The notes beneath the pieces are model-generated. The model saw nothing but the letters and a program-made list of their open reading frames with translations, made no database searches and was not told the origin of the DNA. This document shows, in pieces, positions 1 through 33,399 of a DNA stretch of 33,399 bases (position 1 is the stretch's first letter; every line of letters starts with the position of its first letter). The DNA comes from Stramenopiles sp. TOSAG23-3 (taxonomy: Eukaryota). The stretch covers positions 1 to 33,399 of the forward strand of contig LT642209.1 in assembly GCA_900128585.1 (NCBI GenBank). Direction: 5' to 3'. The translations under genes were made by a program, and so were the position numbers.

Positions 1-256
1 TAGTCTATAGTACGCTCCCGTCCGTCGAGGCTAGGGTGTTAATGGTATTGCATGTTAATAAGAATGGCTTCTATGATATATCTATGTATAAATTGATGTT
101 GACTACAACAATTTTTAGTATTGAAATAGCTAGTAAAATAGTATATGATCACAGTAGCTAGCATTAAATAGCAGGCAAAATGGTACTTTTTTTTCGGTAA
201 AAATTTTAGGCTATGGTGTGTGGTGTGCATTTTGGATGTCGCTACAACAACCAAGT

Positions 257-293
257 AATCCCATCTGGTCAACAATCCCATATGGTCAACAAT
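257..293 (+). repeat. Two 17-bp tandem copies AATCCCAT(C/A)TGGTCAAC upstream of DNA polymerase
   Basis: 257-273 and 274-290 differ at one base; core ATCCCATCTGGT is shared with the 17301 array and the 3878 element. Confidence 0.75.
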
Positions 294-480
294 AATTGAA
301 AAAAAATCCTGACTGCCATACAGACGATAAAAGAGCGATGAAGAGTACAACCCCAACTAATGGAAAATCAATAATCTCGGAAGTCTCGGATATTTCGGAA
401 GAAGTCTCTTTCATTTCTTTTTGAATAAAGAATACTTATACACATTTTTCCGACTATATATAAATTGATTCACATATAAA

Positions 481-3400
481 ATGTATAAATTTCAACATTT
501 GGACACTCAATCACCGGCGAACGCCATTACTCTGTTTGGTAGAACGTTGGAAGGGAAAAGTATTGCCGCGCACGTACACGGCTTTCAACCAAGTCTGTAT
601 ATCAAAGTAGATGGGGATGCAGACACCTTAATGGCTCGTATCAATCATGCTTTAATTTGTTATTCATCGAGTCGCTTCATCCTACGTGACCCAACAAAAT
701 CGCAGAAAAATGTATCCCGTGCGTGTGAAAATGAGCGACATGCGTATTTTAAGGTTGTGTCCGGACAAGATATTACAGATTACAAAGAAGGCGACTGTCC
801 ACAATTTTTAAAGATCACAACGAAGGACAAGTGGTCATACAATGATTTAAAGGCCATTCTCACGCGCAAATGTGAGTATATTGTCTCGCAAAAGGTGAGC
901 AAGTGTGTTGACGGAATAATGCGCCTATTGAACATGAAATCCAAATACGCGGTTAACGTAGAGTTAAAGAAAGCAAAGAATTATATGTTGGGTCGGCCCT
1001 TTGTGATTTACAATGACCAAGTAGACTACGGACTGCAATACCTAATCGAGAAGGACATATACTCCTGTTCGTGGATGGAAGTTAAAGGGACACCTGTCGA
1101 AGAAAAATTAACGACCTGTGACATTGAGATCGATATAAGCGATATTCGCCAGATTCCATGCGATCAGGTTGCCCCATGGAGAATACTTTCCTATGACATT
1201 GAGTCGGTGCCACATCCACGCGGGAATGGAAAATTCGAATTTCCAAGCGCCGAACGCGATCCAGTATGCACTATTGGCGCTGTTCTACAGGTGAACGAGA
1301 AAGTGGACAAGTACGTTTGGATTCATTCTCCAAACGGTGATCCAATCGAAAAACTTACAGCCATAGAAAACCCACCAGATGAATACAATTCGGGCGACAT
1401 TGTAGTATACCATTTCGATAGCGAACTGGAGATGCTCAAGTCTTTCAATGAATTTATCGTCGAGAACGATATCGATATAATCGAAGGGTACAACACCGCA
1501 TTATTCGACCACCCGTACCTGTTCGACCGGTATGATACACTATGTGGGAACAAGCCCATATGGGGAAGGTTCTTGAATAGGAAATCGTACATCAAAGAAA
1601 AGGTATTTCAAAGCAATCAAGCTGGAAAAAACGTGACAAAGACCTTGTACTGCCCGGGCCGTATCGATCACGATGGGTACCAAGTGATGAAAAAGAACCA
1701 CAATTTGAATTCTTACAAGCTGGACGAAGTTGCTTTCACCTTCTTGGGAACGAAAAAGTATCCAATGGACTACAGTGAGATCTATCCAAAGTACCACACC
1801 AAAGAAGGACGCGACGAACTGGCAGTATACTGTGTGAAAGACGCATGGTTGACCAGAAAGGTTATGCACAAACTTAACAAGCTGTTCGTTTCTTTTCAAC
1901 TGGCCTGTGTTACAGGTATACCAATTAATGATGTCCTGAATCGTGGGCAAGGTATTCGGACTATTGCGCTTATGTTACGCTACTGTAAACGTCGAAGTCC
2001 GCCGTACTTTATTCCAAGGAGGGAGACGAAGGCGAAGTTCAAGAAGTTCAACGTTTTGACAAACGAGCTGGGAATTGCACAGAACAATGAGGAAGTGAGC
2101 GAAGGATTCCAAGGTGCTGTGGTATTAGAACCAAAGCCAAAGTTCTACAAGGATGCGATCGCAACGCTGGACTTTGCATCCTTGTACCCGTCCGTGATGA
2201 TTTCTATGAACATGTCGTATGAAACTATTGTATCAAGGGAAAAGATGTTAAAAATGGGATGGACAGAAGGGAATCAAGTTCGAACGGTACCAGATTATTC
2301 ATTTGTAGACGGTAGAATGAAAACAAAGATTAATTACGATACAAATGTTATTTTTGCAACGAAAGAGACTCGGGTGGGTATCATGCCTGAGATATTAGCT
2401 TCTCTGTGGGAAGAACGTAAACGGGTAAAAAAACAAATGAAGAAACACCATCCAGATACCGTTCAGTACAAAATCGCAAATGGTCGTCAACTTGGTCTCA
2501 AGGTCTGTATGAACTCTATCTACGGATTCACGGGGGCATCCGTTGGGTTTCTTCCGGAAAAACGCATTGCCGAAAGCGTTACGAAGTATGGTCGTGGTTT
2601 AACGTTAAAAACTCAAGATCTTATTGAAAATCATCCAGTGTGGGGAAAGCAACATGGTGTGAAGTGCGTATATGGCGATACGGACTCGGTATTCTGTCAC
2701 TTACCGCGTTCATTGTGCGATGGAGACACTCCAGAAGCTACTGTAAAACGAGCAGAGGAAATAGGAAGAGAAATGGGTGAATATGTAGACGCACACTTCT
2801 TACGTCCTATTGAATTGGAATTTGAAAAAATATACTTGCCATTTATGTTGTTGAAAAAGAAGCGCTATTGTGGAAAAAAATATGAAGAGGGTCATGTAAA
2901 AATTGACATGAAGGGAGTAGAATGCGTCCGAAGAGATTTCTGTCCTCTGCTGGTAAAAACTCAAAAGGAAATGCTCACGACATTGATGAACACCATGAAC
3001 GTTGAAAAAGCATGCAATATAGTCAGCAAAGCTGTGCAAGACTTGGTGTTAGGAAAAGTACCATTGGAGTTATTAACGATGAGTAAAAAATTATCGCGTT
3101 CACCTTGTGACTATAAAGTCAAGGGCGCACATGTCAACTTGGCGATGCGAATTAACAAGGAAAGAGGTGAACAGCATGGCTTCGTTGCTGGAGATCGCGT
3201 ACCATATGTAATAGCGAAAGGTTCGTCCAGTAAGGTGTCTGAAAATGCGGTGTTACCAGAAGAAATTACAAGTGGAAAATATGTGATTGATATCGAATAT
3301 TACAAAAACAAGCAACTGATACCGCCGATGCTACGAATATTGGAGAAATTATGCGACAACCCGAGGTCTCTCTTCCTTTGCAAGAGCATTAAGAAGCCAA

Positions 3401-3522
3401 GCATTACAGGAATGTTCAAAACGTGGGTAAAGAAGCGACCGCGGGAATCTGAGCCTGTTTTCAAGCCCAAAAAAATAGTGAAGAAAAGCAAGAAAACAAC
3501 ACTGTTTAATTTTTTTAAGTAG
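481..3522 (+). CDS. polB: Family B DNA polymerase (1013 aa), uninterrupted
   Basis: Exonuclease motifs SYDIES, GYN...FD, YCVKD; polymerase motifs LDFASLYPS, KVCMNSIYG, YGDTDS, KKRY; PIP-box-like C-terminus TTLFNFF and basic NLS-like tail. Confidence 0.98.
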   Translation: MYKFQHLDTQSPANAITLFGRTLEGKSIAAHVHGFQPSLYIKVDGDADTLMARINHALICYSSSRFILRDPTKSQKNVSRACENERHAYFKVVSGQDITDYKEGDCPQFLKITTKDKWSYNDLKAILTRKCEYIVSQKVSKCVDGIMRLLNMKSKYAVNVELKKAKNYMLGRPFVIYNDQVDYGLQYLIEKDIYSCSWMEVKGTPVEEKLTTCDIEIDISDIRQIPCDQVAPWRILSYDIESVPHPRGNGKFEFPSAERDPVCTIGAVLQVNEKVDKYVWIHSPNGDPIEKLTAIENPPDEYNSGDIVVYHFDSELEMLKSFNEFIVENDIDIIEGYNTALFDHPYLFDRYDTLCGNKPIWGRFLNRKSYIKEKVFQSNQAGKNVTKTLYCPGRIDHDGYQVMKKNHNLNSYKLDEVAFTFLGTKKYPMDYSEIYPKYHTKEGRDELAVYCVKDAWLTRKVMHKLNKLFVSFQLACVTGIPINDVLNRGQGIRTIALMLRYCKRRSPPYFIPRRETKAKFKKFNVLTNELGIAQNNEEVSEGFQGAVVLEPKPKFYKDAIATLDFASLYPSVMISMNMSYETIVSREKMLKMGWTEGNQVRTVPDYSFVDGRMKTKINYDTNVIFATKETRVGIMPEILASLWEERKRVKKQMKKHHPDTVQYKIANGRQLGLKVCMNSIYGFTGASVGFLPEKRIAESVTKYGRGLTLKTQDLIENHPVWGKQHGVKCVYGDTDSVFCHLPRSLCDGDTPEATVKRAEEIGREMGEYVDAHFLRPIELEFEKIYLPFMLLKKKRYCGKKYEEGHVKIDMKGVECVRRDFCPLLVKTQKEMLTTLMNTMNVEKACNIVSKAVQDLVLGKVPLELLTMSKKLSRSPCDYKVKGAHVNLAMRINKERGEQHGFVAGDRVPYVIAKGSSSKVSENAVLPEEITSGKYVIDIEYYKNKQLIPPMLRILEKLCDNPRSLFLCKSIKKPSITGMFKTWVKKRPRESEPVFKPKKIVKKSKKTTLFNFFK

Positions 3523-3549
3523 TATAAATAATGAAAAAATAACTATTAA

Positions 3550-3864
3550 ATGAAATTTATTCTCTTCTTTCTGTTATTAACTACGGCGTACGGGCAACAG
3601 TGTACACAATGCGACGAGAAGACTGAGCTCGGTCGTTCCACTTGGCATTTATTACATGAAATAGTGAAACACGCGGACCCAGAGTATTCTCCAGCTTTCA
3701 TGAACCTTATAAAAATATTGAGTGTGTTGTATCCTTGTGAGGATTGTAAAGTTCATATTTCCGATTACATCAGCAACAGGAGAATCGAAATGACAGAGAA
3801 ATGGTTGTGCGAATTTCATAACTCTGTGAATGTAAGATTGGGCAAACCAATCCATGGTTGTTAG
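3550..3864 (+). CDS. Erv1/Alr-family FAD-dependent sulfhydryl oxidase with predicted signal peptide
   Basis: GRSTWHLLH, YPCEDC (CxxC), HNSVNVRLGKP; hydrophobic N-terminus MKFILFFLLLTTAYG; extra CTQC. Confidence 0.92.
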   Translation: MKFILFFLLLTTAYGQQCTQCDEKTELGRSTWHLLHEIVKHADPEYSPAFMNLIKILSVLYPCEDCKVHISDYISNRRIEMTEKWLCEFHNSVNVRLGKPIHGC

Positions 3865-3877
3865 AATTAGGGTTATT

Positions 3878-3910
3878 ATGTACCAGATGGGATGTTGGGA
3901 TGTTGGGATG
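3878..3910 (-). repeat. Inverted copy of the CATCCCAA/CATCCCATCTGGTA repeat element
   Basis: 3878-3903 is the exact reverse complement of 17292-17317 (26 bp), followed by a further GTTGGGAT unit. Confidence 0.85.
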
Positions 3911-4043
3911 ATGGTCCGATGGTCCGTGAGTACCACTAAAACATGGGAATGATAACTAATCTCTTCTGTAAGACATTTGAAAACATTTTGAAAACGAATT
4001 GGAATGCTTTTCTAACTATTTAAAGTCACAAATTCCAATCAAA

Positions 4044-4715
4044 ATGAAGACCTGTACCAAATGCAACAAGAGCAAAGCGCTCACGGAGTTTTACAAGGAC
4101 TCTAGAAACAAGCGCGATGGACTGAAATTCCGATGCAAAGTGTGTGATAATGCCATTAAAAAGAAGTGGACCCAAAACAACCGGGAGAAACACAATACAT
4201 ACCTTAAGAAGTACTACCAAAACAACACGGAGAAATTCCGTGGATCAAGCAAGAAGTACCGCGAAAACAACCGAGAGAAATGCAATGCATTGAACAGGAA
4301 GAGGCAAAAACGCCCGGAAGTCCGGAAGAAAATTAATGCACGTAACAGGGAACGTAGAAAGACCGATTCACAGTTCAAGCTTAGAATGAATTTAAGCTCC
4401 CGCTTATGGCATGCACTCAAAGGCAAGGTCAAGAGTGCGAGTACCATGAAATTACTGGGCTGTTCGTACAAGCATGCAATGGAACATCTCGAAAAGCAGT
4501 TCCTTCCCGGAATGACATGGGATAACCATGGAAAATGGCACATCGATCATATGATGCCATGTAACTCCTTTGACCTGAGCGATCCCGAACAACAGAGACA
4601 ATGTTGTCATTACACCAATCTACAGCCCATGTGGGCATCGGAGAACATAAGCAAAGGAGATAGCATACTCTACAATCGTACATGGAATGGATGTAGATGG
4701 ATAAATACTATATAA
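4044..4715 (+). CDS. Free-standing HNH (homing-type) endonuclease with N-terminal CxxC..CxxC zinc finger
   Basis: ATG at 4044 in AAAATG context; CTKC...CKVC; HLEKQF..GMTWDNHGKWHIDHMMP...HYTNLQPMWASENISKG. Confidence 0.88.
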   Translation: MKTCTKCNKSKALTEFYKDSRNKRDGLKFRCKVCDNAIKKKWTQNNREKHNTYLKKYYQNNTEKFRGSSKKYRENNREKCNALNRKRQKRPEVRKKINARNRERRKTDSQFKLRMNLSSRLWHALKGKVKSASTMKLLGCSYKHAMEHLEKQFLPGMTWDNHGKWHIDHMMPCNSFDLSDPEQQRQCCHYTNLQPMWASENISKGDSILYNRTWNGCRWINTI

Positions 4716-5207
4716 TCATACTACAAACATCCATCCAACTACTTTGAACTTATGTTCCTCACTCTCCAAATGTATATACAGATATTTTATCGGCGGGTTA
4801 TTCTCAACCACGAAGCGTAACGTTTCGGATGACTGTTCATCCGAGAGGTCGGCTCCGAGGTCTTGCAATACAATATCTGTTAGTTCTTCTTTCGACAACA
4901 GAATACCATCATAGAAGAGAGGATAAAGTATTAGCCTCGTCCGCTGTACGACGGTCATTTCGTGGCACACTGGTGGAAGCTTTAATCCATCAATGGTCCT
5001 ACCACTGACAAGATCATCGAATGGATTTGCGGATTTTTTTCTATTGAACTTTACAGATAGGTTTTTGGAAACTTTTCTTCTTTTCTTGCCCTTGCTGTAA
5101 AACTGTTGTTTCCGTTTGGAACGCTTGACCGATGCCTCGCCGAGTTGTTTTAAAAGAGACCGTACTTTTTGTCGTTGTTCGTCCGTCAATGGTGTAACGT
5201 CTTCCAT
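4716..5207 (-). CDS. Hypothetical protein with basic NLS-like region
   Basis: 163-aa ORF, TATA-rich upstream, KKRRK; abuts the stop of the HNH gene. Confidence 0.7.
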   Translation of the reverse strand: MEDVTPLTDEQRQKVRSLLKQLGEASVKRSKRKQQFYSKGKKRRKVSKNLSVKFNRKKSANPFDDLVSGRTIDGLKLPPVCHEMTVVQRTRLILYPLFYDGILLSKEELTDIVLQDLGADLSDEQSSETLRFVVENNPPIKYLYIHLESEEHKFKVVGWMFVV

Positions 5208-5262
5208 CTGTGTATATATATTAAATCATTTTAGCATATAAATAGTATACTTTTTATTGTAA

Positions 5263-5679
5263 ATGCCACTGTATGTATATTTGATTAGTCATAACAAGCC
5301 TGAAATTAAGACGCATACTTACATTGGATGCACCGAAAATTTTTTGAAACGTTTGAATCAGCACAACGGGTTGGAGAGTGGTGGACCACGGATTACGAAG
5401 CGAGCTGCTGGGTCTTGGAAACCTGTGATTATATTAAAAATAGAGAACAAAAAAATAAAACCCAAACAGGTGAAAAAAGAATGGAAACAGAGCTCAAGAG
5501 GGCTGGAAAGTCGTATTAGAAAGGGATTAGAATTGGCAATAAAAAACAAGCTAACAATTGTTTTACCTAAGAATAAAAATAGCCACATACCATCTGTTAA
5601 ATATTTAAATGAGAAATGGGACGGTGAAAAAATTGCCATGACAACCGAAGAATGGACCACACTACTTGAGAAGTTTTAG
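5263..5679 (+). CDS. GIY-YIG nuclease, SLX1-like
   Basis: YVYLI...TYIGCT..RLNQHNG..GG..T. Confidence 0.88.
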   Translation: MPLYVYLISHNKPEIKTHTYIGCTENFLKRLNQHNGLESGGPRITKRAAGSWKPVIILKIENKKIKPKQVKKEWKQSSRGLESRIRKGLELAIKNKLTIVLPKNKNSHIPSVKYLNEKWDGEKIAMTTEEWTTLLEKF

Positions 5680-6333
5680 CTTTTTTCTTTTCTTTGCTTG
5701 TATATTAAAAATTGGAACATCGTTCCGACGAATTTTGATATCCAAAGATTTACGCGGGAAATCGAATACAATTTTTGCGATAAAAGCACGGTATTTCTCA
5801 GTCAACTCCTTTATATACGCCGAATCAAATAACTCAATATCGGTAATTCGGAGGATATAGTGCGTTGCATGTAATGTTATCTCGCTGTTAAATTCCATAT
5901 ACGTCATTCCTAGAACATTGCGGAATATTCCTCTGACATGCTGTTTATCAATAGTGTCCACCATTGTGAGATCATAGTTTATAGGAATATCTCTTTCGTC
6001 TAATTCAATGTCGTGTTTTCGTTTTTTCGTCCCTTCCTTATGCTTGTAGGCATCGATTTTGATTTCCGACGTATTCAAGTCAACTTGAATGGATATAACG
6101 TTGTTGTTCATCATCGGAATTTGCGAAATATCGTTCAATGTCATTTTTGGGGGGTTACACAATATCATGGAGAACTTCGTAGGGAATTTGGAATATACCC
6201 TCAGTTTCATGGTCGAAGATCCGTCGAGACTGCTTACTACTTTTATAACTTCTTCCACGAATCGGCTATCGTTGTCGTGTAGACCTTTGTGGCGTTTCAA
6301 ATGGACTTGAGGGGTGGTAGGTGACGCCGCCAT
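5662..6333 (-). CDS. Hypothetical protein
   Basis: Long ORF (first ATG at 6333; track start 6393 is non-ATG); basic stretches KKRKH and KKRKKLK. Confidence 0.7.
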   Translation of the reverse strand: MAASPTTPQVHLKRHKGLHDNDSRFVEEVIKVVSSLDGSSTMKLRVYSKFPTKFSMILCNPPKMTLNDISQIPMMNNNVISIQVDLNTSEIKIDAYKHKEGTKKRKHDIELDERDIPINYDLTMVDTIDKQHVRGIFRNVLGMTYMEFNSEITLHATHYILRITDIELFDSAYIKELTEKYRAFIAKIVFDFPRKSLDIKIRRNDVPIFNIQAKKRKKLKLLK

Positions 6334-6686
6334 AGGTAATATATAAAAAAAACAGTCATGCTTAAATACACCAGCGAATTGATGTATTTGCACCTATTTC
6401 GCCTTTTCTCGGGAGGCGTACAGGATATATCTACGGTGCCATTCATTATATTTGTGGATATTAACGGCCGTAACCCTTGACCTTCCACAATACTTCTCCA
6501 CAGTGATACGGTATAGTCGGTGATAGTCTCAAGATTATTCACCTGTAATTTAAAGCCTTGGCCGCCGTGCATGTAGCCTTTGAACGATACATCCATATCA
6601 GGGTTATCTGTATCGTTTATTCCATCTATAATTTCGTCAACTGTTTTGTTCTGTTTGAGCCTACGATTAAACACAGATTTGGACAT
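6297..6686 (-). CDS. Hypothetical tail-anchored membrane protein
   Basis: 129-aa ORF, TAAATG start, C-terminal hydrophobic helix LVYLSMTVFFIYYLW. Confidence 0.7.
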   Translation of the reverse strand: MSKSVFNRRLKQNKTVDEIIDGINDTDNPDMDVSFKGYMHGGQGFKLQVNNLETITDYTVSLWRSIVEGQGLRPLISTNIMNGTVDISCTPPEKRRNRCKYINSLVYLSMTVFFIYYLWRRHLPPLKSI

Positions 6687-6707
6687 TTAGATTAAATTAA
6701 CCACTAT

Positions 6708-7109
6708 TTATAGTTTGATATTTAATACAATTATGATTAAAAGGCTAAAGTAGCGGCACACCCAGATTGCGGTTCTAAGAATGTTCGCTTTTCGAATGGT
6801 CTCCAACATCTCCATTGATTCCCCGTCGTCCATCATTTTAAACTGATGGTACAAAGCTATTATAGAGACGAATAAACACAACAAATGCAACACAGCTGGT
6901 GGGACAGCCCAGCCTACGAAGGTACACAATACAATGGTACTTACAATTTCCAAAAAAGCAAACGGACCAAAAGCTTTTGTTGTCCTATCCATTAGTACAT
7001 CGCGTTGCATGTCTTCTATTAACGGAAAGGAAATGAGCTCGTACACCAAACCAGCGGTAACTATACAACAACAAGATAGATTGATTAATGACCAGACCAA
7101 TACTTCCAT
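6708..7109 (-). CDS. Hypothetical multi-pass membrane protein
   Basis: About four hydrophobic segments; AAAATG at 7109 with TATATAAG upstream. Confidence 0.7.
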   Translation of the reverse strand: MEVLVWSLINLSCCCIVTAGLVYELISFPLIEDMQRDVLMDRTTKAFGPFAFLEIVSTIVLCTFVGWAVPPAVLHLLCLFVSIIALYHQFKMMDDGESMEMLETIRKANILRTAIWVCRYFSLLIIIVLNIKL

Positions 7110-7123
7110 TTTTATGAAGTGTC

Positions 7124-7720
7124 TTATATATTTATAGGTATTAATTCCATCAACCATTCTGCATCCATCGTTTTCAAAAAGTCTTTGTTTTCATACATTT
7201 TAACGACTTTGTGCGTGAAAAAGGTTTCAAACTCTGTAGGTAAGCTCATAACTTGTATCCACTGCATTGCTTCTGTAAATCTCATCTGCAAAGAGATGAT
7301 ACAATCACAAAAGTCAGTCATCATATCTCCTATGATTCTTCTCTCTCCATCTGTCCACTCAGTACTCGATTTTTCAATTTCGTGTGCGTGTTCAATACGT
7401 TTGACCAAGACTTTCGCCATAATATGTACTTTTTTATCTACATGAACTGTAATACCACTTTTTTTGTGGAATTCAATCAATTGCTGACACCATGTATCTG
7501 GTTCTTCTTCCGGTATGCAATCAACCAAATCAAAGTTCGGCTTTTCTTCTATTACAACTTCACGACACTTGGGACATGTCACCTCTTCTTCATCGCTTCT
7601 ATATTTGGCCATGCAAGTCTCACAAATACCATGTCCACAAGGTTGCAACACCAAAGGTTTATTGATTTTGGAATATCTGTTCCAACATACAGGACATTTT
7701 GGTAGAACTACGTAATCCAT
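7124..7720 (-). CDS. RING-finger (C3HC4) protein
   Basis: CPVC...PCGHGICETC...CPKCR. Confidence 0.88.
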   Translation of the reverse strand: MDYVVLPKCPVCWNRYSKINKPLVLQPCGHGICETCMAKYRSDEEEVTCPKCREVVIEEKPNFDLVDCIPEEEPDTWCQQLIEFHKKSGITVHVDKKVHIMAKVLVKRIEHAHEIEKSSTEWTDGERRIIGDMMTDFCDCIISLQMRFTEAMQWIQVMSLPTEFETFFTHKVVKMYENKDFLKTMDAEWLMELIPINI

Positions 7721-7747
7721 TAAAAAGCATGTAATCTATTTTATAGG

Positions 7748-8590
7748 TTAGTTTTTAAATACACGTCCATGGGCGGTAACAACCCAATATTGAACCATTA
7801 CAAATATCACAATATCGGAAAAAAACCATGAAAAGGCCATCCCAAATGAAGAAACGATGCAGGCGGTGTGCAACAAGGGAAAATTTATCATTCTGTAAAA
7901 ATTATCCGAATTTTTATTTCTGTTTTTATCTGCCGAAAACCAAAGAATTCCGAACACTAAAACATGAAGTAATGATGAAATCGGATATCCAGAGTCACAC
8001 GATGTACCTTGCCATTCTGCACGTGGAATTAAGTTGTATTGATTCATACTATCGAAAATAAAATGAACAAGCATCAAAACAACAAAGACAGCAGCATAAA
8101 TGCCAGCGTAAGTAGCACGATTAAAATCACCCTCTTTGTAGGCATTGTAAATATGTTTGATTTGTTCTTTTGATAGGAAATATTCGTGTGCGACTGTGCC
8201 ACTGATGATATTACATAATGCTGCAAGATACAGATACTGTATTTCGTAATTATCGCTTTCCCGAATTTTGCACTGAGACGCGTACCCGAGAGCAAGACCG
8301 TTGAAGATAGCGCCTACGGCTCCCGCTACAACATGCAATTGTTTGACTGGTGCCAACACTCCCGTGCCAAAAACACCAACAAGCGAGATAATACTCAGTA
8401 CTTGGGGAGTTGTTCCTTCGTACGATGGCATCAGTATGACAAGAAGCAACGAAATTATATTGAAAATCCAGAAAGTCCCTAGGATAAATAATCCTTCAGG
8501 AAAACGTTTCTCGCGTTCGAGACGCTTTTCGCGTAGTTGATCACGTGTATCTTTATTATCGAAGTTCATTGGTGTAAAACCGTCATCCAT
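7748..8590 (-). CDS. Hypothetical multi-pass membrane protein (about 7-8 TM)
   Basis: 280-aa ORF with repeated hydrophobic segments. Confidence 0.75.
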   Translation of the reverse strand: MDDGFTPMNFDNKDTRDQLREKRLEREKRFPEGLFILGTFWIFNIISLLLVILMPSYEGTTPQVLSIISLVGVFGTGVLAPVKQLHVVAGAVGAIFNGLALGYASQCKIRESDNYEIQYLYLAALCNIISGTVAHEYFLSKEQIKHIYNAYKEGDFNRATYAGIYAAVFVVLMLVHFIFDSMNQYNLIPRAEWQGTSCDSGYPISSLLHVLVFGILWFSADKNRNKNSDNFYRMINFPLLHTACIVSSFGMAFSWFFSDIVIFVMVQYWVVTAHGRVFKN

Positions 8591-8611
8591 TTGTAAGTAT
8601 GTTTATCTTAT

Positions 8612-9001
8612 TTATACCTCGCTTCTACAATTTGGGCATGTACTGTTATTTCTCAACCATGGGGATATGCAATCTTTGTGAAATGCGTGTGACACTTCAT
8701 TATCGCATGGTAATCTAGTAATCTTCTCTCCTTTTTTTATTGGTTTTTGACATATAGTACAATCTGGTAAGTCGCACTCAGCGGCGTAAGTTGGATATTT
8801 AGATTTAGGACTCTCCTCTGGAGCCTCTGGAGTTTGCCAAAAACTGTCGGTCTCAGGAAGCCAAAAATTATCTTCGAACGCTTCAAGTATAGCAGACGTT
8901 ACGGTAGGTGCTCTATTTGCTTGTACGACCGGGGGTTCTTCAGAAACGGGGATGGTAACCCAACCTCTACCAGTTATATATTGTAATGTGTAGGCACTCA
9001 T
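8612..9001 (-). CDS. RING-H2 finger protein
   Basis: CTIC...LPC...HAFHKDCISPWL...CPNCR; GTATATAAG 27 nt upstream. Confidence 0.9.
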   Translation of the reverse strand: MSAYTLQYITGRGWVTIPVSEEPPVVQANRAPTVTSAILEAFEDNFWLPETDSFWQTPEAPEESPKSKYPTYAAECDLPDCTICQKPIKKGEKITRLPCDNEVSHAFHKDCISPWLRNNSTCPNCRSEV

Positions 9002-9027
9002 TTATACATACAGTTTAGACTTATATA

Positions 9028-9177
9028 CTAACCACCACATAACATACATCCCAACTTTTCAAGACACCCTACTTCCTCCTCTTCTTCTTGTTGTCCTATA
9101 GCAATACTGTTCCCTCCACCGGGTGCAGGAGCTACGGAACCTTTATTCCCAACATTTACGGTTATTGTATTTCCCAT
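9028..9177 (-). CDS. 49-aa micro-ORF (not in track), candidate myristoylated, Cys-tailed peptide
   Basis: Translates MGNTITVNVGNKGSVAPAPGGGNSIAIGQQEEEEEVGCLEKLGCMLCGG*; AAAATG start with TATA-rich upstream; fills the gap between neighbours. Confidence 0.65.
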   Translation of the reverse strand: MGNTITVNVGNKGSVAPAPGGGNSIAIGQQEEEEEVGCLEKLGCMLCGG

Positions 9178-9211
9178 TTTTTAATTTTATTTACATATAT
9201 ATACATGGATT

Positions 9212-9430
9212 TTAAACGAAGTCTCCTTCATCAATGTAGACGGTCTCGTACGACTCTTTTGGTTCTAGCGGAACAACGGTTGACATCTTTTCTTTTTTCT
9301 GAAATTTGGACAGGACAGCTTTTTTTATTGTGGTTTCTACGCTCTCTTCCTCTTGATCCACAGGATCTTCCTCTTCTTCGTCTGGGGGCAGGGGCATAGG
9401 ATGGACTTGCAAGCTTACTCGACATCCCAT
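9212..9430 (-). CDS. Small acidic protein, candidate N-myristoylated/palmitoylated (MGCRVS)
   Basis: ATG at 9430 after an A-run; MGCxxS motif; acidic tract. Confidence 0.6.
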   Translation of the reverse strand: MGCRVSLQVHPMPLPPDEEEEDPVDQEEESVETTIKKAVLSKFQKKEKMSTVVPLEPKESYETVYIDEGDFV

Positions 9431-9457
9431 TTTTTTAATTATCAAAGGTATTTATAT

Positions 9458-9673
9458 TTAAACATTCAGTGATCCACGTATTTTGTTTGCATTAATATTT
9501 CTGCGTATTCTTTCGCGTCGTAATATACCCTGTCTACACCGGTTCACTACGTAAATAAACACCAACATCCAATATAAATAAAATGAGAGTTGTTGATGGA
9601 AACTTTTATAATTATAATATAAAAGAAGAGATACGATAGACAAAATGAAAATACATATATCTGCCCATACCAT
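9458..9673 (-). CDS. Small two-TM hypothetical protein
   Basis: TAAATG start, two hydrophobic helices, basic tail. Confidence 0.6.
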   Translation of the reverse strand: MVWADICIFILSIVSLLLYYNYKSFHQQLSFYLYWMLVFIYVVNRCRQGILRRERIRRNINANKIRGSLNV

Positions 9674-9687
9674 TTAAAAATTATTTC

Positions 9688-9945
9688 TTAATATTTATAC
9701 TGCATAAATTGTCCTTTTCGATACCGTTTTGGCCTCCACCGCATGGCGGGTTCTCCGCCCGATAATAGCCATTCAATGTAAAATGATTGCTTTCTTGTCT
9801 TCATCGGTAGAATAATTTTGGAACGACATATAACACAAGTAGTGTGCGTTTTTATCAGTATGTTGTGACACTGTTTGCACCAAGTGTGTCCACAAGGGTT
9901 TGTAAATATACTCTCTTTCGTTTCAAGACATATAGGACATTCCAT
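9688..9945 (-). CDS. Small RING-finger (C3HC4) protein
   Basis: CPIC...PCGHTWCKQC...CVICR. Confidence 0.88.
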   Translation of the reverse strand: MECPICLETKESIFTNPCGHTWCKQCHNILIKTHTTCVICRSKIILPMKTRKQSFYIEWLLSGGEPAMRWRPKRYRKGQFMQYKY

Positions 9946-10024
9946 ATACTACTTTAAAATACCTATAGATACATAGAAAAATTAAATTAATGTACATATA
10001 TGTATTGGGTATTCCTTTACAGAT

Positions 10025-10171
10025 ATGCTCCGGGTTTTATTCGGAATGGGTGTAGGAATTTATTTGGCTCAGAATTACAATGTTCCCAACGCAAAATTAT
10101 TTGTAAATACTATGTTGCTATACTTAAAAGACTTTGAAAAGAATCTTCAAGAGAAAGACAAGAAATCGTAA
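10025..10171 (+). CDS. 48-aa STMP1/DUF4535-like short transmembrane mitochondrial protein (not in track)
   Basis: MLRVLFGMGVGIYLAQNYNVPNAKLFVNTMLLYLKDFEKNLQEKDKKS*; GxYLAQNYxVP is the signature of this family. Confidence 0.75.
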   Translation: MLRVLFGMGVGIYLAQNYNVPNAKLFVNTMLLYLKDFEKNLQEKDKKS

Positions 10172-10922
10172 GTTCTGTCTTCACATCTTTGTAATATACG
10201 GAATCATTATCGTCCTTGAATTTGTCAAAAGTGGTTTGAATCTCTTCACTTTTATCTAACTCCAGAGCTTGCTCCAATAGAGCTACTTTTTGTCCACAAT
10301 CGTCATCTGCTAGTGACTCTGCCAAATGCTTTAGAGTCAAAGCATAACGTCGATTTAACTGACTGTATTCTAACTTCTTCCATGTGCGCGATGCAATCTC
10401 CATTAACTGATACGACATTCGAATTGGCGAGAGAACCTGTTTAAAAGTGTACATGTTATAGTAGTAATCGCTAGCAAATTGTAGCGCTTTTGCCAAGTGA
10501 TACCTGTATTGTAAAATGTGCAACATGCTAATATCAGGGTCTTTCCATACATAATTGTTTAAGGCGAGAATGGCCTGCAATTCATGTTTCACGGCCGTGG
10601 AGAACCACTTCTTTGCTTCTTTTGGTTCTTTAGAAACCCCATTGTCATGAGCCCATTTGGACATCAGGGTCAGAATGTGAAGCTTTTCAAAATTCCAGCA
10701 AGAGGAACTTTTGCCATTCCATACGAAGAGTAGTGGATGTTTTGTTGTAGTGGTAGGTACCGCAATTTTACTTAATAATTTATAATACTCGTCGGCTTTG
10801 GAATACATATTCTCATTGTGTTGTACGCCCTGTGCTATCTTACGACGTAGTTCAGACGCTTTAATAAGCTGCCTGTTGTTAAAGTTAACATGACGCTCAA
10901 AAAAGATAGGAGACGTTTTCAT
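10110..10922 (-). CDS. BRO1-domain protein (ALIX/BROX-like ESCRT adaptor)
   Basis: FVW...WNFEKLHIL..MSKW resembles the BRO1 FxW...FE motif; DNDSVYYKDV resembles the terminal ENDFIY(H/F)xxV motif; helical, 270 aa. Confidence 0.65.
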   Translation of the reverse strand: MKTSPIFFERHVNFNNRQLIKASELRRKIAQGVQHNENMYSKADEYYKLLSKIAVPTTTTKHPLLFVWNGKSSSCWNFEKLHILTLMSKWAHDNGVSKEPKEAKKWFSTAVKHELQAILALNNYVWKDPDISMLHILQYRYHLAKALQFASDYYYNMYTFKQVLSPIRMSYQLMEIASRTWKKLEYSQLNRRYALTLKHLAESLADDDCGQKVALLEQALELDKSEEIQTTFDKFKDDNDSVYYKDVKTELTISCLSLEDSFQSLLSIAT

Positions 10923-10943
10923 TTACAGTGTCATATCATATAT

Positions 10944-11132
10944 TTATACTATAATACACGCATCTGCTTCCACTTCTTGAGTCTCTACATTGACGCCATG
11001 TTTCTTTGCTATTGATTCAATCTTCTTTAACTTCTTCTTTATTGTCTTATTTTCTGCCATCAGTACTAGCACTTTGGATTCCAATTCATTTACAAAATCG
11101 AGCAATTCTGTATCTTGACGTATAACTGACAT
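10944..11132 (-). CDS. Small coiled-coil protein with C-terminal CaaX-like box (CIIV)
   Basis: Heptad pattern LESKVLVLMAENKTIKKKL; ends in CIIV*. Confidence 0.65.
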   Translation of the reverse strand: MSVIRQDTELLDFVNELESKVLVLMAENKTIKKKLKKIESIAKKHGVNVETQEVEADACIIV

Positions 11133-11177
11133 TTAATCAAAAACAAAGTTATATTTATAGCCATGTACATACAATAA

Positions 11178-11696
11178 ATGGAATTTGTAGCAGGCGCTTT
11201 ATCCCAACTTACCGCTGGCGTAGTTGCATGGGGTTTGGTCGATTTACTTAAATTCTGGAAAACTCAAAATTTTTATGTGAACCAACAAGTGATGCAAATG
11301 CAAGCCCACTACTTGAACAAAGATGCCCTTATTCGTGCTGCTAAAGGGAGAACACATCAGGTAGTAGAAAAAATATTCGAACAGTACGAAAGCACCATCC
11401 GAGCCAAGACATGTTGTTGGGTGAAAACAGACAAATTGTACCTTGTGCAGATGAAACGTGATAAGGTGAAGGTAGGTACCAAATGGGAAAACCCGGGATG
11501 CTATGTTCATAGGGGATTCTTCCCACCATCTATGCCAATATACAAAAGCATGGAAAAATGTACTAAACCAATTGACACGACAAACAGCGTTAGTGTCACA
11601 GAGAATGCAACATTGGTATCCGCATGGAACCAAATGGAATTTTTGGTTTTGCAGTTGGAAGCACTGGAACAGGATATGGCAGCAATAAAATTGTAA
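11178..11696 (+). CDS. Hypothetical protein with hydrophobic N-terminus
   Basis: 172-aa ORF, TAAATG start. Confidence 0.65.
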   Translation: MEFVAGALSQLTAGVVAWGLVDLLKFWKTQNFYVNQQVMQMQAHYLNKDALIRAAKGRTHQVVEKIFEQYESTIRAKTCCWVKTDKLYLVQMKRDKVKVGTKWENPGCYVHRGFFPPSMPIYKSMEKCTKPIDTTNSVSVTENATLVSAWNQMEFLVLQLEALEQDMAAIKL

Positions 11697-11698
11697 AA

Positions 11699-12442
11699 AT
11701 GAAGTGCAAATTCACCGACTCAAAACAAATCTACGAAATATTCAAGTTTATCGCACAGTTTACAGATAATGTGAATCTGGTTTGTGGTGAAAATGGGATA
11801 AGTATATTTACGATGTCGTCCTGTCATACTGTGTTCGTAGACATGAATATGCCACAGAACTACTTCAAAGAGTACGAATGCACAGAAAGTTGCATTGTTG
11901 GTATATGTGTGCCTGTGTTACTTACTGCATTAACGAAAGCAAAATGTGACCTCAGCATGGAAGTAGTAGGAGATAAAGTGTTGTTTACACGCACAACCTC
12001 CGATGAAAGTATAAAATATTTGATCAAACAAATGAACATCGAAGACGACAACATGGAAATTCCATTGCTCCATGAAAACGTACATATGAAGGTCCCATAC
12101 GCTGTTTTGAAACGATGGAAAAAGTCCATACTGGATTTCACGAAATGCGGTGTAACCATTCGGCCGATGGCGGAGTGCGTGCACATAAGCAGCAAAGGCG
12201 ACGGTGGAGCAGTGGCCATGCAAACGCCCGTTCATTGCGACCACGTTACATATGTATCATTCAGTGATCCGTGCGAGATGACATTGGGAAATACCCTGTT
12301 AAGCAGAGGTATGAGTATTGGTGAGGTGAATCCTTCTGTAGAAATGGGTTACCAGAACGGTATGCCTTTTCGCATTGGTGTGAAACTCGGTGAAGGTTAC
12401 TTACAGGCATACATCGCCCCAAAATACTCTGATGACGAATAA
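11699..12442 (+). CDS. pcna: PCNA sliding clamp (divergent)
   Basis: About 247 aa; GISIFTMSSCHTVFVDM..YFKEYEC, and C-terminal G.LQAYIAPK. Confidence 0.88.
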   Translation: MKCKFTDSKQIYEIFKFIAQFTDNVNLVCGENGISIFTMSSCHTVFVDMNMPQNYFKEYECTESCIVGICVPVLLTALTKAKCDLSMEVVGDKVLFTRTTSDESIKYLIKQMNIEDDNMEIPLLHENVHMKVPYAVLKRWKKSILDFTKCGVTIRPMAECVHISSKGDGGAVAMQTPVHCDHVTYVSFSDPCEMTLGNTLLSRGMSIGEVNPSVEMGYQNGMPFRIGVKLGEGYLQAYIAPKYSDDE

Positions 12443-12474
12443 ACGAGGTATATATATGCTTTGAGTTTGGATAA

Positions 12475-12933
12475 ATGGCCCGTGTTGTTGCTGACGACGA
12501 AATTAATGCTCAACAAGAAGAACTTTCGGACGAAGAACTCAACGAAACATCCAATTTGATTGGGACAACACCGCCAAGGAAACCGTCTTGTAGGAAATCT
12601 TTATGTAAAGGTTTAATACTTAGTACAGCGGGTATTTTATTTTTACTTATGATGATACAGTTATGGAGTGACTACGGTACATACATTCAAACTCAAACCT
12701 TCCCTCCCAAGCTCATGTCGATGGGATCCTATTGTAGAAACGGTACACAGCAAGCGTCCTATCGCCCATTTGCTTGCGACTATATTGAAAAGTTAATTTG
12801 CATTGTTGAAAAGCCATCGTCTGTCTATGTACTCTCTACGCCACAATCTGACCATTCTTGGACCAACGACCAACTGGTTGTCGAGCCTCATACATCGCCC
12901 GAGTGCATTGATCTGATTGTATGGACTATATAA
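12475..12933 (+). CDS. Type II membrane protein with Cys-containing luminal part
   Basis: Single TM GLILSTAGILFLLMMIQLW; GTATATAT upstream; TAAATG start. Confidence 0.7.
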   Translation: MARVVADDEINAQQEELSDEELNETSNLIGTTPPRKPSCRKSLCKGLILSTAGILFLLMMIQLWSDYGTYIQTQTFPPKLMSMGSYCRNGTQQASYRPFACDYIEKLICIVEKPSSVYVLSTPQSDHSWTNDQLVVEPHTSPECIDLIVWTI

Positions 12934-12952
12934 CTTTGTATTTTTAAAACAT

Positions 12953-13048
12953 ATGGATAAACTTTTAGTCGCACTAACCTCTACTGTCGTAATATGTACA
13001 ATTTTATATTTTACAATTGAAAAAAAGAAAAAGAAAAGTGATTTATAA
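12953..13048 (+). CDS. 31-aa TM micropeptide (not in track)
   Basis: MDKLLVALTSTVVICTILYFTIEKKKKKSDL*; CTATATAAC 27 nt upstream, matching the promoter spacing elsewhere. Confidence 0.5.
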   Translation: MDKLLVALTSTVVICTILYFTIEKKKKKSDL

Positions 13049-13054
13049 ACAAAA

Positions 13055-16000
13055 ATGGAAAAGTGGCAAGAAAGTATTGTCAAACGGTTTGTGAAAGAAA
13101 TTTCACTTACCAAACAGTTTACAGATTCTTTTGATGATTTTACACAATGCAGAGTAATGGAAATCATCTCGTTGATGAAGCCAATTAAGGCCCAAAGTCA
13201 AGACAACGCTATCACGCTCCGTCTTACAGGAGGGTCACTAAAGGCACCCATTATGCTCGAAAAGGATGGTACCGTTCGTCCCATCATGCCAAATGAATGC
13301 CGCACCAGAAATCTTACCTATTCTAGTCCATTGTACGTCGATATCCACGTTGAACGCCAAAAGGGAGAGAATACAGTCCTTCGTGATGTGTACATGGGCC
13401 GAATTCCCGTCATGGTATTTTCATCTCTATGTCACCTGTACGATAAAACGAAGCGTGTACCGAACGGGGAGTGCGATAAAGACCCCGGTGGTTATTTTAT
13501 TGTGAATGGCAATGAAAAATCCTTGGTCGGGCAAAAATCCTCTATGCACAATCGTATGATTACGTATTTTAAAAACGGGGTTTCAGCTTGTGCTGTGAAA
13601 TCAGAACGTAACAAACGTGTTCATGTTACTACTTTAAAATTCAAGGACAACACACCGATCAGCTGTACATTTCCGCGCTTGGAGGAAGAAATACCTGCCT
13701 TTACTTTGTTAATAGCAATGGGTATCAAAGTGGAGGAGATAAGGTCTGTATTCTCTACAGAAGAAAATGCATGTTTGGAAGCATCGTATAGAAATCTACC
13801 AGAGAGTGTTGAAGAGGCACGTTCCAAAATTAAAATTCGCGAAGTGTATAATGTTGGTCTTACGGAAAACGAACGTTTGGAGAATGCATTTCAAAATGTG
13901 CTCATACCGCACATGAAAGAAAACAAAGCTGTCTTTATCGTAGCGATGATAAAAGAATTATTGGCCGTCGCCACGGGTCAAATAAACCCGACAGACAGAG
14001 ACTCTGTGGCGAATCAGCGTGTAGAAACCTCCTCTACCCTCTTGTCTACGCTCTTTCTTCATTTGATCATTAAGCTTTGCAATGATATCAAGCTATTGTG
14101 TCAAAAGTCTCTTCCGAAGCTGAAACGCGGTATTACAGATGAAAAAATTCGATCGTGGCTGGCAAAGTCCAACACCATCACAGACGGTCTCCAATATTCG
14201 CTTGCAACAGGCAATTGGAATACCACTTTTGTAGACCGACAACAGCGTTGTGGGGTTGCACAAGCTCTACAGCGTTTGACATACATCAGCACTATTTCCC
14301 AATTGCGTAGGGTTTCATCTGCTGTAGACAAGACCCAAAAATTACCCAAACCGCGTTATTTGCATGGATCACACTGGGGGCGTTATTGTCCAGCGGAGAC
14401 ACCAGAGGGTGGACCATGTGGGCTAGAGACACAGCTTACTGTTCAATCGTACATATCGCTAAAACGTACCCCACAGGCCATTCGAAGAGTAATAAATCAA
14501 TACTTTTTGCCAACCTTTGACTTGAAACATACGATGGTCTTCATGAACGGCATATTGGAGGGCTGCACCAAAGATGCGATCAATTTGGTAAAAACTGTTC
14601 GGTATGCCAGACGTTCCGGTCAATTCGACAAAGATATTTCCGTCACGCACAAACCTTGGCGGCAGCAAATTCATATTTCGACTACTTCTGGTAGGATATG
14701 CAGACCATTACTGATCGTTGAAAACGGTGAGTGCGTGTATAAGAAGACCAAAGATGCAGATACCATGTCATTTCAGCAATTGATGTGTGAGGGCGTCATA
14801 GAATATCTCGACTGTGAAGAGGAAGACATAGCTCTGGTAGCTTTCTTTACAAAAGATATTACTAAAAGGCATACTCACTGTGAAATAAGCAACGCAATGA
14901 TGAACGGTTTATGTGCAGCCACCATTCCGTTTTCCGATCGTAATCCCGGTACAAGAAATACCTATCAATGTGCCATGGCAAAACAGGCTCAGGGGGTGAA
15001 CGCGTCTAACTTTCAGTTAAGAATGGACACCACCACCAATATTATGTGGTATGGTCAAAAGCCTCTGGTAACGACCGACTTGGCAAACGAATACGGTGTG
15101 CACGAACTCCCAACTGGTACTAACGCCATTGTTGCCATCATGTGCTATGAATCCTTTAACCAAGAGGATTCCATTATTGTAAATCAATCTGCATTGGACC
15201 GAGGCTTTGCCAGAGCAGATACATACAAAACCATCAAAGAGTCGTTAAGTGGAAAGGACAAATCCGTGTTCCAACGCCCTATAAAACGAAGAAGAGTCGG
15301 CAAATACAACAGTCTTGAAGAAGATGGAATGCTACGACCCGGCGTTACCGTCAAAACAGGCGATTGTATTATCGGAAAAGTTACATACGGAAAGAACACG
15401 AAAGAGGACAATTCGAAAATGGCGTCGTTTCCCGGAATGGTGGACAAAGTAACCATGTACCAAGAACGAAACGGTGACAAAGCAGTCAAAGTTAGAGTAC
15501 GACAAACACGTATTCCAGTCATTGGGGATAAATTTTCAAGTCGGCACGGACAAAAAGGCACTGTTGGAATGCTGTACCAACAAGAAGATATGCCCTATGA
15601 TATCGATGGTATTGTACCGGACATAATTATAAACCCCCATGCGATCCCGTCGCGTATGACCATTGGGCATTTGGTGGAATGTTTGACTGGTCAGGTAGGG
15701 TCACTAAAAGGTCTGATCGGAGACGCTTCGCCATTCAATGGTAGAAAAGTAGAAGATATTATGAACGAGTTGAAGCAAGCCGGGTTTAAACCTACAGGGG
15801 AAAAACAGCTATACTCAGGCTTTACCGGAAAACCCATCAAAGCCAAAATATTCATGGGTCCTACGTACTATCAGCGCTTGAAGCATATGGTAAATGACAA
15901 GATTCACGCACGAGGCAGAGGTCGAAGAAATCAATTGACACATCAACCAAATGACGGTCGCTCCAACGGTGGTGGTTTGAGAGTAGGTGAGATGGAGAAA

Positions 16001-16171
16001 GACTCGTTCAATGCACATGGTGTACCATTTGTTATTAACGAAAGAATGTGTATTTCGTCGGACGCGCATGAAATCACAGTGAAGGGAAAGAAGGTTACTA
16101 TACCGTACGCGGCAAAATTGTTGATAGATGAATTGCAAAGTATGTGTATTAAAGTAGACTTAAAAGTTTAG
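13055..16171 (+). CDS. rpb2: DNA-directed RNA polymerase second-largest subunit (RPB2-like, 1038 aa)
   Basis: DPGGYFIVNGNEK, LATGNW, CPAETPEGGPCGL, NQEDS, GDKFSSRHGQKG, INPHAIPSRMTIG, YYQRLKHMVNDK, GGLRVGEME. Confidence 0.98.
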   Translation: MEKWQESIVKRFVKEISLTKQFTDSFDDFTQCRVMEIISLMKPIKAQSQDNAITLRLTGGSLKAPIMLEKDGTVRPIMPNECRTRNLTYSSPLYVDIHVERQKGENTVLRDVYMGRIPVMVFSSLCHLYDKTKRVPNGECDKDPGGYFIVNGNEKSLVGQKSSMHNRMITYFKNGVSACAVKSERNKRVHVTTLKFKDNTPISCTFPRLEEEIPAFTLLIAMGIKVEEIRSVFSTEENACLEASYRNLPESVEEARSKIKIREVYNVGLTENERLENAFQNVLIPHMKENKAVFIVAMIKELLAVATGQINPTDRDSVANQRVETSSTLLSTLFLHLIIKLCNDIKLLCQKSLPKLKRGITDEKIRSWLAKSNTITDGLQYSLATGNWNTTFVDRQQRCGVAQALQRLTYISTISQLRRVSSAVDKTQKLPKPRYLHGSHWGRYCPAETPEGGPCGLETQLTVQSYISLKRTPQAIRRVINQYFLPTFDLKHTMVFMNGILEGCTKDAINLVKTVRYARRSGQFDKDISVTHKPWRQQIHISTTSGRICRPLLIVENGECVYKKTKDADTMSFQQLMCEGVIEYLDCEEEDIALVAFFTKDITKRHTHCEISNAMMNGLCAATIPFSDRNPGTRNTYQCAMAKQAQGVNASNFQLRMDTTTNIMWYGQKPLVTTDLANEYGVHELPTGTNAIVAIMCYESFNQEDSIIVNQSALDRGFARADTYKTIKESLSGKDKSVFQRPIKRRRVGKYNSLEEDGMLRPGVTVKTGDCIIGKVTYGKNTKEDNSKMASFPGMVDKVTMYQERNGDKAVKVRVRQTRIPVIGDKFSSRHGQKGTVGMLYQQEDMPYDIDGIVPDIIINPHAIPSRMTIGHLVECLTGQVGSLKGLIGDASPFNGRKVEDIMNELKQAGFKPTGEKQLYSGFTGKPIKAKIFMGPTYYQRLKHMVNDKIHARGRGRRNQLTHQPNDGRSNGGGLRVGEMEKDSFNAHGVPFVINERMCISSDAHEITVKGKKVTIPYAAKLLIDELQSMCIKVDLKV

Positions 16172-16372
16172 ACGCATGTCACGATCGATTGGAACTGTAC
16201 TTACTGGCTCGTATCTTCCGTAATACACAACATCCGTATCGTAATATCCATAGCCACCGAGCGGTAACCACAGCAATAAAATGAACCATAAAAACGGATT
16301 TATCCATAAGCCCAAAACTATAGCCAAAAATAATATAAAGAAGGCTCCACCGCCGTAATAACGATATCTCAT
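16160..16372 (-). CDS. Small membrane protein, Tyr/Gly-rich
   Basis: Hydrophobic hairpin; GTATATAAG 27 nt upstream of ATG. Confidence 0.65.
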   Translation of the reverse strand: MRYRYYGGGAFFILFLAIVLGLWINPFLWFILLLWLPLGGYGYYDTDVVYYGRYEPVSTVPIDRDMRLNF

Positions 16373-16398
16373 TTCTACATATAATTTAAACTTATATA

Positions 16399-16674
16399 CT
16401 AAAATGTGGTCAATAATGGCTGTTTCTCTGGCAAACGATTTTCCAACTCATCGATGCGATCGCTCAATTTCTTCATTTCACAGTTTAACAGCAATTGCAT
16501 CAGTGTCATGATCAAAATAAACGCAACCATCAACCATGCGCTTTCTTCGGAATATTGCATCAAAAACTCAGTGGTGGTCTTGAAAATTTCTGTATTGTTA
16601 TTGTCAATTTGAACGTTGTGGTTAAAGGTTCTTATATGGCGGTTAAAGGTTTGGATATCAATTGTATCTTCCAT
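16399..16674 (-). CDS. Small single-TM protein with coiled-coil
   Basis: TM WLMVAFILIMTLMQLLL; GTATTTAAG 28 nt upstream of ATG 16674. Confidence 0.6.
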   Translation of the reverse strand: MEDTIDIQTFNRHIRTFNHNVQIDNNNTEIFKTTTEFLMQYSEESAWLMVAFILIMTLMQLLLNCEMKKLSDRIDELENRLPEKQPLLTTF

Positions 16675-16732
16675 TTTTAAGACACACATTTTACTTAAAT
16701 ACTACCATATAAGTAGATCTATTATTTAATTA

Positions 16733-17158
16733 ATGAGTTGCAAAGTTTGTAAAAAACCTTCCTATAGACGGCGGCTGTGTAGACCATGCTATAAGCGTGA
16801 CCAACAGCAGAAATTTCACTGTACGTTTAAAAATTGTACCTCTCCAGTGTTTGCTACTACACTATGTCAAAAACATTACAGAGCATACCATACGACTTGC
16901 CTTCAATGCAATAAATTGATCCATTGTAGATCACTTTGTAGATCACATTACAGGAGAGCAGTAAAAAATAACAACTTTCCTAAAGAACCAGTGTGTGATA
17001 GGGAGGACTGTGAAAAAAAGGTGTACTTAAACGGTACATGTATAGAACATTTTAAAGAAATGTTTAAGGATTGTATAATCGTAGAATGCTCGGAACGTTC
17101 CCACAAGAGAGGTCTATGCTGTAAGCACTATTTTCGACAAAGGCGACGATTAAGATAA
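16733..17158 (+). CDS. Cys/His-rich repeat zinc-finger protein
   Basis: About five repeats of C-x2-4-C...LCxxHY/F. Confidence 0.75.
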   Translation: MSCKVCKKPSYRRRLCRPCYKRDQQQKFHCTFKNCTSPVFATTLCQKHYRAYHTTCLQCNKLIHCRSLCRSHYRRAVKNNNFPKEPVCDREDCEKKVYLNGTCIEHFKEMFKDCIIVECSERSHKRGLCCKHYFRQRRRLR

Positions 17159-17292
17159 AGTACATTTATTATAAATTTTGGTACAAATTATAAGGTATTT
17201 TTGTCTCAATGTAATATTGTTCTATAGTATTTTTATCATAATAGCTTAAACAAATTTGTAGATTTTATTTTGACGTTAAAATACTAGTCTGA

Positions 17293-17401
17293 CATCCCAA
17301 CATCCCATCTGGTACATCCCATTTGGTACATCCCATCTGGTACATCCCATTTGGTACATCCCATTTGGTACATCCCATTCGGTACATCCCATTCGGTACA
17401 T
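17293..17401 (+). repeat. Tandem array of 7 x 14 bp CATCCCATYYGGTA preceded by CATCCCAA
   Basis: Units start at 17301, 17315, 17329, 17343, 17357, 17371, 17385; adjacent to an AT-rich tract (17159-17290). Confidence 0.95.
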
Positions 17402-17491
17402 CGTACAGGTATAATTTTAATCTCGCTCCTTCCCGGGGGACTTCGGGCAATGAACCCGCGCAAAAAGAAACAAATTGAATTTAAATTAAGA

Positions 17492-17500
17492 GTATATAAG
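17492..17500 (+). promoter_or_regulatory. GTATATAAG TATA-like promoter (representative copy)
   Basis: Same or near-identical motif 27-29 nt upstream of ATGs at 9001, 16372, 17521, 21819, 22719, 23590, 26500, 28064, 32665. Confidence 0.8.
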
Positions 17501-17520
17501 CAAAACTCAAACAAAACAAA

Positions 17521-18381
17521 ATGAAACGTGATTTTTCAAAGATTTCCTTCGCTTCTAAGCGTGCCCAGATTTTAAACGAGTGCAAAAAAACCAAGAAAGA
17601 CTATGCTGGAGTTACTCTGAAGGTAGAGCAAACCGAAGAGCCAGAAGAAGACTTTCCTACGGACGTGGAACGCTTTGATCAGGTCGATATAGACTTTGCC
17701 ATTTACAAAAAAAAGAATGGAGAGTCAGTCCCGCGTGTCATTCGTATGGGAGACACGAAGAAAAAGAATCTTACTTTCTGGTTGCCTCCCATGCAGGTCA
17801 AATGGGCCAATTTGGGTCCACTCGGTAATATTAAGTTCTCTAAGGAGGTTTCAAAGGCCAAATTTACGGTCTCCTTGTTAGCGGATGCCCCAAACGAACT
17901 GAAAGACTTGAAAGATAAGTTTGAAGCCGACGCCGAAAAAGCCATGGAATTGGTATCACAAATCTGTGACAAGTCCATGTCTTTGGCCCATCGAGACGAA
18001 GACACGTGGAAGAAGTTGACGGAAAACTACGATGATTCATTGTCGTTTATTAATGATGCCAGACATTCCGTCTTAAAAAGAGACGGTGATGACGTTCCCT
18101 TTCTAAACCTTACTCGTCGTTTGGAAGGATGGCGCGGGGAACCAAATCGCCCAACCTTTTGGCGTTTAAAGGAGGACAATACGTACGAAACAATTGACCC
18201 CAAGTTTATTCCCAAAGGAAGCATGCTATCGGTTCAGGTGTCCTTCCGTGCATACAAGATTCCCGGGGGGATGTATGGAATGGCAGGAGACCTTGGCGAT
18301 CATATCTTGGTGGTGCATAAACCGACCAAAAAAGAAAAAAAGAACACGTTGTTTGATATTCCTTACATCGCTTTTGATTAA
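17521..18381 (+). CDS. Putative single-stranded DNA-binding protein (T7 gp2.5/DUF2815-like OB fold)
   Basis: IPKGSMLSVQVSFRAY...YGMAGDL...ILVV resembles the gp2.5-family C-terminal strands; acidic/aromatic tail FDIPYIAFD. Confidence 0.6.
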   Translation: MKRDFSKISFASKRAQILNECKKTKKDYAGVTLKVEQTEEPEEDFPTDVERFDQVDIDFAIYKKKNGESVPRVIRMGDTKKKNLTFWLPPMQVKWANLGPLGNIKFSKEVSKAKFTVSLLADAPNELKDLKDKFEADAEKAMELVSQICDKSMSLAHRDEDTWKKLTENYDDSLSFINDARHSVLKRDGDDVPFLNLTRRLEGWRGEPNRPTFWRLKEDNTYETIDPKFIPKGSMLSVQVSFRAYKIPGGMYGMAGDLGDHILVVHKPTKKEKKNTLFDIPYIAFD

Positions 18382-18407
18382 GTCTTATAAAGTATAAAAA
18401 ATTAAGT

Positions 18408-18932
18408 TTACATTGTGTTTAACGAATTCAATTCCGAAATGTTCATGTTGTAGCATGACGCGTGTACTTTGTATCCATTTGAAGGATCGACATCACCTTT
18501 TTTGAAGAATCTAGCTTTACGCATAAACTCATCTTTGTTCATGTAACCACATATCCATGCTTTGTTCACATTTGTACTCACGCGTAGAAACACATACGCG
18601 TCACAGCGTTGGTTGGGGTTATGGTTGCATACGGAGCATTCGTAATACGACTCCGGGGCAGTAACCCTTGATGTTTTTTTTGTCTTAATTTCCAAGCGTA
18701 GCCCATTTGGTGTTTTCAGATCGTAATTGTAGATATCGTCCGAGTCTTCACAGTGTAACAGGTCGCGTATGACTTCTTCGCCGAGCATCCCCCATCCATT
18801 GCTTTGGCCAGAGGTGATTGAATTGTTCAAAACACCCAGCTCGTTTGCGCGTGTTTCTGCTCGTTCGTACTGGTCGTGCGTTACCATAATTTCAACTGGC
18901 TTATTGTTTTTTTCGTGCGTGAAGTGATTCAT
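18408..18932 (-). CDS. PD-(D/E)XK restriction-endonuclease-like protein
   Basis: GMLGEEV...YDL...RLEIKTK; likely ATG at 18932. Confidence 0.65.
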   Translation of the reverse strand: MNHFTHEKNNKPVEIMVTHDQYERAETRANELGVLNNSITSGQSNGWGMLGEEVIRDLLHCEDSDDIYNYDLKTPNGLRLEIKTKKTSRVTAPESYYECSVCNHNPNQRCDAYVFLRVSTNVNKAWICGYMNKDEFMRKARFFKKGDVDPSNGYKVHASCYNMNISELNSLNTM

Positions 18933-18957
18933 ATTTATATAAATAAAAGTGATTTTT

Positions 18958-19140
18958 ATGTCAATGAGACCAAAACCAGAAAAAATGTTTTCTACTCCAA
19001 TGCCACCTCTTTTACTACCCCCGTCACAGTATAATGAACAGTTACGTAGGAAGAAAGAAAGAGTCCAACTAAAAAAGAATGTTCTACTTGTTGGGTTGTA
19101 TATCGTAGCATGCGTAATTTTAATAATTTTATTTTTATAA
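18958..19140 (+). CDS. Small tail-anchored membrane protein
   Basis: Pro-rich, then basic, then C-terminal hydrophobic helix. Confidence 0.55.
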   Translation: MSMRPKPEKMFSTPMPPLLLPPSQYNEQLRRKKERVQLKKNVLLVGLYIVACVILIILFL

Positions 19141-19180
19141 TCCCAATTGGTACCTATATATATAATTTGTATATTAGCAA

Positions 19181-19642
19181 ATGGAAGAACAGATACACGA
19201 CACATACATCAAAGCCTTTAAAAACGCACTGGAAGAAGACCTAAACGGTGAAAAGTTTGATTGGGTTTGTAAACTACATCGGGAGATAGTCATTCGAATC
19301 TGTTCTATTATACCACGTCGCAATGATTTACACGATCAAATTGCTGAAAAGATGGACCCCATCGTATTTCGCCAAATGCTCGACAACAACTGCTTCAAAG
19401 GTGAAGATTTTGTCGCCATGGTAGACTATGTATATGGATGGCTATATCGTTTGTGTGCCCCCGTGCGCGACGACGAAATAAAAAAGACACACGAAGAACT
19501 ATACAATAGTCTTTCCACTTTGACCTTTGGCCAGTTGGTCCCGATGTTTGTAATTGGTGTGCATGGACACTTGGATAATATAGTGAAAGATTTAGCGAAC
19601 GAACAAACAAAAGAGATGAAAAAGATTATCCAAAATAAATGA
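19181..19642 (+). CDS. TCP11/SOK1-domain-like protein
   Basis: LCAPVRDDE motif with preceding helical D..QML pattern. Confidence 0.65.
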   Translation: MEEQIHDTYIKAFKNALEEDLNGEKFDWVCKLHREIVIRICSIIPRRNDLHDQIAEKMDPIVFRQMLDNNCFKGEDFVAMVDYVYGWLYRLCAPVRDDEIKKTHEELYNSLSTLTFGQLVPMFVIGVHGHLDNIVKDLANEQTKEMKKIIQNK

Positions 19643-20028
19643 TAAAACACTTTATAATAAAATACTTCTTACAAACAAAAATGCTGTCGGGACACGACTT
19701 TATGAATTTATCCAATACATGCAAGACATTTAGATCCTATAATACATCTAAGTGTTTAAAGTTGTTATGGCAACACGGTAGAGTAAAAAGTCTAAAAACG
19801 GCATTGTACGTGAAAGATAGACTTCGCTTCTTTACTCCAAAAGAAATTTTAAAGGAAGCGCCTGATCGCACAAAAGAATTTGAAATCGTTTCTGCTTTTC
19901 GTCGTTTGCTTTCACGCATAGAAATGATTAAGCTTTCAAAATGTAACTTTTCCAGTTGGTTATTTCTTCGCGAAACATCAGAGTCACCAAAATTAATACT
20001 GGGTAAACGTATGAGGCGCTATACTTGA
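19639..20028 (+). CDS. Hypothetical protein with F-box-like N-terminus
   Basis: LSGHDFMNLSNTCKTFR resembles the F-box L..dl..ls.vCk.fr pattern. Confidence 0.45.
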   Translation: MIKHFIIKYFLQTKMLSGHDFMNLSNTCKTFRSYNTSKCLKLLWQHGRVKSLKTALYVKDRLRFFTPKEILKEAPDRTKEFEIVSAFRRLLSRIEMIKLSKCNFSSWLFLRETSESPKLILGKRMRRYT

Positions 20029-20635
20029 CTTTTCGAAAATGGTTGTTTTTAAAGTATTCGTACCATCGAAAATTTGTAAAATGAAGAATAGACAGACCGG
20101 GAGACAAGGGATTTGTAAACAGCATTACCATACTAAACCATGCCATGCTATCGTACCAAAAAGCACACATGCACACTGACAGTGCAGCTAAAATATCTAC
20201 ATTTTTAAATTGAATATCTTCCACACCAGTGTACACACCGAGTAAAATATGTACTATTATTCGTGAGACTATGCTAATCCCGTCTGTTTTCATCATTCTT
20301 CCCAAATTCATAAGTACACCACCTACACGTCCTCGCCATGTCAACGCATACATGATGAACCCCCACAATACACCACCAGTCAATATGTAGAAACGTTTCT
20401 TACGAAAGCCACAAATGGTAGTTACCCACCACGGCAAGAAAGAAAAGTGGTACAATTCTTCCGCAATGTAAAACCCAATGTACATGAACAATAAACCTAT
20501 ACTAGACCCGATGTCCTTTCTTTTATAAGGTTTACCAAAACGAACAAGCGGTATCAACACTATAGCCCCTATGAAATGCATCCATGCCGACGGATTTGTG
20601 AAATATATGAATATAAAATGAAATGCGAACCACAT
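19928..20635 (-). CDS. Multi-pass membrane protein
   Basis: 235-aa hydrophobic ORF, TAAATG start. Confidence 0.7.
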   Translation of the reverse strand: MWFAFHFIFIYFTNPSAWMHFIGAIVLIPLVRFGKPYKRKDIGSSIGLLFMYIGFYIAEELYHFSFLPWWVTTICGFRKKRFYILTGGVLWGFIMYALTWRGRVGGVLMNLGRMMKTDGISIVSRIIVHILLGVYTGVEDIQFKNVDILAALSVCMCAFWYDSMAWFSMVMLFTNPLSPGLSILHFTNFRWYEYFKNNHFRKVKYSASYVYPVLILVTLMFREEITNWKSYILKA

Positions 20636-20668
20636 TTACCAGTATTTAAACAATATAAATACGAGTAA

Positions 20669-21091
20669 ATGACACTGACACTGGTCTCGCCGAATGGATT
20701 TCGTTATTTTAGTGTAATGATAATGATATCCATACTTATCATAGCATTCGTCAATTCGGTAAGTAAACTACTTCCTGAAGATACCGATTTATTACGTTTT
20801 TTTGTAATAAATTTGGCAGGTTTTATTTTGTTCTGGTACAGTATACATAAAGGAAAATACATAAAAAATCCCAAATGGGTATGGTATAATAATAGCTTTA
20901 TTTGCAGTGGTATCACACTAATTTTGTATGCAAATGTAGTATTGGCCGATGCAATGCACACTTACGTGCTTCCCATCTTCTACTTGATTGAAATAGCTAT
21001 AGTTATTTACATAGGTGGAAGATTACGTCAAGAAAGCGATTACCAAATTTTTCAAGAAATGACAGATTTAAGTGGTACACAAGGTGCATAA
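20669..21091 (+). CDS. Four-TM membrane protein
   Basis: Four hydrophobic helices, TAAATG start. Confidence 0.7.
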   Translation: MTLTLVSPNGFRYFSVMIMISILIIAFVNSVSKLLPEDTDLLRFFVINLAGFILFWYSIHKGKYIKNPKWVWYNNSFICSGITLILYANVVLADAMHTYVLPIFYLIEIAIVIYIGGRLRQESDYQIFQEMTDLSGTQGA

Positions 21092-21273
21092 GAAGGATGG
21101 AACCAAGTATGGTCGTTGACACGCTTCAAGGGACACTGTGCATGTATTAGACGAAGACACTCTCTGCATTTGTATTCACTTCCGTCCCTATACCTAATTT
21201 TGTTGGACGTGTGTTTCCCGCATACCTCGCACGGCTCAATCCATGGTTTAATTTTTGAGATTTTAGTTCCCAT
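21052..21273 (-). CDS. Small zinc-ribbon protein, candidate N-myristoylated (MGTKIS)
   Basis: CEVC...CREC; GTATATAT 28 nt upstream of ATG 21273. Confidence 0.55.
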   Translation of the reverse strand: MGTKISKIKPWIEPCEVCGKHTSNKIRYRDGSEYKCRECLRLIHAQCPLKRVNDHTWFHPSYAPCVPLKSVIS

Positions 21274-21336
21274 TGCAACATTGTTCGAAGGTATATATAC
21301 CATTTTTGATCTATAAAATGGAAAAAAACACCGAAC

Positions 21337-21819
21337 CTAATCCACGTCTGATCTTTTGGGAGGAGTTTGCTCTTTCTCTTGAAGAGTATTTTCAAGCTTA
21401 TGATCGTTGGCTTCAGGATCCAAACACTCCTGTGGCAAATCAGATTTGATTTTCAAATCGTCTAACTTTGAGGTCAAGTCTTCATCGCAAAACTTTGCAA
21501 AATCACCCTTTACTTCCATGCAATACTGTAGAATGTTGTCCCAATGTTTTTCCAAATTGGAAAGGTCTTTTGGTTTTATTCGACAAGTTAAAATCGTACC
21601 AGATTTGGGCTGATAACCGAATTCGCACTCGTGCTGTTCCAAAATCCACATGGTATTTTCATCAACAAGAACATTTTCATCTGCTTTGAGAACTTTCCAT
21701 CCTTCTGGCGCGATCAAAGCTGGATGCTGGTAGAATACAGAGAAAACTTTTAACGTATGATCGTCTGCGGTGGATACACGCACTCTCGTACATTTATTTT
21801 GAAGTAAATACTCGTTCAT
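21337..21819 (-). CDS. Hypothetical protein
   Basis: 160-aa ORF; GTATATAAG 27 nt upstream. Confidence 0.72.
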   Translation of the reverse strand: MNEYLLQNKCTRVRVSTADDHTLKVFSVFYQHPALIAPEGWKVLKADENVLVDENTMWILEQHECEFGYQPKSGTILTCRIKPKDLSNLEKHWDNILQYCMEVKGDFAKFCDEDLTSKLDDLKIKSDLPQECLDPEANDHKLENTLQEKEQTPPKRSDVD

Positions 21820-21845
21820 TTGTTATAAAAATAGATACTTATATA

Positions 21846-22382
21846 CTAAATTAATACATTGCATGTCGCTGGCACATTGTCCTCTAAGTCAACGAGATGT
21901 CCGTCCGTGTTTTTCACCTGTACTGGAACTACCATTGTTCTAGAATACATCTTGCTAATATCCAATGCCACATCGCCATTTCTTGTGTATGCGATCCCGA
22001 CATTTTGGGAGAAAAATATGTCCAACTCGCAACCTTGGCATTCAGGGGGGATCACAAGTGAACCGTCGGATCCGTTTACATGTGCTATACAGGTTGAAAA
22101 TTCCAAAGCACCCTTACAGCTGATGTCACACTGTACAGTAGTTTTAGGAGACAGAGAAATGTCCACCATTCGCATGGTTTTGCCATGGGTCCAATTTTTG
22201 ACACTATCTACCACCCACGATACCAAGGTGTGATGGGGCAACTGTTGGGACGATTCCTTTATAAGAGCGGAAGAGTGTTGAATACGGAAGGACGATTGTT
22301 GGTCGGCAGAAATACAGACATGAAGAAGTTTGGTAGAATTGTTTGTTAGATTAAAATGTGTAGAGTTTGTCAATACACTCAT
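21846..22382 (-). CDS. Hypothetical Cys-containing, beta-rich protein
   Basis: 178-aa ORF tightly packed between neighbours. Confidence 0.65.
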   Translation of the reverse strand: MSVLTNSTHFNLTNNSTKLLHVCISADQQSSFRIQHSSALIKESSQQLPHHTLVSWVVDSVKNWTHGKTMRMVDISLSPKTTVQCDISCKGALEFSTCIAHVNGSDGSLVIPPECQGCELDIFFSQNVGIAYTRNGDVALDISKMYSRTMVVPVQVKNTDGHLVDLEDNVPATCNVLI

Positions 22383-22404
22383 TCAGTAATTAATTATTGA
22401 ATAT

Positions 22405-22719
22405 TTATACTGTTTTTTGAAGATCGCGCGCCAGCTGCATATCTTTCACTTGGACCGTCTCACGACCCGAATGAATCGCTGCCTTGTTCGCGTCTTGAAA
22501 TACCTCCACGAGATATGACTCCGCGCCGATATGCAATGCATCGTAGGCTTCTCCTTTAAATCTTACATCGGTTTTAAATTGCTGTGAAATGCTCTGTGTT
22601 AGCCGATTAAACGGTGCCACTGGTATAATTTTAGAGGTATTGGATTGTTCCCTTCTAATTTCACGGATGGCGTTGGTCGCTGCTTTACGTTTACGTTGTT
22701 TTTTCTGCTGGGTATTCAT
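22405..22719 (-). CDS. Histone H3-like protein lacking most of the N-terminal tail
   Basis: AIREIRREQ..T..IIP.APF.RL...I.Q.FKTDVRF...A..AL...AESYLV.VF.DAN.AAIH..R.TV..KDMQLAR. Confidence 0.93.
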   Translation of the reverse strand: MNTQQKKQRKRKAATNAIREIRREQSNTSKIIPVAPFNRLTQSISQQFKTDVRFKGEAYDALHIGAESYLVEVFQDANKAAIHSGRETVQVKDMQLARDLQKTV

Positions 22720-22754
22720 TTACAGAAAAAACAATATCTTATATACTCTTTTTT

Positions 22755-23378
22755 TTATTTTGCACCGGATTTTAACGGTGGATGATCGTAATCCACGGAT
22801 CTACCTTCTGCAAACTGCATGTTGTCGTCTTTAAGCTTGTATTTGTGGCTAAGATTGTCCACGTAAGCTTTTAATTTCTCTTCTTTTTTGTTTTTTGGTT
22901 CCCATGTATTGAAACTGGTTACCAATTCGTGCGTCTCTTGAACGAATGGGATAGAGGGCGAAGCAGGTCGAAATGGCTCACCTTCCTCGTCTGGTACGAT
23001 GAAATCGCTCATATCCTCTTCCTCTTGATCCATAGGAACTTCATCAAACTCACCAGTAGGAAGTGACACTTCGTCTGGAACGCTGTCGTTCAACGAAAGA
23101 AATGTATTCTCCGTCAATGGACGAAACCCAAGTTGTCGGAAGCACTCGACTGCTTTTTCTTTGATCAATGGAATATGTTCCATAACACAATTCCGATGAC
23201 ATGTGTTCCACTCGTCGTCATACTTCCAAACCCAACGATTGTCTTTGCATCGATTGATATAAAATACTTCCAAGAGACCTTCTTCGTCTATACCAACCAT
23301 TTCTTCGTCTATACCAACCATTTCAGCGTACCAGACGCCAGATTCTCCGTTTATTTTTAGCAAATCGCCTTCCTTCAT
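22755..23378 (-). CDS. Hypothetical acidic protein
   Basis: Likely ATG 23378 (MKEGDL); acidic MSDFIVPDEE motif; contains an in-frame 21-bp duplication. Confidence 0.72.
   Translation of the reverse strand: MKEGDLLKINGESGVWYAEMVGIDEEMVGIDEEGLLEVFYINRCKDNRWVWKYDDEWNTCHRNCVMEHIPLIKEKAVECFRQLGFRPLTENTFLSLNDSVPDEVSLPTGEFDEVPMDQEEEDMSDFIVPDEEGEPFRPASPSIPFVQETHELVTSFNTWEPKNKKEEKLKAYVDNLSHKYKLKDDNMQFAEGRSVDYDHPPLKSGAK
23280..23324. repeat. Perfect 21-bp tandem duplication (EMVGIDE x2)
   Basis: TTCTTCGTCTATACCAACCAT at 23280 and 23301. Confidence 0.9.
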
Positions 23379-23425
23379 GTTTAAAAACAAAAACACATAT
23401 ATATATACCCGGAAAAATAAATAAA

Positions 23426-23560
23426 ATGGAGAACATGACAGAATTATACAATTGGTTAACGGTATGGGACCGTAGCGTAAACAACAAGAAACGCCCGGAG
23501 CCACCGACGAAAGACCCCCCATGTGAGAGACCTAGGAGAAAAGTTAAAGTAAAAAAATAA
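23426..23560 (+). CDS. 44-aa basic micro-ORF (not in track)
   Basis: MENMTELYNWLTVWDRSVNNKKRPEPPTKDPPCERPRRKVKVKK*; AAAATG start with TATATATA upstream; fills the gap. Confidence 0.5.
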   Translation: MENMTELYNWLTVWDRSVNNKKRPEPPTKDPPCERPRRKVKVKK

Positions 23561-23589
23561 TAGTATATAACATTACATTATGTTTACAA

Positions 23590-24483
23590 ATGGATTTTAG
23601 ACCGGTAGACACCGTTAATACTATTACAACCCGTAATATTATTAGGGTGAGTGCCATGGTCAACCTGTTTATGGTTGTGTTGTATTTGTCCATAGAACCG
23701 TATGTCTCTGGCGCTCATATGTCGTGGTTACACCAAATTCATGTTATTATACAACCAATCATTCTCTTTATTTCCATTTCAGAAAGTACGACATTGACAA
23801 TACTTGCCATTCTAATGTGCTTAACCGCTGCATTCTTTGATGCTTCGGTCACGTGGATCTCCTACATTTCTATAACACGGTGTTTGAACGAACTAACCGC
23901 TTCATGCGTGCAACTCATATGGGAAAAGGGCGTCTGGGTGGCCATAGGCGCCATTGTTCTTCTTATGGACATATCGCTAACACTCCGTTTATGGTCACTG
24001 TACTCGGTTCTTACGAAAAAAGATTCTTACGAAGAAGCCAACAAAGAAAAGTACGAGTCATTGAGCATAAAACCGGCACCGTTGCTTGTCCATTTGCGAG
24101 TTAACTCGTCCAAAATGCGCATCATTCATCTTTTTCTCCTTCCATTTGGGTTTATATTTGTTTTTCTCATGCTGGACAATGCATTCAGTGACCCTCTGCA
24201 CTTTATTTCTTTCGGTCATCTGCTTTTGGATATTTATGGAACTAGTGTCAGCAAAATTCATGATAAAATATCGCTTATTATTTTATTGGTTGGAACTGTT
24301 TTATTTGGAGGTGCAAATATATTCGGATTTATTTACCGTATGGCTACCGAACTAAGTACAGTTTCGGAAGAATTGGTATATCTCATATCGGTTCTTTACA
24401 TTTTTGCAGATATTTTGATTGCATATTTTGCAGCAGAAAATTTGAAATTAATTGACACGTACGATAAATTGAAAGTTAATTAA
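23590..24483 (+). CDS. Multi-pass membrane protein (about 8 TM)
   Basis: Two blocks of about four hydrophobic helices; GTATATAAC 27 nt upstream. Confidence 0.78.
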   Translation: MDFRPVDTVNTITTRNIIRVSAMVNLFMVVLYLSIEPYVSGAHMSWLHQIHVIIQPIILFISISESTTLTILAILMCLTAAFFDASVTWISYISITRCLNELTASCVQLIWEKGVWVAIGAIVLLMDISLTLRLWSLYSVLTKKDSYEEANKEKYESLSIKPAPLLVHLRVNSSKMRIIHLFLLPFGFIFVFLMLDNAFSDPLHFISFGHLLLDIYGTSVSKIHDKISLIILLVGTVLFGGANIFGFIYRMATELSTVSEELVYLISVLYIFADILIAYFAAENLKLIDTYDKLKVN

Positions 24484-24764
24484 ATACGCCACCAGCTAAC
24501 TAAAGTAACCCATAATAAAAGGCATACAATCATAACGACTAAAATACTCATTGGTTTATAACGAGATACCATCTGTGATTTTAACTTTCTCACCTGTGCA
24601 GTATTTTTCATTATCTCATCGTTAATATCCGACAACTGGTCTTTCAGACGGGTTTCCATTGCGTCTCCATTCTCTAGTATCTCTTGCAGAGTATTCTCAA
24701 CGCTAGACAGACGGTTTTCTATGTTGCGCAAACTCGTTTGTTGTACCTTTTCTACCCGTGCCAT
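24480..24764 (-). CDS. SNARE-like (synaptobrevin-type) coiled-coil tail-anchored protein
   Basis: About 60-aa coiled coil (TLQEILENGDAMETRL...QVRKLKSQM) directly before a C-terminal TM. Confidence 0.5.
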   Translation of the reverse strand: MARVEKVQQTSLRNIENRLSSVENTLQEILENGDAMETRLKDQLSDINDEIMKNTAQVRKLKSQMVSRYKPMSILVVMIVCLLLWVTLVSWWRI

Positions 24765-24785
24765 ATAGTACAACATCTACAAGCT

Positions 24786-25481
24786 TTATACCACAGTTTT
24801 CAAGATTGACTGTATTTGTGTACCAAACTGAGCTTGGTTTTGAATAAAAGCTATCTCGGTCTCGTTCAATCGAAACTTTGTGCCTTCATACTGTTTTCTT
24901 AAGTAATCCTTCAACTCGGCTACATTATTTGCACCATATACTTTCGGTAATTTCTTAGCAAGTACACCGCCTGCCATAGTGTCTTGTTCTAAAATATCGT
25001 CCAGTAAGGCCAATTCTAGGCGAATCAAATTGTCCAATTTGTCCGGCCAAAAGCAAAACATCATCCACCTTGACTTTTCGAACAATGGAACCAACCGACT
25101 GTCAATTCGATGGGGTTTCTTCATCAAACGTGCTCTCCATACCAAATCTTGCTGTATGTCACGCACAGTCCATCGTACGCGCTGGTAAGGACCCCACAAC
25201 GTGTACTTCACAGTAATAGTAGACTCTACCGTAAACTCGTCCAACGCAAAAGTACCACATCGATCGCATATTCCCATTGCGTACATGTTCCCATCGCGCT
25301 TGTACAGTAATCCTATTGGCAACTTACCTTTATCGTCCACTACCACACAGTCCTCGTCTGTTATTTGCATGCATGACGTGATAGACTTACCATACAAGGA
25401 CTTAAAACGTTTTCGAATATTGGACACCGTGCATATAAACGGACGAATCTCCTTGTCCAGTGATTTTCGGAAAGAAGGCAT
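24786..25481 (-). CDS. Hypothetical protein
   Basis: Likely ATG 25481 (MPSFRK); track extension upstream overlaps the kinase. Confidence 0.65.
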   Translation of the reverse strand: MPSFRKSLDKEIRPFICTVSNIRKRFKSLYGKSITSCMQITDEDCVVVDDKGKLPIGLLYKRDGNMYAMGICDRCGTFALDEFTVESTITVKYTLWGPYQRVRWTVRDIQQDLVWRARLMKKPHRIDSRLVPLFEKSRWMMFCFWPDKLDNLIRLELALLDDILEQDTMAGGVLAKKLPKVYGANNVAELKDYLRKQYEGTKFRLNETEIAFIQNQAQFGTQIQSILKTVV

Positions 25482-25514
25482 CTTTAGTATATATAATCTA
25501 ATAAATACTAAGAA

Positions 25515-26462
25515 ATGGATCTTGAAGATTATGCAAAAGTTATTAGACGATCTATCGATCCTTATCGAAATGAATATGGGTGTAGAAACACGCTTCGAGT
25601 TTTTGTAAGTAGGTTGATGCGTAAAAAAACTTACCCCCCGTGGATGCAACCCTTGAATTTCCCGGCAAAGAAATGCTTCGCTGGACGGTACAAACAAGTA
25701 TATGTGTACGACAATTACGCAATAGCTATTAGCAGGGAAACAATGGATGTAGGTTCTTTGAAATCGAAATTTGAAAAAATCAACGAGAAGATACCTAATT
25801 CCTTAAACTACCCGGAAGAAACCTTCAAAATAGGTGGATACCACGTGGCAAAATTAAGGAAATGTTCGGATACTTTAGTAGATGTTCTTATTTCTGGTCG
25901 GCAGGGTTGGGAATCCCAGATGGTACAGTTGGGAGGTGCTTTGCGGAAACTTCACAATAATAATATAGTATTATCCGATATTAAAACGGACAATATTTTA
26001 GTTTGTGGTAATACACTATCGTTTGGTGATATTGACGACGCCTATGATCTAACAAAGAGCATAACGTACAACAGATTTACACCCCCTTACAATCTAAAAC
26101 TATACTGGGACGAGTACCGTACAGGACCAAGTTCAAATCCGTTGGAAGTTAAACATATGCAATTTCTGGACTGGTATGCGTTTGGTTACTGTGTGCTATT
26201 GTCATGTAAAACCGATGGTTATAGTGGGGTAATATTAAACAGCGCAATTGACTGCATAAATGCTAACATACCCTTTCGAATGCGTTTAGACGAGACAAAA
26301 TACAAAAAAGCAAACATACACCCTGTTGTACGCACATGTTGCGACTGGATGCTACTGTCAAGTGGACGATACATTAGTCCAACACCAATGGCAAAATTCT
26401 TTAAACAGAAGAAAAAGCGAGCTGTTACGGTATTCAGTTACAAATGGAACTTAAAATATTAA
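25515..26462 (+). CDS. Divergent Ser/Thr protein kinase-like protein
   Basis: FAGRYKQVY (Gly-loop-like), LH...IVLSDIKTDNIL, FGDID, DWYAFG. Confidence 0.8.
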   Translation: MDLEDYAKVIRRSIDPYRNEYGCRNTLRVFVSRLMRKKTYPPWMQPLNFPAKKCFAGRYKQVYVYDNYAIAISRETMDVGSLKSKFEKINEKIPNSLNYPEETFKIGGYHVAKLRKCSDTLVDVLISGRQGWESQMVQLGGALRKLHNNNIVLSDIKTDNILVCGNTLSFGDIDDAYDLTKSITYNRFTPPYNLKLYWDEYRTGPSSNPLEVKHMQFLDWYAFGYCVLLSCKTDGYSGVILNSAIDCINANIPFRMRLDETKYKKANIHPVVRTCCDWMLLSSGRYISPTPMAKFFKQKKKRAVTVFSYKWNLKY

Positions 26463-26499
26463 ATTATGCAGTATATAAATGATTTATATTTAAATAAAA

Positions 26500-27131
26500 A
26501 TGCAAATATTGTAAGTTCGTTTTCCGTTCACTCTCTCCATACAGTACACGACTAACATTTTTACAGCGTCAAAACATTAACTGGGAGTAAGTATACATCA
26601 CAGAAGTCTAATAAACACACATTTCATACTAACAATATATTTAGAAACTATAACACTCGATGTCGAACCGACGGACACGGTAGAAAACATTAAAAACAAA
26701 ATCCAAGACAAAGAAGGTAAGTAAATTGTCATAATTCATACTTAATGAAATTTAGTCTAACAAATTTGATAGGTATTCCTCCTGACCAACAAGTAAGTTT
26801 TTGATACATATTTTCCATTATTAAATACACACTAACACCTATATAGCGTCTCATCTTTGCTGGAAAAGTAAGTAAAATCCGTTAAAATTATCTCGTATAC
26901 ACATTACTAACATGTTAAACAGCAACTGGAAGACGGGCGAACCTTGAGCGACTACAACAGTACGTATTTCCGCACAACAACCTATTATATTACTTTAAAT
27001 TACTAACACTTTAACAGTCCAAAAAGAGGCGACATTAGTAAGTACACATCGATGACTCAGATTACGAAATATTCATACTAACAAACCTACAGCATCTCGT
27101 ACTCAGACTTCGCGGCGGTGGTTTTATTTGA
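26500..27131 (+). CDS. ubi: Ubiquitin, 8 exons / 7 spliceosomal introns (not in track)
   Basis: join(26500-26510,26567-26586,26645-26716,26773-26792,26847-26867,26923-26959,27018-27037,27093-27131) gives [79 protein letters not shown]. Confidence 0.97.
26511..26566 (+). other. Ubiquitin intron 1 (56 nt, phase 2)
   Basis: GTAAGT...ACTAAC...CAG. Confidence 0.95.
26587..26644 (+). other. Ubiquitin intron 2 (58 nt, phase 1)
   Basis: GTAAGT...TACTAAC...TAG. Confidence 0.95.
26717..26772 (+). other. Ubiquitin intron 3 (56 nt, phase 1)
   Basis: GTAAGT...TCTAAC...TAG. Confidence 0.95.
26793..26846 (+). other. Ubiquitin intron 4 (54 nt, phase 0)
   Basis: GTAAGT...ACTAAC...TAG. Confidence 0.95.
26868..26922 (+). 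other. Ubiquitin intron 5 (55 nt, phase 0)
   Basis: GTAAGT...TACTAAC...CAG. Confidence 0.95.
26960..27017 (+). other. Ubiquitin intron 6 (58 nt, phase 1)
   Basis: GTACGT...TACTAAC...CAG. Confidence 0.95.
27038..27092 (+). other. Ubiquitin intron 7 (55 nt, phase 0)
   Basis: GTAAGT...TACTAAC...CAG. Confidence 0.95.
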
Positions 27132-27659
27132 TTTTCGAATATTATCTATTCTCCACATAGGTTGCAGATTCGAATAATGAAAACATTTTAATTGATCTTC
27201 TGGTTTCGCCATATCAAAACTGGAACATGGGATCACATGATCTATGTCCCATAAGCGTATATTATCCCATGACATACCATTAATAAATTTACTTTCTAAA
27301 TGTTTGCACAATTCTTCTATTGTACAACCTGTATATTTCAACGTAGATGTACATTTTTTCCCACCATAAGTTGTCACTGCTTCCCTTGTTCTATTTCTCA
27401 ATCTAGTTAAAATTCGAAATCTCGTATCAGTTTTGTAACGACGATTCATGTAGTTACGTTTATACTCTTTCCATTTCGGAGTTTTACGATACACCGTACT
27501 TCTTTTGTTCCACGCAATTTTATGGGTTGTATAATTTTTCTTATTTTGCTTTTTCATGCATGGCTTACACTGTGTTTGTTTTCCATCTGGTTTCCGTTTG
27601 TTATTATAAAACTCGCTATAATCCATACTTAAATTACACCCTCCGCACAATTTTTTCAT
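27087..27659 (-). CDS. HNH (homing-type) endonuclease, antisense to and overlapping ubiquitin exon 8
   Basis: CGGC...[52 protein letters not shown]; same family as 4044-4715; TAAATG start with TATA-rich upstream. Confidence 0.9.
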   Translation of the reverse strand: MKKLCGGCNLSMDYSEFYNNKRKPDGKQTQCKPCMKKQNKKNYTTHKIAWNKRSTVYRKTPKWKEYKRNYMNRRYKTDTRFRILTRLRNRTREAVTTYGGKKCTSTLKYTGCTIEELCKHLESKFINGMSWDNIRLWDIDHVIPCSSFDMAKPEDQLKCFHYSNLQPMWRIDNIRKSNKTTAAKSEYEML

Positions 27660-27738
27660 TTACAACATAAATTATTACCTTTATAGTATAAAAAATAAAG
27701 AGGCCACGTTGCACCTCGTACTCAGACTTCGCGGCGGT
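27096..27738 (+). repeat. 24-bp perfect direct repeat flanking the HNH gene
   Basis: CTCGTACTCAGACTTCGCGGCGGT at 27096-27119 and 27715-27738. Confidence 0.95.
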
Positions 27739-27747
27739 AAATATTAA
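27697..27747 (+). pseudogene. Intronless duplicate of the ubiquitin 3' end ([16 protein letters not shown])
   Basis: AAA GAG GCC ACG TTG CAC CTC GTA CTC AGA CTT CGC GGC GGT AAA TAT TAA; spans the intron-7 position with no intron. Confidence 0.9.
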
Positions 27748-27814
27748 ATATTATAAAATATCCATTGTTTTATAAACACATTTCAACATATAAATATTAC
27801 AAGTAATAGAGTAA

Positions 27815-28042
27815 ATGATTAAAATATACAAACCAAAGGGTAAAATAGAGTATACTGTACACGGAAAGTCTATGTTTTTCTTGCAAGATGGGATTTATTA
27901 CTTAAAGAAACCAATTGAGAAGCGTTTCTACAACGGTATGACGTGGGATAATTACGGAACCATTTGGAAAATTCGCACCCAGCGTAAAATTGGCGCGTTT
28001 TCGTTTGGACTAAACGGCAAACCTGAAATGTTGGGTATATAA
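27815..28042 (+). CDS. Small protein containing a fragment of the same HNH family
   Basis: IEKRFYNGMTWDNYGTIWKI aligns with LEKQFLPGMTWDNHGKWHI / LESKFINGMSWDNIRLWDI but lacks DH and the rest of the catalytic motif. Confidence 0.6.
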   Translation: MIKIYKPKGKIEYTVHGKSMFFLQDGIYYLKKPIEKRFYNGMTWDNYGTIWKIRTQRKIGAFSFGLNGKPEMLGI

Positions 28043-28063
28043 GTACTTTTAATCTCTTAAAAC

Positions 28064-28329
28064 ATGTTTAAACTGCTCATTTTACTCTTATGCATCTTCT
28101 ACGCGCACGCGGGCTACGAATGTAGCTCTCCAACCGACTGTATTGTTACCTGTTCCAACTTTAAAGGCAAAGTTCCTAAACCGTGGATTGTTGTTCCATG
28201 GTCAAATGGGTCATGTAAGTAAATATTCTCTATTTCTTTTTTCGTTCGTTTTCTAACACAATTACAGGTTATTTCCATAATACCGATACACGAGAAGACC
28301 GGGACTCTCTCCCTAACCTACGTCATTAA
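28064..28329 (+). CDS. Spliced 70-aa protein: signal peptide plus WW-like domain (not in track)
   Basis: join(28064-28214,28268-28329); intron 28215-28267 GTAAGT...TTCTAAC...CAG (53 nt); MFKLLILLLCIFYAHAG...VPKPWIVVPWSNGSCYFHNTDTREDRDSLPNLRH*; GTATATAAG 29 nt upstream. Confidence 0.8.
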
Positions 28330-28742
28330 ATTGCGAGTATAAGCAAAATACAGCACCAAGCGTTCCAAATGGCCAACGACAACGACACTGGATGGTCGAT
28401 GGACGTATACGATATACTAAAGAGAATACAGAATACTAAATAATATACTGCTGCCCCAAATGTAATGTACATATTACCAACCGTTCGTAATACATGGTCG
28501 CTCTCTCTATAGTAATCGTCTAAATCCCGTGGTAATAACCAGAATCGGGTGTACCAAAACATACCAAGTGTCATGAACACTGCATAGCAAATGAAAAGAG
28601 CTTGGTTCCATCCGGTCGTGTCGTGGGCGACTTCTATACCGCGAAGAACAGTGTAAACTTTTCCAGCATAGTTCATTTGGACCACATGCCGAAGAAAGAA
28701 TTTCTTGTTGGGCCAGCTGATAAATTTATTTGCAATTGACAT
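28326..28742 (-). CDS. Membrane protein (about 3 TM)
   Basis: 138-aa ORF with hydrophobic helices. Confidence 0.68.
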   Translation of the reverse strand: MSIANKFISWPNKKFFLRHVVQMNYAGKVYTVLRGIEVAHDTTGWNQALFICYAVFMTLGMFWYTRFWLLPRDLDDYYRESDHVLRTVGNMYITFGAAVYYLVFCILFSISYTSIDHPVSLSLAIWNAWCCILLILAI

Positions 28743-28785
28743 TTGTTATTATAAAAGATACATTTATACAACAAAATCACCTAAA

Positions 28786-29313
28786 ATGTCTTTATCTCTT
28801 ATAATTGGTTGTATGTTTAGCGGAAAAAGCACAGAGCTTATACGTCTCGTAAATCGGTACAAGAGTATCGGAAAAAGCATTCTGACCATCAATCACTCAC
28901 TAGACCAACGTTATTCTAGCAATATGATTGTATCCCATTCTGGAAGCAAAGTCGCTGCTATGCAAACCAACATTCTACCGGCGGAAGTAGACGATTATGA
29001 CATCATTGCTATTGATGAGGGGCAGTTTTTCACTGATTTGGTCACTAAAGTATTGGAGTACGTTGAAACGCACAATAAGATGGTCATTGTCGCCGGACTA
29101 TCGGGCGATTTTCAGCGTAGACCGTTTGGTAATATTCTACAACTTGTTCCATTGTGTGACAAGTTATGGATGTCAGTTGCTTATTGTTCTGTTTGTAAAG
29201 ATGGTACTAAAGCGTCCTTCACCAAACGTCTTTCAAACAGCACAGAGCAAATTGCAGTCGGCGAGGCAGATCAATACGTTGCAGTGTGTAGAAAGTGCTA
29301 CATCAAGGTATAA
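28786..29313 (+). CDS. tk: Thymidine kinase (type II / TK1-like)
   Basis: GCMFSGKSTELIR, IAIDEGQFF, VAGLSGDFQRRPFG, CSVC...YVAVCRKCY. Confidence 0.96.
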   Translation: MSLSLIIGCMFSGKSTELIRLVNRYKSIGKSILTINHSLDQRYSSNMIVSHSGSKVAAMQTNILPAEVDDYDIIAIDEGQFFTDLVTKVLEYVETHNKMVIVAGLSGDFQRRPFGNILQLVPLCDKLWMSVAYCSVCKDGTKASFTKRLSNSTEQIAVGEADQYVAVCRKCYIKV

Positions 29314-29334
29314 ATTAAAAATATTATTGTGTTA

Positions 29335-29967
29335 ATGTACGCTCTTGTCTTTATTCTATCGTCGGTTGTACTCTTTTTTTCCTACACGCACACACAAAAT
29401 TATTTGCGTCATCATAACATAGCTTTTTCCAGACTAACGGAAAGCAGGCAATTTTATGTCGTGAAAAATATTACGAAAGGTATTTATCTTGCTTTTCTCG
29501 TCGTATTCGGGTTCTTCTTTGTCATCCTTCCGATTATAAATAATGAGTACAACAATGGAACCATACGAATATTCGCATCGCTATATGTGTCGAACGATTT
29601 TATTGGATTGTATAGGGTAGATAACTTGCCCACCAGCACAAGATTGCACCATTCTGCAAGCGTAATTTTTCTGCTTGCCGCTTGGACCATTGATTTTCAG
29701 ACAAGTGTAGTCGGTCAGATGCTCGTGTTGTATACATATTTCAGTGCAATTGCATTTCCGGTCAATTTGTATCTGGGATTAAGATTATGTTATGACGTAC
29801 CATGGTTGCGCACAATAGCAAAGTATGTGTATTCCATTTCTTGTGCTGTAAATTGGTATATTCAGTACGCATGGTTTACTATGGACAGGTCCGTAATCGT
29901 ATACTTGACTTTACTCAGTGTCATTGTGTTCGACGATGTTGTATTATTGCGCTGGTTGTACAAGTGA
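29335..29967 (+). CDS. TLC (TRAM/LAG1/CLN8)-domain membrane protein
   Basis: Multi-TM with Y..D and LHH motif, FPVN.YL..R. Confidence 0.65.
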   Translation: MYALVFILSSVVLFFSYTHTQNYLRHHNIAFSRLTESRQFYVVKNITKGIYLAFLVVFGFFFVILPIINNEYNNGTIRIFASLYVSNDFIGLYRVDNLPTSTRLHHSASVIFLLAAWTIDFQTSVVGQMLVLYTYFSAIAFPVNLYLGLRLCYDVPWLRTIAKYVYSISCAVNWYIQYAWFTMDRSVIVYLTLLSVIVFDDVVLLRWLYK

Positions 29968-30393
29968 AATAATGTTTAGTCTCAGTTGTTCGGTTGCTTC
30001 TTGTATCTGGAGCAAATCTCCTCGCACCAACGGCAGCATTCTTTCGAAAAAACGATACAGTGGAAGAATGTTAGGTTCGTCTGCATACTCAACTTGAAGA
30101 AAGTCCCGAAATTCACGGTCTTGAATGTACCGAATAAAAAATCGTACGGCGTCTACAAAGCTCTCCCGGGGTTGGGTCGGACGACGTGGTGGACGGATGT
30201 TTGTGCGTGACTTGGCTGTTGTGACCGTGTGAAAAGTGCGACGACACTCAGGACACGAATTGTTGCTCTTCGACCATTTTACAATACATTTGCGACAGAA
30301 AGTATGGGAGCATCCGTCCAGTTTTGCTTCATTCTTAGCCTTACATAAACATATACTGCAACATTTAAATGGTTTTAACGGTGATTTTTTCAT
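29944..30393 (-). CDS. RING-finger (C3HC4) protein
   Basis: CSIC...CSHTFCRKCI..W....CPECR. Confidence 0.9.
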   Translation of the reverse strand: MKKSPLKPFKCCSICLCKAKNEAKLDGCSHTFCRKCIVKWSKSNNSCPECRRTFHTVTTAKSRTNIRPPRRPTQPRESFVDAVRFFIRYIQDREFRDFLQVEYADEPNILPLYRFFERMLPLVRGDLLQIQEATEQLRLNIISLVQPAQ

Positions 30394-30430
30394 TATATAT
30401 ATGTATTTATGTATTTATAAAATCTTTTAA

Positions 30431-30613
30431 ATGTTTGATACCCCTACTGAAATTATAAAAGCTCATTATACCGCCGACCGAACGAAACAGATTATTGATA
30501 AACGATACCAACATTGGTGGGCTTTGAAACATATTATTTCATGCGGATCCGACCAAATACTTTATTTTGTACATGTAGAAGAGACACCTGTAGCGGTTGC
30601 TGTGCGCTCGTAG
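30431..30613 (+). CDS. Small hypothetical protein
   Basis: 60-aa ORF with TAAATG start; 3' overlap with convergent gene. Confidence 0.45.
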   Translation: MFDTPTEIIKAHYTADRTKQIIDKRYQHWWALKHIISCGSDQILYFVHVEETPVAVAVRS

Positions 30614-31419
30614 TATAGTTGTCTCGATCGTTCAATATCCTCTCCAACTACAAATTCAAATACGGTTGCTTCCATTGGTCTTCTTTTAGGCAACCAAGTT
30701 CCCATCCATCCCAACACCCATGGGAATACAATCGGTACACCAAATCGATTGGAATAGTATTTCCTTATATTGTAAAATGGCAATTGAATCAAATCGTAGT
30801 AATTGTATGTTCCACATACCGAGATTATGGGACACGCACACTCTTTTGCTAATCTGAGAAAGCCCCATCGTTTTGTATATTGTTCGTGTTCCTCTAAACA
30901 CACAATTTCCGGTACACCGCCCGGTATCAACACGACACTAGTGTGTTGTAAAGCTTTTTTTAACGATTCATACGAGGATGGAATTGCTCCCAAATGTTTT
31001 GCCAACCATCCTATTACAGGAACGGTAAATAACAATGGTGCTACGGCAATAAGAGTTTTTGATTTAGGACGAAAATGTACTCCAAACAATGCGATTGTAC
31101 AAAGAACACCATGTGGATGACAACATATCAATGCGCGTTTGTTGGGTACATCGATAGAGTTTTTGCCAAACCAAAATTGGGAAAATTCAAACATCCCACT
31201 GGCAATAATGTCGCGTACAGTCGATTCCTTTATATGATCGTAACAAATATAAATGGTACCACCAATCACAAGACTAGTCGGCAATGCAAACACGAAAAAG
31301 GGTACACTACAGAGAAACCCCACAACAAAGATAGGCAAGAAGAAAATCCACATAAAGACTAGAACACATATGAGACATCCCCATAGAAAAAGCATTGTAT
31401 ATATTTTACTAGTTTCCAT
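30562..31419 (-). CDS. DGAT2/MOGAT-family acyltransferase
   Basis: HPHG motif, LFTVPVI, IPGGVPE, RWGFLRLA; N-terminal TMs. Confidence 0.88.
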   Translation of the reverse strand: METSKIYTMLFLWGCLICVLVFMWIFFLPIFVVGFLCSVPFFVFALPTSLVIGGTIYICYDHIKESTVRDIIASGMFEFSQFWFGKNSIDVPNKRALICCHPHGVLCTIALFGVHFRPKSKTLIAVAPLLFTVPVIGWLAKHLGAIPSSYESLKKALQHTSVVLIPGGVPEIVCLEEHEQYTKRWGFLRLAKECACPIISVCGTYNYYDLIQLPFYNIRKYYSNRFGVPIVFPWVLGWMGTWLPKRRPMEATVFEFVVGEDIERSRQLYYERTATATGVSSTCTK

Positions 31420-31425
31420 TTATAT

Positions 31426-31932
31426 ATGCACTATTGTGTAATCAAATGTAAATTACCGGAACATTATACCATTTTAATGGGAAAGCGTGCACTGAAGGAC
31501 ATAGTAGACCCTACATTAGATGAATTTGGGTACGTAATGCCGGAACCAGACATTCAACAAAAAATGGATCTATTAGGGGAATGTACAAAAGAGTATGAGT
31601 TTGGCATGCTATTAACCGAAGAGGAAGCCATCAAAACTGCATGTATTCGTGCCGAATGGAAACCTCTCGAACCATCGGTGAAACTGAATAAAACAGAAAA
31701 GAAAGTACTTCGATCCATGAAACGAAAACGTTCGGGCGATTGTGCCATTTGTTTAGATGCAGCTAAGAACATTACCACTACGCCATGCGGTCATGATTTT
31801 TGCTATAAATGTCTAAAACAATGGTTGGGGATAAAACGCGAATGTCCAGTTTGTCAAAAGCCGATCAATGTTTCAGAGAATGCGCCAAAGAAACGACGGA
31901 AGAGACTCTGTAGAAAGACTTTACCGACGTAA
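31426..31932 (+). CDS. RING-finger (C3HC4) protein with NLS-like motifs
   Basis: CAIC...PCGHDFCYKCL..W...CPVC; KRKR, PKKRRKR; alternative start at 31477. Confidence 0.9.
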   Translation: MHYCVIKCKLPEHYTILMGKRALKDIVDPTLDEFGYVMPEPDIQQKMDLLGECTKEYEFGMLLTEEEAIKTACIRAEWKPLEPSVKLNKTEKKVLRSMKRKRSGDCAICLDAAKNITTTPCGHDFCYKCLKQWLGIKRECPVCQKPINVSENAPKKRRKRLCRKTLPT

Positions 31933-32590
31933 GTTGCAATATTTTTTCCGTATCAAAATGCATGTAAATATCCCGATTGTGCATCATTAAAGCACAGAAA
32001 ACATTAATGAAATTTTCGAACATTCTGGGCTGTAGGATATAATCCCATATCAACAGTACATCTTGCAACGGAAACCAATTTGCAAACATAGCAGGTCCTG
32101 TTTTTATTATCATTAGTTTGATAAACATGGTATTTCGTAATTTAACTGCTAACCTCGGAAGACGATACAGCAGCTTTAATCGAACAGTGCTGGACACCGA
32201 CTCCAACCATTTGCAAATATCAACGTCTTCATCGTTACGAGGATACAACGGTGCAAGATTGCCCATTATCCCATGTAAACTGAAAATACAATCGTTCGTC
32301 GCGTGCTCTGGACAGTCGTTGTAATACACATAATACAATACGAAGACTATGAAACACATACCCTGTGCGTAACCGATTGTTGGGGTGGTATCTGCATAAA
32401 CCATTAAAATAGTACGAAGAGCATCTAAATGGTCGTGAAACCACGATTCGGTAGGAAAGGTACGCGTTAAATCGTTGTCTATATCAACCTCATCGCGAAC
32501 ATGACGTGGGACTGTCACCGGGGTGAGCCTCAATTTGTTTATTAATTGTATATCACCTATTAAAGCAGACCGCCATTTGCTTGCGCGCAT
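31865..32590 (-). CDS. TBC-domain Rab GTPase-activating protein
   Basis: IDNDLTRTFP (IxxDxxR Arg finger) and GYAQGM (YxQ Gln finger); LLIWDYIL. Confidence 0.92.
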   Translation of the reverse strand: MRASKWRSALIGDIQLINKLRLTPVTVPRHVRDEVDIDNDLTRTFPTESWFHDHLDALRTILMVYADTTPTIGYAQGMCFIVFVLYYVYYNDCPEHATNDCIFSLHGIMGNLAPLYPRNDEDVDICKWLESVSSTVRLKLLYRLPRLAVKLRNTMFIKLMIIKTGPAMFANWFPLQDVLLIWDYILQPRMFENFINVFCALMMHNRDIYMHFDTEKILQLTSVKSFYRVSSVVSLAHSLKH

Positions 32591-32664
32591 TTGTACAGCA
32601 GCACATATAATTTATACTGGAATTAAAAAAGTATTGGTATATAAGTATGGATCTTTTATGTAAA

Positions 32665-33399
32665 ATGTTCTTCGGTCTTCCATTCCCTAACATACTACTT
32701 GATTTAATATTCCACCTCGGTATCAATGTAACTGCTGTGATACTCCTACTAATGAACTACACGGACCACAACGACATTAAAGAATTCTCGGTTCCAAGTA
32801 CCCTGAATGCAGCGGCGCTTGCATTTGCGATTGGTGGATCTCTCATCAGTCTCGTTAACATCTTTGGAGAAGGATTCAGTAGCACAAAACAGCGTCTCGA
32901 GAACGACTACTTTAACCTGTTGCGTAACCTTCTGACGTCTTTCACCTTTGTGTTGTCATGTATGCTAAATGCATCGGAGGCACGAGACAATACACGAATT
33001 GTCATGTGGCTCATGGTCGGACAACGAATGCTAGACATGTGTTTGGATGTGGATACGCCTTGGACACTCGTGTGCGACAACATGAAATCCCTTGAGGACG
33101 ACGTTGTGAAAAATTCAAGCATGTTGAACGGTGGTCTCTACCTAATGAAACAGATCCTTGTAATTCTCTGCTTTATCGGTACCCTTGTTTTCCAAGGCAT
33201 CTACGCGGGTGTTCACAATCTTGGAGAAGAGGAAACTGGCGACGACGAAATATATCAATACATGATCTTTGCCTTGGTAGGTCTTCATTTGGCCTTGGTA
33301 CTTTTGAGTATACTTATTGAAAATGGTTGGTATAGACGAAGAAGGTCTCTTGGAAGTATTTTATATCAATCGATGCAAAGACAATCGTTGGGTTTGGAA
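32665..33399 (+). CDS. Multi-pass membrane protein, truncated by window end (not in track)
   Basis: ATG 32665 (MFFGLPFPNILLDL...) stays open for 245 codons to the end; GTATATAAG 28 nt upstream. Confidence 0.8.
   Translation, partial: MFFGLPFPNILLDLIFHLGINVTAVILLLMNYTDHNDIKEFSVPSTLNAAALAFAIGGSLISLVNIFGEGFSSTKQRLENDYFNLLRNLLTSFTFVLSCMLNASEARDNTRIVMWLMVGQRMLDMCLDVDTPWTLVCDNMKSLEDDVVKNSSMLNGGLYLMKQILVILCFIGTLVFQGIYAGVHNLGEEETGDDEIYQYMIFALVGLHLALVLLSILIENGWYRRRRSLGSILYQSMQRQSLGLE

Follow-up and report, generated by a model that had tools for sequence, protein, structure and literature searches.

Seven spliceosomal introns in the ubiquitin gene of a putative mirusvirus-like virus mark a probable hot spot of intron spread

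Why would a viral gene of only 240 coding nucleotides be broken by seven introns when polB and RPB2 on the same DNA are unbroken? We addressed this question in a stretch of 33,399 nucleotides (hereafter the window; Stramenopiles sp. TOSAG23-3, assembly GCA_900128585.1, contig LT642209.1, positions 1-33,399 of the forward strand), for which an earlier note, made from the letters alone, had proposed seven introns in ubiquitin, none in polB or rpb2 and one other elsewhere. Exon lengths, reading frame and the continuous ORFs were all verified (Table 1). The ubiquitin exons of 11, 20, 72, 20, 21, 37, 20 and 39 nt (four of the six internal ones being 20-21 nt) join into an open frame of 79 codons, comprising 76 ubiquitin residues and a terminal G-F-I before the stop. 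By comparison, polB (481-3522) is a single ORF that covers positions 1-452 of the 453 in Pfam DNA_pol_B (E 2.9e-105), and RPB2 (13055-16171) is a single ORF with seven Rpb2 domains end to end (Pfam). Gene callers that ignore introns would miss the ubiquitin gene.

The introns measure 56, 58, 56, 54, 55, 58 and 55 nt, open with GTAAGT (six of seven) or GTACGT (one) and invariably close with YAG. All seven contain the branch motif [AT]CTAAC, whose branch A precedes the terminal AG by 11-12 nt; their G+C content is 21-39% against 42.5% in the exons, and no ORF is present inside any of them. Lengths of 54-58 nt are far shorter than those of ribozyme introns. Since no Rfam family matched positions 26300-28400 at E values up to 1, these are not group I or II self-splicing introns; they are U2-type spliceosomal introns.

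Table 1 Features of the window at and around the ubiquitin gene, with the second endonuclease gene
Feature	Positions	Strand	Remarks
Second HNH endonuclease gene (paralogue)	4044-4715	+	directly behind polB; tblastn 36% identity, E 2e-31
TATA-like promoter element AGTATATAAA	26470-26479	+	26-28 nt before ubiquitin ATG
Ubiquitin gene, 8 exons and 7 introns	26500-27131	+	spliced product: 76 ubiquitin residues, GFI, stop
Ubiquitin exons 1-4	26500-26510, 26567-26586, 26645-26716, 26773-26792	+	
Ubiquitin exons 5-8	26847-26867, 26923-26959, 27018-27037, 27093-27131	+	
Intron 1	26511-26566	+	56 nt, after CDS nt 11, phase 2
Intron 2	26587-26644	+	58 nt, after CDS nt 31, phase 1
Intron 3	26717-26772	+	56 nt, after CDS nt 103, phase 1
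Intron 4	26793-26846	+	54 nt, after CDS nt 123, phase 0
Intron 5	26868-26922	+	55 nt, after CDS nt 144, phase 0; common to distant lineage
Intron 6	26960-27017	+	58 nt, GTACGT, after CDS nt 181, phase 1
Intron 7	27038-27092	+	55 nt, after CDS nt 201, phase 0
Free-standing HNH (His-Me finger) endonuclease gene	27087-27659	-	190 aa; PHROG profile matches
Displaced native ubiquitin 3' end	27697-27747	+	codons 63-76, K-Y-stop; no start, no intron
Conserved 75-aa gene, decayed HNH endonuclease fragment	27815-28042	+	behind ubiquitin in all relatives
Small signal-peptide-like protein gene	28064-28329	+	contains the eighth intron of the window (28215-28267, 53 nt)

A strict intron pattern (GTA[AC]GT, 25-60 nt, CTAAC, 6-12 nt, AG) matched eight times on the plus strand of the window and never on the minus strand, where 200 shuffles of the window gave a mean of 0.57 matches and a maximum of 3. 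Seven of the eight matches fall within ubiquitin. The remaining one lies in the small gene downstream, for which one search covering part of the gene returned no family; this intron is present in the L012 allele and missing from L014 and L015 DNA. The concentration on ubiquitin recurs in an independent lineage, in that all three strict-pattern introns of the relative G005 (83.6 kb) lie in its ubiquitin gene, and two further relatives, G004 (84 kb) and G002 (179 kb), contain none. The proposed focus of introns on ubiquitin thus stands; the statement that polB has none holds for this window but fails for the relative L003, in which an intron interrupts polB inside the YGDTDS motif. We had expected a separate promoter class for ubiquitin and rejected it, as the gene has the common TATA-like element at -26: a TATA[AT]A element lies 25-28 nt upstream of the ATG in 26 of the window's 48 ORFs, polB among them.

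Splicing was sought in assembled contigs, rather than raw reads, from four metatranscriptome runs, and six of the seven junctions occur there in joined form. X12 contigs show junction 2 joined, and likewise junctions 3 and 4, which fall within a single contig whose letters between the two sides equal exon 4; junction 5 is joined in both X11 and X12; and junctions 6 and 7 are joined within a single X11 contig (record 5, 274 nt). The X11 spliced contig continues without mismatch across 27093-27309, that is, 178 nt beyond the stop and into virus-specific DNA, and the spliced contigs carry the window's own exon haplotype. The joined form of junction 1, where exon 1 offers only 11 nt, was not found in the contigs of the four runs, and unspliced ubiquitin contigs occur in the same runs as spliced ones. 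We discarded the joint 28215/28270 (X11, X17 and X18) as proof of splicing because it equals the DNA of the intron-less alleles L014 and L015. Three joints whose letters differ from the window's exons (X11 26719/26845, X12 26719/26850 and X18 26717/26921) were assigned to other ubiquitin genes, as was the depth on exon 6 (up to 471), from which no expression level was derived. As to the suggestion that this gene needs the host's nuclear spliceosome, splicing is needed and spliced RNA contigs exist; that it takes place in the nucleus is what we infer.

The virus itself would be mirusvirus-like rather than a nucleocytovirus, uncultured and marine, an assignment that rests on its relatives rather than on the window, in which we found no nameable virion gene. 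Relatives whose polB is 68-72% identical have a common gene order of ubiquitin, then the 75-aa gene, then thymidine kinase. A Terminase_6N ORF of 606-634 aa exceeds the Pfam cut-off in all three relatives searched (G002, G004 and G005); that of G004 matches T4 gp17 (E 0.006) and shares one contig with polB and ubiquitin. The nucleocytovirus (NCLDV) capsid was matched in none of these three relatives, whose contigs are 26-50% complete, and control genomes matched none either; A32 ATPase gave no match over the cut-off in the same contigs.

Comparison of the viral ubiquitin alleles reveals nine intron positions in all. Seven introns are found in the window and L012, four in L014 (nt 11, 31, 103 and 201), three in L015 (nt 11, 31 and 181), two in L010/L011 (nt 11 and 31), three in the sister lineage L008/G005 (nt 26, 101 and 144) and none in G004 and G002. 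Introns 1, 2, 6 and 7 are 96-100% identical among the window, L014 and L015, with 96-98% for introns 1 and 2 in both L014 and L015, 54 of 55 aligned positions for intron 6 in L015 (missing in L014) and 55 of 55 for intron 7 in L014 (missing in L015 and in the X18 record 28 allele). Exons 5, 6 and 8 are 70-95% identical among the same three, and the gene upstream of ubiquitin is 80% identical between the window and L014 and 63% between the window and L015. Other introns match in position rather than in sequence: that of L010/L011 at the intron 1 position bears no clear likeness to the window's, that of L014 at the intron 3 site (64 nt) shows 65.6% identity, equal to background, and that of L008 lies 2 nt away from the intron 3 site. 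Intron 4 occurs, among the alleles compared, only in the window and L012. The middle of the coding sequence is a patchwork of synonymous differences, and the alleles are mosaics. We conclude that the intron set is most likely young and variable between strains. A recent sweep at ubiquitin was considered, as no difference separates the window from L012 over 26370-27723, and rejected, as other stretches are likewise identical. The best 80 viral ubiquitin loci in our search were all intronless, because their ranking favours unbroken matches, and so form a biased sample for the link between introns and endonuclease genes; two exon-flank patterns searched in the viral contig collection gave no match.

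Intron 5 appears clearly to have crossed between divergent genomes. It is identical at 53 of 55 positions to the intron at the same site (nt 144) in L008/G005, while the coding sequences are only 75% identical and third (synonymous) positions of the window and G005 agree at 33 of 72 (binomial P 5e-16 for the intron, 7e-12 without the fixed signals). No other segment matched as well when the window was compared by blastn with the whole of G005, and a search with the nt-144 pattern returned G005 only, plus four chance hits. G005 is 92.7% identical to its sister G004 over 30 kb, the three introns and a homing endonuclease gene being present in G005 only, and the exons that flank the shared intron in G005 are closer to G004 than to the window. 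The earlier note had proposed that the introns block recombination. The mosaic alleles and this one intron, nearly identical across lineages despite the disagreement at third positions, speak against that proposal; the data point to introns that spread by recombination or homing.

Directly behind ubiquitin, on the opposite strand, lies a free-standing HNH gene whose final 15 or so codons run antisense to exon 8 of ubiquitin. Its product matches the PHROG profiles phrog_1035 'endonuclease VII' (E 6.4e-17) and phrog_2255 'HNH endonuclease' (E 1.5e-4), and reaches only E 2.8 and 8.4 bits (cut-off 22) against Pfam HNH_4. The motif D-H...N-L-Q-P...D-N is kept with three homologues, D140, H141, N164 and N173 being invariant. 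No Pfam family exceeded its cut-off for this protein or for the G005 endonuclease, a PDB sequence search with the HNH protein gave no match, and no relatives of it were found in the viral contig collection. The window, L012 and X18 record 28 have the gene; L014 and L015 lack it.

This HNH cassette sits between the functional 3' end of ubiquitin and a remnant of the native one. In L012 the remnant is identical at 54 of 57 positions to the 3' end of the HNH-less L015 allele, and in the window its segment 27715-27738 repeats 27096-27119 of exon 8 exactly. The junction between cassette and resident gene falls at about codons 63/64, inside the 20-nt exon 7, where intron 6 ends 6 nt upstream and intron 7 begins about 10 nt downstream. 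Most likely, then, to judge from this arrangement, the HNH gene arrived as a cassette with a replacement ubiquitin 3' end that displaced the native one.

The link that the earlier note had drawn between ubiquitin and homing endonucleases gains from a second case, as a GIY-YIG-type homing endonuclease gene, at 3274-3921 on the minus strand of L008, occupies the same place behind the three-intron ubiquitin of L008/G005. Genes of this type adjoin ubiquitin in L008 and L053, and three of the best 80 other viral ubiquitin loci have an HNH or GIY homologue immediately behind the gene. Free-standing endonuclease genes are thus found beside an intron-bearing target in the window and L012 (HNH) and in L008 (GIY-YIG type). 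Because L014, L015 and L010/L011 have introns without an endonuclease gene, and L044, L112 and L053 have an endonuclease homologue beside an intronless ubiquitin, the association is a loose one. Relatives of the HNH gene recur at other sites: the paralogue behind polB matches phrog_1035 (E 1.5e-23), and an HNH paralogue adjoins the terminase gene in G004. The 75-aa family aligns with the HNH family (hhalign probability 96.5%, E 8.9e-10) over HNH residues 114-151 and is without the catalytic part; the gene is 81% identical in G004 and G005 and is fused in frame to ubiquitin in L010/L011.

We consider it probable, with some reserve, that this expressed mirusvirus-like ubiquitin gene is a hot spot where ORF-less spliceosomal introns spread and accumulate. 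The host spliceosome would have to remove seven U2-type micro-introns; free-standing homing endonuclease genes would insert at the 3' end of ubiquitin, as the HNH cassette may have done when it carried in its own 3' end and pushed the native one downstream; and co-infecting genomes, distant ones included, would exchange ORF-less introns. Ubiquitin probably retains enough nucleotide identity among divergent co-infecting viruses for homing or gene conversion, so that an intron gained anywhere could spread sideways and accumulate there. The endonucleases may be active and cut ubiquitin, and may drive the transfer of introns. A bolder version, which we advance tentatively and would sooner bet against than for, is that ORF-less spliceosomal introns are homing passengers: repair of endonuclease breaks at ubiquitin, polB and terminase would copy short introns between co-infecting mirusviruses, distant relatives included, introns that split a site would be favoured, and an arms race would pile them into the most conserved gene. 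Intron 5, which moved almost alone, fits long co-conversion tracts poorly.

Selection might instead keep the introns as a shield, in that no uninterrupted piece of ubiquitin would be long enough for an endonuclease site or for recombination, a spliceosomal counterpart of collaborative homing. Endonuclease genes do target ubiquitin, the cassette junction lies in an exon closely flanked by introns 6 and 7, and in cyanophage S-PM2 a group I intron stops cleavage by the neighbouring free-standing F-CphI, according to the accessible text of PMC6083498. We nevertheless find such a shield unlikely. All four combinations of HNH gene and intron occur, with HNH and intron 6 but no intron 7 in X18 record 28, intron 7 without HNH in L014 and intron 6 without HNH in L015; introns 1-5 sit 60-190 coding nt from the cassette junction; and mosaic alleles together with an intron that crosses lineages indicate that recombination was not prevented.

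Equally unlikely, in our judgement, is a scenario of separate de novo gains, through reverse splicing or some intron-generating element, with the endonucleases playing no role and ubiquitin receiving introns as an early, highly expressed, nuclear message in which they are harmless or helpful. Clean insertions lacking boundary repeats in 16 of 19 introns and a polymorphic intron of the same type in another small gene would suit such gains, as would the suggestion that the introns of demutoviruses, which are intron-poor, sit in early genes (Medvedeva et al., PMC12768974, in its accessible part). The promoter shared by ubiquitin with polB and other ORFs sets it in no separate transcription class, and independent gains cannot yield 53 of 55 identical positions at the same site in two lineages.

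The introns might also stem from host genomic ubiquitin, captured as a whole gene or in repeated short gene-conversion patches, since no other viral gene would be close enough in sequence to a host counterpart for recombination. This we rate slightly lower again, and simple host capture as unlikely. Paralogous host genes would account for unrelated introns that coincide in position or almost do so (nt 103 in both the window and L014, nt 101 in L008), gene-conversion patches would leave a mid-CDS patchwork such as that observed, and two distant viruses could each have taken a near-identical intron 5 from one host gene. Against this, relatives have intronless orthologues at the same place, and all viral alleles share differences at residues 16 and 65 from what we take to be the ordinary ubiquitin sequence; the residue-65 difference is retained even in exon 7, a 20-nt stretch flanked by introns 6 and 7. 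Introns of the same type also occur outside ubiquitin, in the small gene of the window and in L003 polB, and a density of seven introns in 228 nt far exceeds what is usual in cellular genes. The earlier note had named a cellular ubiquitin gene with the same intron positions as a case that would refute its reading; a scan of metagenomes, which cover little eukaryotic DNA, with the exon-2 double-junction pattern returned eight hits, namely five viral alleles and three chance matches (L013, L016 and L017), and no cellular ubiquitin.

Nucleocytovirus introns are mostly reported from endogenous elements (PMC12768974, accessible text), yet we hold it very improbable that the window comes from such an element in decay within a eukaryotic chromosome, with introns as a sign of assimilation. 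Its ORFs are dense, intact and uniform in their promoters, only two genes have introns, spliced transcripts exist, near-identical DNA occurs in runs of 15 studies, and direct terminal repeats are present in one relative.

Spliceosomal introns of mirusviruses, including 'shintrons', and intron-borne homing endonucleases have been published (Medvedeva et al., Nat Microbiol 2025, PMC12768974), and the accessible text of that paper allows several comparisons. Our virus resembles mirusviruses in being marine, in combining NCLDV-like polB and RNA polymerase with terminase, in intron positions that differ between close relatives and an enrichment of introns in conserved genes, and in HNH and GIY-YIG endonucleases linked to introns; GT-AG introns with the branch consensus WCTAAC are shared with 'Demutovirales'. 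Shintrons hold their endonuclease gene inside the intron; here that gene stands free, beyond the stop codon and on the other strand, and each intron measures 54-58 nt and lacks an ORF. The intron-bearing gene, moreover, is ubiquitin rather than a virion gene, and seven introns per 240 coding nt contrast with 0.042 per kb in the intron-poor lineage. The main text, as far as accessible, makes no mention of ubiquitin introns, which Supplementary Table 4 may list, and describes neither a near-identical cross-lineage intron nor a cassette with a displaced native 3' end.

Free-standing His-Me or HNH-type genes beside a conserved gene with ORF-less introns are known from F-CphI and psbA of phage S-PM2 (PMC6083498) and from T4, in which MobE, an HNH gene product, mobilises the neighbouring nrdB intron in trans (PMC2790892). 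Gene conversion set off by the endonuclease can carry an intron along in both systems. The phage introns belong to the self-splicing group I class, whereas the seven introns here are spliceosomal and depend on a eukaryotic host.

The cassette has counterparts in the mobile endonuclease ORFs with a replacement C-terminus described for Allomyces atp6 and Glomus atp6, atp9, cox2 and nad3 (PMC3630166, accessible part). Both show the order gene core, foreign C-terminus, endonuclease ORF and native C-terminus remnant, and in both the remnant is nearer to the gene of relatives than the inserted copy is (here the match to L015). The fungal cases are mitochondrial and involve LAGLIDADG or GIY-YIG ORFs, whereas here the setting is a eukaryotic virus, the HNH ORF runs on the opposite strand, and a spliceosomal intron lies within the inserted C-terminus.

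Fast, strain-specific intron gain in marine microbes, with viruses proposed as vectors, is also a trait of introners (PMC12166617, accessible part). Unlike introners, the ubiquitin introns form no family of near-identical copies within the gene, and no target-site duplication flanks 16 of the 19 introns compared. The best intron pair, 2 and 7, reaches z 2.65 (p 0.017, uncorrected among 28 pairs), and we set aside an introner or transposon origin, for which neither intron-intron likeness nor boundary repeats gave a signal among the sequences compared, a set that includes no host genome. Our literature searches found no paper linking viral ubiquitin, a homing endonuclease and an intron, none linking a ubiquitin gene, spliceosomal introns and a giant virus, and nothing useful on intron positions in cellular ubiquitin genes. 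New here, in our view, are the proposed mirusvirus-like assignment, the allele series, the cross-lineage intron and the HNH cassette with its displaced 3' end.

How spliceosomal introns arise and spread is a long-standing question, and gains recent enough to be observed are seldom met. Natural alleles of this locus form a small, tractable series, with 0, 2, 3, 4 and 7 introns distributed over nine positions in a coding unit of 228 nt and with candidate driver nucleases alongside, which makes intron spread by homing or gene conversion directly testable. If introns do spread in this way, spliceosomal introns would have a natural means of moving horizontally at the DNA level, and collaborative homing would for the first time be seen to involve the spliceosome. 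A putative mirusvirus lineage with its own polymerases would still route at least one message through the host spliceosome.

Script-based splicing of the sequence at 26300-27400, from an ATG at 26500, yielded eight exons of 11, 20, 72, 20, 21, 37, 20 and 39 nt that encode all 76 ubiquitin residues, then G-F-I and a stop codon, reproducing exactly the exon sizes, seven introns and 76-residue frame reported in an earlier note. The introns are 54–58 nt long with 21–39% G+C (exons, 42.5%), start with GTAAGT (six of seven) or GTACGT (one) and all contain [AT]CTAAC, with 11–12 nt from the branch A to the final AG. A strict intron pattern matched eight times in the 33.4-kb window, always on the plus strand (mean of 0.57 over 200 shuffles), seven times in ubiquitin and once at 28215-28267, and no Rfam family, self-splicing introns included, matched in 26300-28400. 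The intron observation is confirmed, far beyond chance, as is the absence of introns from polB and RPB2 in the window. A TATA-like element lies 26 nt 5′ of the ubiquitin ATG, and the same element is found at polB and at 26 of 48 ORFs in total; nothing suggests a separate mode of transcription for ubiquitin alone. In most window genes this uniform (A)GTATA[AT]A element, absent from RPB2, starts 25–28 nt 5′ of the ATG, which implies very short leaders.

Portions of 25500-28500 were found in 20 public runs from 15 studies, all marine or seawater where labelled. Six of these are RNA runs, and contigs from four of them were aligned to 25400-28900; the evidence for splicing consists of assembled contigs rather than reads. 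In X12, junction 2 is joined and a single contig links exon 3 to exon 5 through 17 letters that are the exact end of exon 4, so that neither intron 3 nor intron 4 remains. Both X11 and X12 show junction 5 joined, and a 274-nt X11 contig comprises exons 6, 7 and 8 plus 178 bases of virus-specific 3′ flank with zero differences. Junction 1 was not seen in contigs of the four runs, as expected with an 11-nt first exon, and unspliced contigs also occur in the same runs. Because the joined contigs carry the exon haplotype of the seven-intron allele, from which the metagenome loci L014 and L015 differ at many synonymous positions in exons 4–6, they are best read as spliced RNA of that allele. With junctions 2–7 joined in X11/X12 contigs, a spliced seven-intron gene is established, and the dependence on the host spliceosome claimed earlier holds. 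The joint at the eighth intron (28215-28267) was rejected as proof of splicing, being identical to DNA of intron-less strains. Separately, the spliced X11 contig (record 5; window 27093-27309) covers the terminal ~220 nt of the HNH ORF in antisense orientation; the ubiquitin and HNH messages would hence overlap tail to tail.

The window polB protein has relatives at 68–72% identity on four IMG/VR contigs and nearer ones (98%, 83% and 82%) in other collections, and the gene order ubiquitin, conserved small gene, thymidine kinase is common to the window, G002 (179 kb with terminal repeats) and G004. None of the three related contigs G002, G004 and G005 had A32 over the cut-off or matched an NCLDV capsid profile, the latter a weak search that matched no control genome either. 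All three carry a 606–634-residue ORF that passes the Terminase_6N Pfam cut-off, in G004 also matching the T4 gp17 ATPase (E 0.006), and polB, ubiquitin and terminase share a single contig in G004. Mirusviricota are recognised by the combination of an NCLDV-like replication and transcription module with a terminase of tailed-phage or herpes type. Within this group, the sections of Medvedeva et al. (PMC12768974) considered here describe an order, ‘Demutovirales’, that keeps NCLDV-like replication and transcription modules and has few introns (0.042 introns per kb); its branch consensus, WCTAAC, is also that of the window introns. The gene is viral, as the earlier note had it, but the terminases of its relatives and the branch motif set it in a mirusvirus frame of reference. 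As a side observation, the G002 polB match (L002 10001-14167) spans 4167 nt versus 3042 nt in the window and several polB homologues from other collections contain the intein domain PF14890, so G002 polB probably carries an intein or another insert.

Features of the window and intron content of ubiquitin alleles (G002, G004 and G005, related IMG/VR contigs; L010–L015, metagenome loci; CDS nt, intron positions)
Feature	Location	Strand	Description
polB	481-3522		uninterrupted ORF, Pfam match over full length
Second HNH endonuclease gene	4044-4715	+	directly behind polB; 36% identical to HNH behind ubiquitin
RPB2	13055-16171		uninterrupted ORF, Pfam match over full length
HNH endonuclease ORF	27087-27659	-	PHROG endonuclease VII and HNH endonuclease families, E 6.4e-17
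Ubiquitin remnant	27697-27747		codons 63-76, no intron, no start; just beyond HNH gene
75-aa gene	27815-28042	+	behind ubiquitin in all relatives; HNH likeness, hhalign probability 96.5%, E 8.9e-10
Small gene	28064-28329	+	signal-peptide-like protein; eighth intron 28215-28267, 53 nt
Endonuclease ORF, 216 residues	L008, same slot behind ubiquitin	-	PHROG ‘homing endonuclease’, E 1.2e-21
Ubiquitin, window and L012 (another assembly)	CDS nt 11, 31, 103, 123, 144, 181, 201		7 introns
Ubiquitin, L014	CDS nt 11, 31, 103, 201		4 introns
Ubiquitin, L015	CDS nt 11, 31, 181		3 introns
Ubiquitin, L010/L011	CDS nt 11, 31		2 introns
Ubiquitin, L008 (contig G005)	CDS nt 26, 101, 144		3 introns
Ubiquitin, G004 and G002	none		0 introns

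A degenerate query of exon 2 with both splice sites had no match in IMG/VR and matched eight metagenome contigs, five of them viral alleles and three chance matches. The alleles occupy nine distinct intron positions in 228 coding bases, and G005 and G004, 92.7% identical across 30 kb, differ by three introns, establishing rapid intron turnover at strain level. Those of G005 are the three strict-pattern introns of its 83.6 kb, all in ubiquitin, and G004 and G002 have none, so that the focus on ubiquitin, as claimed earlier and seen for seven of eight window introns, recurs in another lineage. A second presence/absence polymorphism in the same strains is the eighth intron, present in the window and L012 and missing from L014 and L015. 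Inteins and group I introns favour the YGD/TDS spot of polB, where polB of the relative L003 has a spliceosomal-type intron that splits the catalytic YGDTDS motif (about 12214-12278; GTAAGT...CACTAAC...CAG). Transposon-type introners are opposed as a source, since the introns share no likeness beyond splice signals and boundary repeats are absent at 16 of 19 introns, fitting clean insertion or exact recombination.

Introns 1, 2, 6 and 7 are 96–100% identical across the window, L014 and L015, and exons 5, 6 and 8 are 70–95% identical; the gene upstream is 80% (L014) and 63% (L015) identical to that of the window. Mismatches concentrate where intron content differs, and intron 6 occurs without 7 in L015, 7 without 6 in L014 and both in the window. 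The same intron sequences in different combinations indicate that these alleles must have recombined. At nt 103, the introns of L014 and the window show 65.6% likeness, the background level, and the nt-101 intron of L008 sits 2 nt from this site. Window intron 5 matches the L008 intron at the same site (nt 144) at 53 of 55 positions (binomial P 5e-16; 7e-12 without fixed splice signals), although the two coding sequences have 75% identity and share just 33 of 72 synonymous third positions; a blastn comparison of the window with all of G005 also gives its best match at this spot. As the flanking L008 exons resemble those of the sister contig G004 rather than the window, intron 5, shared across lineages, moved almost alone, either by transfer between viruses or by uptake by both from one source.

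Endonuclease gene cassettes sit in or behind ubiquitin. When aligned with three homologues, the HNH ORF retains the D-H...N...N motif; it went unnamed by Pfam (E 2.8) and a PDB sequence search. Beyond it, the L012 remnant, which ends G-G-F-S-I-stop, is identical at 54 of 57 positions to the ubiquitin 3′ end of L015, an allele without HNH, and functional ubiquitin in HNH-bearing alleles ends G-G-G-F-I. On the simplest reading, a cassette that joined the HNH gene to a substitute ubiquitin 3′ end, starting at about codon 64 and containing intron 7, would have inserted in the resident gene, entering inside the present 20-nt exon 7 and pushing the native end downstream. In the portion of PMC3630166 drawn on here, such an architecture, with replacement and displaced native ends, is described for mobile endonuclease ORFs of mitochondrial genes in Allomyces and Glomus. 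In the window remnant, 24 nt (27715-27738) have come to match exon 8 exactly and the tail is unlike that of L012, which suggests conversion between the copies; L014, with intron 7 kept, HNH lost and a native-type tail, looks like a recombinant of both 3′ copies. A further allele (X18 record 28, an RNA-run contig) has intron 6 and the HNH flank and lacks intron 7. The earlier note took the introns as a shield against homing and recombination, an attractive counterpart of F-CphI/psbA intron collaborative homing as portrayed in the relevant part of PMC6083498, and one that would suit a cassette junction within the 20-nt exon between introns 6 and 7. However, every combination of HNH, intron 6 and intron 7 occurs, and the mosaic alleles and shared intron 5 instead favour spread through recombination.

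The L008 endonuclease ORF has no Pfam match; its PHROG matches include a family with a GIY-YIG motif (E 2.5e-6). By its profile likeness, the 75-aa gene is a decayed, truncated HNH endonuclease fragment that lacks the catalytic residues. In L010/L011 it forms an in-frame fusion with ubiquitin. Relatives with polB at about 70% identity keep it at 81%, and this conservation above polB means that it may have been put to new use. HNH nucleases seem to settle beside the most conserved genes, including polB in the window and terminase in G004. At the best 80 intronless viral ubiquitin loci, an HNH homologue is directly downstream in two and a GIY homologue in one, with no strict-pattern introns in 444 kb. 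The gap behind ubiquitin is, to judge from its contents, a hot spot for insertions in general. In the position of the window's HNH gene, between ubiquitin and the 75-aa gene, L014 instead carries ~330 nt of unrelated, G+C-rich inserted DNA that includes a small ORF on the minus strand. Elsewhere, 79 nt at the end of the window (33321-33399) are identical, reversed, to L012 352-430, which aligns with about window 23224-23302, where the two differ; this stretch also recurs at 80.6% identity in G004 and G005 and may represent a small repeat.

A host source, whether through capture of the entire ubiquitin gene or through patchwise conversion, would explain why unrelated introns occupy one site and why intron 5 is shared. 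Against such a source, relatives have intronless orthologues at the same place, residues 16 and 65 are the same in all viral alleles, introns of this kind also interrupt viral genes besides ubiquitin (the 28064-28329 small gene and L003 polB) and a thin search found no cellular match. That the window is an endogenous, decaying element is very unlikely given its dense, intact ORFs, the restriction of introns to two genes and the existence of spliced RNA.

For spread through recombination, we propose that the endonucleases would cut endonuclease-free ubiquitin alleles in co-infection and that repair from the donor would copy the cassette with nearby DNA, by analogy with T4 MobE, which promotes the mobility of an adjacent intron in trans according to the material consulted in PMC2790892. 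Ubiquitin is probably the gene with enough nucleotide similarity between divergent co-infecting viruses for exchange, so that introns gained anywhere would collect in it. The link to homing endonucleases drawn in the earlier interpretation survives, with an HNH cassette here and a GIY-YIG-type ORF in L008, alongside the ubiquitin focus and the need for a spliceosome; introns as a means of preventing recombination are less favoured by the evidence.

Mirusvirus spliceosomal introns and intron-borne homing endonucleases (‘shintrons’) have already been published (PMC12768974), whereas here the endonuclease is free-standing and the introns are ORF-less. Relative to the sections of that paper considered, ORF-less micro-introns in a ubiquitin gene, a free-standing endonuclease cassette accompanied by the displaced native 3′ end of ubiquitin and a ubiquitin intron common to separate lineages are new. 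To the spliceosomal introns already known in mirusviruses from that work, the ubiquitin case adds a variant.

Follow-up and report, generated by a model that had tools for sequence, protein, structure and literature searches.

The locus described here raises a simple question: why should one ubiquitin gene have two 3′ ends, with a nuclease gene lying antisense between them? We analyzed the whole 33,399-nt stretch of DNA (the window), which is an entire contig of a 28-Mb, 7088-contig assembly. The answer we favor, to which we assign a probability of about 65%, is that the antisense gene encodes a free-standing homing endonuclease that targets ubiquitin and cuts near codons 61–63, that the second 3′ end (copy 2) is a displaced gene end, and that intron 6 acts as a shield. 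This answer starts from the gene structure, its splicing, the intact nuclease motifs, the linkage to ubiquitin and the existence of empty syntenic alleles, all of which are observed directly. The features of the locus are collected in Table 1.

Table 1. Features of the ubiquitin–nuclease locus, in window coordinates.
Feature	Position	Strand	Remarks
Ubiquitin gene	26500..27131	+	8 exons, 7 spliceosomal introns; product ends LRGG-GFI
Exon 6	26923..26959	+	just 5′ of intron 6
Intron 6	26960..27017	+	in codon I61, after CDS nt 181; candidate shield of the cut site
Exon 7	27018..27037	+	20 nt; holds 3 of the 4 silent differences
Intron 7	27038..27092	+	between L67 and H68; absent in L152, L153 and L155
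Exon 8 (copy 1, the used 3′ end)	27093..27131	+	first 24-bp repeat at 27096–27119
HNH-type (beta-beta-alpha-metal) nuclease gene	27087..27659	-	190 aa; C-terminus overlaps exon 8 antisense
AT-rich region upstream of the nuclease	27660..27696	-	putative promoter; identity with L155 stops at 27688
Copy 2	27697..27747	+	intronless K63–G76 plus KY-stop; second 24-bp repeat at 27715–27738
Downstream gene	27815..28042	+	75 aa; conserved; synteny marker, also beside empty alleles

The window encodes polB, RPB2, PCNA, thymidine kinase, a histone and Erv1, and very probably derives from a mirusvirus of the marine plankton. Three IMG/VR records contain an RPB2 71–80% identical to that of the window, and heliorhodopsin is present in two of the three. 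The nucleocytovirus capsid model PF04451 matches neither the window (0/1) nor the related records (0/3), in a search where no positive control matched, and by annotation there is no mirusvirus HK97-type major capsid protein among the window's annotated ORFs. The virus looks like one of the Demutovirales, which the accessible portion of PMC12768974 describes as intron-poor mirusviruses that keep polB, RNA polymerase, PCNA and thymidine kinase and use the branch motif WCTAAC. The window likewise carries these four genes and few spliceosomal introns, with a branch motif that fits WCTAAC. The contig end (33321–33399) is, over at least 79 nt, a mismatch-free inverted copy of 23224–23302, likely due to amplification or to an assembly chimera.

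From its ATG at 26500, the ubiquitin gene is modeled with seven GT-AG introns of 54–58 nt, each with an ACTAAC or TCTAAC branch motif 15–16 nt upstream of its AG. RNA contigs of run X11 jump introns 5, 6 and 7 at GT..AG, and one 274-nt X11 record runs through exons 6, 7 and 8 and continues to 27309 with zero differences. Because the X11 contigs join exons 6-7-8, copy 1 is the 3′ end in use, and the transcript, reaching as far as 27309, overlaps the nuclease gene antisense. Read on the opposite strand, the last 6 nt of intron 7 are the final codon of the nuclease and its stop. Composition shifts along the coding sequence, with a GC3 of 0.82 across codons 50–60 (exon 6) versus 0.35 across codons 1–48; exon 6 is identical at 33/34 nt to a protist-type ubiquitin end from the same assembly (L002), and exon 8 from 27117 onward matches the nuclease-linked ubiquitin end of another virus, L155. 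The small gene downstream of the locus contains a GMTWDNYG stretch resembling that of the nuclease family and lies 3′ of ubiquitin in L155, L281 and L282 alike. Given a weak likeness (19/45, E 2e-6), we considered this ORF as a relic of an older nuclease and rejected the idea, as the ORF is also retained next to empty alleles. In run X11, one more GT-AG intron is spliced, at 28215–28270 in a small downstream gene (predicted at 28215–28267).

The two ubiquitin 3′ ends are real, just as the first-pass annotation had read them. Copy 1 (27023–27037 plus 27093–27119) and copy 2 (27697–27738, followed by KY-stop to 27747) are identical at 38/42 nt. The four differences are silent third-position changes (A65, T66, L67 and H68), three of these codons lying 5′ and one 3′ of intron 7; beyond them comes a perfect 24-nt repeat, with a spacing of 619 nt. 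Given the codon use of the virus, the probability that eight codons would be identical through independent synonymous choice is about 7e-6, so the likeness of the two ends is not due to chance, and the probability that 4/4 changes would be silent under unselected decay is about 0.005. Nor is copy 2 an artefact of assembly, because the same copy 2 and KY end, with no differences there, are held by contigs of two independent marine metagenomes from different studies (X3 and X4) and by contigs of X8, a second sample, possibly from the source study. It had also been proposed that both ends come from functional alleles, and this was right: the close relative L150 has its own copy 2, with six further differences, all silent.

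Copy 2 begins 5 nt beyond the site of intron 6. Its first 18 nt match the protist-type ubiquitins L156 (18/18) and L002 (17/18). When exon 6 and these 18 nt are taken together, the match to L002 amounts to 50/52 nt (background mean 35.9, sd 2.9, n = 83), and another protist-type ubiquitin copy scores 49/52 against the same patch. The 50/52 match suggests that repair on either side of the site used a host template, on the assumption that the L002-type contigs are of the host.

The antisense ORF is, by motif, an intact HNH-type nuclease that is predicted to cleave DNA. Its N-terminal CxxC pairs, D140-H141, N164 and N173 are intact; among 140 relatives, D140, H141 and N164 are invariant and N173 is at least 90% conserved. 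The protein matches PHROG 1035 (endonuclease VII) with an E value of 6e-17, and a search of the ORF against Pfam gave no match. A structure model (pLDDT 95) shows weak matches to Hpy99I, PacI, CAD and Cas9 HNH (Z 4–5) and, with Foldseek, no match at E 0.001. The wider family has 44,054 representatives, and this assembly contains 14 matches to it, 13 of them in addition to the ubiquitin-linked one. In a quick tree, the ubiquitin-linked copies form a clade of their own (four members, support 95) that excludes six other copies in the assembly; this mirusvirus clade is not resolved there as sister to the ubiquitin-linked clade of nucleocytoviruses.

A metagenome scan returned seven loci, of which three (L149, L151 and L154) are chance matches and four (L150, L152, L153 and L155) are true relatives. 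In all four, the nuclease is antisense and tail-to-tail with ubiquitin, and an intron follows CDS nt 181; the record of L152 begins at this intron, its upstream ubiquitin exons being out of view. Together with the window, these loci represent four distinct nuclease-bearing lineages. An intron in codon I61 is found in 4/4 of them, intron 7 in 1/4, and the tail-to-tail overlap is kept across 63–100% nuclease protein identity. L150 is 98.8% identical to the window over 10 kb and has the same copy 1. Its copy 2 shares just the first 27 nt and then has the six other silent changes and the tail FSI, so that the flanking repeat is 9 nt there; no such repeat is present in L152, L153 or L155. The 24-bp repeat is thus allele-specific. 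Between 26370 and 27723, L150 does not differ from the window at all, and because other stretches are nearly as invariant we do not claim a sweep. A patch of about 20 differences in a kinase-like gene (26053–26369) is common to L150, X3 and X4, while copy 2 of X3 and X4 is that of the window. This arrangement of the kinase-like patch and copy 2 is the one expected if alleles in the population recombine to either side of the locus.

More distant, though still syntenic, is L155. Its nuclease region is 96% identical to that of the window, versus 74–76% for pieces of thymidine kinase and exon 3, and its ubiquitin gene has a single intron, at the position of intron 6, and ends GG-FI. This intron matches intron 6 at 50/59 columns, as compared to 33–37 for the other introns of the window. 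The nuclease was evidently exchanged between divergent viruses in the recent past, the window and L155 being the one pair in which nuclease and intron are more alike than the flanking genes. Shortly behind the nuclease upstream region of L155 lies a 15-nt match to the KY end, a decayed duplication; the end duplication is full in the window and L150, and no second ubiquitin end is seen in L152 or L153. The nucleases of L152 and L153 are 74% and 63% identical to that of the window at the amino acid level. Their introns at site 181 resemble intron 6 in sequence no more than background does, and the other three introns of L153 (after nt 26, 100 and 133) occupy sites that differ from the window's. 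Judging from protein tails, 5/7 proteins in the cluster of the window have an L155-like end, and for this reason we regard the window's GGG-FI end as derived, joined one codon out of register.

Empty alleles exist as well. In L281 and L282, which are syntenic with the window, the flanking genes are shared, ubiquitin is intronless with one end, and there is no nuclease. Because these alleles are wholly intronless, they do not test intron 6 specifically (4/4 versus 0/2). A minor 177-nt DNA contig of X4 contains a diverged intron 7 and no intron 6. This contig joins the path of the nuclease-bearing contig, and X4 may therefore harbor an allele that lacks intron 6 yet bears the nuclease. A joint between 26959 and 27697, seen in X3, X4 and X11, was rejected as an empty viral allele; it is polyubiquitin of other organisms. 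In IMG/VR, a search for close relatives gave 0/8 candidates by single-protein scan and 0 by exact 24-mer, and a branch-plus-exon-7 pattern gave 64 matches, none with ubiquitin. The annotation had also proposed a search for relatives with a full ubiquitin ending LRGGKY and copy 2's codons. The IMG/VR pattern scan turned up no such gene; its only LRGGKY match (L148) is unrelated, an intronless ubiquitin whose codons differ and beside which the part read shows no nuclease. A prokaryote genome scan gave 3 matches.

A second group of viruses links the same nuclease family to ubiquitin. Among the best 80 IMG/VR relatives of the nuclease, five lie just downstream of ubiquitin, including the top three. 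In two nucleocytovirus-type loci, L068 and L069, ubiquitin is interrupted after CDS nt 182, a single nucleotide away from intron 6, by a group I-like intron of 329 nt. Searching for the core of this intron gave eight matches, all eight in ubiquitin and after CDS nt 182, and a member of the HNH family is near six of these (of the other two, one has none and one record ends early). By comparison, in a non-random set of intronless viral ubiquitins (the best 80 of 593), a family member is just downstream in 3/80, with one more, weak, upstream (Fisher p 1.7e-4, with 4/5 independent). Rfam reports no group I match for L068 and L069; the introns have U before the 5′ boundary and G as last base, a fold z of -3.2, and core-like motifs which we take to be P, Q, R and S. 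From boundaries, core-like motifs and folding, we call these introns and those of L267–L274 group I-like. Up to four such introns occur in L267–L274, at about five sites (after CDS nt 105, 114, 141, 182 and 206; L270, whose 5′ part is missing, was left out of this list). Two long introns of this set hold ORFs: that of L267 belongs to the HNH family, and that of L274 presumably has a LAGLIDADG-like start. In L069 (436–474), ubiquitin stops after G75 and so lacks one residue of the Gly-Gly end. A window intron lies within 5 nt of 4/5 group I-like sites (permutation p ~ 0.03).

The presumptive target can be followed as a DNA motif. AAY ATY CAR AAR GA is absent from the DNA of 13/13 nuclease-bearing ubiquitin loci, which were found regardless of introns, and present in both empty alleles; ATY CAR occurs in 56/66 background alleles, and 5/7 host-type ubiquitin genes in this assembly keep the motif. 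All six intronless, nuclease-adjacent ubiquitins of nucleocytovirus type deviate from ATY CAR (codons 61–62), versus 10/66 in the background. In these six alleles, codons 8, 28, 42, 43, 45, 65 and 72 differ from background as strongly, so the changes at codon 61 are confounded with lineage.

We propose the following scenario, in which the target site is predicted from positions alone. The nuclease would be aimed at intronless ubiquitin DNA around codons 61–63, and during co-infection it would cut the ubiquitin gene of another virus. Repair would then copy the donor's gene end plus nuclease into the cut virus. With no homology beyond the nuclease, the far broken end, starting from K63, would be joined behind the nuclease promoter, yielding copy 2, the displaced end of what was a functional allele. 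Lacking codons 61–62, copy 2 would therefore not be cut. Intron 6 would split codon 61 and so spare the donor from its own enzyme, which would cause intron 6 and the nuclease to spread together, much like intron and enzyme in the collaborative homing of phages. Because deubiquitinases trim whatever follows G76, any tail would be tolerated. Later recombination among alleles may have produced the mosaic seen in the window. Exon 8 and copy 2 would go back to two alleles of a single KY-ending lineage, of which only one had intron 7; this would account for both the 24 identical bases and the four silent differences flanking the intron. In that they coincide with intron 7 being present or absent, these four differences look like a conversion tract. 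The additional Gly in GGG-FI would stem from an out-of-register join to a nuclease-linked GG-FI end.

It is also conceivable, albeit unlikely in our estimation, that the nuclease is a ubiquitin-linked homing gene while intron 6 is ordinary and hitch-hikes by co-conversion, protection being afforded by codon changes, possibly the four near intron 7. Six nuclease-adjacent ubiquitins are indeed intronless, codon 65 is off background in 5/6 of these alleles, and in L268, L269 and L272 another group I-like site falls at codon 69, within 5 nt of intron 7. Yet the lone intron of L155 is at codon 61, codons 65–68 vary freely among nuclease-bearing mirusvirus alleles, both empty alleles have copy 1's GCG at A65, and copy 2 with its "unrecoded" codons stays uncut beside the nuclease. 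The first-pass annotation, too, had supposed that the recoded codons around intron 7 mark the recognition site, a notion at odds with the absence of intron 7 from 3/4 nuclease-bearing lineages, all four of which have the I61 intron, and with the start of copy 2 at K63. Codons 65–68 could lie within a long nuclease binding site. Another proposal, that a 619-bp element integrates and excises by a single crossover at the 24-bp repeat through a circle intermediate, strikes us as improbable. Its geometry fits, and X3 contigs break at 27090–27119 and 27715–27744 (one X3 record fits two places), the nodes of a nuclease-free junction of intron 7, exon 8 and KY at k = 31. We assume this k for the X3 assembly, consistent with 30-nt overlaps. 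A circle would instead give nodes at 27096–27125 and 27709–27738, which the breakpoints do not match. The 619 bp contain no recombinase gene, and the repeat shrinks or vanishes in the other lineages, as described above. The nuclease contig of X3 has a depth of 24.7, equal to that of its flanks (24.3 and 24.1), and any nuclease-free form is therefore a small minority. These comparisons speak against both the cleanly excisable cassette and the 619-bp circle envisaged earlier. The accompanying idea of a nuclease-free KY allele fares better: the X3 breakpoints hint at one, in the minority, with a library chimera as a possible source, while no deletion or excision junction is listed in the contigs of four runs. 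Such a KY junction could be either a never-invaded allele or an excision product, which the X3 contigs do not distinguish, and on this allele the annotation may possibly prove correct.

Could the nuclease be a passenger, with copy 2 a repair patch from host ubiquitin or a local duplication unrelated to homing? We consider this quite improbable. The match of exon 6 and of copy 2's first 18 nt to L002, and the 13 other family members elsewhere in the assembly, would suit it. Against it, the tail-to-tail overlap is conserved over the full range of nuclease divergence, the clade is separate from the virus's other HNH genes, and the last 24 nt of copy 2 match viral exon 8 rather than host ubiquitin copies; besides, a break at this site would itself cause host-templated repair. 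Highly improbable, finally, is a nuclease within a long, alternatively spliced intron (a shintron), with copy 2 as alternative last exon. Two AG dinucleotides in copy 2 (27700 and 27702) are in frame from the donor of intron 6 or 7, but no branch site lies within 40 nt before copy 2, and the products would lose or repeat three residues. Moreover, exons 6-7-8 are contiguous in RNA contigs, which extend to 27309, and the sole joint to 27697 has 5 extra letters and 7 mismatches and continues into another ubiquitin repeat. The locus is not a shintron, because the nuclease ORF lies beyond the spliced last exon, outside the intron. Overall, the evidence points to intron 6 over intron 7, and to homing over programmed excision.

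The cyanophage psbA system of Zeng, Bonocora and Shub (2009) is reportedly a case of collaborative homing. In phage collaborative homing, as presented in the accessible portions of PMC2988022 and PMC10055350, the nuclease gene likewise lies outside the intron, beside a conserved gene, with an ORF-less intron at the inferred target and empty alleles in existence. There the partner is an ORF-less group I intron, whereas here it is a 55–68-nt spliceosomal intron in a eukaryotic virus; here, too, the nuclease is antisense and overlaps the last codons of its target, the target is ubiquitin, and cleavage is predicted. The shintrons of mirusviruses, going by the same portion of PMC12768974, share with our locus a mirusvirus-type genome, GT-AG introns and an HNH nuclease proposed to spread the intron. 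They differ in that our nuclease is outside the intron, the virus is Demutovirales-like and the intron sits in ubiquitin rather than in a virion gene. PMC12768974, as far as its main text is accessible, names ubiquitin once, for RING ligases, and the accessible supplements list mirusvirus ubiquitins without introns in two rows. In fungal mitochondria, C-terminal duplications of cob and atp6 similarly leave a second gene 3′ end beyond endonuclease ORFs (PMC6279837, accessible portion); those cases involve LAGLIDADG or GIY-YIG enzymes, hundreds of bases and an organelle, as opposed to 51 nt, HNH, a virus and spliceosomal introns. Closest in target are the nucleocytovirus-type ubiquitins (L068–L070 and L267–L274), with the same nuclease family beside ubiquitin and an intron 1 nt from intron 6. 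Unlike our locus, these have a self-splicing-type intron of 327–331 nt, the nuclease on the same strand and no duplicated end seen. In the literature we found no ubiquitin-targeting homing nuclease and no collaborative homing with a spliceosomal intron, though the large supplementary tables of PMC12768974 may list the locus. To date, self-splicing introns are the only ones for which a partnership has been described where the intron shields a gene from a nuclease.

It is a question of long standing how spliceosomal introns are gained and how they spread. At this locus, the second gene end looks like the scar of the nuclease's arrival, and the virus may protect its own gene by an intron that is removed by splicing and sits where the cut probably falls. 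With a 58-nt intron, a soluble nuclease of 190 aa, and natural alleles with and without the intron, homing of an intron by a nuclease outside it becomes testable. The occurrence of the same nuclease family beside ubiquitin in both groups points to this gene as a homing battleground common to two virus phyla. More tentatively, and with the odds somewhat against it, a short spliceosomal intron may have been driven through a virus population by interrupting the target of a free-standing nuclease encoded beside it; at that very codon, another phylum uses a self-splicing intron against nucleases of this family. In that case the gene, 240 nt long, may carry its seven introns as armor against several ubiquitin-targeting nucleases. 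Host ubiquitin genes may be cut by the enzyme as well, and the host-like patch to either side of the site would then result from repair templated by the host.

Other nuclease-type genes and repeats are present in the virus and the assembly. The window has a second HNH family member at 4044–4715, with three 45-nt repeats, which falls in the virus's other clade and is not linked to ubiquitin; just before it, at 3878–3903, is a 26-nt inverted match to a 14-nt repeat array in the intergenic region 17286–17416. On another viral contig (L184–L186, G000:C6566), there are five matches to the family, three of them tandem or near-tandem. A free-standing GIY-YIG gene (PF01541) lies at 5263–5679 of the window.
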